Assembly (NCBI GenBank): GCA_965197475.1
Contig: CBDANF010000003.1
Location: 256,001 to 320,000, forward strand
From: Candidatus Poribacteria bacterium
GTDB taxonomy: Bacteria > Poribacteria > WGA-4E > WGA-3G
Reading direction: 5' to 3'
Length of the DNA stretch: 64,000 nt
The notes under the pieces were generated by a model. The model was not told where the DNA came from. It worked only from the letters and a program-made list of their open reading frames with translations, and ran no database searches. Position 1 is the stretch's first letter. Each line of letters opens with the position of its first letter. Shown piece by piece: positions 1-64,000 of this stretch. A program made the position numbers and the translations under genes.

Positions 1-1
1 G

Positions 2-919
2 CAAAAGCCGTATAAATCTTTGATTGAGCATGAATTTCGCGAGGGCACCCGTTCAACAACATCACTTACTGAAAAATCGCGTCGGTTAGGTATTCGTTCC
101 AATCCGAAAGCAATGGTATATAGTTTGCCGTTGATTGCAAGCCACGTTGGTGCGGATGTCGCAGCAGATTTGGTCACTATTGACATGCAATCCCAAGACG
201 AAGTGATTATGTTAGTTGATGTCGGGACAAACACTGAAGTCGTTGTTGGGAATTCAAAGCGCATGGTTGCTGCTTCGTGTCCAGCCGGTCCAGCGTTTGA
301 GGGAGGCGGTATTGAATACGGAATGCCTGCATACCCGGGTGCGATTGAGGCGGTGAGATGGATAGAAGGTAAGATTGACTATGAGACAATTGGAAACGAA
401 ATGCCGCAAGGATTATGCGGTTCAGGTCTTATCTCCCTGCTGGCGGAACTGTGTCGGCACAATCAGATGACTCCAAAGGGCGTTTTTGCTGATAGAAAAC
501 AGCGGATAATGCCGCTTTTACCTGAACACGGTATTACTTTCTCACGCGATGATGCGAGCAATTTAGCACAAGCGAAGGCAGCAAACTATTGTGGGCAATA
601 TATTGTTTTACGTCATTTCGGATGTTCGCCGCAAGACATTACCAAACTCTTTTTAGCGGGCGGATTTGCGAACTATGTTAACACACAGGATGCCGTTGAG
701 ATAGGTTTCCTCACACCCGTCTCTGAGGATCGAATTGTCAAAATTGGGAATGCTGCAGTAGGCGGTGCGAAAGCGGTATTGCTTTCAAGAGAAAAACGTG
801 CGGATATTGAAGCTTTTGTCAAAAACATTGAGCATATTGAACTCGAAACGACACCAGATTTCTTTGAAATATTTGTAGAGGGATGTCAATTCAAACCGAT
901 GCCTACAGATATTAGTTAG
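2..919 (+). CDS. ASKHA/DUF4445 (RACo-like) corrinoid reductive activator, 5'-truncated by the window edge
   Basis: Motifs HVGAD, VDVGTNTE, CPAGPAFEGG, GLCGSG, LAGGFA, GNAA; frame is open back to position 2; lies next to a homocysteine methyltransferase. Confidence 0.85.
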   Translation, partial: QKPYKSLIEHEFREGTRSTTSLTEKSRRLGIRSNPKAMVYSLPLIASHVGADVAADLVTIDMQSQDEVIMLVDVGTNTEVVVGNSKRMVAASCPAGPAFEGGGIEYGMPAYPGAIEAVRWIEGKIDYETIGNEMPQGLCGSGLISLLAELCRHNQMTPKGVFADRKQRIMPLLPEHGITFSRDDASNLAQAKAANYCGQYIVLRHFGCSPQDITKLFLAGGFANYVNTQDAVEIGFLTPVSEDRIVKIGNAAVGGAKAVLLSREKRADIEAFVKNIEHIELETTPDFFEIFVEGCQFKPMPTDIS

Positions 920-942
920 TGAAAACGGAGGAGACACAATAA

Positions 943-1938
943 GTGATAGAGTTCCGTGAACGTTTGAAATCTGACATACCGATTCTATATGATGGCGGAT
1001 TTGGGTCGCAGCTCTTTGATCGCGACATACAACTCGCCAATAGTGCGCTTGCCAACGAATCGCACCCTGCAGATGTTGTCGGCATCCATTCAGATTATAT
1101 CAATGCTGGGGCAGATGCTATCGGCACAAATACATTTGTTGTTTCCCCACTTCACTTGCAAATGGCTGGTCAGGATAAATCGGATGCACAACGACTCACA
1201 CGGCTTGGGGTTCAACATGCAAAGAAAGCAGTTGCGGAGAGTGAAAGTGAAGTTTACATTACCGGTTCTGTTGGGCCATCGCCAGGTGCGATTGAAGCAG
1301 ATAGTGGTGATACCACCTTCGGTATTGCAAATGCTGAAGTTCGGGATGCACATAAACTGGTAATCCACACGCTTGCAGAAGAGGGTGTGGATTTTCTCTG
1401 TCTTGAAACGATGTTTTCAGCGAAAGAAGCAGCGATTGCTGTTGATATCGCCCGAGAAACTGGACTTCCAATAGCAGTAAACTTGACATACAAATGGACA
1501 AAAGAACGCCGATCCGGCAATATAGTATATAAAACCGACTGGGGGCATTCCGCTTTAGACTTGCTGCATCTCCTTGCGAGTGGAGAGTTTTCAAGTGGAG
1601 ACTCACTCTTAGATTACGTCAATATCATCGGTCTAAACTGCGGTGCGGAATCAAAGCGCGCCGAACATACGGGGATGCCTTACGCTATCACTGGAACCGA
1701 GCAACTACGTGCCGCATTGACAGAGATGGAGATTAACGGCATACGGATGATGGCATATCCAAACGCTGGCATGCCCGAACTTGATGAAAATTATAAAACT
1801 GTCTATACGCAGACCCCTGACGAGATGAAAGGTTATATCCCCGCTCTCATAGAAGCGGGCGCATACCTTATCGGCGGCTGTTGTGGCACGACTCCTGCAC
1901 ATATCAAAGCGTTCCGTGAGGCAATTGATGTAGACTAA
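943..1938 (+). CDS. Homocysteine S-methyltransferase family protein (stand-alone MetH N-terminal-like domain)
   Basis: DGGFGS, TNTF, ETM, GLNC, YPNAG and GGCCGTTP zinc-ligand motifs; GGAGG upstream. Confidence 0.9.
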   Translation: MIEFRERLKSDIPILYDGGFGSQLFDRDIQLANSALANESHPADVVGIHSDYINAGADAIGTNTFVVSPLHLQMAGQDKSDAQRLTRLGVQHAKKAVAESESEVYITGSVGPSPGAIEADSGDTTFGIANAEVRDAHKLVIHTLAEEGVDFLCLETMFSAKEAAIAVDIARETGLPIAVNLTYKWTKERRSGNIVYKTDWGHSALDLLHLLASGEFSSGDSLLDYVNIIGLNCGAESKRAEHTGMPYAITGTEQLRAALTEMEINGIRMMAYPNAGMPELDENYKTVYTQTPDEMKGYIPALIEAGAYLIGGCCGTTPAHIKAFREAIDVD

Positions 1939-1985
1939 CTTACGATTCGGACTTGAATTGTTTCATTCTTAAGATAAAAGAGATC

Positions 1986-2624
1986 ATGCGAACACGCGTT
2001 AAAATTTGTGGCATTACCAATCTTGAAGATGCAGAAACAGCAGTTGCAGCAGGAGCAGATGCTCTCGGATTTATTTTTGTCCCAGAGACACCACGTTACA
2101 TTAAACCCACCGAAGCAGCTCAAATCATGCGGATGTTACCACCTTTTATTACGACAGTTGGGGTCTTCAGAAATGCTGAACACAAGATAGTTGAGGATAT
2201 TGCAGCGCAATGTGGTTTAACGGCTGTTCAATTACACGGAACAGAATCACCGGAATTTTGCACGCAACTCTCATTACCTGTTATTAAGGTATTTGAATTA
2301 CAAAGCGAAGAGGATTTACAAACCTTGCATGATTACGAGGTGAGTGCTTATCTCGTAGATAAACCAAAATCGATCTCCTCAGGCACGATCAATTTGGAAT
2401 TGGCACTGAAGGCGCGACATCACACGAGAAAGTTGATTCTTGCAGGCGGTTTAACCCCAGAAAATGTTGCAGAGGTAATCCAATATGTTAAGCCTTATGC
2501 AGTTGACGTTGCAAGCGGAGTCGAATCGGAGAAACGCAAGAAGGATTCAAGAAAAATTATGGCGTTCATCAGAGCTGTTAGGGAAACTGATGCGAAATTG
2601 CCTATGGATCAGGAGTGGAACTAA
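1986..2624 (+). CDS. trpF: Phosphoribosylanthranilate isomerase
   Basis: RVKICGIT, VQLHG, LAGGL, DVASGVE; ATG at 1986 preferred over the ORF-track start. Confidence 0.95.
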   Translation: MRTRVKICGITNLEDAETAVAAGADALGFIFVPETPRYIKPTEAAQIMRMLPPFITTVGVFRNAEHKIVEDIAAQCGLTAVQLHGTESPEFCTQLSLPVIKVFELQSEEDLQTLHDYEVSAYLVDKPKSISSGTINLELALKARHHTRKLILAGGLTPENVAEVIQYVKPYAVDVASGVESEKRKKDSRKIMAFIRAVRETDAKLPMDQEWN

Positions 2625-2632
2625 GAAGAACG

Positions 2633-3139
2633 ATGAAAACCATAACGCTGACCTATAAAAGACTACCTGATCGGGTCAATTATTTTCAACAGCAGTTGCT
2701 TTACGAAAACAAAGAGGTTATTGTCACATCTCAGCGGGTAAAACCTTCTTCACCAATCGTTTTGAACGGTGAGACAGTTTTAGGAGATAATTTCACAGCA
2801 GTCTGGTTTGTATTTACAGGATTGTGGTATGACATCGGTAAAATCTATAATCTTAATAATGAATGGACCGGCTATTATTGTGATATAATAATGCCTACCA
2901 AGCGGAGTTCAGATGAATTCGAGATTGTTGACCTGTTTCTTGATTTGTGGGTATCACCCGATGGTAGTTATGAAATCCAAGATGAGGACGAATTTGAAAC
3001 TGCCCTTGCAGAAGGTGTTATCGGCACCGAATTAGCAGAGAAAACCCGGAATGCCCTAAACGACTTAATCAATGAGGTTGCATCAGGAAGATTTCCACCT
3101 GAATTTGTGAAAAACTTTCCAATTTCTATTAACAATTAA
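2633..3139 (+). CDS. DUF402 domain protein
   Basis: GYYCDI, DLFLDLWV and QDEDEF acidic motifs typical of DUF402. Confidence 0.8.
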   Translation: MKTITLTYKRLPDRVNYFQQQLLYENKEVIVTSQRVKPSSPIVLNGETVLGDNFTAVWFVFTGLWYDIGKIYNLNNEWTGYYCDIIMPTKRSSDEFEIVDLFLDLWVSPDGSYEIQDEDEFETALAEGVIGTELAEKTRNALNDLINEVASGRFPPEFVKNFPISINN

Positions 3140-3186
3140 TGGTATTATTCCGTTACATTGATTGAAAATGCCTATGGAGTTTTGAC

Positions 3187-4398
3187 ATGGCAATTTTAGC
3201 AATAAATAGCGGTGAACCTATCCGCACTAAGCCTTATCCAACGTGGCCCACTCTTGATTCCGCTGATTTAGAGGTGTTTGAGAGTATCTACAACAGCGGG
3301 CAATGGGGTGCTGGTGAGACAAAAGTTCCTGAATTTGCGAAACAATTTGCTGAATTTCAAGGTGCAAAATATGGCGTTTGCGTCAATAGCGGTACTTCCG
3401 CACTCTATATTGCCTTAAAAGCGGCTGATGTAGGTCCAGGCGATGAGGTAATTACCACCGCGTATACATTTCAAGCTACTGTTGTCGCTATTCTGATGGC
3501 ACACGCCGTGCCTGTTTTTGTTGATACCGCGCCTGATAGTTTTCTGTTAGATGTTTCTAAAATTGAAGACGTGATTACGGAGAAGACGAAAATAATTCTA
3601 CCGGTTCACATTGGGGGATACCCAGCTGATCTTGATGCGCTTGTAGATATTGCTAATCGACATAACCTTAAGATTATTGAGGATTGTGCGCAAGCGCATG
3701 GTGCAGAATGGCGTGGCAGGGGTGTGGGGAGTTGGGGACATTTCGGATGCTTCAGTTTTCAATCATCCAAGAACCTTTGTGCTGGTGAAGGTGGCATCAT
3801 TCTGATGAATGATAGAGAACTCTATGAACGGGCATGGGCATTGCACAACTGTGGACGTCCGGCACCGAATGCAGAATTCGGTAATATAGAACCGTTCGGT
3901 GGAAATTTCAGAATGACAGAATGGCAAGGAGCACTTCTTCTTTCACGTTTAGCGAGACTTGAAGCGGAAACTAACTACAGACACATGAATATGCGCTGGT
4001 TAGATGGATGGTTTGGTGAAATTCCGGGTATAAAGGTTACGCCGCTTGACCCACGTGCGACCCGATGTGGTTCGCATGGCTATAAGGCAATTTTCAATTC
4101 TGAGGAGTTTGAGGGTATCTCACGCAAAATGTTTCTTGATGCAATACGTGCTGAAGGTATTCCTATCGGGTATTGGTATAACACACCGATGTATCGCGCC
4201 TCGTTCCTAAAATCTAACCTGTTTGGTCAAAACCTTGACTATTCGGATGTTGAATGTCCTGAAACTGAGAAATTATGTCAAACAGGCCTTGCCCTTGGTC
4301 AAAATGTTTTGATGGGAAGTGAAGAGGATATGGAAGACATCATCAAGGCTGCCGTGAAAATTCGCCGTAATGTAGGCGAATTGAAAGAAGGTTCATAA
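3187..4398 (+). CDS. DegT/DnrJ/EryC1/StrS family PLP-dependent aminotransferase
   Basis: NSGTSAL, IEDCAQAHG, FSFQSSKNL (PLP lysine), GEGG. Confidence 0.92.
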   Translation: MAILAINSGEPIRTKPYPTWPTLDSADLEVFESIYNSGQWGAGETKVPEFAKQFAEFQGAKYGVCVNSGTSALYIALKAADVGPGDEVITTAYTFQATVVAILMAHAVPVFVDTAPDSFLLDVSKIEDVITEKTKIILPVHIGGYPADLDALVDIANRHNLKIIEDCAQAHGAEWRGRGVGSWGHFGCFSFQSSKNLCAGEGGIILMNDRELYERAWALHNCGRPAPNAEFGNIEPFGGNFRMTEWQGALLLSRLARLEAETNYRHMNMRWLDGWFGEIPGIKVTPLDPRATRCGSHGYKAIFNSEEFEGISRKMFLDAIRAEGIPIGYWYNTPMYRASFLKSNLFGQNLDYSDVECPETEKLCQTGLALGQNVLMGSEEDMEDIIKAAVKIRRNVGELKEGS

Positions 4399-4555
4399 TA
4401 CATTAATTTTACATTTATTCCTATCTTTTCATCCCTTCACAGTCATCAATTAGGACAAAATTAGAAAAAATGCTATTTTTCTGAAAATTTTACTATCTTT
4501 TCTGTATGTGAGAGACTCTATAATATCAAATGCGTCCATATTAAGGAGATTTAAA

Positions 4556-5104
4556 ATGAGTAATGAACGTGAAACCCAAAAGGAAGTTCGGAGAATTGTC
4601 CGAATGTTAGAGGCAACAACAAGGCTTCTTGAGAAACCTTCTGTTTTAGACAATTTTTCGAATGGTGAAGCAAGGTGCATCCGACAATTCAACAACGCGC
4701 TGGCACGCTTAAATGATTTGGAGGCACTGCCAGAGGGATTATTTGAACCTTTAAATGAAGATGCATCCGTTGGTGACATCGGCTATGCATATCATCAAGT
4801 TGCCACGTATCTCAAAGAAGGGATGAATAATTTCGATTTCGACTTTAAGCGAGAGAAGGAAACGATCGGCAATGTGATGAAAGATGTTGGGGATGTTGTA
4901 GCTCGCAACATCTTTAGTGCAAGGGAAATGGATTCAGAGGAGGATCAATCTTCGGAATCTACAATTGAGATTGTTGAAGTAGAGGAAGATAAACCCGATC
5001 CCGTTGAACCGCGCCTTGACAAATTAGAGGAGCAGATGGGAACTGTTGTTGAGATACTTCAAGAACTTCGATCCAAAAAGGCAAAAAAAGATGAAAAGAA
5101 GTAG
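4556..5104 (+). CDS. Hypothetical protein with acidic/coiled-coil C-terminus
   Basis: AAGGAG upstream of ATG 4556; long ORF, no family recognised. Confidence 0.7.
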   Translation: MSNERETQKEVRRIVRMLEATTRLLEKPSVLDNFSNGEARCIRQFNNALARLNDLEALPEGLFEPLNEDASVGDIGYAYHQVATYLKEGMNNFDFDFKREKETIGNVMKDVGDVVARNIFSAREMDSEEDQSSESTIEIVEVEEDKPDPVEPRLDKLEEQMGTVVEILQELRSKKAKKDEKK

Positions 5105-5326
5105 AGCAAACATCACTCGCGCATGATGAAGTGTTGAATATTGTTCAGCAATAGCATAGTATGAAAGCGCGCTTTGCAACAATCAATATCAAAGAGTTTT
5201 AAGCTCCTCAGGATATTGCTGAGTAATACCGAAACTTATGAAAGGCATCATATACCGTTGTTTTGGGAAATCTATATCAAGCATTTGTAAAAAAACAGAT
5301 GTATACCGAATTATAGGAGAAACACC

Positions 5327-6115
5327 ATGAAACGCAAACAATACTAGGGGCTTGCCTCTCTCATCATTTTACTGGCTGCAGCCGCCGTGTTGTGGGTTCG
5401 ACACGAACGCGCAGATATCCGGCAACTTGAACAGGAAGCTGCTGAGGCAGACAAACTGTTAGAGGAAAGCGAGAAGGAAAAAGAAATACCAGAGGAAGTA
5501 AACGTTGGCAGTGTCGACACTAAAGAAGATAATAAAGGAAAGGTCTCTGATGCTGATGTAGAGAAATTTCTTAAGGCACTTGCTGCGGAGGGAAAAGTCT
5601 CTGATGCTGATGTAGAGAAATTACTCAAAGAGGTTGCTGCAGAGAAGGAAGAAGAGGAAAAGGAAGACCTCTCGGCTGAAGAGATGGCAAAACGAGAAAA
5701 TCGGCGAAAGGCGAAGGAACTCTGGGAAAAAATAGGCAAAATAATACAGGGTGCTGGTGGCGGTATACACTCTTCTACGCACCCAGAAGAAATGCAAGAG
5801 TTGGTTCGCCTTATTGAAGGAGCCGCAGGAGGTCCCACCATACTTACCGAGATGAATAATACAGCAATGATGCTCCAGAAATATATAAACGCAAACGGTG
5901 AGGTGCGTACTTCCGATCTCTTAAAAATAGCAGATTACTATGAATCAGAACTCGGCGAACTTGGCGAACTCATCGATCCCCGTACCGCAACAGTTTATCG
6001 CAACATGGCACGATATGCCACCATTAAAGGCTGCGAGGTAATTAATCTCTACGAGATCATAAATGCTGACGATTTTGAAGAAGTTCTGAAGGCTCACGAT
6101 GAGTCGACCAAATGA
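5327..6115 (+). pseudogene. Membrane-anchored hypothetical protein interrupted by an in-frame TAG at codon 7
   Basis: AGGAGA then ATG 5327 reads MKRKQY*GLASLIILLAAAAVLW, in frame with ORF 5387..6115; TAG at 5345-5347. Confidence 0.7.
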
Positions 6116-6182
6116 TGCCCAAGCCTCGGAGGACTTTTACGACATTAAGTCTCTATTCCTTACAATAATAATCAAAACTGCG

Positions 6183-6277
6183 TAATACCAAATTAACCGG
6201 ATTTATCTTATTTTTCTGGGTATTAGGCGCGCTTACAAAGCGTGCCTACCGAGTGAGATCAAGTTAATTTGATATAA
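6183..6277. repeat. MITE/REP-like ~95-bp palindromic element, copy 1
   Basis: Ends TAATACCAAATTAAC...GTTAATTTGATATAA with an internal GTAGGC-type hairpin; reverse-complement copy at 21304-21400. Confidence 0.75.
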
Positions 6278-6287
6278 GTCTAATTTT

Positions 6288-6497
6288 GTGCCCTATCTCT
6301 TTCGTGGTCACTCTTATGCGAAAATCAGCGAATACGAAAAATCTATTACCGATTTTAACGAGGCAAAAGAACTGGATCAGAAATTAACTGAAGACTCATA
6401 CCCACGTTTTTTATTTCCAATGCCTGTGTTAATCCGCCAGCCTGACATATATCTATGCCCAGCACTGCACAGTTGGGAAGTAGATTTATTACCCTAA
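6288..6497 (+). pseudogene. TPR-repeat gene remnant
   Basis: YLFRGHSYAKISEYEKSITDFNEAKELD fits one TPR unit; starts just after the repeat element with no clear RBS. Confidence 0.45.
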
Positions 6498-6516
6498 TAT
6501 TGTCATACGAGAAAAA

Positions 6517-6932
6517 ATGCAATTCCCAACAAATTAATACTACCAACCACACTAATTCTTTTATCCCTCACCATCGGCTGCGGTCCTGACTCGGAGTTCA
6601 AAAGCCCTTGCAAGGGGTCTTGGATTTCGCGGTGCGCGGCAAATACCAAAATCATTATAATTGGTCCCTATAGGACAGAGTGTCCAAGTTTTTCTGGAGA
6701 AGATTGCTATCTCGAATTCAACGAGGAGAGGCAGCGGTGGGAGTTTTTCTATGAAGGCATACGGGGATTTAACTTTGAGCCAGGATTTATCTATAGGCTG
6801 AAAGTCAGTCTCCATGAACGACCTGAGGGGATTCAGGATGTGGGACGGTATGAATATCGTCTCGTAGAAGTGATAAGCGAGGAGGAAGCATCGATTGATG
6901 AGAGACCTCCGCGAAAACCGTCAACAGAGTAG
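6517..6932 (+). pseudogene. DUF4377-like lipoprotein, frameshifted near the start (absent from the ORF track)
   Basis: Open frame 6522-6932 reads NKLILPTTLILLSLTIGC...IGPYRTECPSFSGEDCY...WEFFYEGIRGFNFEPGFIYRLKV...YEYRLVEVI; the nearby ATG at 6517 is out of frame. Confidence 0.7.
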
Positions 6933-6966
6933 TCAAACCCTATCGGTATGCTTTGCATGCACAACA

Positions 6967-7788
6967 CTATCTTCCATGAATCGCTCGTAGATCTAGCCGG
7001 GCATCAACATCATCCGATACAGCATTTGTCCAATCCACATCGTCAGTGCTTTGCAAACTCATCAGTGCAACGTTTACCATCGGGTTTGAGAGAGAATAGT
7101 TGAGTAGAAAACTATCCACATCAACCGCTGCCATCTCGTTGGGAAAGCAGTGTTTCATAAGATTTTGGAAAACATTACTTGTAGTGGAGCGCATCAGTAC
7201 AATACCCATGTCTTGTGCGACAGCATCAGGAATGACACCGCGTCTGCCGAATGTATCACAAGTGTTTTGATACATCAGATTGTAATGGATTTGCATCATA
7301 TCAAACTCACCAGTGGCAATCAGTTGTTCTGTGCCTCCAGAAGGACCATCCGCAGAAAATCCGATAAACCGCACTTTTCCCTCTTCCTTCAGCTTGAGAT
7401 ATTTTTCCAAGCCTCCACCGTTCAGAATCTGTTCCGTTTCTTTTGCATAGAACCAACCACCATGAAATTGAATCACATCAATATAATCAGTGCCGAGTCG
7501 TTGTAAGCTGCCTGCCACATCCGCTGCAATACCATCTGGATCAAACGCCTCCGTTTTGGTTGCGACGATACAAGCGTCCCGACGATCTGCTATCGCCTTA
7601 CCGATAACTGTTTCGCTGTAACCGCCACCGTAGGTAGGTGCCGTGTCTATGAAGTTCAGTCCGTGGTCTATGGCGTAATGGATCATATTGACAAGCGACT
7701 TTTCATCATGCTCTGGACGAACTCGACCGCCACCGTAGCCGATTTCTGAAACACGGAGTCCGGTTTTACCGAGTGTGCAATACTGCAT
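6967..7788 (-). CDS. Aldo/keto reductase
   Basis: LGKTGLRVSEIG, FIDTAPTYGGG.SE, SLQRLGTDYID, GKVRFIGFS. Confidence 0.92.
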   Translation of the reverse strand: MQYCTLGKTGLRVSEIGYGGGRVRPEHDEKSLVNMIHYAIDHGLNFIDTAPTYGGGYSETVIGKAIADRRDACIVATKTEAFDPDGIAADVAGSLQRLGTDYIDVIQFHGGWFYAKETEQILNGGGLEKYLKLKEEGKVRFIGFSADGPSGGTEQLIATGEFDMMQIHYNLMYQNTCDTFGRRGVIPDAVAQDMGIVLMRSTTSNVFQNLMKHCFPNEMAAVDVDSFLLNYSLSNPMVNVALMSLQSTDDVDWTNAVSDDVDARLDLRAIHGR

Positions 7789-7862
7789 AATAAGTGAATC
7801 TCCTCTCGCCCAATTTAGCGGGAATACATTACCGTTGCCCTATCCTAAACTAAGGATTGTTC

Positions 7863-10800
7863 TTAAACATAATTCATCCGGGAAGTGCGCTTTCCATTTT
7901 TACTTTTTGGCTTCGTTCGATTGCTTCGTTTGATGCAATTCTCTCCGAATAGATTTTCCACCTGTTTGAAAACTGAATCGTCATCCACAATCTTATAGTT
8001 AGGACTACATCGCGCGATGACTTCGCCGAAACGTGGAGTCATGAGCCGCAAAATCAGGTCAAGCTTGCCCTTGTTAGCAAGCGCAAGCTCCTTGAGAGTT
8101 TTTAGTTTGTCAAGGTTGTCAAGATCAGATTCCGGAATTGTAACCTCAGCTGCATAAGTCTGTTGCTCAGGAACAACTTCTATATCAACAATTTCGTCTG
8201 CTTGAATTTGACGCTCCTCTACTTCGGTTTCGTCATCAGAATTCCGATTTTTGCTGCCGTTCTGATTAATTTTGACTGTTCCTTCAATCCAAACTATCCT
8301 TCCTTCAAAGAGTTCCCCCGCTTTTTTATATGCCTCAGGAAAAACAACAACCTCTATTGATCCCTCAAGGTCCTCAAACTCAAGGACTGCCATGGAGTCC
8401 CCTTTCCTCGTGGTAAGATTTTTAACATCAGTTATCATTCCTGCTACTGAAACTGTGGACTCAATGGGGTGTCCGCCAAGGGTTTGGGTGCTTGCAGATG
8501 TATAATATTCGATGATGTCCTTATATTCTTGGAGCGGGTGTCCGGAGACATAAAATCCGAGTTGTTCTTTTTCCAGCTTAAGCCGTTCCAAGGGGGCATA
8601 TTCCGTCGCCTCCGTGAGGGTTACGGTTGTCGTCTGTATATCAGCTGCGTCCTCAAAAAGATTCATCTGTCCGCGCTCTCGTTCTGCCTGTGCGCTCTGT
8701 GCTATTTTCAAGACACTTTCCAAGTTAGCATGGAGTTGCGCCCGATGTCCTTCAAATGTATCAAATGCACCGCTTAAAATAAGGCCTTCAATAGCACGTT
8801 TATTGACCACTTTTGTATCCACGCGCTCACAGAAATCTTGCAGCGATGTAAACGAACCCCCTTCCTTTCGTGCTTCCACAATTGCGTTTATTGCGTTATC
8901 GCCAACACCTTTTACAGCAACAAGTCCGAAACAGATATCATTGCCGTCTACCATGAAATCTTTATTGCAGTTGTTGACATCTGGTGGAAGCACGTTGATT
9001 TCAATACCGAGGAAGTCAGCAAGTTTTGTACATTCCGCTCGATAGCGAGTGATCTTGTCTGAGTCGCCTGCTTCTCCGGTCATCATTGCTGCCATGAATT
9101 CGTGCGGATAGTGCGTTTTCAGATACGCCATGCGGTAAGCTAACATAGCGTAAGCGACAGAGTGTGATTTGTTGAAGGCGTATCCACTGAACGGTTCAAG
9201 GAGGTCGTATATTTCTTCTGCATCTTTTTTAGAGATTTCATTTTTGAGGGCACCCTCAACGAACTTCTCTCGCTGCGCTTGGAGCAGCTCCGGGTTTTTC
9301 TTACCCATAGCGGAACGCAGCACATCTGCTTCTCCAAGGGTAAAACCTGCCATATCACGTGTGATCTGCATCACCTGTTCCTGATATACACACACACCGT
9401 AAGTGTTTTTGAGTGCGTTCTCAAGCAACGGGTGAATAAATTCTACCTTTTCCAATCCATTTTTCCGATCAATAAACTGCTGCGTCATGCCGCTTTTATT
9501 TGGACCTGGACGATATAAAGCGGGAATTGCGCAGAAATCCTCAAAGTTGTCCGCCTTGAGTTGCGTCACAACCCGATACATGCCAGGGGAAGTTTCAAGT
9601 TGGAACAAGCCTGCAATCAATCCTTTGCTGATCAGTGAATAGACTTGTTCATCGTCAAAGGGAATATCCTCTAACTTGATATCCTTGCCATGATTCGCCT
9701 TAATCATTTGGAGGCAGTCATGAATCTCAGTGAGACTACGGACACCGAGGAAATCAAATTTGACGATACCGACATCTTCAACAATTTTTCCTTCAAACTG
9801 TGTTGCGACCTGGTCAGTTTTATCCTTGAACAACGGCACGTAATTAGTCAGGGGACCATTTGAAATGACGATAGCGGAAGCATGACAAGAAACGTGCCGT
9901 TTCATGCCTTCGACAGCTCTGCTGAGATCCATCAATTCTTTATTTTCTGGCTGCGCGGCAAGTGCCTGAAATTCGGGCACCTGTTCCAATGCTTCATCAA
10001 GCGTAATACCTGGGGTGCTTGGAATTAGCTGCGTTAACTTGTTAACATTTTCGAGGGGGACTTCAAGTGAGCGTCCGACATCTTTGATAGCGGCTTTCGC
10101 TCCCAAGGTCGCAAAGGTAGCAACTTTACCAACAGAATCATGACCGTACTTATTAACGAGATACTCAATGACGTGATCGCGTGCGCGGTCTGCAAAGTCT
10201 ATGTCAATATCAGGTGGACTAATCCGTTCAAGGTTCAAAAATCTTTCAAATATGCAGTCATAATCCATTGGATTGAAAGTTATTACACCAAGAGCATACA
10301 GTACAAGACTGCTGGCGGCGGACCCGCGCGCGGTGAGCGGATTTCCCTGCTTGTTTGCATAATTAACGTAATCCCAGACAATCAGAAAATAGCCAGGGTA
10401 ACCGGTCTTACTAATAATATCAAGTTCGTAATCCAGACGATGTTGAACTTCAGAGGAGAGTTCTCCACCCAATTTTTCACGTAACCCTTGGTAACAGAGC
10501 TCCTTTAGGTAACTATCATTTGTGTGTCCTTCCGGAACCTCATATTTCGGCATCACACTCTTGCCATAATCGAGTTTGAGATTACACCTTTTAGCGATTT
10601 CAAGTGTGTTGCTGATAGCTTCAGGTGGATAATTCTTAAGCACCTCTCGCATTTCGCTAACGTCTTTAAAATAGAAATGATTATCAAATCGCATCCGGTC
10701 TGGGTCATTGACAGTTTTCTTTGTTTGGATACAGAGGAGCACATCGTGCATGTGATGGTCGGATTTGCGGAGGTAATGGCAATCGTTTGTGCCAATGAGA

Positions 10801-11399
10801 GGGAGATCGAATTCTCTCGCTAAATCCACCATTATCGGGTACGCCTCAAGTTCCTTGTCAATATAGTGGTTTTGCACCTCAACATAGAGGTTACGGGGAC
10901 CCATTATATCAATCAGCGTTTTGAAGTTTTGGATGCCTTCCTCCCGTTTATTTGATGAGAGGAGTTGCGGTACCTGTCCTTGGATACACCCTGTCAGTGC
11001 GATAATCCCTTCACGGTGTTCCCGCAAGATTTCCATGTCAATACGCGGTTTACTGTAGAAGCCTTCTGTGTAACCGAGCGATACCAATTCAAGCATATTT
11101 TGGTAACCCGCCGCATTTTCTACGAGAAGTGTCAGATGGTAGGGGCTGCCTTGGTCTTTACCACGTGTCCTCCTATCACCGGGAGCGACATATACCTCAC
11201 ACCCGACAATAGGGTTGACACCTGCCTTTTGTGCAGCAGTGTAAAACTCCCATGCACCGAACATATTGCCGTGGTCGGTGAGCGCGACAGCAGGGGCACT
11301 ATTTTCTACTGCCCACTGAATCATATCTGAAATGCGGCATGCCCCGTCAAGCATACTGTATTCACTGTGGTTGTGTAGATGGACAAATTCCGAAGACAT
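7863..11399 (-). CDS. dnaE: DNA polymerase III alpha subunit
   Basis: PHP motifs HLHNHSEYSMLDG and TDHGN; PDIDIDF; KFDFLG; YAFNKSHS; C-terminal OB fold. Confidence 0.98.
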   Translation of the reverse strand: MSSEFVHLHNHSEYSMLDGACRISDMIQWAVENSAPAVALTDHGNMFGAWEFYTAAQKAGVNPIVGCEVYVAPGDRRTRGKDQGSPYHLTLLVENAAGYQNMLELVSLGYTEGFYSKPRIDMEILREHREGIIALTGCIQGQVPQLLSSNKREEGIQNFKTLIDIMGPRNLYVEVQNHYIDKELEAYPIMVDLAREFDLPLIGTNDCHYLRKSDHHMHDVLLCIQTKKTVNDPDRMRFDNHFYFKDVSEMREVLKNYPPEAISNTLEIAKRCNLKLDYGKSVMPKYEVPEGHTNDSYLKELCYQGLREKLGGELSSEVQHRLDYELDIISKTGYPGYFLIVWDYVNYANKQGNPLTARGSAASSLVLYALGVITFNPMDYDCIFERFLNLERISPPDIDIDFADRARDHVIEYLVNKYGHDSVGKVATFATLGAKAAIKDVGRSLEVPLENVNKLTQLIPSTPGITLDEALEQVPEFQALAAQPENKELMDLSRAVEGMKRHVSCHASAIVISNGPLTNYVPLFKDKTDQVATQFEGKIVEDVGIVKFDFLGVRSLTEIHDCLQMIKANHGKDIKLEDIPFDDEQVYSLISKGLIAGLFQLETSPGMYRVVTQLKADNFEDFCAIPALYRPGPNKSGMTQQFIDRKNGLEKVEFIHPLLENALKNTYGVCVYQEQVMQITRDMAGFTLGEADVLRSAMGKKNPELLQAQREKFVEGALKNEISKKDAEEIYDLLEPFSGYAFNKSHSVAYAMLAYRMAYLKTHYPHEFMAAMMTGEAGDSDKITRYRAECTKLADFLGIEINVLPPDVNNCNKDFMVDGNDICFGLVAVKGVGDNAINAIVEARKEGGSFTSLQDFCERVDTKVVNKRAIEGLILSGAFDTFEGHRAQLHANLESVLKIAQSAQAERERGQMNLFEDAADIQTTTVTLTEATEYAPLERLKLEKEQLGFYVSGHPLQEYKDIIEYYTSASTQTLGGHPIESTVSVAGMITDVKNLTTRKGDSMAVLEFEDLEGSIEVVVFPEAYKKAGELFEGRIVWIEGTVKINQNGSKNRNSDDETEVEERQIQADEIVDIEVVPEQQTYAAEVTIPESDLDNLDKLKTLKELALANKGKLDLILRLMTPRFGEVIARCSPNYKIVDDDSVFKQVENLFGENCIKRSNRTKPKSKNGKRTSRMNYV

Positions 11400-11556
11400 G
11401 GCTCTCCCTACTTTTTAGATTTTTATAGATTTTACGCTCGAAAATCGGTTTAGATTTCAACTAATTTGCAAACCTAATTATAGCAGAAAAAAGTGAAATT
11501 TACACGACAAAATTTCCGAGAGAAAATGTGTCCTCGGCTTGAAGTTCAGTTTAATA

Positions 11557-11585
11557 TTGACACATCGCTTACGCACTGCTATAAT
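11557..11585 (+). promoter_or_regulatory. Consensus sigma70 promoter for the MFS gene
   Basis: TTGACA-N17-TATAAT exact match. Confidence 0.75.
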
Positions 11586-11646
11586 AGTTGATACTGTGCA
11601 ATTGCAGTTTTCTCAAGTGTGCAGAATCTGTCTTTTGAACTTACGA

Positions 11647-12873
11647 ATGCAAAAATCGAGACTTCTCCTCCTGTTTTTAACCCTGTTTTTTGTGATGCTT
11701 GGGTTTGGTATAATTATTCCAAACCTTGCTTATTACGCAGAAGATATTGGGGCATCCCCCACCAAAATCGCGATATTACTGTCTATCTACTCTGGAATGC
11801 AATTGGTGTTCGCACCGATCTGGGGTAGGTTATCAGACAAACACGGCAGAAAACCTGCAATTCTGTTTGGCTTGCTTGGGAATGCTGCTGCCTTAGTAGC
11901 CTTTGGATTGGCAAAAGACTATATGTGGCTTTTTATTGCACGCAGCGCAGCCGGGATCGCTTCAGCTGCGGTGTTGCCGAGTGTAATGGCGTATGTGGCG
12001 GATGTCACTACATCAGAGGAACGCGGTAAGGGCATGGGACTGATGGGCGCAGCAATGGGACTCGGTTTCATTCTGGGACCGGCGATTGGCGGTGTGATGG
12101 GACGGCATGATCTACCTTTCTTTGTCGCAGGCGGGTTGTCGTTATTGACTTTTCTCTTTGCGCTTGTGCTTCTACCAGAATCGCTTCAGAAAGGTACTGT
12201 GGCAGAACAGCACGAATGGGTCTCACCGCGCGAGTTATTCCGTGGGACGACGTTGAAATCGTCGCTCACGCCTCTTTTCCTTGTAGCTTTTTTTTCTACC
12301 TTTAGTTTCGCAGGATTGGAAGCTACCTTTCCACTGTTCATTAAAGAGGGTTGGGGGTTTGGACAGAGAGAGATGGGATGGATGTTTATGGTCATGGGTG
12401 CGATTGTAGTCCCGCTACAGGGTGGGTTGCTCGGAAAATTGATCAACAAGTTGGGTGAACGCCGAATAATTGTAGCAGGTTTACTACTTAACGCTCTCGG
12501 CATGGTGCTTTTGCTCTACGCTTTCAACTTTGTGACTTTAACGGTCTATCTTACGATTACGGGTATCGGCAACCAACTAATCCGTCCGACAAATACATCA
12601 TGGATTTCTAAGCAGACCCAGATTGGACAAGGTGCGGCTATCGGAATTATGGATGCTTTTTTGAGTTTAGGACGTATCTTAGGACCGCTTCTCGGTGGCT
12701 GGCTGTATGATAAATCAACACACCCAGAATTTGTAAAAACGGGTTTTAGCAGAGTTATCGGCGATTGGTTATACGGAAATAATGCCTACTCTTATGCCGT
12801 TTTAGCAGGGATTTTGTTAATTGCTGCCTTTTGTCTATATGTCCCCCTACGACGAGTTGAACGTAATAAGTAA
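11647..12873 (+). CDS. MFS transporter, TetA/DHA1-like
   Basis: GRLSDKHGRKP motif A, GFILGPAIGG motif C, multiple hydrophobic segments. Confidence 0.9.
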   Translation: MQKSRLLLLFLTLFFVMLGFGIIIPNLAYYAEDIGASPTKIAILLSIYSGMQLVFAPIWGRLSDKHGRKPAILFGLLGNAAALVAFGLAKDYMWLFIARSAAGIASAAVLPSVMAYVADVTTSEERGKGMGLMGAAMGLGFILGPAIGGVMGRHDLPFFVAGGLSLLTFLFALVLLPESLQKGTVAEQHEWVSPRELFRGTTLKSSLTPLFLVAFFSTFSFAGLEATFPLFIKEGWGFGQREMGWMFMVMGAIVVPLQGGLLGKLINKLGERRIIVAGLLLNALGMVLLLYAFNFVTLTVYLTITGIGNQLIRPTNTSWISKQTQIGQGAAIGIMDAFLSLGRILGPLLGGWLYDKSTHPEFVKTGFSRVIGDWLYGNNAYSYAVLAGILLIAAFCLYVPLRRVERNK

Positions 12874-12885
12874 GCGGAAAACACC

Positions 12886-15800
12886 TCATTTTTCTAGCAA
12901 GGTAGGCAATTGATGCGTCACGCGACGTGTGTTATATTCAAGCCTATACTGCTGGTGTGCTTCGTCATCCGGATAATGTTCAGTTTTCGGATATGGATAG
13001 GCAGACATTCCGTGAAATGGCAGTGGTTCAACCGTTTGCGATGTGAGCGTGTTGATATCACCATCTTTGTCCCACCCATCGCTGTAGAGGATAAAGTCTC
13101 GAGTCCAACCTGCTTTTAGTGGTGGTAATCGCGCTGCGTCAAATTCAACTGTGATTTCATCTCCCGCATTGAGAATAACATACATATCATCAACTGCTTG
13201 CAATAAGGGATTGACATCGCCGTAGCGGGTATAATATCCAGCCAAGTCTCGCCACTGTCCGGTTTTCGTCACTTTTTGATAGTCAAACAGATGCGGTGCG
13301 TGCAGGTTCGGGCGATACATTTCCGAGAAGCCTCGGTAGTGCAAGTCTGCACTATCAGGATTCAATTCTGTGATATCCATAGGAACATCCTGCTCGCCAA
13401 CTGCGAAAAATACGGCATCCCAGTAAATTTGCATGTCGGTTTCAATCCGAACGTGTCGGTCATCGGACAAAAATATTCCTGTCAGATCAATAGCGATAGT
13501 CTTATTTTTACCTGCGGGTATCCCAATCATATCAATGACGGTTTTCCACTTTCCAGTCTCGTCCTTCACAGCAACGGAAGGGAAATGTGGGTCAATTGCA
13601 TGATTTTGGGACAGGGCAACATTGATGCTGGTATCTGTAGGAAAAATCCAGCCATTAAGGTAGAGCGTCACAGGTGCATCATCAGGAACATCACCAAGGT
13701 CAAGGATGATAGCATGCGGTTCCACAACGCCTTGGTAAGGGCCGGGTGCGTGTTCAATGGCATAATGATAATCTGCTTTTTTTAGTGCATCAGAGACATC
13801 TTCACCTTTGTGGTTTACAGCAGATTTCGGATGTAGTTTCTCTGATACGCCATATATCTTAAATTCCGCAAACGGAGGAGGTGTGTACTGTTCATTCACG
13901 AAAATATCGGTATCGGCAGGATGGTCAACTGCTATAAGTTTAACCATATCAAAATAGGCTGTTTCCCACAACTCCTCTGTTATCTGTATAGAATATCTGC
14001 CAGATTTAGGTTGTATTTGAGATGCTGAGATTTTTACGAAATCTTTAGTCTCATCCGGTGCGACAAATCCCATAGAGGTGATGAGCCCAAGCGGAGCACG
14101 CCAAAGCAAATCGGTGACGAATTGATATTTTTCGCCATCGTAGACGTATAAAAACGGACATGAACCTTTTAATATCTGTTTTTCCAGAATCCGTTGTTTT
14201 GCCTTCGGAGTGATAACATTTTGAGGCACGCCGTTTGTCCACACAACACGCACGACATCTGCGCTGTCAAATGCACCTAATCCGAAATGCGCTACCTGTT
14301 GAGACATATATTGCAATTGATATAGGTCACTGACTTTCACCTCTAATTTTGAACCGATACCATCCCTATTAACTTTATTATTCCCAGTAGTGATGCCCTC
14401 CAATCGCACCTGTATCCAGTTATTTTGATTTCCACCGTTGTTTTGTAACGCACGCAGCTGCCCCCTGTCGTTGATAAAGAATAGGTCTAAATCTCCATCG
14501 TTATCGTAATCACCTACGGCACCCGCTACAGCTCTTTCCATCGGCGTGACGGTTTTTATGATAGAACTCGTTTCGCTGAAACGACCAGTTCCATCGTTCC
14601 GAAATAGGGATAATCCTTTTTTGCTAACAATCCATAAATCGAGAAACCCGTCATTATCATAATCGAGACTTTTTAATATAGTTGACGGGTCGTCGAACCT
14701 TTTTTTGGAAATCTGCCTTGAACGCGTATCAAAAACAAAAGTAGCGTCACCTCTATTGCGGTAGAGGTGAATACCGGTTGTGGTTGCTAAAAATAGGTCA
14801 ATGTCGCCATCGTTGTCATAATCACCCGCTGCAGCCGATGTATAAGGAACATTTTGAGGAATTCCAGTTTCGCCGGAAACCGCGCGGAGTTTTCCTTGGC
14901 GGAGGTTATCGTAAAGCGTGCATCCCGTTTCACAACGGATGGTAAATATATCGATATCGCCATCGTCGTCAAAGTCCGCAGCGAGAGCGTCTGTAGGGGT
15001 TTGCTGTGTTAGCGTGTTTGTATCTGCCGACACAAAGGTTTGGTCGCCTACATCCGTAAACGTTCCATCACCAGTATTCCGATACATCGTAATGCTGGGT
15101 TGCCCTGAAAAGAGATCAAGGTCTCCATCATGATCAAAATCAACAGGCAGAAGGATGCCCGTTTCGTCTTCTGTCTGCTCATGTTGGATTATAGGAGATG
15201 CTACCCAATTCCTGTCTGCATTTCTTTGTATTAGTGTTATCTCGGCTTTAGTTTGCGACAGGATATCTTGTGTCCCGTCTTTATCCAGATCGGCATAGGC
15301 AACAGTGTACGGAATTAAAGAAGTTTGTTTTATGATCTTCTGAAAATGTTGGACAGACACATACTTTCCGTCTACATTCCTAAGAAGTATCCCCGTCGGT
15401 GTTGTATGGACATCCAAGTTTCCGTCGTTGTCATAATCAAACAGTGAAACGACTGTATAGCTTGTTAGTTCGCCTTGCACATTGACAAGTCCAAGTTGTT
15501 GGGTGACATCCACAAATTCCACGTTTATTGATGGACTCTGTTTTGCAGTGATCCGCGCTTTAAATCCTGGACTAAACGTCTCTATCGGGTGCCCGAGAAT
15601 GTCGGTTACCAATTCGCTGATGCCTTGCTGATAGCGCGGGCTTGCCCGATGCAAATTCTCAAAAATACGGATATTTCGTGAGGCCGCCTTTTGGTCGCCT
15701 TTCTTTATTGCGTCTATCCCTTGTGTTAGGTATACCAACTTTTCAGTTTCGGTATCGCCTAACAGGATCATCAATTGCTGACAAAGGTTTCCCGCTTGTT

Positions 15801-16398
15801 CAAGTTGCTCTTGCCCCAGCAGTACTTGTGTCAACTTCAACAAGATCACAACATTTACAGGTGAGCGGGCGTGAAGTTGCTGTAAGTGTAAAACTGCCTC
15901 CCGTTGTGCTTCTGGGTTGTTTCGTTGCCCAAGATAGTGCCTAACCAGTTTATAGCGGAATTCCAATTCGTCAGGTGCTAACCGCACTGCCTCTTTCATT
16001 GCTTCAATGGCTTGCTCGCTCTGTCCTTTTAACTGATAAACCTCGGATAAGATGAAATGTAGTTGGCTATCCATGGGAACGGCATCAATTCCGCGCTTTA
16101 CCCATTCCTCTGCAGCATCAGCTTGCTGTAAGCGCAGGTGTGCAACAGCAAGATTGCCGTAGCCAATTGCCTCATCAGGGAGCAGCTCAACAAGTGCAGT
16201 AAAAGCGGGAAGTGCTTTTGAAGGTTGTGATTCTTCAAGATATGCCAACCCCAAATTTTGATACTGAATTGCTTCTTTGATAATTTTGTCACTGTCGGTT
16301 TCCTGTGCAATCGCACATAAAACGACAGAGAGAAAAATTGCGAAAATAAGGCAACCTAAAATCTTTTTTGAATGCAATAAATGGAATAGCATTGTCAA
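12886..16398 (-). CDS. Secreted TPR + FG-GAP/VCBS repeat + ASPIC/UnbV (CRTAC1-like) protein
   Basis: Signal peptide, N-terminal TPRs, many DxDxDGDLD repeats, HFGLG, KGSCPFLY. Confidence 0.88.
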   Translation of the reverse strand: MTMLFHLLHSKKILGCLIFAIFLSVVLCAIAQETDSDKIIKEAIQYQNLGLAYLEESQPSKALPAFTALVELLPDEAIGYGNLAVAHLRLQQADAAEEWVKRGIDAVPMDSQLHFILSEVYQLKGQSEQAIEAMKEAVRLAPDELEFRYKLVRHYLGQRNNPEAQREAVLHLQQLHARSPVNVVILLKLTQVLLGQEQLEQAGNLCQQLMILLGDTETEKLVYLTQGIDAIKKGDQKAASRNIRIFENLHRASPRYQQGISELVTDILGHPIETFSPGFKARITAKQSPSINVEFVDVTQQLGLVNVQGELTSYTVVSLFDYDNDGNLDVHTTPTGILLRNVDGKYVSVQHFQKIIKQTSLIPYTVAYADLDKDGTQDILSQTKAEITLIQRNADRNWVASPIIQHEQTEDETGILLPVDFDHDGDLDLFSGQPSITMYRNTGDGTFTDVGDQTFVSADTNTLTQQTPTDALAADFDDDGDIDIFTIRCETGCTLYDNLRQGKLRAVSGETGIPQNVPYTSAAAGDYDNDGDIDLFLATTTGIHLYRNRGDATFVFDTRSRQISKKRFDDPSTILKSLDYDNDGFLDLWIVSKKGLSLFRNDGTGRFSETSSIIKTVTPMERAVAGAVGDYDNDGDLDLFFINDRGQLRALQNNGGNQNNWIQVRLEGITTGNNKVNRDGIGSKLEVKVSDLYQLQYMSQQVAHFGLGAFDSADVVRVVWTNGVPQNVITPKAKQRILEKQILKGSCPFLYVYDGEKYQFVTDLLWRAPLGLITSMGFVAPDETKDFVKISASQIQPKSGRYSIQITEELWETAYFDMVKLIAVDHPADTDIFVNEQYTPPPFAEFKIYGVSEKLHPKSAVNHKGEDVSDALKKADYHYAIEHAPGPYQGVVEPHAIILDLGDVPDDAPVTLYLNGWIFPTDTSINVALSQNHAIDPHFPSVAVKDETGKWKTVIDMIGIPAGKNKTIAIDLTGIFLSDDRHVRIETDMQIYWDAVFFAVGEQDVPMDITELNPDSADLHYRGFSEMYRPNLHAPHLFDYQKVTKTGQWRDLAGYYTRYGDVNPLLQAVDDMYVILNAGDEITVEFDAARLPPLKAGWTRDFILYSDGWDKDGDINTLTSQTVEPLPFHGMSAYPYPKTEHYPDDEAHQQYRLEYNTRRVTHQLPTLLEK

Positions 16399-16659
16399 TT
16401 ATGCCTCTGACTTTTGGAGAGATGCAGCGGATTCCTGAATCGCTTGCTTTAGTGCTTTCAATCGGACCTCTAATGAATCTTCAAGTTGTTTAAGATGTAG
16501 TAGCCATGAATCTTTGGATTGGTCATCTTCTGCACCGAATCCATCAGTCATTGAAAGTCGGATATATTTTAGTCTTTCTGATTGCAGTATTTTCAGTTGT
16601 GCTTCGTAGTCTGCAATACCTGATTCTAACAGCGTTGTAAGTTCTCGTATCTGTTCCAT
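16399..16659 (-). CDS. Small helical hypothetical protein
   Basis: AGGAGA upstream of ATG 16659; amphipathic helical pattern. Confidence 0.6.
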   Translation of the reverse strand: MEQIRELTTLLESGIADYEAQLKILQSERLKYIRLSMTDGFGAEDDQSKDSWLLHLKQLEDSLEVRLKALKQAIQESAASLQKSEA

Positions 16660-16779
16660 TGGGTTCTCCTGTTCGTCTAAATTATAACCTATTTTCGCAT
16701 ATTTTGTGCCCTCAGGCAAGCGAATTTATGTATGGACGGGTGTTGAATTGAACAGAAATAGAACAAATCGTATATGCTT

Positions 16780-16842
16780 AAAAATAAAAAGCACTCAATG
16801 CAAGCGTGATACTGAACGCAGCATTGAGTGCTTTTTATTTTT
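16780..16842. terminator. Long hairpin / intrinsic terminator after the SOD-like gene
   Basis: AAAAATAAAAAGCACTCAATGC ... GCATTGAGTGCTTTTTATTTTT inverted repeat. Confidence 0.65.
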
Positions 16843-16848
16843 AAGAGA

Positions 16849-17454
16849 TTATTCTGAAAGGGTTATGACACCACAACTAACTTGCGTGCCATCTGCTAAA
16901 TCACCGGAGTCAACCTGTTCGTGGATAACCAATACTTTACCGAGTATGCCGGTTTCTGAATCGTTGTCAATAGTGACATCTGTGAGATAACTACGGCTCA
17001 CTGTACCATCTTCATCAGTTGTAAAAGAATAGGAATTAAAACCGTCAACATCCCAGATGTTACCCGGTGTGTCGCAACTGTTACCAGAATAGATATATGC
17101 GGCGTACTTACGGTCGGGGTCCGCACCCTGAATCTCGACATCAAAGTTCCGAATCGTAGTTGATCCCACAGATTCCGAATCTGAATCTACATATTCCGTG
17201 AAAGTCGCTGTACCAGTGATCCCACTTCCATCCTTTTCCTGGAGTGTTACCGTAGCTGTTTGATTTAGATCAATGAGCCCTCCACTAAATCCCTTAAGAA
17301 GCTCTGTGCTAAATGTGTTAGATGATGATGTGCGTGATTCACAACCTATAGTGAAACACACCGCTAAGATTAGAATAGTTAACACGCAGAACGTCTTATT
17401 TTTTAACGTAAAGACGTTTTGTTTGCCCATAAAAGACACTAAATTTTTGTACAT
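16849..17454 (-). CDS. Cu/Zn superoxide dismutase-fold lipoprotein lacking most metal ligands
   Basis: Lipobox FTIGC; ITGTATFT; ILGKVLVIH; C-terminal SCGVI; the HxHxH stretch reads YAAYIY. Confidence 0.7.
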   Translation of the reverse strand: MYKNLVSFMGKQNVFTLKNKTFCVLTILILAVCFTIGCESRTSSSNTFSTELLKGFSGGLIDLNQTATVTLQEKDGSGITGTATFTEYVDSDSESVGSTTIRNFDVEIQGADPDRKYAAYIYSGNSCDTPGNIWDVDGFNSYSFTTDEDGTVSRSYLTDVTIDNDSETGILGKVLVIHEQVDSGDLADGTQVSCGVITLSE

Positions 17455-17534
17455 TTTAATTTTTCCTTTTTTGCGCCAGAATTTGGCGGGTTTGGTTAAT
17501 TTGTTCTCCGTTTTGGAGACTTAGTTTATTCAAT

Positions 17535-17675
17535 CAGGACTTACGCATTCCCCCTTGATACTAAATTTAACCCCAATAGGAGGGGGTAGGGGGGTTAAAA
17601 AGTCGTTATTTCAGTGATTTAACCCCCTAAATCCCCCTTATCAGTGGGACTTTTGAATACATTGCGTAAATCCTG
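17535..17675. mobile_element. MITE-like element with terminal inverted repeats
   Basis: CAGGACTTACGCA ... TGCGTAAATCCTG (12/13 match) with internal poly-G/poly-C palindromes. Confidence 0.65.
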
Positions 17676-18055
17676 TCAATAGAAGAGATATGCCCTTGCC
17701 TCTGGCCCTCCAAATAAAATAATATCTGGTAAACCTCAGGTGCCCTATAAGTTTATGGACCGAAACATCGGGCATATCTCATATCCTCGTACAACGAGGA
17801 CGCTCTTCAAGTTTGACTTTAGTAAATCTAAAGTGCTTGTTAACAATGTCAAAGTAATTATAGACTTTGCTATAGATGTAAGTGCGGAGGTTTAAAGTCT
17901 CCCGGCAAGACTCGAAACGTTATTTTGTCTTAGCTTCTTGATTCAGTAGATTCTTTCTCTACACGCTTCCACCTATCGCTAGTCTTTTAAGTTTTTACTA
18001 AAAATACGCAACTCACTTGCAAACGCTAAATCCCGTAAGTATGTTCAGTACTGAT

Positions 18056-21000
18056 TTAGTGCTTGGTCAGAGGAATATGTGAAAAGTCTTCAAGTCCGAT
18101 AAGCTGCAAACCACCGTTTTCAGTGCCGACATAAAGTATGCCATTTGCAACAGCGATCGATGTAGCAGCGTCTGGAATTTCCGGCGTAATCCGTTCCCAA
18201 GTACTATCTGCCCTTGTCAATCGATAGACGCCACCCTGAGCATTTTTTGAAGAACTCACAGCATACAAAGCCGGACCGTCCAGAGCAAAACGGTCGAATA
18301 TGAGCTGCTGTCCATCTGAATCGGTGATGATGTTCCAGTTAGCACCATCGTTTGATTGCAAAGCACCTTTGTCGGTTGCCACATAAACGGCTTCGTCAGT
18401 GATAAGTATCTGCTTGAAAGAATCAACAGGAATCGGTAGCGATACGGTTTTCCAATTGCGCCCTCTATCAACAGAGTAAAGGAAAACACCATCGGGCTTG
18501 CCAACGTAGACAGTATCCCCAGAAACACCCAACTTGAAACTATTAAAAGAGGTAAGGTCGGCGAAGTCGCGAGTATCTTCGATCTTGGTATCGGACCAAC
18601 CTGTCCCGTTGTTCACTTGAGATGAAGAGTCCCATATCAGAAGTTTCCGTCCGTGCTCAACATAGAATGTGTTCACACTGACAGCAAATGTCCCCAAGAT
18701 ATTTGCTCCCATGCTAAGGAACTTTCCTTGCAAATTACTGGCATTTTCCCCATTACCCTCCTTCTTCCTATCATCCTCCACAGATGTCTGTACTGCCTCC
18801 ATAAATGCTGCTATGAGATCCGTTCTACCAAGGGCAGGAACACCTTGGATCGGGATAAGTGTCTCACTCTGTTCGTCTAAACGGAAAAAGTTTAGTTGGA
18901 GTGCTATGAGTCCTTTTGCATAAAGGATTCCATCTGCTTCTGTTATTTGTTGTATTCTTGCTATTTGTTGTATTCTTGCCTTGGACAGCGGTAGCTTGCG
19001 GTTATAAAAAGTCATATTCGTATCATCTGAATTCACAGGAATTGCTTTCCATGACTGTCCACCGTCGGTTGATGTAACAAGTTGGTTATCTGCTACTGCG
19101 TAGAGTTTATTATTAAAGACAGTTAGATTTTGTATTTTGCCTCCCAATCCGGTGTTAAATCGTTTCCACGAGTCCCCGCTATCGGTTGAACGTCGAATTC
19201 CGTTGTGATCCCCTACGTAAAATTGATATTTGCCGTTTTTAGATTGCTGTTGATGAGAGGATTCACCGCTACTTTTTACTTTCAAAGCAGCAAAAGCACC
19301 TTGACTTGGAAAACTTCCCGAAGGCACCGCATTACCAATAGGTATCCAAGTTTTTCCCTCATCAGTTGACCGTAAAGTGTCGTGTCCAATTAACATAACC
19401 GTTTTTCCTGCAGCAGCAATCATAAGATTTGCAGCTTTCTGATTTTTTTCAAAAGCGTTTTTTGGTGTTATGTCTGTCCACGAATCGCCTCGATCTGTTG
19501 ATCTAAAAACTGCCCATAAAGGTTGTTTACTTAGTGCTGTCTTTACTGCTTCCATTAAAGTTGTATCGGTCATAATTTTTAGGCGTCCTGTGACAACATA
19601 CAGGCGATGTTCTGAAACTGCGAATGCGTGAATGGATTTAGATTCCGCTACCGGTAATTGTTCCCATACACCTGATCTATCAAGACCATTTTCCGAACTC
19701 GGTTCCAGATTGAAGCGGAAGAGCCCTTGATCGGTACCAGCAAACAGTGTGTTTTCGTTGGATGCTACCGCATAGATTTTTCTGCTTGCCAAACCGTTGT
19801 TTAGAGGTGTCCAAGAGACCCCGGCATCATCAGAGAAAAACATCCCTTGTAGTAGTCCGAGATAGAACTCAATAAAGCCTTGTGCCTTATCCTTTACTAC
19901 CAAACCAATTGGCTGTCCTTTCGGATGGGTGCAGAGAGATTTCCATGTTTTACCTCTGTCTTCCGATGTGAGTACTGCCTCATCAGTTACAATATAAAGA
20001 ATGTCATTGTGCTCTACTATCGGAGTTGTGGTCTCCGAAGTAGGGAGGCTATTGTTAATTAAGTGCCATCTTTCACTATTATCTCCCATTCGATAAAGTC
20101 CTATTGAAGTCATGGCATAAAGGTCGTTTGTTTTAGTGGCAAATAGTGTGGATACTTTCGCCGCTTCAGGACTGTCAAGTTGAGTCCACCGTTCCGTTGA
20201 GAGTGGCACCTCTGTTTCAATTGTTTGGAAAACATCGGTAAGATTTACCTTTTCGGTCATATCCGTTTTCTCGCCAGTGCCTTGACTTTTACTGGGAATA
20301 TCAGTGTTCCCGAGTTGATTACGTTGATCAGGTTTTATTTTCCGGATAACACTAACAGGCGTATCAACGATTTCAACCGTTAACATTGATTCGGCATTGA
20401 AGTCGTACGGTTGGAAAAAGAGGGAAAGATGTTGGACTCCAATTCCTATCAATAAAAAGACTAAAATGGCAGAGGCAGCAGAAACCACCCACGGCAAAAA
20501 AGGCTTGCTGCTTGAAGGAACAATGGGATTAATGCGTGAGATTTCCTTCATTATGTTCTCTGTCAATTGTGTTGGAAGTTGGAAGCTGCTGAGGTTTTCC
20601 TGAATTATCGCTTCTTCTTTCCTTAAACGGTTGCGGGCGCGGTTGAGTCGGCTTTTAACCGTATTCGGAGACACACCGAGCATCTTACTAATCGTCTCAC
20701 ATGTCATTTCTCCGAGATAATGGAGCATCATGACCGTACGTTCACTCTCAGGAAGCTTTTGGAGCAGTTTCTGGACTACTTCCCGCAGGGCTTCAGTCGA
20801 TTCAGAGTCTCGTTTTTCTGCCATATATTGTGAATGTGACACTTGAGCGATCTCCATTTTGTCAGTAGTTTCTAAAGATTGGATCGGAAGCTTCTTCTTT
20901 CGGTGCCATTCAGTGCATAAGTGAGACGCAATAACATATACCCATCCCGCAAATAAGTTGTGGTCTTTCAAAGTTCTGAGTCTTTCATAAGCTCTGAGAA

Positions 21001-21157
21001 AGGCATCCTGCGTAATTTCTTGTGCAATATGAAAATCTCCGATTTTCCGCCATGCAAGTGCGTGAATGCCCTTTTGGTATTTTTCAACAAGGGTAGTAAA
21101 TGCCGTTTGATCACCGTCCAATGTACGCTGAATCAGCTCAGTATCATTATTTTGCAT
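18056..21157 (-). CDS. ECF sigma factor fused via one TM helix to an extracytoplasmic BNR/Asp-box beta-propeller
   Basis: Sigma region 2 (AQEITQDAFLRAY), region 4 (LGVSPNTVKSRLNRAR), TM segment WVVSAASAILVFLLIGIG, repeated SxDxGxxW boxes. Confidence 0.88.
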   Translation of the reverse strand: MQNNDTELIQRTLDGDQTAFTTLVEKYQKGIHALAWRKIGDFHIAQEITQDAFLRAYERLRTLKDHNLFAGWVYVIASHLCTEWHRKKKLPIQSLETTDKMEIAQVSHSQYMAEKRDSESTEALREVVQKLLQKLPESERTVMMLHYLGEMTCETISKMLGVSPNTVKSRLNRARNRLRKEEAIIQENLSSFQLPTQLTENIMKEISRINPIVPSSSKPFLPWVVSAASAILVFLLIGIGVQHLSLFFQPYDFNAESMLTVEIVDTPVSVIRKIKPDQRNQLGNTDIPSKSQGTGEKTDMTEKVNLTDVFQTIETEVPLSTERWTQLDSPEAAKVSTLFATKTNDLYAMTSIGLYRMGDNSERWHLINNSLPTSETTTPIVEHNDILYIVTDEAVLTSEDRGKTWKSLCTHPKGQPIGLVVKDKAQGFIEFYLGLLQGMFFSDDAGVSWTPLNNGLASRKIYAVASNENTLFAGTDQGLFRFNLEPSSENGLDRSGVWEQLPVAESKSIHAFAVSEHRLYVVTGRLKIMTDTTLMEAVKTALSKQPLWAVFRSTDRGDSWTDITPKNAFEKNQKAANLMIAAAGKTVMLIGHDTLRSTDEGKTWIPIGNAVPSGSFPSQGAFAALKVKSSGESSHQQQSKNGKYQFYVGDHNGIRRSTDSGDSWKRFNTGLGGKIQNLTVFNNKLYAVADNQLVTSTDGGQSWKAIPVNSDDTNMTFYNRKLPLSKARIQQIARIQQITEADGILYAKGLIALQLNFFRLDEQSETLIPIQGVPALGRTDLIAAFMEAVQTSVEDDRKKEGNGENASNLQGKFLSMGANILGTFAVSVNTFYVEHGRKLLIWDSSSQVNNGTGWSDTKIEDTRDFADLTSFNSFKLGVSGDTVYVGKPDGVFLYSVDRGRNWKTVSLPIPVDSFKQILITDEAVYVATDKGALQSNDGANWNIITDSDGQQLIFDRFALDGPALYAVSSSKNAQGGVYRLTRADSTWERITPEIPDAATSIAVANGILYVGTENGGLQLIGLEDFSHIPLTKH

Positions 21158-21303
21158 AAAAGTGCTCCGGAGTGGTACCACTACTTAATATAAGTGACGA
21201 GTTTTAAATAAAAAAAGGTTGCATTATTTTTATGTGTTTTACAGAAAAACGAAAATTGGGGTATCAAAGAATAATATCTGACTTATGAGGTAGCTTGGAG
21301 GAA

Positions 21304-21400
21304 CTAATACCAAATTAACTTGATCCCACTCGGTAGGCGCGCTTTGTAAGCGCGCAGTCTGCCCAGAAAAACAAGACTAATCCCGTTAATTTGGTATTAG
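21304..21400. repeat. MITE/REP-like ~97-bp palindromic element, copy 2
   Basis: Perfect 16-bp terminal inverted repeat CTAATACCAAATTAAC/GTTAATTTGGTATTAG; homologous to 6183-6277. Confidence 0.8.
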
Positions 21401-21500
21401 CTGTTCTACGATTTGTACCCAAGTATGCTGTTTAGACGTTAAAATTACAGAGCAAGTTTTACCTTCAAAATTCGCAAAGAAAAATAGATGGAGTTTAAAA

Positions 21501-23435
21501 ATGCAATTGAAAACTCTCGTACTTATCAGTATTGTAGTGATTGTGTTAGGAAATGTTGTAGTTACGGAGGGGTCTTCTGGAATAGACCATCGCGATATCT
21601 TTGTTGGAGCGAGTGCGCGAGCGGTCGGTATGGGGAGTGCTTTCACCGCCGGTCCCTCAGCAAATAACGGGTTTTTGTGGAATCCCTCTTCGCTTGGATT
21701 TATGAACGGTTTGGAAGTAAACATGGGTGGGATTCCGTTTTCAGGTGAACCATCAGGACCGGATCAGGCACTTTCGTTAGCAGTGAGTCCTAACGCGCTT
21801 GGTTTAACCGATAAAAATGTGGGGAATCTGTCTGTAGCGTCTTGGTTTAACGGTTGGAACAATAATAACAGTGAGTCTACGCAGATAGTGCTTTTAGGGT
21901 ATGGCTTAGCATTAGGCGAACACGCATCAGCAGGTGCGAACTTACGCTACTATCAGAACAATACGTCAATCAGGACGAATTATCTCTTGAGTTTGGATAT
22001 CGGGATGCAATTTGCCTATCCGTTAGAAAAGTTAGGTGATTCGGTCACGGTAGGCATGAACCTGTCGGAGTTGAGCAATGGTATCCGGGAAAATGGCGCG
22101 CTTATTAAAAGTTTACCGTTAGCTGCACGTTTCGGGACGACGTATCGTCCGGACAGTGCGACTTTGTTATCAGCAGATATTGCTATCCGTGGACAAAATG
22201 ACGCGAGTTGGGGAGAACGGCTCCGCTTACACTTCGGTGCAGAACGTTGGTTGTTTAATAAACATTTTGGGATCCGCGTAGGATACACGGCACTAACCGA
22301 TGCGGAAAAATTCAGTGCCGGTCAATGGACACAAGGGATTAGTTTTCAGAACTCAGCTGGACAATTAGATTACGCTCATGTCAGAGGCGGTGAGTTAGAC
22401 CAAAGCTTACATTGGATTTCTGCAACGTTAAGGTGGGGTGGAAGAAAGAAGAATTCCACTCCTACGACAACGTCTCCCACTCCTATCACGGAGGCAAAAC
22501 CTAAAGAAACCCCTGAAACGGACGCAATACCGCGAATCCTGATGCCGAAAACACTTGATGCGGATGTAGAAGTTGATGTGCCTGCAGAAGAATTGCAACT
22601 CTCCGAAACTGCAATTTCACCTAATAGTGACGGCGTTGCGGATACTACAACATTCCGATTTAAGGTTGGAACGAATGATAAGTGGCGATTAACGCTCCGT
22701 GATGCGTATACCGAACAGGTTTGGGAAAAAACTGGAACAGGTTCACCATCGGAAGGTGTTGCGTGGAACGGAGTGGGAAGTGCTGGTGAATTGGTGCCTG
22801 ATGGGGACTACGTGGCGCAGCTACACATTTTTGATGCACAAGGGACACCCCATCTCAGAAGCAGCAAAAAGGTCACGATTGACCTAATTCCAGCGACGTT
22901 AGAAATCTCTAAGAAAGCACTGGGAACCGTCGGTGTGAAAACGTGGGACATCAACTCTATTGCTAATTGGAAACTTGAGATTTTTGATGCAAGTAATAAA
23001 TTAGTTGAAAAGAGCGAAGGTAAAGGTTCGCCACCAGAGGCGGTCATTTTAACTAAAGTGCCACAGTTGCCAGAAACAACTTATAGGTTCGCATTGAGTG
23101 TTCAAGATATAGCCGGTAATAAGAGCGTTCAGCAAACACAGTTGCAATTCGGCAGTGGAACTACTGACAACGGAACGCAGGCGGTAAATGAAAAACCTAA
23201 GTTAACGTTGATGGTTGGCTCGTTTGCTGAGCGGAGGAATGCCAATATGTTGTCAGAAAATCTACAACATTTATACCCGAATGAAAAGGTGAAGATATAC
23301 ACTGTGACAATTAATGAGAGAACAATGCATCGGGTAACAATAGGGGAATTCGCTGTGCGATCAGATGCATCGGGACTCAAGCAGCAAATTCAGGATTCCC
23401 AAGGCGTTGAGCCTGTCCTGATTACGCCTCAATAG
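21501..23435 (+). CDS. PorV/UPF0164-like outer-membrane barrel + FlgD-type Ig + SPOR domain protein
   Basis: GASARAVGMGSAFTA...WNPSSLG; ISPNSDGVAD...WNG...VPDGDY; C-terminal VGSFAERRNA...HRVTIGEF. Confidence 0.7.
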   Translation: MQLKTLVLISIVVIVLGNVVVTEGSSGIDHRDIFVGASARAVGMGSAFTAGPSANNGFLWNPSSLGFMNGLEVNMGGIPFSGEPSGPDQALSLAVSPNALGLTDKNVGNLSVASWFNGWNNNNSESTQIVLLGYGLALGEHASAGANLRYYQNNTSIRTNYLLSLDIGMQFAYPLEKLGDSVTVGMNLSELSNGIRENGALIKSLPLAARFGTTYRPDSATLLSADIAIRGQNDASWGERLRLHFGAERWLFNKHFGIRVGYTALTDAEKFSAGQWTQGISFQNSAGQLDYAHVRGGELDQSLHWISATLRWGGRKKNSTPTTTSPTPITEAKPKETPETDAIPRILMPKTLDADVEVDVPAEELQLSETAISPNSDGVADTTTFRFKVGTNDKWRLTLRDAYTEQVWEKTGTGSPSEGVAWNGVGSAGELVPDGDYVAQLHIFDAQGTPHLRSSKKVTIDLIPATLEISKKALGTVGVKTWDINSIANWKLEIFDASNKLVEKSEGKGSPPEAVILTKVPQLPETTYRFALSVQDIAGNKSVQQTQLQFGSGTTDNGTQAVNEKPKLTLMVGSFAERRNANMLSENLQHLYPNEKVKIYTVTINERTMHRVTIGEFAVRSDASGLKQQIQDSQGVEPVLITPQ

Positions 23436-23453
23436 CTGGTTTAGGAAAATTGC

Positions 23454-24293
23454 CTATATCCTATAGAATTCTAAAGCATTCTGGTAAAAGAATAGGTTTT
23501 TCTCTGCATCAGATGCGTCGTCAATAGTTGAGAGCAGGGCTTCTAACCACTCCTGATATTCGGCAGCTAAGGTGCAGACGGGCCAATCACTACCGAACAT
23601 AAGTCGGTCAAAGCCGAATATTTGGACGAGATGTCGGATGTAAGGTTTTAGTTCTTCAGATGTCCAGTTTTCGCTGGCAGTAGTTACGATACCTGATACT
23701 TTACAATGAACATTATCAAGGGCGGCGAGTTCGCGCATGTGGGTTGCCCACGGCTCAAATTCACCGTCTTTTATATTTGGACCGCCGCAGTGGTTAACAG
23801 CATGCATGATGTCGGGAGTGGCTTTAACTAATTCGATGGCGGCAGGAAGTTGGTCACGTTTAGCGCAAAGTTCAAAGGACAGATTATATTTCGCCAATAA
23901 TTTCACGCCATTGATCAGTTCGGGACTGGCATAGAAATGATTGTCCGGTAGATGCCATGCCATTCGACGGATACCCACAACGAGGTCAAACGCTGCGAGT
24001 TGTTCAAGGATAGATTCCGCGTTCGGCTTTTCGAGTGGTGCAGCAGCAGCAATTGCACCTATCATTCCATCTGTTTCTGCGATGTGGGTTAGCCATTCTA
24101 CTTCTTGGACGACGTGTGTTTCGGCAGGATCGCCTTCAACGTGAACCGATTTGACGACGTTAATATCACCAACAGCGTCACGATAATCATGAGGCGTATA
24201 TTGCTGACGAAGTAGATCAAATCCATCTAACCATGGGTATTCTAAATTGGAGGTATCCCAAAGGTGTTGGTGGGTGTCAATGATTTTAAGCAT
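23454..24293 (-). CDS. Amidohydrolase_2 family protein (L-fuconolactonase-like)
   Basis: IIDTHQHLW, NHCGGP, CKVSG, RLMFGSDWPV. Confidence 0.88.
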   Translation of the reverse strand: MLKIIDTHQHLWDTSNLEYPWLDGFDLLRQQYTPHDYRDAVGDINVVKSVHVEGDPAETHVVQEVEWLTHIAETDGMIGAIAAAAPLEKPNAESILEQLAAFDLVVGIRRMAWHLPDNHFYASPELINGVKLLAKYNLSFELCAKRDQLPAAIELVKATPDIMHAVNHCGGPNIKDGEFEPWATHMRELAALDNVHCKVSGIVTTASENWTSEELKPYIRHLVQIFGFDRLMFGSDWPVCTLAAEYQEWLEALLSTIDDASDAEKNLFFYQNALEFYRI

Positions 24294-24471
24294 GTGTGCC
24301 CTCAATTTTTCAAGAACGTGTATTTACTGTGGGTATTATACCATACAAAATAAGATTGTCAAAGAAAGTCGTAGAAACAGAACAGTCCAACCTTCCAAAA
24401 CAAAAGATTGTAAAATCTGCGGTTTTATGTTACTATGGTACGTAGAAAAATTCAACTATTGAAGGCTATAG

Positions 24472-25260
24472 ATGGTTGCCAACCGCAATTCTTTTCCTGC
24501 CTATTTTGCCCTATTTAAACTGACGCTCCGTCAACTATTTTGGAGTCGGCGAGGACTGCTGATTCTGATTGGGTGCGTGTTGCTGCTTGCCATCGCGATC
24601 GTGTTTCGGTTTAACGCACGAGGCACGGGCAGTGTCAACAGGTTTATTCCTTACATTACGTTTATAGGTTACGGGTTTTTGACGAATTTGTGTGCGATAT
24701 TTTACGGTTCCGCAATCGTCTCAGATGAAATTGATGGAAGAGGTTTGACATATCTCCAGATGCGGCCACTACAGAAATCGTTAATACTACTTACCAAATT
24801 CGCAGCTTACATGATAGGAACTGTTGTCCTCATTAGTCTATCTCACTTACTTCTAACCGGCATTATAGAGACACATCCGAAACTAAGGGATCGTGCGTTG
24901 GTGTTAGTTATGAGTTTTCGGTATACAGGTTCACTGTCGTTATCATTGTTAGCCTACGGAGCCTTCGCGGTACTTTTATCTGTTCGGTTTAAGCATCCGG
25001 TGCTATGGGGGTTGTTCATATTTGGTTGGGAGCGGATTACGACATTTCCTCCGATGCCGATGGGCATCAAGCGGATTGGTTTGTCACATTATCTTATAAC
25101 ACTGTTTCCAAATTTCAAATTACAGCGGAACATGCTTGATGATTTCATAGGTGAAACACCTCCCTCAGCGTGGGTGGCGGTGTTAGTGGTCTGCTTGCTA
25201 ACGGTAGGAGCAATATGGTTAGCTATTCGGATTTTTCAGGAGCGGGAGTATTTGATGTAG
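24472..25260 (+). CDS. ABC-2 type transporter permease
   Basis: About six TM segments; SDEIDGRGLTYLQMRPL and LLTKF motifs. Confidence 0.8.
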   Translation: MVANRNSFPAYFALFKLTLRQLFWSRRGLLILIGCVLLLAIAIVFRFNARGTGSVNRFIPYITFIGYGFLTNLCAIFYGSAIVSDEIDGRGLTYLQMRPLQKSLILLTKFAAYMIGTVVLISLSHLLLTGIIETHPKLRDRALVLVMSFRYTGSLSLSLLAYGAFAVLLSVRFKHPVLWGLFIFGWERITTFPPMPMGIKRIGLSHYLITLFPNFKLQRNMLDDFIGETPPSAWVAVLVVCLLTVGAIWLAIRIFQEREYLM

Positions 25261-25295
25261 AAACTCCGTGCCGAAATGAGTAAAACGTTAAAAAT

Positions 25296-26492
25296 TTAAG
25301 CAGAAAGCACCCGTGCAGTTTCACGTGATACGATAAGTTCCTCATTTGTGGAAACAACAAGAATCTTAGCACGACTGTTATCCGCAGATAGGTCGGCTTC
25401 TCCAGTTGATTTCTCATTTTTTTCAGCATCTAAATGGATACCGCACCATTCAAATCCTTCGCAGATTTTAGCGCGTGTCGTTGCGCTTTTCTCCCCGATA
25501 CCACCCGCAAAGGCGATGACATCAACCCCACCAAGTGCTGCTATATAAGCACCGATATACTTCTTCACACCGTAAACATAGGTCTCTAAGGCTAATCGCG
25601 CATTGTCGTTGCCAGCATCTATTGCTGTCTCCACATCACGCATATCACCGCTGGTGCCAGAGATACCTTTAACTCCCGATTCCTCAATCAATTGGCGGCG
25701 GATCTCGTCGGTAGAAAACCCCTCCTTGTCCATCAGATATAGTACAGCAAATGCATCCAAATCTCCGCAACGTGTGGATTGTATCATGCCGTATTGCGTT
25801 GATGCGCCCATTGAGGTATCAATAGACTTCCCGTCTTTGATGGCACAGATAGAGGAACTCCCGCCAAGGTGGCAGGAGATAATCCGAATCCCTTCTCCGG
25901 TTTTGTGACCGAGCATTTGCGGTACGCGTTCCGAAATGTAGCGGTGTGATGCACCGTGAAATCCGTATTTCCGAATGCCGTGTTTTTCTACCCAGAAACG
26001 TGGCACGCCGAATTCGTAGGCGTAATCCGGGATAGTTTGATGAAACCATGTCTCAAAAACAGCAACGAGCGGTGTTGTCGGGAGGAGTTCTTGAAAGGCA
26101 CGGATAGAAGCAATATAGGCAGGGTTGTGCATCGGTGCAAGCGGTGTAGATGCCTCCAGAGCTGCAATAACTTCTTCCGTAATTCGTGCTGAACGCCAGT
26201 ATCCTTTGGCGAGAATGGTTTTGAATCCGACTCCGTCCAATTGGTTGAGGTCTGTAAGACAACCGACTTTGGAATCGGTGATGAGTTGCATGGCGTGTGC
26301 AATCGCATCAATGTGTGATGGCGCATCAATTTCCCCTTCGCGGGACGGTTTTCCCGGTACTGCGTGTGTGAAGGCAGATGGCGAATTGCCGATACGTTCT
26401 ATACCTCCCTTGACAAGGGAGGCGGTTGTTTCCATATCAATGATTTGGTATTTGAACGAGGTGCTTCCTACGTTCACACAGAGTATACACAT
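25296..26492 (-). CDS. ackA: Acetate/propionate kinase family protein (divergent active site)
   Basis: NVGSTSFKY, LAPMHNP, KYGFHGASH, CHLGG, TRCGDLD, FAGGIGE, TNEEL; start taken at ATG 26492. Confidence 0.85.
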   Translation of the reverse strand: MCILCVNVGSTSFKYQIIDMETTASLVKGGIERIGNSPSAFTHAVPGKPSREGEIDAPSHIDAIAHAMQLITDSKVGCLTDLNQLDGVGFKTILAKGYWRSARITEEVIAALEASTPLAPMHNPAYIASIRAFQELLPTTPLVAVFETWFHQTIPDYAYEFGVPRFWVEKHGIRKYGFHGASHRYISERVPQMLGHKTGEGIRIISCHLGGSSSICAIKDGKSIDTSMGASTQYGMIQSTRCGDLDAFAVLYLMDKEGFSTDEIRRQLIEESGVKGISGTSGDMRDVETAIDAGNDNARLALETYVYGVKKYIGAYIAALGGVDVIAFAGGIGEKSATTRAKICEGFEWCGIHLDAEKNEKSTGEADLSADNSRAKILVVSTNEELIVSRETARVLSA

Positions 26493-26544
26493 GATGATCT
26501 TTCGTCTCTTTGAAGTGAATAGAATAGGCAAGTGAACGGCGGTG

Positions 26545-27303
26545 TTATATGCTAACCCCGCTATAAGCATACGGTAAGGCATCCCAAGTTCTGTTTTCTA
26601 AAAGTCTGCCATTCTGTTTTTTATTTAGACCACCCCACTGTTTAAAAAAGAAAGGGACTGAGGCTTCTTGACATTGGTCACGAATATCAATTATCCATTT
26701 TTCTTCAATAGGTCGCGCCCCGGGCCCGGATTCCCCACCGACAATAACCCAATCTATATGTGTTAAATTAAGGTTTTTGAGTTCACCTATAAGTGGTTCA
26801 AGAGACAAAAATTTGATTTTTGCAGCTGTTTTTCGCAAATCATCAATGCGAAATATATAGTCTTGATTTTCAACACTGACACCCATCCACACATTCTCAG
26901 GCCATTGTATCTCGGAACTGAGTTTAACCAAACGTTTTGATCGCTTTGTGAGTACTTGGAAATGATGTTGCTTAGCTTTACGCATTGTGTCAAAAACCTT
27001 TAGAATAAAATCCAATGGAACGTCATCATGGAATAAATCGCTCATAGAATTAACAAAAATCAACTGTGGTTTTTTCCATTTCAATGGCATATCAAGTAAT
27101 TCTGGAACAGGTTCTACCTTATTTGACCATCTTGGACCTGCTTTCGTCATTTTTGCAAATCCTTCATAAGCAAACCCCTTTTTTGAAAACCTTGCAGCGA
27201 TTCGTTCGGCATAACAAAACTTACACCCTTCAGAAACACGAGTACAACCTCTTACAGGATTCCAAGTTGATTGTGTCCACTCAATATTGGATTTAGTTGC
27301 CAT
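26545..27303 (-). CDS. DUF5131 / phage Gp37-Gp68 family three-Cys-motif (radical-SAM-like) protein
   Basis: SNIEWT..TWNP..GCTRVSEGCKFCYA, FVNSMSDLFH, WVIVGGESG, FFFKQWGG. Confidence 0.92.
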   Translation of the reverse strand: MATKSNIEWTQSTWNPVRGCTRVSEGCKFCYAERIAARFSKKGFAYEGFAKMTKAGPRWSNKVEPVPELLDMPLKWKKPQLIFVNSMSDLFHDDVPLDFILKVFDTMRKAKQHHFQVLTKRSKRLVKLSSEIQWPENVWMGVSVENQDYIFRIDDLRKTAAKIKFLSLEPLIGELKNLNLTHIDWVIVGGESGPGARPIEEKWIIDIRDQCQEASVPFFFKQWGGLNKKQNGRLLENRTWDALPYAYSGVSI

Positions 27304-27330
27304 TTTGAGGTGCCTCCTTAGGTAGCAACA

Positions 27331-28452
27331 TTACTCGTTTTTGGGTAGAAAAGTGACTTTGACTGTGTCGGCAAAAGTATTTTTTCGACGCTTGTTAGCG
27401 GGCGGATCCGTTTGGATCTTTCCCTGAGCCTCAAGTTTGGCAAGAATCTCTTTATAGTTCCCTGAAACATACCATGTGCCAACATTGTGCCGATCAAAAA
27501 TCTGCTGCATCGTCATCGTCCTACCTGCAAATTCTGTCAACAATATTTCAGCTAAATCGTCAAGAGGACGTGAATATCCAAATAAGAGGAGTTGTTTCTC
27601 AGTAGCAGGAGTATATTCAAATGAAGGCACACCTTGTTCGGAGTCCGAACTTTCTTGAGCCATGATATCCTTCATAATCTTATAACCTGTTTTATTCTTA
27701 GAAACGAAGATTAAATAGTGACTTGAACGTTTTCCATCTTCTTTTTTGAAACAAAATGGCAGAACGTACTCACCCGCTTTTTCTTTTAAAGCCTGACTAA
27801 TTGTCTCAATTATAGATAACTCCCGTTCGGCTGAACTCAAAGTTGTTGGGAGACTTCGGAGCTCATCTGCGCGTTCTTTACCGAATAGAGCATCTATATG
27901 TTTTTGAACAGATGGAATACTAATACTCCTATTAATACTATTATAGTTGAAGAAAAACATACAATCACACCCCCAGTTTTTGAGGGCTGAACTGATAAGT
28001 TCAAGGGAAAGTCCTTTGTATCCCCATGGATCCACAAAAAACAGTGCAGGCATTCCTTTTACAGTATCTAAAATCTGAACAGATACGTCCTCTTCACCCA
28101 TTTCCGAATTTGTAACGATAGGTTTGTTTTTGAGAGTGTCTATGCCTTCAATTAAGTTGATAGCATCTTCAAGACTTTTAGTATACTTAGGATTAGCATC
28201 GTTAAAAACACTAATGAGTCTGTCTCGTATTTTTTGATCGTGAATTGCTTTTTCAAGGACAAGAAGAGGAGTAGATTTCGATCCGTCAGCATATCTACCT
28301 GGACCGGCAAAAAAATCAACATAGCCAATTCTATTGATTTTATTTTTTGTGCCAATTATGACATTTGCCCATGCCCAGAAGTATTTCTCAACAATTCTTG
28401 CTTTAACCTGTGACTGTTCTTTGGATTCATCAAAAAAAGAACTATCTTGCAT
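27331..28452 (-). CDS. tcmP: Three-Cys-motif partner protein (SAM-dependent methyltransferase-like fold, possible C-terminal winged helix)
   Basis: YVDFFAGPG.Y, GS..TPL, FFVDPWGY; directly upstream of the DUF5131 gene as in the known pairing. Confidence 0.88.
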   Translation of the reverse strand: MQDSSFFDESKEQSQVKARIVEKYFWAWANVIIGTKNKINRIGYVDFFAGPGRYADGSKSTPLLVLEKAIHDQKIRDRLISVFNDANPKYTKSLEDAINLIEGIDTLKNKPIVTNSEMGEEDVSVQILDTVKGMPALFFVDPWGYKGLSLELISSALKNWGCDCMFFFNYNSINRSISIPSVQKHIDALFGKERADELRSLPTTLSSAERELSIIETISQALKEKAGEYVLPFCFKKEDGKRSSHYLIFVSKNKTGYKIMKDIMAQESSDSEQGVPSFEYTPATEKQLLLFGYSRPLDDLAEILLTEFAGRTMTMQQIFDRHNVGTWYVSGNYKEILAKLEAQGKIQTDPPANKRRKNTFADTVKVTFLPKNE

Positions 28453-28469
28453 AATCTCCCCTAATTATA

Positions 28470-28498
28470 ATAGTATCACACATGTATTATTTTGTCAA
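28470..28498 (-). promoter_or_regulatory. sigma70-like promoter for the tcmP-DUF5131 pair
   Basis: Minus strand TTGACA-N17-TACTAT. Confidence 0.55.
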
Positions 28499-28653
28499 AT
28501 TTTAATTAACTATCTACAAATTCAATCTTTCTTGTGTTGATTACTTAATACTCTCAAAGCAGTTTCAACTTCAGCTGCTAAGTCTTCAGCGGTGAGTTCA
28601 GCAAAAGGTGAAATGCCAGCAGCGGACATCAACTTGAAAACCTCTATCGTAAA

Positions 28654-28977
28654 TCATAAGTTTTCGCGTTCCTCAATAATGGCACGACTACCAAGATTGT
28701 CATCTGGTTTTATGCCATCTTCCAAGAGAAGCTGCTGAATTTCTTCTGCTGTGGGGATTGCGGTGTCGGCCTCCGGTTTTCTGAGTGCTTTTTCAATTGA
28801 AGGACGCAACCTCTCGTTCTGTGCATTGACCCTTGCAGATTGCGCTGCTGCGCTCTCTTCGGGAGGCAAAGATTTTATGAAAAACGGTTGAAGTTTTTCT
28901 AACTCCTTTTTCACTTCTGCTAACTCCCACTCAAGCTGCTCAATTTTTATAATAAGTTTGGTTATAGCGGGTATCAT
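28654..28977 (-). CDS. Small hypothetical protein, possibly antitoxin-like
   Basis: GAGGAG RBS; N-terminal coiled coil; C-terminal SRAIIEER resembles VapB-type antitoxin tails (inference). Confidence 0.55.
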   Translation of the reverse strand: MIPAITKLIIKIEQLEWELAEVKKELEKLQPFFIKSLPPEESAAAQSARVNAQNERLRPSIEKALRKPEADTAIPTAEEIQQLLLEDGIKPDDNLGSRAIIEERENL

Positions 28978-29068
28978 AGGTGTTCTCCTCTCTATCTGTT
29001 GCGCGTTTGCGCTATTAAAGGGCGGTTTTAGGACATCTATGGCCTTGACAAGTTCGTTTTGAAGGTAG

Positions 29069-31810
29069 TTAATGCTGATATTCGTTGTAAAGAGGCTTTA
29101 AGAAATCAAGACCACCTTCCGCAAATTGAATACAGATCTGGTTGGCAATCTCTTTCTGTCCTGAATTATATAAAATACGGATGGTTTCTATAACTTCGTC
29201 CTGTTCCAAGAACGGGCCAAGTAAAGTGTTTTTTATCCCTTTCTTAGACAGTTCTAGATAAATAATACCAACCTCAGTTGGTGTCTCGGAGGCATGCTTT
29301 AACAACGTTTTACTGAGAATACGGATATCCCAAGTAACATGCCTTACGGACAACTTTAACCATTCGAGGGCTTCCTCATCTATGCTATCAATAAATATCA
29401 CCCATTTAGATAATACATCTAAAACTTTTGAATATTTCTTTTCATCTTTGTTTTGGGAAAGAAATTTAAACATAAAGCACCATGCGGCTCTAACCTTCTC
29501 CTTATCTTCCTCGGATAGATTATCTCTTTGATCCCAGAAAAAATTAACAATAACAGAGAGAAAGTTTGGATTGCTGCTGTTTACTACTTGATAAATTAAA
29601 CTGATTTTGTCGTCCAAATTTTCGTAATCTTCTAACCAGAAGGTACAAATGTGTGTCGCAAGTGCGGCCTCAACATCAGGATAAGCAAAATTGGTATTTA
29701 GTGCTTTTTGATAGTGTTCGCCTTTCTTAAGTATGAAGTACAGAAATTTACAGATTTTGCCAGAGGTAAGCAAGTACATTGAAAAGGTTACATACCAATG
29801 ATGCTCATTCTGCAGCGGGAATATACGATCTACATTATCTACGACCCACTTCTGATCAAGGTAAAACAAATTCGGCAAGAAGGCACCAAGCATGAAAGAA
29901 AATTCAAAAGAGGATTCTATGTTTCTATCCAATCTTTTGGTGAGATCTGCTTTGATCGCCTGAGGCCACAAAAAACCTGTTCGTTGGTTATCACTTGTAC
30001 GAGCAAAACGCAAAGTATACTCCATCATCGCCCAAAATACCATACCTTTGGAGGAATTCAAAAATGTACTCATTGGAGTTTCCTTAAGAACACATTTTGA
30101 TTTCGCCTTCTCCACAAGCATTAAAAGTACCTGTTCTGCAAGAGGTAAGAGCTGTGAATCAAAACCATGGAGATCATCATTTGTTCCGGCTGCTATCAAC
30201 TCTGCAACGTCGGCAAGAATTTGATCCTTATATTTAACGCCATCTGCCTCCTGCTCAGTCCAGAAATGTTCTAACGAGAGGATTCCATGGCAAAACCTAA
30301 GTAACGCTTTCCAATCATTTTCTTGCCTATCCTGTAATGCAGCCAACAAGTCAGATAATACTGAGTGCTGGTCAGGCGAAAAGACATCTTGGAAAACACG
30401 TAGGTAACTCGTAAACCGTTGTAAAATTACCGATACAAATTCTCTATATACATTTTCTAATCCTTGTTCAGTTAGATGTTTGTTTTTATCTACAGCTTCG
30501 CTTGTTTGTCTTAGAAATTCAAGTCTGTCCTCGCTTGACATATTAGACAATAATTCTGTAAGTGCAGGATTAGTATTTTGTTCTATGCTCTCTATCAAAC
30601 GATTTGCACCACGCCAAAATGCCGTAACATTTTTATTTTGTTTATTCCAATTTTCCCAGGCAGATGCAATGAAAGTGTCATGTTCACTTTTTCTTTTATC
30701 TTTAGGGAGAGCATCAATAATCCGAATTATTTGTTGACTTAGGGTACTACTCTCAATAATCTTTTCCCTTGTATCTTCAGCACAACCAATAATCATATCA
30801 ACAATTTCCGCAAGTGTGTCAATAGTTGCCTGACAAGGATGCTTTTTGGTACGTTCAGCAATTCTTTCTACATATTTGAGGGCATGCCACTGCAAAACCT
30901 TATTAGATTCTATAGTTTTTGCACTTGTCTTAGTCAATGAACTTGATTCAGAATCAAACCATCCTGCATCTATAAGTGGTTTCCACCAGTCAAACCAATC
31001 AAGTTCTTTTGTGGAAATTTCAAAGCGTTCTACGACTATGTTAGATTCTGGATCAAACCATCCATCCTTTTTTAATGGTTTTAGCCAGGTGGGCCAAGGA
31101 AGTTTTTCAAAGAAATATTCACGTCTTGTTTCCGATTTCAACAGATTCGGCAAAACTTTTCTTATTTCTTTGGTTGGTTCCTCGTGATCAAGGATTCGAT
31201 CCACTACTTTGATAAGGAAATTCAGATAGTTACCCACCAAATCTGCTAAAACATCCTCAAATTCATTCCACAGTGGGATAAAGGTTTCTCTGTCCCGTGG
31301 GGGTTTCCAAACTCCGCGACGATGGGCAAATTTATGAAATTTCCCAGTGACTTCCAGCCACCTCTCAGCTAGTGGGGAAGGCTCGTTAATACCCAAAGAT
31401 TGTAGAATTGAGGTTTTATGTTTCCCGATTCGGTTGTAAGTCACTGTGACGGCACCAGGTACATTGATGGCGAACTCAAACCTGTCTGTTTTTCCTTTTT
31501 CGTAGTTAAATTTGTTGCCATCAGGTGTGGTGATAACAAATTCAAGTTCTTCCTTTTTATCTGCTGACAGGACATTTCTTAAACCTCCATCAATTTCCCT
31601 AGTGATATGCGCTAAGAGGTTAGCCGCAGTTTCCAAGTCATTATTTTGTAGAATTCGGATACCGTCGAGATAAAAGGCTGCGATTTCGGGCCCGATAGCT
31701 TCCAAATTTCGATAAATTTCAGTTTGCCGCGGGGATAATTCAAGATCGCGGTTTTGAAATCTCTCAGGTGTCTGCGATAAGTCTTGTTCTTTGCCAAATC
31801 CGTTTTTCAT
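29069..31810 (-). CDS. Large alpha-helical hypothetical protein, candidate anti-phage effector
   Basis: 913-aa visibly AT-rich ORF with AGGAGG RBS; N-terminal AHxxRE and FHKFAH motifs; Trp/Phe-rich helical C-terminal region. Confidence 0.75.
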   Translation of the reverse strand: MKNGFGKEQDLSQTPERFQNRDLELSPRQTEIYRNLEAIGPEIAAFYLDGIRILQNNDLETAANLLAHITREIDGGLRNVLSADKKEELEFVITTPDGNKFNYEKGKTDRFEFAINVPGAVTVTYNRIGKHKTSILQSLGINEPSPLAERWLEVTGKFHKFAHRRGVWKPPRDRETFIPLWNEFEDVLADLVGNYLNFLIKVVDRILDHEEPTKEIRKVLPNLLKSETRREYFFEKLPWPTWLKPLKKDGWFDPESNIVVERFEISTKELDWFDWWKPLIDAGWFDSESSSLTKTSAKTIESNKVLQWHALKYVERIAERTKKHPCQATIDTLAEIVDMIIGCAEDTREKIIESSTLSQQIIRIIDALPKDKRKSEHDTFIASAWENWNKQNKNVTAFWRGANRLIESIEQNTNPALTELLSNMSSEDRLEFLRQTSEAVDKNKHLTEQGLENVYREFVSVILQRFTSYLRVFQDVFSPDQHSVLSDLLAALQDRQENDWKALLRFCHGILSLEHFWTEQEADGVKYKDQILADVAELIAAGTNDDLHGFDSQLLPLAEQVLLMLVEKAKSKCVLKETPMSTFLNSSKGMVFWAMMEYTLRFARTSDNQRTGFLWPQAIKADLTKRLDRNIESSFEFSFMLGAFLPNLFYLDQKWVVDNVDRIFPLQNEHHWYVTFSMYLLTSGKICKFLYFILKKGEHYQKALNTNFAYPDVEAALATHICTFWLEDYENLDDKISLIYQVVNSSNPNFLSVIVNFFWDQRDNLSEEDKEKVRAAWCFMFKFLSQNKDEKKYSKVLDVLSKWVIFIDSIDEEALEWLKLSVRHVTWDIRILSKTLLKHASETPTEVGIIYLELSKKGIKNTLLGPFLEQDEVIETIRILYNSGQKEIANQICIQFAEGGLDFLKPLYNEYQH

Positions 31811-31867
31811 ATTTTACACCCTCCTTTAAGTTCCGTGCTAACATTTTAACACGTCCCAAACCCAATT

Positions 31868-34816
31868 TCAATCGAATTTCTGCGCCTCCGCCTCCAAATC
31901 ACACCGCGATTTTTTACCGCCGTGAATGCTCGGCTCGGCGCAGAGCTTCTCACGGAGCCGACCCACCGCAGTATGCACATCCGCAGAGGTGATGCCCAAA
32001 ACCTCCATCAAAAACCGTCGATCCAATTCGTGACGCACCTCATCATGATCGGCTTCATTAAACGGCAACATCCGCTCGTGTTTCATCTCACTGAAAATCT
32101 GATCGGCATTCGTCAATGCATCAGCAGAAAGACACCGCACATCTAACGTAGGCAAGGTGTATAATGTCAATTGCGATAACATACCTCGCCCGGGCTGCTG
32201 TTTACTGCTATGTTTCCAATGACAAAACAGTCCCAATGTAGTGTTGCACCAGAGCGTCCATGCTATTTCATAACGTGGATTCTCAAAAGCAACATTCTTG
32301 ATTAAACTCACTCCCAACGTAGGTCTTTCTGTGAAAAGGGAAACAATAGAATTCGCATTAAAGCGTAAACCCAGATTGTAATGGGCGCGGCTATTTCGTG
32401 CAAGGAGCTGCTGCAATTTCGGTCTCCCATCAGAACGGAGGACACCGTGTGAATCAGGTTGCACAACCACCGCCCGTTGTCCAGGAGATGCCACTTTCCA
32501 GAGACATGGGTAGTCATCGGTGTCGGTACATCCAGTTCCCATGTCAAATGCACCTCTCCCATTACCGCCAAAAACATCTAAATGTGACATCCCAAGCGTT
32601 GCGATGTCCTCAACTTGGCAGATAGGGATATCTATAGGTGTTGTCTGCGTTGGTAACCACAACTCTCCACTTGCTAAACGGTATGCCGCTTGGATTAATT
32701 CCATCGCTTTTACACGGGATGCTGCCCATGCCTCGTCTATAGGTAAAGGGCAGTTGAGTAGATGACCAACAGTTTCATCACCTATCTTGAGTTCATCGCC
32801 GCCGATTGGGGTATCTTCCATTGTTCGTGTGTTATCTATTCTGAGGATGCCGTTTCCTATTGCCACACTCTCAAGTGCACTCCGTGGTTGATGTAGCAGG
32901 GAGATAAACTTCCCACGGCCTGTGTTATCTGCCTTACCTTTTGTCGCTACGACCATACACTCCGCCATTCCGGTATCAGATGAAAAGGTACAACCTGAAG
33001 CTTGGGCGTCTGCGATCGTAACCACAATCACGTCGTGATATTCAGTTGCCCACATGTCCCGAACTTTCTGCCAATGCGGCGAAGCGAGGGCTGTCGCTGG
33101 TAAAATGAATCCCATTGTTGAACTACCGTTGGATTTGAGCATTCTGTCTGCCAAATCAACGAAATAAGAGGCGAGTCCCGCTTGTCCATTGGCGACGCGA
33201 ATATCCTCTTTTCGGAGTATGCGCCGCATTGCGTTTGTATCGGCTTGGGACCGTTCGCTCCCTTCAAACACCGGTTTTGGCATGCTGCTGCCACTATCAG
33301 CGTTCGGTTTGCTGAAGGGCGGATTCTCCACCACAATATCAAACTCGCGATGCCGAAATGCTTCTTGCCGGTTGACAGTGGCATCCCCTTCACCCCCGAC
33401 TTGCCTCGCTTCACTCTCCATGAGATAGAATATCTGCGTTTGCTCAGGCTCATTGAGAAGATCCAGGGCACCGAGGGCGTAACTACCATCTGCCTGTTTT
33501 CCGTAAGGGAGTGTATGAATCCGGGTCCGCCCGATCCTCTTATCGGGGTAGGTGCTGGTGAGGAGCGAAGCGGTGAGATGGCTGGCGTTCGGCATAATAT
33601 CACATCCACCGATATTGTGTTCCATCATGCTGCTGTGAATTTCTGCCCCGATGCCGCCTGCTTGTTCGTGCATGTTGAGAATGCGCTGGTATATACCGTT
33701 GAGGAGGGCTCCAGTACCGCATGCAAAATCCGCCACCTTCAACGTATGGACCGCGGGTGTATCGTTTGCGTGAGCCTGAGGGACCATGGGAAGTACCAAT
33801 GTGGATAAAAGTGCTACGGCCTCAGGGCGGGTATAGTTTGCCTTAATATATTTTCGATCGATAATGAGGCGTTGGAAGACGATGCCTGCTAATTCGTGGA
33901 CTTGGGTAATGCCTCCACTGACTAATTCGTGTGCTGCACGACAGAGGATAGACAGGACTCTGTTGACCAATTTGTCATCGGTTGCGATCACGTGTACAAG
34001 CTGGCGCGCAACATCAAAGATGTGCCGATAGTTGATCTCGTGAATAATATTCCAATCTTTCAGGACATCACTATAATTAACAGGTGTTGTATCTGTGGTG
34101 AGCTGCGCAAGAGAGGATACTTGTTCCATTTCAGGCTTGCCCGCGAGAGAGCTCTGGAAAACGAAAGCGTTGGTAATAATCAGCATCGCCATCCGGGTAG
34201 TTTGCTCACCGTGTTGCTGGTGGAGGATGTTACCGATCGCCGCGCCGATGCTAGGGCGCGTTTCAATTGCGGCTTCCAACAGAAGCGCAGCTTGGTTGAT
34301 TCGATGTTCTAGCAATGCTGCAGATTCCTGAATCCTTGAATTCGGCGTTGCCCCAAGTTGGAGTGCCATGGCTACATCGCCGATTGTGCCTCCCGCCCAT
34401 CCTTCATGCGGGAACCTGTTGGTTTCCGATCCATCCCTACTAAGTAGAACATAGTGAATATCATCCGCCTGTCGGAGTTCCTGTTCAAGGTCCCGACGTT
34501 CGACTTGTAGGAAGCGCGCGGGAATGCGGAGTGCCATAGCAGTGGTAAGCGTCTCTGCCATCATATTCGGTGCGGGTAAGAGTTCCTCACCGAGGTGTTG
34601 AAATGCTTGCGGTTCACCACGTATATTCGGGCTTTTGCCATCAAGTTTGACTTCAATAGCGACAGGTTCACGCCCGAGTTCAGTTACAAAGACATCGGGA
34701 CATTTCTGATTGTTTTTGAAAGGCCGTGCTTGCTCTGCAAGGGTCCAAGTACTCCGCATCCTATTGAAGATATCTACCAGCTTTGTTGTAATTGTGTTTT
34801 CGTGTTGTCTTGACAT
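31868..34816 (-). CDS. Type IIG-like fused restriction endonuclease / N6-adenine DNA methyltransferase
   Basis: N-terminal PD...ExK (CPDVFV...AIEVK); MTase motif I DFACGTG; motif IV NPPF; long C-terminal putative target-recognition region. Confidence 0.8.
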   Translation of the reverse strand: MSRQHENTITTKLVDIFNRMRSTWTLAEQARPFKNNQKCPDVFVTELGREPVAIEVKLDGKSPNIRGEPQAFQHLGEELLPAPNMMAETLTTAMALRIPARFLQVERRDLEQELRQADDIHYVLLSRDGSETNRFPHEGWAGGTIGDVAMALQLGATPNSRIQESAALLEHRINQAALLLEAAIETRPSIGAAIGNILHQQHGEQTTRMAMLIITNAFVFQSSLAGKPEMEQVSSLAQLTTDTTPVNYSDVLKDWNIIHEINYRHIFDVARQLVHVIATDDKLVNRVLSILCRAAHELVSGGITQVHELAGIVFQRLIIDRKYIKANYTRPEAVALLSTLVLPMVPQAHANDTPAVHTLKVADFACGTGALLNGIYQRILNMHEQAGGIGAEIHSSMMEHNIGGCDIMPNASHLTASLLTSTYPDKRIGRTRIHTLPYGKQADGSYALGALDLLNEPEQTQIFYLMESEARQVGGEGDATVNRQEAFRHREFDIVVENPPFSKPNADSGSSMPKPVFEGSERSQADTNAMRRILRKEDIRVANGQAGLASYFVDLADRMLKSNGSSTMGFILPATALASPHWQKVRDMWATEYHDVIVVTIADAQASGCTFSSDTGMAECMVVATKGKADNTGRGKFISLLHQPRSALESVAIGNGILRIDNTRTMEDTPIGGDELKIGDETVGHLLNCPLPIDEAWAASRVKAMELIQAAYRLASGELWLPTQTTPIDIPICQVEDIATLGMSHLDVFGGNGRGAFDMGTGCTDTDDYPCLWKVASPGQRAVVVQPDSHGVLRSDGRPKLQQLLARNSRAHYNLGLRFNANSIVSLFTERPTLGVSLIKNVAFENPRYEIAWTLWCNTTLGLFCHWKHSSKQQPGRGMLSQLTLYTLPTLDVRCLSADALTNADQIFSEMKHERMLPFNEADHDEVRHELDRRFLMEVLGITSADVHTAVGRLREKLCAEPSIHGGKKSRCDLEAEAQKFD

Positions 34817-34821
34817 GTTAC

Positions 34822-37800
34822 CTATTCCACTTTCGGCAAGGTTGGCAGTGTTAAGCTTGGTCGGTTGCCGAAATCAGGGAGTTCGGGTGGATTATCTTCC
34901 ATCTCTTGGAGGAGAATCTCTATTGCCTTATCAAGTTGTGGGTCACCTTCTGCGATGTAATCCTGCGGACGATAATCTACTTCAATGTCCGGATCGGTGC
35001 CGTAGTTCTCAACGCTCCAACCAACATCAACGAACCAGAAAGAATACTCAGGTTGCGTAGTTGAACCGCCATCTACAAACCCTTGATGCGGTGAGATACC
35101 AATAACGCCACCCCATGTTCGCTTACCGATGAGTTTTCCTAACTTCATCAATTTGAAGCAGTGAGAAAAGATGTCGCCATCAGACCCTGCATTTTCATTA
35201 GTGACAGTCACCATCGGACCTAACACGGAAGCGGCGGGGTAAGGGTTCGGTGTGCCCCATCGTGGAACAGCATATCCAATGCGGTGACGAGACAACTTTT
35301 CTAAAATCAGTTGTGAAACATTTCCACCTCCGTTATAACGGACATCAATAAGCAGCCCCGGATAGCTAACTTCAGCGAGGTAACCACGATGAAACTCTGC
35401 ATATCCACGTCTTCCCATGTCGGGAATGTGAACGTACCCGACTTTGCCATCCGTTTTTTCGTGGACGTATTTCCGATTTTGTGCAACCCATTCGCGGTAT
35501 CGCAATTCGCCTTCACCGCCGAGTACCTTGATTGTGACAACGCGTTTTTCACCATCGTTGGCGTTTTTAAACGTGGTTTGAACCTCTTGTCCCGCCAGGT
35601 TGACTAATAGTTCGCCTGGAGAAACATTTTGGCTCACCTGTTGCCCGCCGATAGAAAGGAGAACGTCTCCTTCTTGGACGTTGACCCCAGGTGCGTTAAG
35701 CGGTGAATCCCTTCTCTCGCTCCATGTATCGCCACGCACGATGTGCGTGATACGGTAGCCGTTGTTTTCTGAATCGTAAACAAAATCAGCACCAAGGAAT
35801 CCCTGTGAGTAGTTTGGTGAGCTGCGATAATCGCCACCGGATTCATACGCGTGTGAGGTGCCAAGTTCTCCTTGCATCTCCCACATCAGATCAGAAAATT
35901 CGGCACGGGTTGCAACCCGATCAAGTAAAGGGAGGTAACGTTGGTATACATTTTCCCAATCAACATTGGACATATCCTCAGTCCAAAAATAATCGCGCTG
36001 TAGTCGCCATGCTTCGCGATACATCTGTGTCCATTCAGATGAAGGGATAACAGAGGGTTTGATACGGTTAACATCTATCCAACCACTGTGTCGGTTAGTG
36101 CCGCCTTTGTTTTCAGATTTTGAGTCATCCTCGGCTTTTCTCCCAGCTTTGATCACACGTAACCGATCACCGGTGCGATACACAAGGTTCTTGTTGTCTC
36201 GCGAAAGTTGGAAAGAGTCGATATCTGAAGCGAGAACTTCCTTCTTCTGTTCTTTGAAATCGTAAGCGTGGAGTTTCCCTTTAGCACTTGAACCTTCTTC
36301 ACCGGGTGAGTTTTGTGCATGCTGAACAGGAAAAGATGTGAAAATCGCTTTACCCTCAACACCAGCGATCTGTCTGTAACGTCCATGTGAATATGGAAAA
36401 GCGATAACGCGTTGTTCAATACCGTCTAACGCAATGGCAATCGGTTTTTTCTTTTTCTCATCTTTTTTCTCTTTAGAATCATCCTCTTTTTCGCTAACCT
36501 TTTCTTCGGTATCCTTGTCATCTTTTTCCTTCTTTTCCTTATCCTTTTCATCATCAGGAGGTGGAGTAGCAGGTAAAAAAGGATTCCGTAATTCTTTCTG
36601 CAGTGCTACCAGCAGTGGACGCGTAGCTGTAGGAAATCCGAGATCAAAGTGAAGTGCGTCACTGACCGGATCAAATTCGCGATGTGAGAGAAAATACAAG
36701 TATTTTCCGTCCGGATCCCATGCAGGTGCGAAATCCCTGAATTCAGGTTGGGTAACATACCACGTTTCTCCAGTTTCGACTTTGCAGAGTTTAATTGAAG
36801 ATGTGGTCTCTGTGGAAGGAAAACTATAGGCGATCCATTTACCATCGGGCGACCAACTTGTGCCTTGGATGCGATTGTATAGGCTTTTGTCAAGCACTCG
36901 AAATTCTGGTGTTTCGAGTTCAATATGCAAAAGTTCAAAACGGTGATTAACGATGAGGAGTTGGTCTTTCAGTTTATCGCCAGGGGGACAGACTGCGAGT
37001 TGTCGAACGTGTCCAATGTCAAGATCGTCAAGACGGCGCACCTCTTCACTACCGTCGCAGGTATGAATTTCAAGTGCTTCTTCTCCATCAGCATCGGAAA
37101 GCGTCAGGACGCGTTTCCCATCGTTAAGCCATCGTGTCATTCGGTAGCGGGTGCCGTTACGCATACCTTGCTGGAGAACAGCACCGTCCCAATTTGCCAT
37201 CGTGAATAGTTTGCCACGGGCAGTTAAAGCAATAGATCGACCATCAGCGGATGGTGCATATTCTTGCAGATACCTTGATGCATTAACGAATTTGCGTTGT
37301 CTCTGGATGCGCGGACTGAGGAATCCAACATCAACTTGGTAATTGGTATCACTTTCAATTTCGTACATCCATAGGTCTGCGCCTGCATGATAAACGATGC
37401 GGGTGTCGTCTGTTTGCGCGGAGCGACAGTAGTAGGTTTCTTGATGTGTGTGACGTTGGATGTCCTCACCAGAAGTAAGGCAGGAGTAAATGTTTCCAAT
37501 ACCTTCGTGGTCGGAGATAAAGTAGATACGATCACCAATCCACATCGGTGTGGTAAAATTACTATCAACCGGCGCAAAAGGTTGAAATTGTCCGTCTCCA
37601 TTTACATCTATCCAGAGTTGACCGGCTGTTCCACCACGATAGCGTTTCCATCTTGCGGGATCTCGTGTTAACCTGCCGAGTATAACGCCGCCATCATTTC
37701 CGAATGCGATATGGTTAGCGGGTCCGTAGGAGAGACGTTGTGGTTCACCTCCATCAGCGGAGATGCTCCATATCCATGCGCCAAACGCTGATCCTGCCCC

Positions 37801-38109
37801 ACTAGTATAAAGTATGTTTTCTCCATCAGAATCCCAACCGACAATACTGGCATTACTTCCCTGATAGGTAAGTCGTTTTGCTTCGCCGCCGAGTGCGGGC
37901 ATGACGTAAACTTCTGACGGACCTTCCTCTCGACCTGCAAATGCAAGATGTTCGCCATTTGCGGATAACTGGGGGGAGCCTGTTGCACCAAGATTTGATG
38001 TGAGCCTTCGGGCAACACCGCCACTGATTGGGACCGTCCACAAATCATCTTCACAAACAAAAACAATGGTTTCCTGAGAAATTGTTGGGAATCGATAATA
38101 TCCTGACAT
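34822..38109 (-). CDS. Tricorn protease (S41 family)
   Basis: WKRYRGGTAG, propeller repeats, GELGTSH, PDZ region, IDVRYNGGG, AGSDGD, GKRTWGG; no signal peptide seen. Confidence 0.95.
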   Translation of the reverse strand: MSGYYRFPTISQETIVFVCEDDLWTVPISGGVARRLTSNLGATGSPQLSANGEHLAFAGREEGPSEVYVMPALGGEAKRLTYQGSNASIVGWDSDGENILYTSGAGSAFGAWIWSISADGGEPQRLSYGPANHIAFGNDGGVILGRLTRDPARWKRYRGGTAGQLWIDVNGDGQFQPFAPVDSNFTTPMWIGDRIYFISDHEGIGNIYSCLTSGEDIQRHTHQETYYCRSAQTDDTRIVYHAGADLWMYEIESDTNYQVDVGFLSPRIQRQRKFVNASRYLQEYAPSADGRSIALTARGKLFTMANWDGAVLQQGMRNGTRYRMTRWLNDGKRVLTLSDADGEEALEIHTCDGSEEVRRLDDLDIGHVRQLAVCPPGDKLKDQLLIVNHRFELLHIELETPEFRVLDKSLYNRIQGTSWSPDGKWIAYSFPSTETTSSIKLCKVETGETWYVTQPEFRDFAPAWDPDGKYLYFLSHREFDPVSDALHFDLGFPTATRPLLVALQKELRNPFLPATPPPDDEKDKEKKEKDDKDTEEKVSEKEDDSKEKKDEKKKKPIAIALDGIEQRVIAFPYSHGRYRQIAGVEGKAIFTSFPVQHAQNSPGEEGSSAKGKLHAYDFKEQKKEVLASDIDSFQLSRDNKNLVYRTGDRLRVIKAGRKAEDDSKSENKGGTNRHSGWIDVNRIKPSVIPSSEWTQMYREAWRLQRDYFWTEDMSNVDWENVYQRYLPLLDRVATRAEFSDLMWEMQGELGTSHAYESGGDYRSSPNYSQGFLGADFVYDSENNGYRITHIVRGDTWSERRDSPLNAPGVNVQEGDVLLSIGGQQVSQNVSPGELLVNLAGQEVQTTFKNANDGEKRVVTIKVLGGEGELRYREWVAQNRKYVHEKTDGKVGYVHIPDMGRRGYAEFHRGYLAEVSYPGLLIDVRYNGGGNVSQLILEKLSRHRIGYAVPRWGTPNPYPAASVLGPMVTVTNENAGSDGDIFSHCFKLMKLGKLIGKRTWGGVIGISPHQGFVDGGSTTQPEYSFWFVDVGWSVENYGTDPDIEVDYRPQDYIAEGDPQLDKAIEILLQEMEDNPPELPDFGNRPSLTLPTLPKVE

Positions 38110-38497
38110 TTACACCTCCACAGATGAAGTTAGAATTAATTGAGGATGTTCATAATTATTTGGCGTAGCAACATAGGCAGTAGCACACTTCAGGCACCTG
38201 TTCATTATAGGAAGGTTCCCGTTGGTAGTCGCGCAATTCATCGCTAAATCAACGCTAAGTGCGCGTATAGTATTTGTCGCCTCTTTGAATGGGTTACGGA
38301 GAACCCGCGGAGCGTACCTACTACTTTTAAGCGCACATTCACATCGAATTATCCATGCGCCCTCAATAATTGAGTAGAACAAGGTTAAAAAAGTAAAAGG
38401 CGAGGCACCAAATTAACGCTGAATGCAGGTAGCATTCGGTGAATACCTCGCCCTATAGTTATCTGAGCATGGCGCGGAATAGAAGGAGGAAGAAGAA

Positions 38498-41497
38498 TTA
38501 ATTTCCCTCTAAATTTGCCTGCTTATCAGAATCGGGTGGGTTGCCGAGCCAGAGTTCTACAGCCGGACTGCTTGCAATACGCCGATTTCCAACTGAAGCG
38601 TTAATGACAAAGGTATACGGCCTTGTCTGTTTATTTCCAATGAATGGGTTTCGTCGTATTTCGTTCCTTCCACTGGTGATAATGTTCGGAACAAGCGTTA
38701 TTGTTGCTTCGGACGTGCCTCTACGGAGTACGGTTGTTTGTCGCTGGAGCCTCACACCAACCGGCAAACCAACTACAGTCAAATTCATGTTTTGTCGGTT
38801 ACCTCTCCTACGATCAACTTTCACGGTAATATCAACCGGTCCGTCTGGGGTAACGACGACTTCGTTAGGAGTAGCAGATACAATAATAGGTGAAGACTCC
38901 GTTACACTGACGACAATGTTTTTGCGCTGAACAGTCCGATCATTGTTCCGAATTTGATATACCTGCACGGGAGATGCGGCACGCCGGATTTGATGTCCGG
39001 ATGTTGTGGTAACAATGCCGACTACCTCGACAACACTATGTGCTAAGTCAGCACCTGGTGCAGCCGTTAAGGTTAGATAACCTTGGTCATTTCCGCCTTC
39101 AGATAGAATTGCACTCTGACTCGCAGTGATCCCGGGTGGAAGATTCTCAACGGAGAGCAGGATCGGTTCTGTAAATCCGACTCGACGTTGTAATGTCACA
39201 TCTAACAGCACTGTACCGCCACGACCAATATTTGGGTTATCGGGTGTTACCGAGATAGCAAAATCCGGGGAGGTTGGACGGACATCTAAGTGATAAACAT
39301 AACCTGCCCCACCTTTACCGGAAACATCTTCAACGCGGAGTGCATAGTCACCAGGCCGAGCAAAACTGTAATCAATAATCGCATTCCGTCTTCCACCCCT
39401 GCCAGCGTTATTTCTTAACACTCTGCCTTCAGCATTCAACAAGGTTAAGGAAGGACTCAGTGGCGAGTTCAGGTTTTCTGCGGATAGATCAATAGAATAA
39501 CCGCCGATGTCAGCGAAGAATCCCCAAGGCCCGTAACCGTTTGTGATCTTGAAAAGAATTTTGTTGCGACCTTTGGATACTGGTAACTCAATAACATCGT
39601 CCCCTCGGCTGAGAGCCCGATGTACATATTTACTGAAGATCAATTGATCGTTCACCCATATCTTAATCGTGTCGTCGGAACCGAGGGATAAGAGATACTT
39701 CTGGTCTCGCTCTGATTCAAAGTAGGTCAAAGCGTATCCGGTAACATCGTCTTCTGGGACATTAGAGAATACGTTTTGGCCTCTGTTGTTGGTCTTATAC
39801 CATTTTATTTTCCGCCCATCTTTACCGATATATTCTTTTTCAAGATCAATTTTAACCTCAGGCGGATAGACGGTATCAAACCCTTTTTCATCTGCATTAT
39901 CAAACGGGTGGATAACCCACCAAGGTCCGAGACGAGAGCCTTCTTCGATCGTAAAGCGATAATAGTCCACCTCCCCCGGTTCAGAAATACGTCCACTTAT
40001 TGCACCAGGAGTGGTAATGCGTTGGGAACTCTCAATCCGTTTTGCGATGAGCTGCCCCATACGGACAACCTCCTCAGCAACGAAGGCGATAATGCGATCG
40101 CGCTCAGTAAGTGTGATGTCTGCGTTGTCTTTCTCTGCCATGCGTGTGATAGTGTTTTCCCACTGCTCAGCGGTTAGGGCGCGATTTTCTGGGGAACGAA
40201 GTTCGTGGCATGCAGTGCATTTTGTTTGGAAAATAATTTCGGACTCGGTGTTCTTCGCTTGACCTTCGTTTTCTTCAGAAGTGTCTGAAGTCTCGTTATG
40301 AGCAATATTCTCAGGTGCAAGTTCAACATCCTCAGAATATTCGTTCGCGATGAATGGAAAGATACCATAGGATGTGCGAATGAGTTTGACCCCTGGCTGT
40401 TGATCGCTTGGTAATTCAACTTCCCACTTTGTTTCTGGGAGGTTTTCGCCCCCAATTGTTGTTTCAATTGTGTTTCCAATTTTTCCGCCCGTTGGGAAAA
40501 TATAGGTGTTGTAGGGGACAACACCACTCGTCAAACGGTAAACAGAATCTGGATTGCCACGAAAGAGTAGGTCACGGACACGTAGAGAATAGATGCCATC
40601 TTCGGGCAGCGTGAAGTCAATAAGCGGGTCAAGACTGTAGAACCCATTACTGCGAGCAAGTTCCTTGCCTTGCACATCAAAAAGTGAGATTGTTGGATTG
40701 AAAAACTGTTGACTGATGTTGTTATATCGATACGCTTTCACGTTGAAAACGCAGCGATCACCTTTTGTTCCGTTAAAGGTGTAAAAATCTTCATCACCAC
40801 CTGGATTAACAACGCCATTGATGATGATAGGCAATTCTATGGCAGTGGCATCTTCAGGGAGGTTGTTAGATTCAGTTTCAAAAATGTCATCTACATCAGT
40901 GATTTCAAAGGGCCATGCAGTAGATGCACCGTTTTTACCAACGATACGGATTTCACGCACACCGATTGGGGCATCGGACGCGATGACTAACTCTGCTGTC
41001 ATCCCGCCACTTGCTCTTGCAGCGGATTTTAAGTAGCGAACGATTTTGGTTTGATCATCCTCACTGATTTCCGCGCCTTTGTTCCGAACCATGCGTTGGA
41101 CGACAGATGCCCACTGTGTTGCAGTCATAGAACGGTTACTCGGGGAACGGAGTTCATGACATTGACCGCAATTCGCTTTGAAAACAGGTTTATGTGTTTC
41201 ATCAACTTCCCCACCACCAGCGTTGAGTTTGCCAGTAATGCCGGGTTCACCTTCAACAATGAGGGTATGCGCGCCATCCAAATCTGAACCTTGAATTTTC
41301 ACCTCAACGGTCTTTCCTACTTGTGCTCCCGTCGGAAAGAGAGAATTCAGTCGTGGTGTGGCTTGTGCAAAGACGGAAAGCGGCGCACCCATTGAAACAA
41401 GAAGCAACAGATGCAGAAGAGGTTTCAAATACCGCCTTGATCGCGAATTGAGGCGTTGATTTGGATAGAAATGGTTATTTTTTTTGTTGACATACAT
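38498..41497 (-). CDS. Secreted PPC-domain protein with two c-type heme sites and a PA14-like domain
   Basis: Signal peptide, FPTGAQVG, ExExNN, DEDFY/EVDYY PPC motifs, CGQCH and CTACH, GSDDTIKIWVN. Confidence 0.75.
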   Translation of the reverse strand: MYVNKKNNHFYPNQRLNSRSRRYLKPLLHLLLLVSMGAPLSVFAQATPRLNSLFPTGAQVGKTVEVKIQGSDLDGAHTLIVEGEPGITGKLNAGGGEVDETHKPVFKANCGQCHELRSPSNRSMTATQWASVVQRMVRNKGAEISEDDQTKIVRYLKSAARASGGMTAELVIASDAPIGVREIRIVGKNGASTAWPFEITDVDDIFETESNNLPEDATAIELPIIINGVVNPGGDEDFYTFNGTKGDRCVFNVKAYRYNNISQQFFNPTISLFDVQGKELARSNGFYSLDPLIDFTLPEDGIYSLRVRDLLFRGNPDSVYRLTSGVVPYNTYIFPTGGKIGNTIETTIGGENLPETKWEVELPSDQQPGVKLIRTSYGIFPFIANEYSEDVELAPENIAHNETSDTSEENEGQAKNTESEIIFQTKCTACHELRSPENRALTAEQWENTITRMAEKDNADITLTERDRIIAFVAEEVVRMGQLIAKRIESSQRITTPGAISGRISEPGEVDYYRFTIEEGSRLGPWWVIHPFDNADEKGFDTVYPPEVKIDLEKEYIGKDGRKIKWYKTNNRGQNVFSNVPEDDVTGYALTYFESERDQKYLLSLGSDDTIKIWVNDQLIFSKYVHRALSRGDDVIELPVSKGRNKILFKITNGYGPWGFFADIGGYSIDLSAENLNSPLSPSLTLLNAEGRVLRNNAGRGGRRNAIIDYSFARPGDYALRVEDVSGKGGAGYVYHLDVRPTSPDFAISVTPDNPNIGRGGTVLLDVTLQRRVGFTEPILLSVENLPPGITASQSAILSEGGNDQGYLTLTAAPGADLAHSVVEVVGIVTTTSGHQIRRAASPVQVYQIRNNDRTVQRKNIVVSVTESSPIIVSATPNEVVVTPDGPVDITVKVDRRRGNRQNMNLTVVGLPVGVRLQRQTTVLRRGTSEATITLVPNIITSGRNEIRRNPFIGNKQTRPYTFVINASVGNRRIASSPAVELWLGNPPDSDKQANLEGN

Positions 41498-41585
41498 GAA
41501 TGTTACCTCCAAAATCAGCACGTAGGGGATACAGATTCGCTAAGACCGCGCATCTCAGCGTTGATTCCCTCCCACAATAATAACG

Positions 41586-42623
41586 TTAGAATTCGTGAGT
41601 TAATTTATTGTTTCTAATACTCCAGATTCGAACTTTTCCATCACGGCCGCCTGCGGCAACTCGATCACCGTCACGACTTATCTGTACGGCATAGACAGCA
41701 TCTGTGGAGTCGTTAAAGGTACGACGGCGGTTGCCGTTGTTGATGTTCCACACAATCACGGAAGTATCAGCACTACCGGAAGCGATAATTTCTTGGTTGT
41801 TCCAAATACCACAATCAACGCTATAGACAGCTCCCTGGTGTCCGTTGAATTGCCGAACGAGTGCACCTCGGGTATTACCGTTGTTGTTTTGGGTGACTCT
41901 CCAGGAGCGGACTACATTATCCGCGGATCCTGAAACGATAAGGTTTTCTTGTGTTGCGTAGGCAAGTGAATATACTGAATCGTCGTTACCATCAAAACTG
42001 ACGAGCACCGTATAACTCTCTGGATCCCACACTTTTAAGGTTTTATCTTCGCTACCAGTGACAAAGTAGTTACCGTTTGGATGGTACAGTGTGCAAAGCA
42101 CTCTGCCAACGTGTTGCGTGAGCCATTTTGCTTGATCGTCTATCGGTGTAGCATCATCAAGTTTCTGTAAGTCAATGACAGTACTATATTCGTCCATGCT
42201 TGCTGTGAGTAACTTACCGTTATCGGGACTAATGGCGATAGATTCGATGGTATCGCCGTGAATTTCAAGCGTTTTAATGAGTTCTTCTGAAGCGACATCC
42301 CATAAACGGATTTCACCGCTTTGAGCTGCCATGCCGCCGCTTGCGTACAACATTTTACCATCGGTAGAAAACTTTAGGCATCGTACTCGGCCTGCATGGG
42401 GTTCATAGACACGAGTCATTTCCTGAGTCTCTAAATCCCAGAGTTCTACCCACTGATATTTTCCAACGGCGAGCGTTTTTCCATCAGGACTAAATTGAAG
42501 TGCCCAGATAGGAGACAAAAGTTCCGCTTTTTCCTGTGAGGGTTCATCTGCTTCTGTTATATTTCCGAACAGTGTAAACACCAGGATAGCGAATAAGAAA
42601 AGAGAGTAATTGCGGTTTTTCAT
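41586..42623 (-). CDS. Secreted WD40-repeat protein
   Basis: Signal peptide; repeated GH...SGSxDxxxxxW units. Confidence 0.9.
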   Translation of the reverse strand: MKNRNYSLFLFAILVFTLFGNITEADEPSQEKAELLSPIWALQFSPDGKTLAVGKYQWVELWDLETQEMTRVYEPHAGRVRCLKFSTDGKMLYASGGMAAQSGEIRLWDVASEELIKTLEIHGDTIESIAISPDNGKLLTASMDEYSTVIDLQKLDDATPIDDQAKWLTQHVGRVLCTLYHPNGNYFVTGSEDKTLKVWDPESYTVLVSFDGNDDSVYSLAYATQENLIVSGSADNVVRSWRVTQNNNGNTRGALVRQFNGHQGAVYSVDCGIWNNQEIIASGSADTSVIVWNINNGNRRRTFNDSTDAVYAVQISRDGDRVAAGGRDGKVRIWSIRNNKLTHEF

Positions 42624-42862
42624 GGTCTTATCCTAAGTTAACGAGGATGGTTCGTTAGAGATGGAGATAATGGGGAAGGTTTGTAGTAGCGGATTGGCAG
42701 TCAGTCGAACGTGCAATAAGTTCTGCTACTACAGGTTACCCGCGCCATCCGTAGATAAGAATTATACACCAACCTCGGTTAGCAGCAGGTAGCACGAGAT
42801 CAACGTCGCAATCGAAACGTTTGTTGACCTCGTACTACAAGTATAGTGGAATGCTATTCTGT

Positions 42863-44176
42863 CTAAGCCAAGACACCCCGGATCGGTCGTCCGCCTCTTG
42901 AAAGGACAATACGGACACCATCAGGAGATTCAATGCTCTGATTATAATCAATACCGAGACTCTGATAGATAGTGGCTGACAAATCTTCAGGTCGGACGGG
43001 TGTTTCGGCGGGTTCCATTCCAAAGGGATCGGATGCACCGACAATCTGTCCACCGTTAACACCGCCACCCGCTAACATCATAGAGAAAACGCGGGAGTGG
43101 TGATCACGCCCACCGTTTCGGTTGATGACAGGGGTTCTACCGAATTCACCCATGGCGAGTACCAGTGTGCTTTCAAGTAGTCCACGTTCGGAAAGATCGT
43201 TAATCAGGGTCGCCATTGTCTGGTCAAAAGCATTAAGTTTCCCCGGCAAGGATGAGAAGATATTGTTGTGGTTATCCCAACCGCCATTGCTGACAGTGAC
43301 GAAATTTACGCCCGCTTCAACAAGTCTTCGTGCAAGGAGACAGCTTTGTCCAAATGTGTCTCGACGATACGCATCGCGCGCCTTTTTGGGTTCTTTTGAA
43401 AGATCAAATGCGGCGCGAGCATCCTCGGAACTCATCAGGTTGTAAGCAGCGTTATAGAAATTATCCATGGCTTCAACCCTTGGATTCCCTGCTTCGTATT
43501 TCTTGAAAGCATTATCAACGGCTTGACGCAAGTTCTTTCGGTTTTCAACGCGTTCAAAAGAGACACCTCTCGGTGGTTCCATATCGCGCACCTTGAAATT
43601 GTTGCTTGCTGGGTTGCCATCTGGAGAGAACGGCGCAAGCGAGGCACCTAAGAACCCACCACCGGCATAAGCAACAGGTGACGGAATGGCGATGTAAGGT
43701 GGCAAAGCACTCCGCTGTTCTTTGAGTTTAGAAACAACGGCACCGTGACCAGGAACTGCAAAGCCGGGCAAAGGTTGATAACCTGTTATCATATAATGGG
43801 TGCCACGCTCATGAGCAGCTTCCGGTGAGGTCATTGAACGGATAATACAAAGCTTATCTGCTTGTTTTGCAAGCCTCGGCATGTGTTCACTAATCTGAAC
43901 ACCGTTGGCGTTTGTGGAAATAGGTTTGAACAGACCACGGATCTCTTCAGGCGCATTGGGTTTGAGATCCCACATATCAAGATGGCTTGGACCGCCGCCT
44001 AACCATACAAGAATAACCGATTTGGCTGTACCTGGTTTGGCAGTAGGCTCCGCTATCGCTTTAAGACGGAAAAAGTCTGTGAGACCGAAGCCGAAAAGTC
44101 CTAAGACACCAGCTTTAATTAGGTCTCTGCGATAAAATCCTTCACAGTCTGTGTTTGTGCAGTCTCTTTGAGGCAT
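42863..44176 (-). CDS. DUF1501 domain protein (probably Tat-exported)
   Basis: RRDLIK Tat-like motif, GGPSHLDMWDLKP, GQSCLLARRLVEAGV, WDNH, GEFGRTP, GRDH. Confidence 0.92.
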   Translation of the reverse strand: MPQRDCTNTDCEGFYRRDLIKAGVLGLFGFGLTDFFRLKAIAEPTAKPGTAKSVILVWLGGGPSHLDMWDLKPNAPEEIRGLFKPISTNANGVQISEHMPRLAKQADKLCIIRSMTSPEAAHERGTHYMITGYQPLPGFAVPGHGAVVSKLKEQRSALPPYIAIPSPVAYAGGGFLGASLAPFSPDGNPASNNFKVRDMEPPRGVSFERVENRKNLRQAVDNAFKKYEAGNPRVEAMDNFYNAAYNLMSSEDARAAFDLSKEPKKARDAYRRDTFGQSCLLARRLVEAGVNFVTVSNGGWDNHNNIFSSLPGKLNAFDQTMATLINDLSERGLLESTLVLAMGEFGRTPVINRNGGRDHHSRVFSMMLAGGGVNGGQIVGASDPFGMEPAETPVRPEDLSATIYQSLGIDYNQSIESPDGVRIVLSRGGRPIRGVLA

Positions 44177-44562
44177 AGGGTCCTCCTAATATTTGGTTAG
44201 CAGTTATCTCGTAATGTTGAACTTTCTTTTATTCACAAACGTTGTGGCATATTACATCGGAGGGTTTTATCTTGGTAATGATGCAAGATTCGGAGCGGAA
44301 AACCTTCCTAACCGCACTTCACGATGAGAAATTGTTTAATTATATCTTATTAAAAAGGTTAAGTCAAGGGAAAAATACAAAAAGTGTGCAAAATTTTGAC
44401 ACTCAATACTAAATGTCTTTGGTAAAGTATTTCAATTTAAACTTTTGCCCCTACGAAACAGATTCCAACCAATTAATAGCAGCCTATTCGTCTTGCTCAA
44501 TAGCGATTTCAATGGCGCGCTTGGCATTTGCCGCCTCTTACAACTTTCTTTGTGAGAATTTC

Positions 44563-46029
44563 CTACAATCTTTGCCGAAGTTTGAGGATTTTGAGCCAAT
44601 TTTGTGCTTTAGGTATACTGGTATCAAGCGGCTCTTTCATTTCAAAACATTCGGTTTGTCCTGCATAGATGTGGTGCCAGTCAACAATACACGGCATTTT
44701 TTGTTTTTTAAGGTTTCGCATAAGATACCCGCGAACCCTTGCGCGCGTGTTACGAGGTGCGTTGCTAATGGCATGACTAATTTGTTGGTCTGTAATCACC
44801 CGTCTCATACACCCTTCGCTTTGAAGCGCGTAGAAGATACTGCTTTCAGGGTCAATATTGTGGTATTCTAAATCAAGGCTTTTGAGCCACGGATCATCCC
44901 AAGTCAACTCCTCTTCGTCGACTAAAGCGTCAAGAAACCATTTTTTCGCTGCCCAATCAAGCCGTGTTGTGAGTCGTGTCCAATCTGTTTCCAGGTCATT
45001 GAGGACAGTTTCCCATTCAGCGAGAATCCACGCAGCAGTTTCATCAGGTTGAGTTATCATGTTTTGGACAAAATTGAGATATTCGCGTTGAACGTCAATG
45101 GCAGAAACAGTTCTACCGTTCTGCAGATCAACCTGCCATGCAAAGGTAGTGTCTCGTGAAATATGCCGAATAGCAGCGATAGGGTCTGTAAGATCAAGAT
45201 TCGGGATCGGAAGTTTTTCACCATGAATTTCATAATGTATCTCAATGGCATCAAGGATGAGCGCAGTTGTGCCGACTTTGAGCGCAGTCGCATACTCCGA
45301 CATGTTGGAGTCGCCCACGAGAAGATGGAGTCTGCGGTATTTTGTATAATCACTGAGCGGTTCATCGCGCGTATTGATGATAGCTCTGCTAAACTGAATC
45401 CATTCATAGATTTCAGTGACGATGTGGTCAGCCCGTTGGGATATTTGGTATCCGATAAAGTCGTCAGTGCTGTATTGCCCATCTCCAAATTCAAGGATGT
45501 CATCGTATCCGCCGACCCTTCCTGTGCCAGCGTAAATCTGTCGCGTCACAAAGAAAGGGAGCAGGGTTGGGATGACGATCTTATAGAAGGGGACATCGCG
45601 TCGCGCCTGAAAGTTCTCATGGCATCCAAAAGTTGCACCTGTAAAATGGTCTATGTTGTTTTTGTAGAAGACGACGTGTGCGGAAAGACCGGTGTCTTGT
45701 AAAATCGCTGTGATGACGTGTTCAATGGCTTTATCGTAAGCGATGAGGTCAAAGAGGCTCCCGCACTCCGGTGTTGCGTATTCAAGATGCCCCATGTCTA
45801 TGTAGAGTCTACCACCGTTAAAGAGGAAACCACCATTGCCGGGAGGTTCGCCCCAGTCACGATAGTGCAGATCGGGGATACCGAGTTCAAGTGTTTTGAA
45901 GACATGGTCTCTGACGCGAGCAGCGATACCTTCAGGTGATACTTTGATACGTTGTGTCTGCATCGCCTGAGACTGAATCATGCACCCAAATTCAGTTTCG
46001 ATTCCCATTATTCTGTGTGTCACGGGCAT
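44563..46029 (-). CDS. pafA: Pup/UBact-protein ligase (PafA family)
   Basis: GIETEFG, FLFNGGRLYIDMGHLEYATPEC, GCHENF, INTRDEP, RRLHLLVGDSNMSE, LDLEYH. Confidence 0.9.
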   Translation of the reverse strand: MPVTHRIMGIETEFGCMIQSQAMQTQRIKVSPEGIAARVRDHVFKTLELGIPDLHYRDWGEPPGNGGFLFNGGRLYIDMGHLEYATPECGSLFDLIAYDKAIEHVITAILQDTGLSAHVVFYKNNIDHFTGATFGCHENFQARRDVPFYKIVIPTLLPFFVTRQIYAGTGRVGGYDDILEFGDGQYSTDDFIGYQISQRADHIVTEIYEWIQFSRAIINTRDEPLSDYTKYRRLHLLVGDSNMSEYATALKVGTTALILDAIEIHYEIHGEKLPIPNLDLTDPIAAIRHISRDTTFAWQVDLQNGRTVSAIDVQREYLNFVQNMITQPDETAAWILAEWETVLNDLETDWTRLTTRLDWAAKKWFLDALVDEEELTWDDPWLKSLDLEYHNIDPESSIFYALQSEGCMRRVITDQQISHAISNAPRNTRARVRGYLMRNLKKQKMPCIVDWHHIYAGQTECFEMKEPLDTSIPKAQNWLKILKLRQRL

Positions 46030-46120
46030 ATTCCCCTTTTTTCAATCGGCTATGGATAAGAGCACTATGTCTATAGAAAGGCGGCAACTTTGGTTATTTT
46101 AGATTCGACTATAAAATTTG

Positions 46121-46582
46121 TTAGTTGAATTCAATTTCAAGGATTGCATGGCTCCAAATCTTCCACATACCATTCTCTTCACGAAAAACATGAATTGTAT
46201 CAAGAATGTTATCATTGAATTCCGGTCCAGCCACTTGTTCCGTGGAAAACTTAAATCTGGCGACTGCGTACTCACCATCCTGTCCAATATATCGGAATAG
46301 GAGTAGATCATAATTTAGATCGTAAGTTCCAAACAGAATATTAGCAGTTTTTTCCGTCTGTGAGTAACCGGGAGATTCGGAATGTAGTGTCCCCAACATA
46401 GCATCCAGATCCTCCGTTCTTGTTGCTCTCAGGTTTTCTATTACTAACGCCTTGAGTTCTGCCTCAACATCTTCGTCGGCATCTGCCACAAAATCAGCAT
46501 TTTCAGGTGAGAATGCTACAAAATACAAACACAGAAGTAACATAATTGAGATAGCAGCATAAAACATTTTCATAATTGGCAC
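46121..46582 (-). CDS. NTF2/SnoaL-like domain protein with N-terminal hydrophobic segment
   Basis: EDLDAMLGTLH...FREENGMWKI pattern. Confidence 0.6.
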   Translation of the reverse strand: MPIMKMFYAAISIMLLLCLYFVAFSPENADFVADADEDVEAELKALVIENLRATRTEDLDAMLGTLHSESPGYSQTEKTANILFGTYDLNYDLLLFRYIGQDGEYAVARFKFSTEQVAGPEFNDNILDTIHVFREENGMWKIWSHAILEIEFN

Positions 46583-46754
46583 TCCTCAAAATTTTTGGTC
46601 ATATAATACAAATTAACTGGATTATTAGTTTTCTGATAAGGTCAGCATTGCAAGGAGGACCCAGAGACCTCGCGGGACAAATCGCGTTAATTCGGTATAA
46701 GGTAATTATTCAGCCCCATTGACAGCGAGTTTACAAAACACTCCTAACGCAGTT

Positions 46755-46900
46755 TATAATAACGTGAGTTTGGTAAAAACGAGACTTCGTGCTTCTCGTA
46801 GGGGCGAGCTCCCCTCGCCCGTAGGGGTTAGGCAACCTAACCCCTACGAAAATGTCCGCATATTTTTAGAATGTGCCATATATCAAACTCACGTTATAAT
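46755..46900. mobile_element. MITE-like element containing GTAGGGG REP-like hairpins
   Basis: ATAACGTGAGTTTG ... CAAACTCACGTTAT terminal inverted repeat; internal GTAGGGGCGAG..CTCGCCC and GTAGGGGTTAGG..CCTAACCCCTAC. Confidence 0.75.
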
Positions 46901-46961
46901 ATGATGGGTTCTACTATAGTTTTTAGTGGTGCAACTTATTGCGCAAATGTGCTATGAGAAG

Positions 46962-47735
46962 TTAATCTGCTGCATCGCGTGATCCCTGAATCTCATCATG
47001 CGTTAGGATACGGAATTTGGTGTCTCCAGGTAGGGAGCTATCTAATATACCAGCCTCAATTTCTCCATTCTCTAATTCAGTTTTAATAATTTCGTCTATC
47101 TGTTCGTCTGTTACTTCGGTGTTGTCTTCAGCATCTTCAGAACGTTGGCTTAGTCCTCTACCGACTGCCCATGTTTTGAGTGCCAACTGAAGCGCGTCTG
47201 TAAGGTCGCGTCCCGTATCAGATTGCGCGGCAGCGAGATAGTTTTGCATTGCGTTTTCGATTTCCATGGTGCCGCCAATTACTGCTGAGTCGTGTTGGAC
47301 TTTAACGTTACCATCATAGTTGATATGTGTAAATTGTGTTATGGCATCGCCATTGCCGATTTCAACGAGAAGCATTTTGATAATATATGCTTCACCGACG
47401 ATGGCTTCGAACGCTTGTTTGAAGGTGTGCGCCAAAACATAATGTGTTAATCGGTGCAGGTTTACATCTTCGGTCGCGCTCTGGAAAGCTTGGACGCTTG
47501 CAGTGTCGGTAACAAGCATTCGGAGACGTTCAATGTCGGCAGGGTGTCCGATGGCGGAGAGAGCAATTCGGTCATGAACTTCAAATATTTTTTGAGCACC
47601 TTTGGTAACAGTCAACAAGAGGCTGCCTTGTGCGTAAGGTAGTCCAACAACAGGACTTCCGAGTCTAAGTTGGTCTTCTATGTAGTCGCGCCGGTCCTGA
47701 ATTGCTTCAATCCAACGGTACGGCAGATCGCGCAT
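46962..47735 (-). CDS. prcA: 20S proteasome alpha subunit
   Basis: QDRRDYIEDQLRLGSPVV, KIFEVHDRIALSAIG, YDG; TAATG stop/start overlap with the beta gene. Confidence 0.85.
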   Translation of the reverse strand: MRDLPYRWIEAIQDRRDYIEDQLRLGSPVVGLPYAQGSLLLTVTKGAQKIFEVHDRIALSAIGHPADIERLRMLVTDTASVQAFQSATEDVNLHRLTHYVLAHTFKQAFEAIVGEAYIIKMLLVEIGNGDAITQFTHINYDGNVKVQHDSAVIGGTMEIENAMQNYLAAAQSDTGRDLTDALQLALKTWAVGRGLSQRSEDAEDNTEVTDEQIDEIIKTELENGEIEAGILDSSLPGDTKFRILTHDEIQGSRDAAD

Positions 47736-48607
47736 TATGTAGCCTCCACGTAACAATCTTTTAAGTATTCTTCAGCGAGTGTTTCAACTCCCTGTCTGGT
47801 GATAGTTTTGACAGTCGGAAAAATTTCGGCTTTCGCGTTGTATCCGCTGGTTGCTGCGTCATATTCACTTGCTGTATCAAGCATCCTTAAAATGGTGATG
47901 GTTGCCTGTCGTTGATCCATATTTTCCAACCGAGTTTCACCCCATCTGTCAAGGTAACGTAATACGCCACGGATCCAGATCGAACCGGAACCAGTTGTAG
48001 CGAAATCCACGTTCTCAAAGTGTGCGCCGAGTGCGTCGTAGAAGTAGATTTTACCGCCGTTCTCAGCTTCATCAGTATACGGTGCGTACAAAGCAAAGAT
48101 AGGGATAACCGCACCAATACCTTGCATTGCCATGGGGAGATTTTCACGGATAAGGCGCGAAAGGGTTCGGAGTTTTCCTTCTACGCTGAGTTCTTGGAGT
48201 TGACTTCGGCGGAAATATTGGAAAGAATGTTTTAAAACGCGTGCTATTTCATAAGCGGTCGCTGGTGCCCCAGATATCGCGAGAACAGAATGTGTGTCAA
48301 TCGGAAGGACTTTCTCAGCGCGGTCATGAACAACGGAGGTGCCGGCAGTTGCGCGCCGATCCCCTGCGATGATAATACCTTTTTTGTAACGCATAGCGAT
48401 AACCGTAGTAGCTTCCGTTAACTCAAACGTGGCACCTTGGGTTGGTTTTCCCTGCAATGGCAACTGAAAAGCATCACGCATTGGGTTTTTTGTGCCTTGA
48501 AAAATATCGTACGTTTCAGTTTCCGAGGTGCCGCGAGTCACTTCAGCATCAACTTGCAAGGTGTCAGCGTGTTTTAAAAGGCTGAGAAAGTCGCCTTTAG
48601 GGTTCAT
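47735..48607 (-). CDS. prcB: 20S proteasome beta subunit with propeptide
   Basis: EA-TTVIAMRY...AGDRRATAG...EKV...TGSGS (Thr1, Asp17, Lys33 pattern). Confidence 0.92.
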   Translation of the reverse strand: MNPKGDFLSLLKHADTLQVDAEVTRGTSETETYDIFQGTKNPMRDAFQLPLQGKPTQGATFELTEATTVIAMRYKKGIIIAGDRRATAGTSVVHDRAEKVLPIDTHSVLAISGAPATAYEIARVLKHSFQYFRRSQLQELSVEGKLRTLSRLIRENLPMAMQGIGAVIPIFALYAPYTDEAENGGKIYFYDALGAHFENVDFATTGSGSIWIRGVLRYLDRWGETRLENMDQRQATITILRMLDTASEYDAATSGYNAKAEIFPTVKTITRQGVETLAEEYLKDCYVEAT

Positions 48608-48804
48608 TATTCCCCCGTTCTTTGACGGTATCGCCGAGATTGGTCTTTGTCAACACGGCGCATACGTTTGAGGAGTTCTTGCGTGTCCGGTCTATTGACA
48701 TCAGGACGCTTGGGTGCGTTGCTGTCGTCGCCACCATCGCCGGGTTCAACCGGTTTTACTGGTCGCTGTTTGCGTTCGGGGAAATAGGCAATCTGGTCTT
48801 TCAT
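48607..48804 (-). CDS. ubact: Ubiquitin-like protein UBact (Pup analogue)
   Basis: 65 aa, disorder-like composition, LLKRMRRVD...RRYRQRTGE C-terminus; lies between dop and prcB; AAGGAG RBS. Confidence 0.9.
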   Translation of the reverse strand: MKDQIAYFPERKQRPVKPVEPGDGGDDSNAPKRPDVNRPDTQELLKRMRRVDKDQSRRYRQRTGE

Positions 48805-48858
48805 CAGAAATTCTCCTTAATTTGCTTTGTAGAGGCAGTTTCTGGCTTACAAGCCGGG

Positions 48859-50376
48859 TTAGGGTAAACCAAGTTTTTCAACGAGAGTTTGGGGATTAGG
48901 GGATAAGTCAAGAGCTTCATTATATTTTCGTGCGATTTCAGGGTTTGCGAGCGAGTTCATATTAACGGTAACGGACTTACCTTTAATCTCAAAGGTAATG
49001 CTGTCCCATTGAACAGTTTTGATTGAGTCCTCAAACTTGTTGAGGGATTTGCCACGGAAATAAGCGCGTGTGTCCAGTGGAGGTGTGTGAGTAGCGGTAT
49101 GGATCTGTTCATCCGTCACAACCCGTTGCATCTGTAATCCGTAGAATAAACCTTCTTCAAGGTTAATGTTATGGTATTCTAAATCAATGCTTTGCAGCCA
49201 AGGATCGTCCCACGCAATTTCTTCTGATTCAACAAAGGTTTCCAGCAACCACTTTTTTGCAACCCAATCAAGTCGGTCTGTAAGAACCATCGGGTCATTT
49301 TCAAGTGCGTCAAGTGTTTCCTCCCACTGTGTTAACACCCAATCGGTGTCGCTATTTTGGTGTGTGAGATGTTTTTGAGCAAGCGCAAGATACTCGCGTT
49401 GATGGTCAATAGCACTAATTATTTTGCCATCAACTTTCTGTAGAATCCATTGATACGTCTGGTCGTGCGAAATCGTTTTGATGGTATCAATCGGGTTTGC
49501 GATTGCGAATGTCGTAGGGATAAGCCGCTGTTCAATCAGGTCAATAACAAGAGCGGTTGTGCCGATCTTGAGTGCCGTGGCATATTCGGACATGTTTGCG
49601 TCACCGACGATTCCGTGAAGTCTGCGGTATGTAGCAGGGTCAGCGTGCGGTTCGTCCCGTGTGTTGACAATAGGACGTTTGTGCATTGTATCCACACTCG
49701 CTTCAACGTGAAAGAAATCCGAGCGTTGTGTGAGTTGGAAATGTCCGGGTGTTGCGAGGCCTGCTTCGGTTTCAATGCCTATCTTACCTGCCCCCGCGAA
49801 AATTTGTCGCGTGACGAAAAACGGCAGGATGCAAGCTTTGAGGTAATCAAAAGGCACTTCGCGCGCCATGAGATAGTTATCGTGGCATCCGTAACTATGC
49901 CCGTAAAAATCAGTATTGTTTTTGTATAGGATGACGCGTTGCCCAAGTTCTTCACTACGGCTTTCAGCACATTTCTGGAGTATCCGTTCACCGGCTTTGT
50001 CGTGTGCGACCAGGTCAAAAAGACTTTGACATTCCGGTGTTGAATATTCCGGATGCGCGTGGTCATTATAAAGCCTGGCACCGTTGATAAGGATGCGGTC
50101 ACTTTTAATCTCCCGAAAGGAACGTCCCGGTTGCTTGGCAAATCGCTCGCGGTCGCGTTTTTCTTCCTCTACTTCATCGGGATGATTATTGAGATGTTTT
50201 GCTCGGAAACCACGTTCATCTCGAAACGGATCTTCGCCATTGTAATCCCAGAGCGGCAAGAACGGGTCGCGCCGATAATTCTTTATCAGATCAATGGATT
50301 CCTTGACGGTATCGATCTGTTCAGCGTTTTCAAGGGTGATGCCGTATTCGGTTTCGATTCCAAAAAGTCTGTGCAT
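48859..50376 (-). CDS. dop: Depupylase/deamidase Dop (PafA2 family)
   Basis: GIETEYG, NGARLYNDHAHPEYSTPEC, YKNNTD, GCHDNYL, RPIVNTRDEPHAD. Confidence 0.9.
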   Translation of the reverse strand: MHRLFGIETEYGITLENAEQIDTVKESIDLIKNYRRDPFLPLWDYNGEDPFRDERGFRAKHLNNHPDEVEEEKRDRERFAKQPGRSFREIKSDRILINGARLYNDHAHPEYSTPECQSLFDLVAHDKAGERILQKCAESRSEELGQRVILYKNNTDFYGHSYGCHDNYLMAREVPFDYLKACILPFFVTRQIFAGAGKIGIETEAGLATPGHFQLTQRSDFFHVEASVDTMHKRPIVNTRDEPHADPATYRRLHGIVGDANMSEYATALKIGTTALVIDLIEQRLIPTTFAIANPIDTIKTISHDQTYQWILQKVDGKIISAIDHQREYLALAQKHLTHQNSDTDWVLTQWEETLDALENDPMVLTDRLDWVAKKWLLETFVESEEIAWDDPWLQSIDLEYHNINLEEGLFYGLQMQRVVTDEQIHTATHTPPLDTRAYFRGKSLNKFEDSIKTVQWDSITFEIKGKSVTVNMNSLANPEIARKYNEALDLSPNPQTLVEKLGLP

Positions 50377-50440
50377 TATTCGCGTCTTTCTATGGTATTC
50401 AGACAGTAATATGATTGAATCTACGGTGAAAGGTGAAGAA

Positions 50441-52222
50441 TTAAATCACTGGGCTCGGTGCTCTCCGAGGCTCCTTCTTTTCAGACTGAATAGGTGTAAT
50501 TTTGACAACATTTACGGGATCATAATCAAGGAGTTTAAGCCAATCCTCAGTAGCCTCTGTCGGTGGGAAAATGTCGTTTTCACTATATTCTGCATTGAGT
50601 GCGTCCAAAAGATCATTTATGGAGATGCCGGTCTCAGTAGTCGGGTCTGCGATTGCTCGTTTCATGGCAGATTCTTTTGCTCTCTGAACAATAGACTCAA
50701 TAATCGCACCACTACAGAGATGACCGCGGTAGAGAATGTCTCGCCTACCATTGCGGAGCGCGACTTCAAGGAATCGGTTTTCAGCTGTTTCGCGATACAT
50801 TTCATCAACGACCTGTGTTATCAAACCGTCAACGACCTCTTCGTCTGCGGTTTCACCCGGTTCCGTTTCAATGGGAAGTTCTGGGGTTAGGTAGATACTG
50901 AAAATATCCTTGGCAGCGTCTTTATTCGGACGAGTTACTTTGATTTTTCTGTCAATTCGTCCCGGACGAAGGACAGCCGGATCAATTAAGTCGGGTCTGT
51001 TGGTTGCCAAAATGATGACAACCTCTTGCAACGGCTCAATACCGTCCATTTCTGCACAGAACATCGGTACGAGTGTGTTAGAGATACTATGTGACCGCAT
51101 AGCGCGGCGGGTTCCCAAAATGGATTCTGCTTCATCAATAAAGACAAATGCCAGTTTGCCTTCAGCGCGTTTTTCTCGTGCTGCCTGAAAGATTTCTCTG
51201 ACCTTCCGCTCCGATTCACCCAACCACATATTGAGAATTTCAGGACCTTTAATATGAAGAAAGGTGCCTTCAATCTCTTCTCCTGTCTCTGTTTTGAGGC
51301 GTTCGGTTAAGTTGTAAGCAGTCGCTTTTCCAATAAGGGTTTTACCGCAACCGGGAGGACCGTGGAGAAGAAACCCTTTCGGTACAGTATACTGAAACCG
51401 CTTGAAAAGTTTAGGATGCAAAATTGGTTGTTCAATAGTATTCTTAATTCGCTGGATAGTTTCGTCAAGTCCGCCAATCTTCGTCCATGGAATTTGCGGC
51501 ACTGCTTCAAGCGCGTAGTCGTTGTGTTCTTTTGAGGCGATCCGTTCAATGGCAACTTTTAAACTGGCATCAAGGCGGACTTCGTCACCGGACTTTAACT
51601 TGACATCTGCCAGGTCGGCAGCGCGTTCTATAATAACGGATTGAAGACTCGGTTCAGACCCAACGCGTAGCCTGCCATCAGGAAGGACCTCGGCAATTTT
51701 AGCAATTGGTCCCGATTCTGTATAGCCAAGTTCCCCCACAACAACAAAAGCTTCGTTAAGGAGCACGCTAACACCTTTTTTGAGGTTTTTTGTGTCTAAT
51801 TGCTGGTCAACATTAGCATAGTATTCGGAGCCGCTAACAGTGACGCGCGCTGTATCGTCTTTGGGTATTGCGAGAAGAGTTCCAATGCGGTTTGCTGGTT
51901 CAGTCAGTTTATCAATTTGTTCTACCATCTCATCGCGTATGCGGATTGCTTCCTGCTCAACGGCTCGGACCCTTTGCCGAAATTCACCTTCATCATTGAT
52001 GATGGAGCGGCGCAGTTCTACTAACATCCGTCGTCTACGGTCTTCCACAGGAGTTTCTGAGATGATGAGATGAATCAGTCGCAGGGAATAGCCGGAACTT
52101 GCCTTGTCTTCATCAATATTCTCATCTTCATCCTCATCCAGTTCCAACTCATCCTCGTCTTCAAAAAAATCATGCTCGTCGGGACCCACGCCAACATCGC
52201 TAAACGTCTTCTTATCGTACAT
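50441..52222 (-). CDS. arc: Proteasome-associated AAA ATPase ARC/Mpa
   Basis: Coiled coil and OB regions, Walker A GPPGCGKT, KGPEILNMWLGESER, Walker B FIDE, ATNRPDLIDPAVLRPGRID; GAGGAG before ATG 52222. Confidence 0.92.
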   Translation of the reverse strand: MYDKKTFSDVGVGPDEHDFFEDEDELELDEDEDENIDEDKASSGYSLRLIHLIISETPVEDRRRRMLVELRRSIINDEGEFRQRVRAVEQEAIRIRDEMVEQIDKLTEPANRIGTLLAIPKDDTARVTVSGSEYYANVDQQLDTKNLKKGVSVLLNEAFVVVGELGYTESGPIAKIAEVLPDGRLRVGSEPSLQSVIIERAADLADVKLKSGDEVRLDASLKVAIERIASKEHNDYALEAVPQIPWTKIGGLDETIQRIKNTIEQPILHPKLFKRFQYTVPKGFLLHGPPGCGKTLIGKATAYNLTERLKTETGEEIEGTFLHIKGPEILNMWLGESERKVREIFQAAREKRAEGKLAFVFIDEAESILGTRRAMRSHSISNTLVPMFCAEMDGIEPLQEVVIILATNRPDLIDPAVLRPGRIDRKIKVTRPNKDAAKDIFSIYLTPELPIETEPGETADEEVVDGLITQVVDEMYRETAENRFLEVALRNGRRDILYRGHLCSGAIIESIVQRAKESAMKRAIADPTTETGISINDLLDALNAEYSENDIFPPTEATEDWLKLLDYDPVNVVKITPIQSEKKEPRRAPSPVI

Positions 52223-52729
52223 TGTGAACGTCTCCTCATACAGAAGGGGTGACTTTACGATAGTTTTTACCACATTCTAATCTATTTTGCTAATTTTATC
52301 GCATGTTAGCAAATGTAATCAACGATTCTTGATTTTTTAGCAGATTCTGCTAAAAAGTTGACTCAACTGCGGTAATTGTCATTAGTTTAACATATTTCTA
52401 AAATCGATGCAAGTTAAATAGTTGGTTGTTTCGCAATAGTTGGTTGTTTCGCAAATTTGTTCTGCCTGTAATCCTTATCTGTCTTAAAATGTAAAAGAGA
52501 CCATCGTAAAGTTTGTGCAGTTTATCATGTATTATTATACGATGCAAGTTAAAAGGACTTTTTAACTTGGTTTTTGTTGCGATTTACGGAGTTTTTTGGA
52601 GACAAGTGATAAGAGACGCACAATGAATTGCGCGACGACAAACGCAGCAGCCTAAAAGATAAGGGCCCGTGAAGCGCGTCACTAACCTATGGTGAAAGAT
52701 CAAAAATTATAAACACACCTCATTTAATT

Positions 52730-52759
52730 TTGACAAGCCACCCTTTATTATAGTATAAT
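52730..52759 (+). promoter_or_regulatory. sigma70 promoter of rplM-rpsI
   Basis: TTGACA-N18-TATAAT. Confidence 0.6.
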
Positions 52760-52822
52760 ACATTATGCATGTGAGCAAATAACATTTGGAAATGTCAGCA
52801 TTTCCCGAAAAGGTCAAGAATT

Positions 52823-53260
52823 ATGGTATTGAAAACGAAAACCTATTTTCCTAAATCCGATAAAGAGATTAAGTGGTACGTCGTGGATGCGCAAGGGCAA
52901 GTGCTCGGACGTTTAGCATCCCGAATCGCACAAGTATTGAGAGGGAAACACGACCCCGGTTTTACACCCCACGCGGATTTAGGGTATCGTGTTGCTGTGA
53001 TTAACGCCAAAAAAGTTGTTGTCACCGGAAATAAGAGTGAGCAGAAGACTTATTTCCGACATAGCGGTTATCCTGGTGGTGATAGATATCGAACGTTCAA
53101 TGAACAGATGAAACGCAGTCCTGAATTTATTATCACAGCTGCAGTCAAGGGGATGGTGCCCAAGAATCATCTCGGTGCAAAATTGATGAAGGGATTAAAG
53201 GTTTACGCAGGTCCAAACCACCCACACCAAGCACAGGAACCGGAAGTCTTAACATTTTAA
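52823..53260 (+). CDS. rplM: 50S ribosomal protein L13
   Basis: WYVVDA..LGRLAS..LRGKH, HSGYPGG, HPHQAQ. Confidence 0.98.
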
Positions 53261-53282
53261 TATTTTAACAGTTGAGGAAAAT

Positions 53283-55044
<1,762 letters not shown>

Positions 55045-55115
55045 CGGTGCGGGACAACACTATCCTACCACGGCAACTTGCCACAGTTAGTTTTTCTGGT
55101 TTTTTGCATTTTAAT

Positions 55116-55144
55116 TTGACATTTGCCAAGAATGGTTGTATCAT
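55116..55144 (+). promoter_or_regulatory. sigma70 promoter of the tRNA pair
   Basis: TTGACA-N17-TATCAT. Confidence 0.65.
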
Positions 55145-55160
55145 TATATATTGTGAATTT

Positions 55161-55233
55161 GAGCCGTTAGCTCAGCAGGTAGAGCATCTGACTTTTAATC
55201 AGGTGGTCACAGGTTCGATTCCTGTACGGCTCA
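55161..55233 (+). tRNA. tRNA-Lys(TTT)
   Basis: Acceptor GAGCCGT/ACGGCTC, anticodon arm CTGA-CTTTTAA-TCAG, GTTCGA T-loop; CCA not encoded. Confidence 0.96.
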
Positions 55234-55252
55234 TTTAATTTTGTTTCTATAT

Positions 55253-55327
55253 GCCCCTGTCGTCTAGCCTGGCCAAGGACACCGCCCTTTCACGGCGGCG
55301 ACACGAGTTCAAATCTCGTCGGGGGTA
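55253..55327 (+). tRNA. tRNA-Glu(TTC)
   Basis: Acceptor GCCCCTG/CGGGGGT, anticodon arm CCGCC-CTTTCAC-GGCGG, GTTCAA T-loop; CCA not encoded. Confidence 0.96.
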
Positions 55328-55337
55328 TTTGAAAAAG

Positions 55338-55369
55338 AAAACCAACCCTATATTGTGGGTTGGTTTTTT
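55338..55369 (+). terminator. Intrinsic terminator, probably bidirectional
   Basis: AAAACCAACCC-loop-GGGTTGGTTTTTT between the tRNAs and the convergent ferredoxin gene. Confidence 0.8.
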
Positions 55370-55444
55370 GTTTATAGTAATATCTAAAAATACCTTCGTA
55401 TTTTCTTTGTATTAACGTATGAATTCAAGAGATATAGGTGAATA

Positions 55445-55903
55445 TCAATCTGCAGCCTCAGCAAGCTCCAACAACACTGGCGATTCGACTCGGATAGCGT
55501 CTTTGATACAGACCTCTTCACAAAGCAGGCAGCCGACACAATCCTTTGGTTTAACAAGTTCGCAGATACCAAAGAAACTATCGGCATGTTCATTTGTTAC
55601 CGGATCTTTTATTTCAAGGCACTCCCACGGGCAGATTTGTACACAGAAATCGCACCCAGAGCATAACTCCTCATAAATAACAGCGATGGGGCGATGCGTG
55701 AGACGAGGGATAAATTTACACACTTCCCCGAATTGGTCATGAATCGCTTCCACGGGACAGACCATGCCGCATGCGCCACAATCAATGCATACATCGGGAT
55801 CAATGATGTGTAATTTATTGCGATCACCAGTAATTGCATCAACCGGACATTTACATAAACACTGCAGGCATCCGATGCATTCGTCAGTTATAAAATACGC
55901 CAT
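55445..55903 (-). CDS. Polyferredoxin with four CxxCxxCxxxC motifs
   Basis: CIGCLQCLCKCP, CIDCGACGMVCP, CSGCDFCVQICP, CVGCLLCEEVC; GGAGG RBS. Confidence 0.9.
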   Translation of the reverse strand: MAYFITDECIGCLQCLCKCPVDAITGDRNKLHIIDPDVCIDCGACGMVCPVEAIHDQFGEVCKFIPRLTHRPIAVIYEELCSGCDFCVQICPWECLEIKDPVTNEHADSFFGICELVKPKDCVGCLLCEEVCIKDAIRVESPVLLELAEAAD

Positions 55904-55929
55904 AACAGTTATACCTCCTATGTTCTATT

Positions 55930-58362
55930 TTAGCACAACCCAAGATGTGTAACAACAAGCTTTTCTAACCTTGCACTCCATATTTCAGGTGAATGCACCT
56001 TCCCGTGTCGTGCATCAATGACTTTTCCATCAGTATCAATGAGTATGAAGGCAGGTAGCTTAACTTTACGGGTTCCTGGACCCGATCCGAATCCGAACTG
56101 ATCAGCCAATGCAGCTTGCTGTCCATCAGCATCAGCATAGATATACTGTCCTTGACGGTTTTCCCTGCGAACTACATCGCGCAATGCTTCTGCGTCCCTC
56201 CATCCACCAACATTGACACCAATTACCTCAAATCTATTATTGTGATGTTTTTTGTAAAGTGTGTCAATGTCCGTGAGTTCTTGTTCATTGTGTATGTAAC
56301 CAAAATGGAGTAGGACAACTTTCCCACGAAATGCAGAGGCTGAAATAGGATTTCCATCAACATCAACTGCAGAAAAATCTGGAATCACGTTACCTATGCG
56401 TGCGATATCTGTCCACTTCACAAGTTGTCCAAGTTGTTCTCCTCTTGTACCTACTGAGATGATCTTCCCATCTCTATCAATGAGCCACTGTGAAGGCACA
56501 CTATTAATACCGAAAAACTGTGCGAGTTCGCTTTTCCATCCTTTTCCATCATAGATTTGGGGCCACGGTATCTCATGTTCCTCAATGTATTCGCGTAGTT
56601 CTGTTTCATTCTCATCCAGACTCACACCGATAACATCAAAACCATCTTTGTGATGGTTCTCGTATACCTTTTTGAGATAAGGAATTTCTGGCGCGCAGAA
56701 ACCACACCATTTCGCACAAAAATTAAGAACCAACATTTTGCCATGGTAATCCGAGACCGATACAGGTGTGCCATCAATAGCAACCGCAGAAAAATCGGGA
56801 AGTTGCTTCCCAACCCATGCATCTTGTTTCCATCTAAATTCAGGATGAGGTTCCCACGGATATTTTTGTGCTAATTCGGTTTCTCCCAACGTTTCATAGA
56901 CATCCCCAAGTCCGCGTAGGGCATACCAATCGTCTGGTTCAACATTAAGTCGTTGCTGAAATGCATGTTGCATTTGCTCAATCAAGGGTTTACATTTTGC
57001 AATAAGTTCGGCATTTGCATCAGAATTCCTCATCAGATTCCGATAGATATGGCACGGTGTTCTGCCTACCTCTTTATAAAGTTTTGTCAACCAACCGGAC
57101 AATTCCGATTCACCTTGCTGCTTTGCTCTTTCAAACATTCTCTCAAGGGCAGTAAGTGTCAGTTTAAACAATGGATCAAAGGGGCCATCATAATGACTAA
57201 CTGCAAAAAAACATGTTTCAGCATCTTTGGGAGCCAACGTCATGGCTTGTTCAAGGAAGGTAAGGTCACTATCCGATTCTCCATGACGGACACGTTTACC
57301 CTCCCACACAATGATTACTAACATTTTCACAGCAGCACCGTTTTCAGGTTGTGTTTCAAGTGCCTCTTCAACGAATTCACGTAGTTCCAGATGCATCGCT
57401 TCAGGAAAATTTGAGATGTGCTCTTGAAGTTGTGCTGGCAGCGTTGTTTTACCATCAACAACCCCTGCTTTAATCTTTGTTTTGAAATACTCCAGAAGTT
57501 GTTCTTGATCTTTCTCTGTGAGTCTTCTTGGCGGTGCATGTTTACGGTTTTCAAACGATTTTAGATACGCGTCCCATATATCGGTATGATCGGATATCGC
57601 ATCGACTAAGTCTTGTTGATCCTCCGATTGTTGTCCCAAATTTTTCCGAAATGCAGCCTTTTCCATAGGAACCAAATCTCTACACTTCTTTATCAGGGAA
57701 TTATATCTATCAATTTTCGGACTACTTCCATCAGAACGTGATGAATTTTGAAGGTTATCCGTAAGGTCCCTAAGTCCATCTTTAAGGTGCTTATAAACTG
57801 TGTAGGGGGTTATCCTATGCTGCCAATAGAATGACCTTGCCTCCTGATAACGAGCAGTGTCGTCTTGTTGCGCTGCCCAAGTATATAAGTTTTCAAGTGC
57901 CATGAGAACTTTTTCTCGGTCCGCGATGCCACCGAAAAATCCGCCATTGCATCTATATCTGTCTATCACAACCAAATTCATACACGGGTCTTTCGGTATT
58001 AGCGACATTGACTCATCCACATGTGGATCATTTTTTAAATCCCAGTCTGAAATTTCCACAATTGTGCAAAGTAAGGCTGCTGCGCCATTTTTCGGATCAG
58101 ATTTAAGAAAACTATCGGCTAACGCTCGTAATTTTGGCAGCATCTCTTTTGGAAATCGCCAAAAGTAATTGTGGATACCAGGGGGAAGTGTTGTTACTCC
58201 ATCCGAGACACCTTCTTCAATTTTCGTTTTGATGTAAGCGAGGAGTTTTTCTTGCGTTTCCTCGTCTAATTCTGATATGCCACTACTTGATGAGAGTCCA
58301 AAATTGTAAAGTGAATTGATGAACGTATACCAGAAATCCGTAGAATCGTATTTTTCGAACAT
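55930..58362 (-). CDS. Redoxin (TlpA/AhpC-TSA-like) protein: duplicated helical N-terminal domain plus two thioredoxin-like domains
   Basis: PDFSA..DG.P.S.S...GK occurs twice; first domain has WCGFC and the cis-Pro SVP; second lacks CxxC. Confidence 0.85.
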   Translation of the reverse strand: MFEKYDSTDFWYTFINSLYNFGLSSSSGISELDEETQEKLLAYIKTKIEEGVSDGVTTLPPGIHNYFWRFPKEMLPKLRALADSFLKSDPKNGAAALLCTIVEISDWDLKNDPHVDESMSLIPKDPCMNLVVIDRYRCNGGFFGGIADREKVLMALENLYTWAAQQDDTARYQEARSFYWQHRITPYTVYKHLKDGLRDLTDNLQNSSRSDGSSPKIDRYNSLIKKCRDLVPMEKAAFRKNLGQQSEDQQDLVDAISDHTDIWDAYLKSFENRKHAPPRRLTEKDQEQLLEYFKTKIKAGVVDGKTTLPAQLQEHISNFPEAMHLELREFVEEALETQPENGAAVKMLVIIVWEGKRVRHGESDSDLTFLEQAMTLAPKDAETCFFAVSHYDGPFDPLFKLTLTALERMFERAKQQGESELSGWLTKLYKEVGRTPCHIYRNLMRNSDANAELIAKCKPLIEQMQHAFQQRLNVEPDDWYALRGLGDVYETLGETELAQKYPWEPHPEFRWKQDAWVGKQLPDFSAVAIDGTPVSVSDYHGKMLVLNFCAKWCGFCAPEIPYLKKVYENHHKDGFDVIGVSLDENETELREYIEEHEIPWPQIYDGKGWKSELAQFFGINSVPSQWLIDRDGKIISVGTRGEQLGQLVKWTDIARIGNVIPDFSAVDVDGNPISASAFRGKVVLLHFGYIHNEQELTDIDTLYKKHHNNRFEVIGVNVGGWRDAEALRDVVRRENRQGQYIYADADGQQAALADQFGFGSGPGTRKVKLPAFILIDTDGKVIDARHGKVHSPEIWSARLEKLVVTHLGLC

Positions 58363-58588
58363 AATTTTCTCCGAGGCGGATATTCAATTAGGATGCCTTT
58401 AGTATAAATTAGTATAATGTTTTAACTTTTGTGTGTCCAGTGAATATTTACATCTTTTGATAAAAACGAGGGTGTTGTCTAACGAGTGATATAGCGTAGT
58501 TCTTATGGTTGGAACTGGCACCTATACCAAATTAGTTGTTAAGACAACACCTTTAGTTTTTAACTGACAGGTAGTCACTTGATGCTAT

Positions 58589-58852
58589 TTACTGAAAATA
58601 TGCAGCGTTAATCTCTGTGAAATGTTCCCATTCTTCCGGCACATCTTCTTCCATGAAGATAGCCTCAACAGGACATTCTGGCTCACATACACCACAATCG
58701 ATGCATTCTTCTGGATCAATGTAGAGCATGTCTACCCCTTCAAATTCATCAGGTGCATCTGTTGGATGTGGGTGAATACAATCCACAGGACAGACATCAA
58801 CACAAGAGCTGTCTTTTTCGTCAATGCAGGGTTCGCAAATTACATAGGTCAT
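58589..58852 (-). CDS. FdxA-type (7Fe-like) ferredoxin, copy 3
   Basis: MTYVICEPC...CVDVCPVDCI...CIDCGVCEPECPVEAI. Confidence 0.93.
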   Translation of the reverse strand: MTYVICEPCIDEKDSSCVDVCPVDCIHPHPTDAPDEFEGVDMLYIDPEECIDCGVCEPECPVEAIFMEEDVPEEWEHFTEINAAYFQ

Positions 58853-58893
58853 TTTGTTATTCTCCTTTTGTTTTAATCGGAAAGGTTATCAGG

Positions 58894-59175
58894 TTAAATA
58901 CTGAGTTGTTGTTTATTGAAATAATCAGCGTTTTTTTCAATGAAACGTTCCCATTCCTCCGGCACATCTTCATCAAAAAAGATAGCCTCAACAGGGCATT
59001 CAGGTTCACACACGCCACATTCAATGCATGTTTCTGGATCAATGAAGAGTTGATTTACCCCTTCATAGTCATCGGATTCATGCATTGGATTTGGGCGTAT
59101 GGAATCACAAGGGCAAATATCAACACAAGTGCTGTCTTTTACATCAACGCAGGGTTCACAAATTACATACGTCAT
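58894..59175 (-). CDS. FdxA-type ferredoxin, copy 2
   Basis: MTYVICEPC...CVDICPCDSI...CIECGVCEPECPVEAI. Confidence 0.93.
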   Translation of the reverse strand: MTYVICEPCVDVKDSTCVDICPCDSIRPNPMHESDDYEGVNQLFIDPETCIECGVCEPECPVEAIFFDEDVPEEWERFIEKNADYFNKQQLSI

Positions 59176-59230
59176 TTGTTATTTCTCCTTTTATTATATT
59201 CTGTTCGGCTAAATTGTCAATTGTTATTTT

Positions 59231-59494
59231 TTATTGAAAATAATCAGCGTTGATTTCTATAAAATGTTCCCATTCTTCTGGAACTTCATCTTCAATGAAG
59301 ATAGCTTCAACTGGACATTCATGTTCGCATATAGCACAATCAATGCATTCTTCTGGGTCAATATAGAGTTGGTTTACCTCTTCAAATTCGTCGGGATTGT
59401 TTGTCGGATGTGGGTGAATGCAATCCACAGGACAAGGGTCAACACAAGCACTGTCTTTTACATCAATGCAGGGTTCGCAAATTACATAGGTCAT
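59231..59494 (-). CDS. FdxA-type ferredoxin, copy 1
   Basis: MTYVICEPC...CVDPCPVDCI...CIDCAICEHECPVEAI. Confidence 0.93.
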   Translation of the reverse strand: MTYVICEPCIDVKDSACVDPCPVDCIHPHPTNNPDEFEEVNQLYIDPEECIDCAICEHECPVEAIFIEDEVPEEWEHFIEINADYFQ

Positions 59495-59533
59495 TTTAGA
59501 ATTCCTCCTTTATGTGTAAGTTGTCTTTTCATG

Positions 59534-60349
59534 TTACCAGGGCCGGGATGAACTTACCCGTGCGTTTTTCCAATTAATTGTATGTGTCCAGCCAGGCTTC
59601 ACACCCTTTTTAGGTCCCATACCGTAAGCCCCTACACGATAATCAATCCCTGTCATAAACATTAAGCGGGATGCCAATTCCTTAGCCTCTGCGACATCTA
59701 TTTCAACTTCTCTGTCTTTCTCTAATTGAAAACCGTTATGGATCAATCTCACTTGTAGTCCGTGCTTTCCAATTTTAGATTGTAAACGTCGTGCTGCTTC
59801 TTGGACTTTTGAAAACTGGACATCAGGAGCGTGCTCCTTTGGATATAGGCTAAAACCCGCATGGCGGACATGAAAAACGTTATCCCCGTCTCCAAAACAA
59901 CCTTCAAGCATCATACTCTCAAGCAATGTTTCAAGTTCTATCATATCACCAGTGCGGAATTGTGTCGGATCATCTGGGAGAGCTACCACTGTAAACCATA
60001 AGTGAAGGATATTGAAAGGTAGTTCTCGTTCTTTAATTAAGGATCGGAGCACTTCCTTAACTTCCGCGATACGAGTTGAATTTGACGCTAAATGTTCCAC
60101 TTCGTCATATATTTCAGATATACTACGCCCTCTGGAAAGACACCAATGTCCACTGATTGTAAAATTTTTTAATTTTTCCGCGATTTTATCCCCTTTCCAC
60201 CGTCTAATTATATCCTCCGTGTATGATCTCGTTGTTGGGTTGTCATCTTCAGAGATCAATAGAGGACCTTTTTCGACAGTGGAGATAGGTATCTTGATAT
60301 CCTTAATTAGAGACCTTATCAATTCCGTGACTTCATTCGGGTTCATCAT
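59534..60349 (-). CDS. Hypothetical HxGFxL-repeat protein, paralog C
   Basis: AAGGAGG RBS; clear homology to the two upstream ORFs. Confidence 0.8.
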   Translation of the reverse strand: MMNPNEVTELIRSLIKDIKIPISTVEKGPLLISEDDNPTTRSYTEDIIRRWKGDKIAEKLKNFTISGHWCLSRGRSISEIYDEVEHLASNSTRIAEVKEVLRSLIKERELPFNILHLWFTVVALPDDPTQFRTGDMIELETLLESMMLEGCFGDGDNVFHVRHAGFSLYPKEHAPDVQFSKVQEAARRLQSKIGKHGLQVRLIHNGFQLEKDREVEIDVAEAKELASRLMFMTGIDYRVGAYGMGPKKGVKPGWTHTINWKNARVSSSRPW

Positions 60350-60385
60350 TCATCCTCCTTTCTTAATGGTTCTTGCCAAACTAAA

Positions 60386-61228
60386 TTAATAGTAAGGTCC
60401 GGATGCACTTACCCTTACAATTTTCCAATTAATTGCGTTTGTCCACCCGGGTGGAATTTCATCCACACTTAACTGCATACCATACCCGCTTCCTCCAGGA
60501 TAGTTAATCCCTGTCATAATACTTAGTCGAATTGCCAACTCTTTTGTTTCGGAAACATGTATTTCAAATTCGCGCTTCTTCTCTAATACAAAACCTTCAT
60601 GGAGTAGACACACCTTCAGATCATGTTTTTCCAATGCGGACTGAAGAAATTTCATCATTTCTTGAACTTGCGAAAATGAGATGTCGGGTTTATCGTATTC
60701 TCTATCATCCATTCGATTTAAACTAAAACCGCTATGGCGTACCCGTACATTTAAGTTCTCCTTTTCAAGCAATGTTTCAAGTTCTATCATCTCTTTGTTA
60801 CGATATTGTATCGGGTCTTCTGGGAGAATAATCACGCTAAAAGCACGGTTGAAAATCTTAAAGGGCAGACCTTGTTCTTTAATCAAAGATTCCAATACTT
60901 TTCTAACTTGCGGAACATGAGATGTCTCAAGAGCAAGACGTTCTATCTCTACACAGATATCAGATACGGTTATTCCCACAGATGTCCGATAGTTTCTATG
61001 TTTACCATAAATGCCGATAGATTCTCTCGCCTCTTGCACCTCTTGAGGAATATCGTCGTATTCACCTTTATCAAGTTCCATCCACTGTTGAGCAATATCT
61101 TTAAGCCGTTCTCTTGGCACTTTAGTATCGTCTTCACTAATCAATAGAGGTCCGCAATTGGACGCAACTGGTAGAGAAGATTCTGCAGTTAAAGATTCCA
61201 ATAATTTCTTAACATCGTTGGGATTCAT
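60386..61228 (-). CDS. Hypothetical HxGFxL-repeat protein, paralog B
   Basis: AGGAGG RBS; shares GPLLISEDD, MIELETLLE, KELAxRLxxMTGIxY and PGWTxxINWK with paralog C. Confidence 0.8.
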   Translation of the reverse strand: MNPNDVKKLLESLTAESSLPVASNCGPLLISEDDTKVPRERLKDIAQQWMELDKGEYDDIPQEVQEARESIGIYGKHRNYRTSVGITVSDICVEIERLALETSHVPQVRKVLESLIKEQGLPFKIFNRAFSVIILPEDPIQYRNKEMIELETLLEKENLNVRVRHSGFSLNRMDDREYDKPDISFSQVQEMMKFLQSALEKHDLKVCLLHEGFVLEKKREFEIHVSETKELAIRLSIMTGINYPGGSGYGMQLSVDEIPPGWTNAINWKIVRVSASGPYY

Positions 61229-61276
61229 AACTCAACCTCCTAATGTCGAATCAGGTTGCAGTAAAGTTTAGTCTTT

Positions 61277-61999
61277 TCAACTTTTCCATTGACGCCGTGG
61301 AAAACGCCATAAAGAAATCCGGATATTAGCACTTGTGCAGTTTGTAGATTTGAATGTATCCTCGGAAGGTGGCGTGTGATATGAATCCAACCTATAGTTG
61401 ATGCCGAGGGTATCATCTATCCGTTTTGCAATCTCACTAACCTGTGAGAGAGGTATGTTAGATTCAGAAGTTTTCTCTAATCTGAAACCTCGGTGGAACA
61501 ATTTTGCCTTGATGCGTTTCTCCTTTAATATCGTCTCATAGCGATTTGCCACCCCTTCAAACTGCGATGCCACCACCTTAACCCCTGCTTGTTTTTCTAA
61601 CCGAAATCCACCGTGAAGCATTTTGACAGGATAGCGCGTCGTGTCATCCTCAGCCAATGTCACCAATCGGAATCCGTGATCGGTAAAACGGATAGGCAGA
61701 TTCTCTTCCGCTATGAGAGATTCAAGGATGACTTCAACTTCTAAAGATTCTAACAATTCTTTTGCAGACGAGTCCGCATCGGTTTTGGAATAGAATTCCA
61801 TAATATCTTCTCGACCAGGATGACGCGTGTAGATTTTACCCTCTTTGTTCCATTGATGGATAACATCTTTGATGCGCCCCTCTGTGGTATAATCCGATGC
61901 CCCTAAACTTTGAATAGCGGATATATCAATTACCTCAATCGGGATCCCTTCCTCCACAATTAAAGTTTTTAATAATTCCTTGACATCATTCGGTGTCAT
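61277..61999 (-). CDS. Hypothetical HxGFxL-repeat protein, paralog A
   Basis: AAGGAG before ATG 61999; MTPNDVKELLKTLI start; DHGFRL, HGGFRL, HRGFRL. Confidence 0.8.
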   Translation of the reverse strand: MTPNDVKELLKTLIVEEGIPIEVIDISAIQSLGASDYTTEGRIKDVIHQWNKEGKIYTRHPGREDIMEFYSKTDADSSAKELLESLEVEVILESLIAEENLPIRFTDHGFRLVTLAEDDTTRYPVKMLHGGFRLEKQAGVKVVASQFEGVANRYETILKEKRIKAKLFHRGFRLEKTSESNIPLSQVSEIAKRIDDTLGINYRLDSYHTPPSEDTFKSTNCTSANIRISLWRFPRRQWKS

Positions 62000-62018
62000 G
62001 TTAGCTCTCCTTTTAGAG

Positions 62019-62054
62019 TAAGAATGCAAATCGGTTGAAAAGGTTACATAAAAA
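62019..62054 (-). promoter_or_regulatory. ECF-type promoter box ahead of the paralog/ferredoxin genes
   Basis: Minus strand TGTAAC-N16-CATTCTTA; 33/36 identical to 62795-62830. Confidence 0.7.
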
Positions 62055-62070
62055 ACACTGTTTTGCGAAT

Positions 62071-62685
62071 TCAATCTGTTTTCGGATTTTCTTTTTTTCT
62101 AAATATATGGTCGAATTCGCCGGGATATTCCGCTTTCATCCAAGCGGTGACCTTTTTCTTGGCACGATACAATCGAACCTTAGTCGCTGACAATGTTATT
62201 TCTAAAGTCTTGGCGATTTCTTCCAGCATCATTCTGGGATTGGCAAGTTTCAACTCAAACACTTCTCGTTCCGACTTTGATAACCGGCGCGCTAAGGCAT
62301 AAACGATCTCTAATTGTTCTTTGCCAATAATACGATATATAGGCGAACGATGCTCAAGGTCTACCAGATGTGCTTCAGGATTCCCTTCAAGCGATCCGAT
62401 TTCGAGTTTTCTCTGGTCTTCACGGAAGTGTGCTGCAACGAGTTGATATGCAATACTGAACAGCCAACTTGAAAAACTTTTGGGATCCCGAAGGGTTCCG
62501 AGATTTTGATGAACCTTAATAAACGTCTCTTGCACAAGGTCTTGCGCGGTTTCCCAATTGCCAACGCGCCTATAGAAAAAACTGAGGAGGGGACCTTCGT
62601 ACCGATGATAAAGGATTTCAAATGTCCCATCATCAGCATCGGCTAAATTTTGATCCACCAATTCCTCGTCGCGAAACTCATCCAT
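62071..62685 (-). CDS. ECF RNA polymerase sigma factor
   Basis: AQDLVQETFIKV, FSSWLFSIA, LSKSEREVF...EIAKTLEITLSATKVRLYRA. Confidence 0.92.
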   Translation of the reverse strand: MDEFRDEELVDQNLADADDGTFEILYHRYEGPLLSFFYRRVGNWETAQDLVQETFIKVHQNLGTLRDPKSFSSWLFSIAYQLVAAHFREDQRKLEIGSLEGNPEAHLVDLEHRSPIYRIIGKEQLEIVYALARRLSKSEREVFELKLANPRMMLEEIAKTLEITLSATKVRLYRAKKKVTAWMKAEYPGEFDHIFRKKENPKTD

Positions 62686-62794
62686 TGTCGTTCCACCCTC
62701 TGTTAACATCACTATTTTATTTACACTCAACTATAGAGAAGCATATAATTAATGAAACACTTGATATTGTAAAATTGAAATTTGAATTTAAATA

Positions 62795-62830
62795 TAAGAA
62801 TGCAAATCAGATAAAAAGGTTACATAAAAA
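62795..62830 (-). promoter_or_regulatory. ECF-type promoter box upstream of the sigma gene (putative autoregulatory)
   Basis: Minus strand TTTTTATGTAACCTTTTTATCTGATTTGCATTCTTA. Confidence 0.7.
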
Positions 62831-63078
62831 TGAAGTGTTCAATTTGCGGCAGTCTGTTCGGAGGTGAAAATTTTTCGTCATGCTCATTATGTGGAATTTC
62901 AAGGACAGTTGCAAGTTTTTTTGAAGAAAACCGATTCCGTTGATAACTAAAAAAAGATGGTAATAACTGTATGTGTATCTATCAACTCCACAAAGGAGAT
63001 AAACCGATAACAAATAATATGAAAGTCCTAATTTGATTAAAAATCGATGAAATTATTTTGTTTGGAGGTAATATCATT

Positions 63079-63636
63079 ATGTTCAAGGAATTAAAAAAGA
63101 TAAGCGTTGTGCTTGTGTTATTGGCATGTTTTATTGGATGCGGCGACGTTGACCCAACTCCGGTGTCACCTCCAGTTTATTTGGCAATTAACCAGGTTTT
63201 AAAACGGTGGCGAGAAGGTTATGAAACTGAAGATATAGAGACTTATATGAGTGCTTACTGGTCGCAAGGTTTCCGATACGTCTCAGACTGGGGAACAGAC
63301 GGCGATAAAACTGATGATCTCATATTTGATGATATTCGAGACGAACGTGATTCTGCAATTCATGTCTTTAGCCAATTTCAGGATATTGAAATAGAACTTT
63401 CTATTCCTCCCGAAATAGCCATGAATAAAGATGGCACGCAAGCCGAAGTCCGAAATCATTACCGAATCCAAGGCTTTGTGGCAGATGGCGAATCACTTGA
63501 AGGCGGATTTACGGGGTGGTTCGCGGAAGGCGACAACCTGTTTATCTTTGAAAAAAGAGATGACGAATGGCGCATCATTGAATGGTATGATGAGGCTTTC
63601 AATGATGAAGAAATTCGCATTGCTAATAACCTATAG
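63079..63636 (+). CDS. NTF2/SnoaL-like lipoprotein
   Basis: GGAGG RBS, lipobox FIGC, EDIETYMSAY...FEKRDDEWRIIEW. Confidence 0.7.
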   Translation: MFKELKKISVVLVLLACFIGCGDVDPTPVSPPVYLAINQVLKRWREGYETEDIETYMSAYWSQGFRYVSDWGTDGDKTDDLIFDDIRDERDSAIHVFSQFQDIEIELSIPPEIAMNKDGTQAEVRNHYRIQGFVADGESLEGGFTGWFAEGDNLFIFEKRDDEWRIIEWYDEAFNDEEIRIANNL

Positions 63637-63689
63637 CTTGGTCAATTTTAAAACATTCAGAATAAATTATCCAAACTATAGTTAAATCA

Positions 63690-63723
63690 CAAGGTATCTC
63701 ATAAATTTTTATGAGATACCTTG
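63690..63723 (+). terminator. Long hairpin, probable terminator
   Basis: CAAGGTATCTCATAAA / TTTATGAGATACCTTG perfect 16-bp arms. Confidence 0.65.
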
Positions 63724-64000
63724 ATTCTTTTTAGCAGATAGGTTATGCTTTAAACAGATTGATTGCAGTGACACAGTTGGAAGAAATTCATCTTACCTGA
63801 TCACATACCAAGTTGGCATTATCTGTTAATTTTTGTAAAAAATTTAATATGAGGACGCATAACATATAAAATAGTGAAAAAAATCTCGACTCTTTTTTGC
63901 AAATTTGATACACTTTATAACAATTGATTGCAATGGTACGTGGTTAAGAGGGTTATCCACTACTTTCTGCAGTCCCATTCGTTAAATAAAACCCTTTTGT

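Follow-up and report, generated by a model that had tools for sequence, protein, structure and literature searches.

Results

Nine genes headed by an ECF sigma factor

What does an ECF sigma factor control when its gene heads a run of three related proteins, three ferredoxins, a redoxin, and a polyferredoxin? The question is raised by a locus in the window, the whole 64,000-nucleotide stretch of Candidatus Poribacteria DNA that we analyzed (Table 1). A first-pass annotation had read these nine genes as a single redox module. We tentatively favor a different reading, to which we give slightly less than an even chance: the locus would be a phylum-specific ECF sigma regulon made up of several transcription units, most likely answering cytoplasmic redox stress. 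This reading draws on the gene content, synteny, motif conservation, family rarity, and predicted fold that we observed.

All nine open reading frames (ORFs) were found where the annotation had placed them, on the minus strand. From the sigma gene onward, the gaps between them are 71, 48, 39, 39, 55, 41, 226, and 26 nt. Compared with their orthologs, the nine genes have dN/dS values of 0.03 to 0.46, a sign of purifying selection, and they are therefore real genes rather than chance reading frames. A hydropathy analysis found no transmembrane (TM) segment or signal peptide in any protein of the locus, and the divergent neighbors are exported lipoproteins, not anti-sigma factors. This agrees with the annotation, which had described the proteins as cytoplasmic and the sigma gene as having no membrane anti-sigma gene beside it; judged by sequence, the redoxin is cytoplasmic too. 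Just downstream, the opposite strand carries the genes for tRNA-Glu and tRNA-Lys.

Table 1. Positions of the locus features in the window
Feature	Positions	Strand	Description
Locus	55445-62685	minus	nine genes, in the order sigma, paralogs A, B, C, fdx1, fdx2, fdx3, redoxin, polyferredoxin
P1	62793..62830	minus	ECF-type promoter motif (TTTTTATGTAACCTTTTTATCTGATTTGCATTCTTATA) upstream of the sigma gene
ECF sigma factor	62071..62685	minus	204 aa; Sigma70_r2 and r4_2 domains, no r3
P2	62017..62054	minus	second motif copy; ends ~20 nt before the ATG of paralog A, the first paralog
Paralog A	61277..61999	minus	240 aa; always next after sigma
Paralog B	60386..61228	minus	280 aa; the one modeled
Paralog C	59534..60346	minus	270 aa
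fdx1	59231..59494	minus	7Fe FdxA-like ferredoxin; last gene of the proposed sigma-driven operon
Sigma-70 promoter	59193..59220	minus	consensus TTGACA-N16-TATAAT in the fdx1-fdx2 spacer; 12/12 match
fdx2	58894..59175	minus	7Fe FdxA-like ferredoxin, 93 aa
fdx3	58589..58852	minus	7Fe FdxA-like ferredoxin
3' element after fdx3	58452..58588	minus	conserved, structured; 13-bp basal stem, long interior, then T-run
Redoxin	55930..58362	minus	810 aa; two N-modules, TlpA/ResA-like redoxin domain (WCGFC), degenerate redoxin domain
Polyferredoxin	55445..55903	minus	152 aa; four CxxCxxCxxxC motifs, four Fer4 stretches
Bidirectional terminator hairpin	55332..55373	both	common to the locus and tRNA-Glu; terminator-like in either direction

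A promoter motif links the sigma gene to the paralog operon

The sigma factor scores 71.5 against TIGR02937 (cut-off, 42.9); it shares little identity with ECF sigma factors of solved structure (best E = 3e-11). Its start codon, the ATG of MDEFRDEE, is the same in 14 orthologs, and the ortholog alignment has a mean column identity of 90%. A conserved extension of ~26 aa (W.MK.EYPGEFD.IF) follows region 4.2. Orthologs are at least 63% identical, and the next relatives fall sharply to 42% or less; this sharply bounded group is lineage specific and present only in Poribacteria.

The window has two copies, P1 and P2, of a 38-nt ECF-type promoter motif, ATGTAACCTTT...CATTCTTA; 0 copies are expected by chance. 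An AAGGAG Shine-Dalgarno sequence comes after P2. No thioredoxin-like gene follows P1 in the window itself. We compared the locus with 15 complete related loci, all from Candidatus Poribacteria, and both motif positions are conserved in all 15. The first copy always precedes the sigma gene or one or more thioredoxin-like genes ahead of it, and ATGTAACCTTT and CATTCT.A are invariant in 16/16 first sites. Each A-type paralog gene has a P2-type copy immediately upstream. This also holds for the second A-type copies of loci L003 and L004, which form promoter-plus-A-type cassettes away from sigma. Scanning the window and the 15 loci gave 34 sites above 18 bits, 15 of which had been left out of the PWM training set. 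All 34 are on the gene strand and precede sigma, thioredoxin-like, or A-type paralog genes; none is found elsewhere. Shared control of sigma and the paralogs, proposed by the annotation, is thus backed by a conserved sigma-type motif that links the two. From the position and conservation of the motif, we infer that the sigma factor recognizes it, roughly as GTAACCT-N17-TCTTA, with the two boxes serving as -35 and -10 elements.

Presumably, the sigma factor autoregulates through P1: it would drive its own operon from there in a positive loop, and in most relatives the first one or two genes of this operon would encode cytoplasmic WCGPC thioredoxin-like proteins. Such genes follow P1 in 10 of the 15 relatives, all without a TM segment or signal peptide. 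Since they lie behind the sigma promoter, they support a role in redox stress, and the signal answered would most likely be cytoplasmic thiol or oxidative stress.

The paralogs are a small family with a probably new fold

The same promoter, at P2, would drive an operon that opens with an A-type paralog, continues with 1 to 8 further paralogs, and closes with fdx1. The order sigma, A-type paralog, other paralogs, ferredoxins is found in 15/15 complete loci, and the paralog-ferredoxin junction is kept in each despite much gain and loss inside the array. Because the association first noted in the window holds in all 15 loci, homologs without sigma or ferredoxins were not encountered there. Farther downstream, relatives encode a KatG-like peroxidase (L007) or a redoxin. 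Intact paralogs number 2 to 9 per locus, versus 2 or 3 ferredoxins, and the proposal that three paralogs pair with three cognate ferredoxins fails on this count.

Paralogs A, B, and C share 27 to 47% pairwise identity. Subfamily A is a clade of 18 rows with 100/100 support; paralog A has a basic/aromatic tail (...SLWRFPRR) and is missing one helix of the others. The family is very small, with 15 matches among 1.84 billion representative proteins. Searches of Pfam, NCBIfam, PADLOC, and PHROGs matched the paralogs to no family. The AlphaFold (AF2) model of paralog B is confident (pLDDT, 86.2; pTM, 0.83), and Foldseek found no match to it in PDB or BFVD at E ≤ 1e-3, so the paralogs stand outside any named family, as the annotation had held. 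Going by the model, the fold is probably new: four modules, each a helix plus a beta-hairpin, and two invariant His residues at hairpin tips. The paralogs have neither a conserved Cys nor a known cofactor motif, and sequence and fold comparisons gave no link to redox chemistry. The paralogs are mostly acidic, as is the ferredoxin, and direct docking between them is therefore not favored. We infer that the paralogs work with the ferredoxin, probably as soluble effectors of a new fold acting together with the co-transcribed 7Fe protein.

The downstream genes probably form separate units

The three ferredoxins are 69 to 82% identical among themselves. fdx1, which scores 91.7 bits against NF045480 (equivalog cut-off, 125), has no promoter motif upstream and starts after a 39-nt gap from the last paralog. 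The sigma-70 promoter before fdx2 is exact in 12 of the 15 loci, has a CATAAT variant in 2, and is absent in L014; across 656 kb of locus sequence, with both strands counted, the exact consensus occurs just 14 times, and 12 of these occurrences are the fdx2 sites. fdx3 is 93 to 94% identical across loci (dN/dS, 0.03 to 0.04). Among solved structures, 2v2k_A is the best match to fdx3 (E = 4.5e-25); every Cys ligand position lines up, and there is a 10-aa insertion. The 3' element after fdx3 (z = -2.87) was found by a covariance model once per locus, always 3' of fdx3, in 14 loci and the window, and nowhere else in 372 kb; it is presumably the terminator of the ferredoxin unit. fdx2 and fdx3 would be the cell's standing 7Fe ferredoxins, made from their own promoter and boosted through read-through when sigma is active, with transcription ending at the conserved hairpin.

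Within the redoxin, identity is 29% between the two N-modules (E = 2e-23) and 34% between the two redoxin domains (E = 1e-21), of which only the first has the CxxC motif (WCGFC). The protein scores 127.8 bits against Pfam AhpC-TSA, and its best PDB match is ResA (4nmu). Among the matches listed (120 of 143), source-named relatives of the ~250-aa N-module are all from Poribacteria. Only 5 of the 15 relatives have a redoxin at the corresponding position, there behind a gene for a sigma-TM-WD40 protein of 1250 to 1390 aa; in relatives, this gene parts the redoxin and polyferredoxin genes from the ferredoxins, or they are absent there. L008 and L013 have polyferredoxin orthologs, 89 to 95% identical, next after the redoxin. 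The motif scan found no sigma motif upstream of either gene. Because fdx2-fdx3 have their own sigma-70 promoter and a conserved hairpin and T-run follow fdx3, the redoxin and polyferredoxin would form a separate downstream unit. They would be tied to the regulon by family rather than by promoter, since the redoxin combines N-modules with a thioredoxin fold, as do sigma-controlled genes of relatives. The single nine-gene module therefore comes apart at the internal promoter, at the hairpin, and at two genes that have no sigma motif and are displaced or absent in relatives, while the redox character claimed for it gains from the thioredoxin-like genes.

Discussion

Through the sigma regulon, an unknown stress response of the never-cultured, sponge-associated Poribacteria would become open to testing, and the paralogs are previously undescribed proteins in an operon with a ferredoxin. 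In the window and in 15/15 loci, the A-type gene is the one that comes right after sigma. It always has a sigma-type promoter to itself, and no other anti-sigma candidate adjoins sigma. The A-type paralog might then be a new soluble anti-sigma factor that binds sigma in unstressed cells, accumulates from its own sigma-dependent promoter, and ends the response, with the other paralogs as co-sensors or adaptors. We consider this unlikely, even though experiments in C. glutamicum showed this layout for rshA, which lies behind sigH (excerpt of PMC3489674), and soluble anti-sigma variants unlike the known ones would escape detection (excerpt of the ECF reclassification, PMC7826278). The ZAS motif HxxxCxxC occurs in 0/70 paralog ORFs, and Pfam and NCBIfam reveal no anti-sigma domain. 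Membership in one fold family with 1 to 8 co-transcribed paralogs would be unusual for an anti-sigma factor, and the second A-type cassettes of L003 and L004, set apart from sigma, also count against it. Across 14 taxa, pairwise distances of sigma correlate at just 0.16 with those of the A-type paralog, versus 0.56 with those of fdx1.

The paralogs could also be ferredoxin-dependent metal or cofactor proteins, that is, a new family of small redox enzymes or of repair factors, whose putative site would be made up of H165, H210, E118, E230, and W49 and reduced by the co-transcribed fdx1. These five are the only polar residues kept in 60 or more of the 63 intact paralogs; in the confident model, both His residues border the tight turns of two duplicated beta-hairpins; and a ferredoxin gene always closes the paralog operon. 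However, no similarity to any metalloprotein was found, the paralogs and the ferredoxin are both acidic, and a content of 2 to 9 paralogs between species fits a fixed enzymatic pathway poorly; we doubt this reading as well. Finally, since fdx2-fdx3 have their own sigma-70 promoter, their adjacency to the regulon may be incidental. Sigma would then control the paralog operon only, in some non-redox role (e.g., structural, protective, or host interaction), with the ferredoxins, redoxin, and polyferredoxin as housekeeping neighbors kept by synteny. The conservation of fdx3 (93 to 94% identity; dN/dS, 0.03) is as expected of a core gene, and the redoxin and polyferredoxin lie beyond a terminator-like hairpin and are variably placed in relatives. 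This seems quite improbable to us, given that fdx1 lacks its own promoter and sits 39 nt from the last paralog, that thioredoxin-like genes directly follow P1 in 10/15 loci, and that the paralog-ferredoxin junction survives array gain and loss in 15/15. We thus keep, tentatively, to the redox-responsive sigma regulon.

The RsbR paralogs of the sigma-B stressosome are another case of several co-expressed paralogs of one soluble family beside a stress sigma factor. The resemblance of our paralog array is an analogy of layout: no sequence or fold similarity was found, and, unlike the stressosome, the locus has no STAS, kinase, or phosphatase partners. Compared by description, the sigma factor resembles the ECF238/CorE2-type and ECF29 factors in having no detectable adjacent anti-sigma and a tail of ~26 aa after region 4.2. 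Short C-terminal tails of anti-sigma-less ECFs have been argued to modulate activity (excerpt of PMC7826278); the tail here differs in having neither Cys nor an RCE/D motif.

The locus ferredoxins align over their full length with the 7Fe ([3Fe-4S][4Fe-4S]) FdxA of Mycobacterium smegmatis (2v2k), keep all cluster Cys residues, and have FdxA_Actino as their best NCBIfam model. They differ from FdxA in a 10-residue insertion after CPVDCI, in scores of 92 to 100 bits (under the equivalog cut-off of 125), and in occurring as three tandem copies with different promoters. With its redoxin fold and CxxC motif, the 810-aa protein is like TlpA/ResA/tryparedoxin-type thiol-disulfide oxidoreductases; unlike these, it has no signal peptide or membrane anchor and so is cytoplasmic, carries two fused ~250-aa N-modules, and has a second redoxin domain without CxxC.

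Close parallels are SigR-RsrA of Streptomyces and SigH-RshA of Corynebacterium and Mycobacterium, which, in the excerpted accounts (PMC3489674, PMC3177212, PMC4960319), likewise combine a cytoplasmic ECF sigma factor with thioredoxin-family genes in its regulon, here in 10/15 relatives. As with rshA, the gene directly after sigma has its own sigma-type promoter (excerpt of PMC3489674). Unlike those systems, the locus has no ZAS anti-sigma, and its promoter reads GTAACC...CATTCTTA rather than the GGAAT-N16-19-GTT of the SigH-RshA type (excerpt of PMC3489674). Unlike the SigR and SigH systems, too, the sigma factor here would have as its outputs a new protein family and a 7Fe ferredoxin.

Gene content and sigma factor

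The first-pass annotation had described nine minus-strand open reading frames (ORFs), and these were confirmed (see table). Pfam and NCBIfam label an ECF sigma factor, three FdxA-like ferredoxins, a protein with two AhpC-TSA/Redoxin stretches (the redoxin), and a protein with four Fer4 stretches (the polyferredoxin). The three paralogs behind the sigma gene (A, B, and C) had no match in Pfam, NCBIfam, PADLOC, or PHROGs. In gene order, the intergenic gaps are 71, 48, 39, 39, 55, 41, 226, and 26 nt. Pairwise identity is 27-47% among the paralogs and 69-82% among the ferredoxins, fdx1-3, and dN/dS against orthologs is 0.03-0.46 over all nine genes. In the same genome pairs, dS is 0.47-0.77 for the paralog genes versus 0.6-1.4 for sigma, ferredoxins, and redoxin; the lower values may reflect gene conversion or added constraint on the mRNA. 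By hydropathy, none of the nine proteins has a transmembrane (TM) segment or signal peptide. An Rfam search over 55000-63200 returned nothing above gathering score besides two tRNAs.

Features of the window, by position
Feature	Position	Strand	Remark
ECF-like sigma domain fused to very large BNR/sortilin-like C-terminal part	18056-21181	-	
Cluster of lower G+C	26545-34816	-	G+C 0.38-0.41
UBact-proteasome cluster	44563-52273	-	complete
PafA-like ligase	44563-46029	-	below equivalog cut-off
Proteasome alpha	46962-47756	-	below equivalog cut-off
Proteasome beta	47735-48607	-	below equivalog cut-off
UBact ubiquitin-like protein, 65 aa	48607-48804	-	NF033388 75.4 bits, cut-off 35
Dop-like protein	48859-50376	-	below equivalog cut-off
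Proteasome ATPase	50441-52273	-	below equivalog cut-off
Nine-gene locus	55445-62830	-	
Sigma-70-like match upstream of redoxin	58411-58439		weak
Hairpin element	58452-58588	-	3' of fdx3
TTGACA-N16-TATAAT box between fdx1 and fdx2		-	exact consensus match
Paralog genes	59534-61999	-	
Paralog A	start 61999	-	start-codon assignment
36-nt repeat, copy upstream of paralog A	62019-62054		
Sigma gene	start ATG 62685	-	MDEFRDEE, 204 aa; start same as in orthologs
36-nt repeat, copy upstream of sigma	62795-62830		
SnoaL-like lipoprotein	63058-63636	+	divergent from sigma

According to the available sections of PMC7826278, ECF (group IV) sigma factors contain sigma2 and sigma4, lack sigma3, and have at most 50 aa between the two domains. 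The window's sigma factor belongs to this group: Sigma70_r2 spans residues 40-107 and r4_2 residues 141-193 of the 219-aa ORF, with no r3 match at E<=0.01. It scores 71.5 bits against TIGR02937 (cut-off 42.9) and lies under the cut-off for every NCBIfam equivalog or subfamily model. Orthologs are at least 63% identical, and the next relatives drop abruptly to at most 42%. The C terminus carries a conserved tail of ~26 aa; short C-terminal tails are described in ECF groups without anti-sigma factors in the same sections of PMC7826278. Neither Pfam nor NCBIfam detected an anti-sigma domain among the nine locus proteins.

Distribution of the locus and phylogeny of the paralogs

Searching one-genome-per-species contigs with a paralog profile yielded 17 loci. 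Candidatus Poribacteria accounts for 16 of them; the remaining one, a weak 54-residue match in Zapsychrus, was set aside. Since L016 is a fragment at a contig end, 15 loci are complete. BLASTP with the window proteins as queries and the ORFs of all loci as subjects found the order sigma, A-type paralog, other paralogs, ferredoxins in 15/15, so the expectation that homologs keep ECF and ferredoxin neighbors was borne out. Among 5.8 billion proteins, the paralog family forms 36 clusters at E<=1e-3, none of them named or with a Pfam domain. In a profile search of 1.84 billion cluster representatives, only 15 matched at E<=1e-3, of which 8 reached E<=1e-10.

The equal numbers of paralogs and ferredoxins in the window had been taken as a possible sign of cognate pairs. 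The counts across the loci do not support this: intact paralogs range from 2 (L012, L013, and L014) to 9 (L004), and ferredoxins number 2-3, with three per locus except in L014 (2) and in L002, whose contig stops behind fdx2. In a maximum likelihood tree, 65 paralogs fall into subfamilies that are old and well supported: A (18 rows, 100/100), B (with an E-like branch), C (with an "AYPY-tail" group F), and D. Each is present across species, and the window holds A, B, and C. Because old subfamilies are spread in this way, the tree indicates that copy number differs through uneven retention of ancient paralogs rather than recent amplification.

Two observations are signs of recombination inside the paralog array. 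In L004 (9742-9921), a 59-aa chimeric ORF joins a ferredoxin N terminus (MTYIICEPCIDVKD...) to the tail of a C-type paralog (...GWTHTINWKHARVSSSRRW), and ferredoxin fragments lie within the array of L005 (12000-12261). Through the chimera, the paralog tail, V.PGWT..INW, seemed to resemble the ferredoxin C terminus, but BLASTP gave no alignment and we rejected the resemblance.

A paralog family of predicted novel fold

The first-pass annotation had listed the paralogs as unknown proteins, and sequence, profile, and Foldseek searches gave no significant match to a described family. The best E value in PDB profile searches of the whole protein, the C-half, and the N-half was about 0.06-0.2. AlphaFold2 modeling with 32 sequences gave a mean pLDDT of 86.2 and a pTM of 0.83; the sole low-confidence stretch is a variable loop at residues 51-80. 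The predicted structure consists of four helix-plus-beta-hairpin modules and additional strands, and hhalign detects internal duplications (N1 versus N2, probability 94%; C1 versus C2, 96%). A whole-chain Foldseek search against 350,542 PDB chains and BFVD produced no match at E<=1e-3 (best E=0.02, TM<=0.3). Weak matches to ACT, SOUL/HEBP2, and BmrR (probability <=0.18) are leads only.

The conserved polar residues in 63 intact paralogs are W49, E118, H165, H210, and E230. Two H-x-G-F motifs would sit at tight turns of the hairpins 162-172 and 204-216 in the model. There is no conserved Cys. Most paralogs are acidic (pI 4.7-6.8), with A-type members reaching 8.5. Residues 1-6, M-(N/T)-P-N-D-V, are near-invariant across the anciently diverged subfamilies (M1 in 63/63, P3 in 62/63, V6 in 62/63), a degree of conservation unusual at the start of a protein.

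Several candidate relationships were rejected. A permissive Pfam scan of 32 alignment members gave scattered sub-threshold hits to MAD (in 7), TraI_middle (in 5), and PSP1 (in 3), which we regard as noise without a consistent family. P0044, a Photobacterium protein of 1130 aa, had 7 weak repeat matches (E=7.6e-8), but its hhalign probability was only 12.6%. Phage or plasmid origin found no backing in tblastn of paralog B, which had no match in the phage or plasmid collection. Residue positions do not fit HbYX-type proteasome-activator tails or 2H-phosphoesterase HxT/S motifs.

Promoters

A 36-nt direct repeat lies upstream of sigma (P1) and of paralog A (P2), its two copies identical at 33/36 positions; the number of copies expected by chance is zero. 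We trained a promoter PWM on 19 exact-core sites (15 unique). Above 18 bits, it finds 34 sites in the window plus the 15 loci, all on the gene strand. Each A-type gene has one immediately upstream, the second copies in L003 and L004 included. Another precedes sigma or, where sigma has thioredoxin-like gene(s) ahead of it, those genes. There are none elsewhere in these sequences. In 15 of the 34 sites, all outside the training set, A or T replaces the G before CATTC. ATGTAACCTTT and CATTCT.A are invariant in 16/16 upstream sites. The motif fits an ECF promoter, since it is bipartite, lacks dyad symmetry, and at P2 keeps a fixed spacing to the Shine-Dalgarno sequence and ATG; we infer that GTAACCT-N17-TCTTA represents the -35 and -10 elements.

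The box between fdx1 and fdx2 is exact in 12/15 loci, reads CATAAT in L010 and L011, and is absent in L014. Both strands of the 656 kb of locus sequence together contain just 14 exact consensus matches, and these boxes account for 12 of them. For the redoxin gene, the PWM detects no sigma-type motif, and the only sigma-70-like match upstream is weak. In L014 (6838-7158), a 37-nt unit is repeated 8.8 times in tandem within the leader that separates P1 from the thioredoxin-like gene.

Ferredoxins and the hairpin after fdx3

Aligned to the 7Fe FdxA structure 2v2k, the ferredoxins match end to end with a 10-aa insertion and keep every ligand Cys. All positions of the 7Fe ligand pattern, C-x7-C-x3-CP ... 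C-x2-C-x2-C-x3-CP, align with 2v2k in fdx3 and are invariant among fdx1-3. Against the NCBIfam equivalog NF045480, the three score 91.7, 92.9, and 99.9 bits, below its cut-off of 125.

A long hairpin with a U-run behind it is predicted in the 226-nt gap 3' of fdx3 (z=-2.87). Its 13-bp basal stem and T-run are retained in 13/13 aligned sequences with one compensatory pair only; this retention is sequence conservation, not structural proof. Searched with a covariance model, every locus yields a single copy, situated immediately 3' of fdx3; this holds for L005 too, which was outside the model, and no further copy turned up in 372 kb. The element is ~135 nt long, here and at its one site per related locus, has an interior of two types, and matches no Rfam family. 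Its role may extend beyond that of a terminator.

Redoxin, polyferredoxin, and neighboring genes

The 810-aa redoxin is doubly duplicated: its two N-modules (domains of ~250 aa) are 29% identical (E=2e-23) and its redoxin domains 34% (E=1e-21). A CxxC occurs in domain 1 only (WCGFC at residue 553). The N-module has 143 matches at E<=1e-3, and among the 120 listed, all with a named source are from Poribacteria. The polyferredoxin contains four Fer4 stretches and four CxxCxxCxxxC motifs. In 10/15 loci, one or two ~440-aa proteins are encoded between P1 and sigma. They combine the N-module of the window's redoxin with a redoxin domain carrying WCGPC, the classical thioredoxin motif (CSPC in one), and hydropathy shows neither TM segments nor signal peptides in them.

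In eight loci (L005-L011 and L013), the gene behind fdx3 encodes a protein of 1138-1390 aa with one TM helix and WD40 propellers. Five of the eight (L006, L008, L010, L011, and L013) bear an N-terminal ECF-like sigma domain, with the helix near residue 222 and the propellers after it; those of L005, L007, and L009 have no sigma domain. The sigma-TM-WD40 protein is a separate membrane-tethered sigma system that is missing from the window. The redoxin lies behind the TM-WD40 gene in L006, L008, L010, L011, and L013, with the polyferredoxin after it where the locus extends far enough (L008 and L013). In L007 a KatG-type peroxidase takes the redoxin's place, and L009 has an ORF of the same size.

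The divergent neighbors are exported lipoproteins. The SnoaL-like protein (185-192 aa) shares 85-89% identity with the window's in L001, L008, and L013, and 66% identity in L005. Behind it, these four loci encode a 274-289-aa lipoprotein of no known family. Elsewhere, the window holds a UBact-proteasome cluster, an ECF-like sigma domain with a very large BNR/sortilin-like C-terminal part, and a cluster that may be a mobile or defense island; the last encodes DUF5131, a GMT-like wHTH protein, a 913-aa protein without family, and a 982-aa Eco57I-type methylase-like protein.

Interpretation

The nine genes had been proposed to form one redox module. The gene arrangement is real, and the association of sigma, paralogs, and ferredoxins is conserved across the phylum; the single module did not stand, and the locus is best read in three parts. 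One would be an ECF regulon, autoregulated and specific to the lineage, that directly drives the novel protein family and a stress-specific ferredoxin, joined in most relatives by thioredoxin-like proteins. Another consists of two constitutive ferredoxin genes, and the redoxin and polyferredoxin form a separate unit. For the locus we consider a role in cytoplasmic redox stress likeliest, though tentatively and with slightly less than even confidence. If this is true, the locus would show how two constitutive ferredoxins are supplemented by a stress-specific isoform, all of presumed 7Fe type.

How the sigma factor is restrained bears on the control of "orphan" ECF sigma factors in general, as no anti-sigma factor is recognizable. 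An unlikely but far-reaching proposal is that the paralogs form a new-fold cytoplasmic sensing hub that restrains the sigma factor, with A-type as a new class of soluble anti-sigma factor, the variable B-F members as inputs, and the presumed 7Fe ferredoxin pool as the redox signal. Control of the ECF sigma factor would then be "stressosome-like" and would involve no membrane component. The A-type gene mirrors Corynebacterium glutamicum rshA behind sigH, both in its place and in having its own sigma-type promoter, as described in the available sections of PMC3489674. Pairwise distances of sigma correlate weakly with those of A-type (0.16) versus 0.56 with those of fdx1.

Poribacteria are uncultured, and to our knowledge almost nothing is known of their gene regulation. 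The sharply defined promoter motif can serve to map a regulon in genomes and metatranscriptomes. The paralog family combines a confident predicted structure with no detectable sequence or fold relatives, and is restricted to one phylum and kept in every complete locus examined. We found no publication on Poribacteria describing such an ECF sigma/ferredoxin/thioredoxin system. The available text of PMC8546597, a comparative genomics study of broad-host-range sponge symbionts that names Poribacteria, contains no ferredoxin, sigma, thioredoxin, oxidative stress, or redoxin.

The 810-aa protein has the fold and active-site CxxC of TlpA/ResA oxidoreductases; those proteins are extracytoplasmic, however, and it has no N-terminal signal, with a 19-residue hydropathy maximum <=1.03 in either half. 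The polyferredoxin belongs with MvhB/FwdF-type proteins in general kind only, as it falls far under the cut-offs of the VhuB and FwdF models (50.6 versus 600). SigR/SigH-ZAS thiol-stress systems (ECF12-type) have an adjacent zinc-binding HxxxCxxC anti-sigma factor, which is absent here; 0/70 paralog ORFs contain HxxxCxxC. Their promoter, given as GGAAT-N16-19-GTT in the available sections of PMC3489674, also differs from the motif conserved at these loci, ATGTAACCTTT...CATTCTTA.
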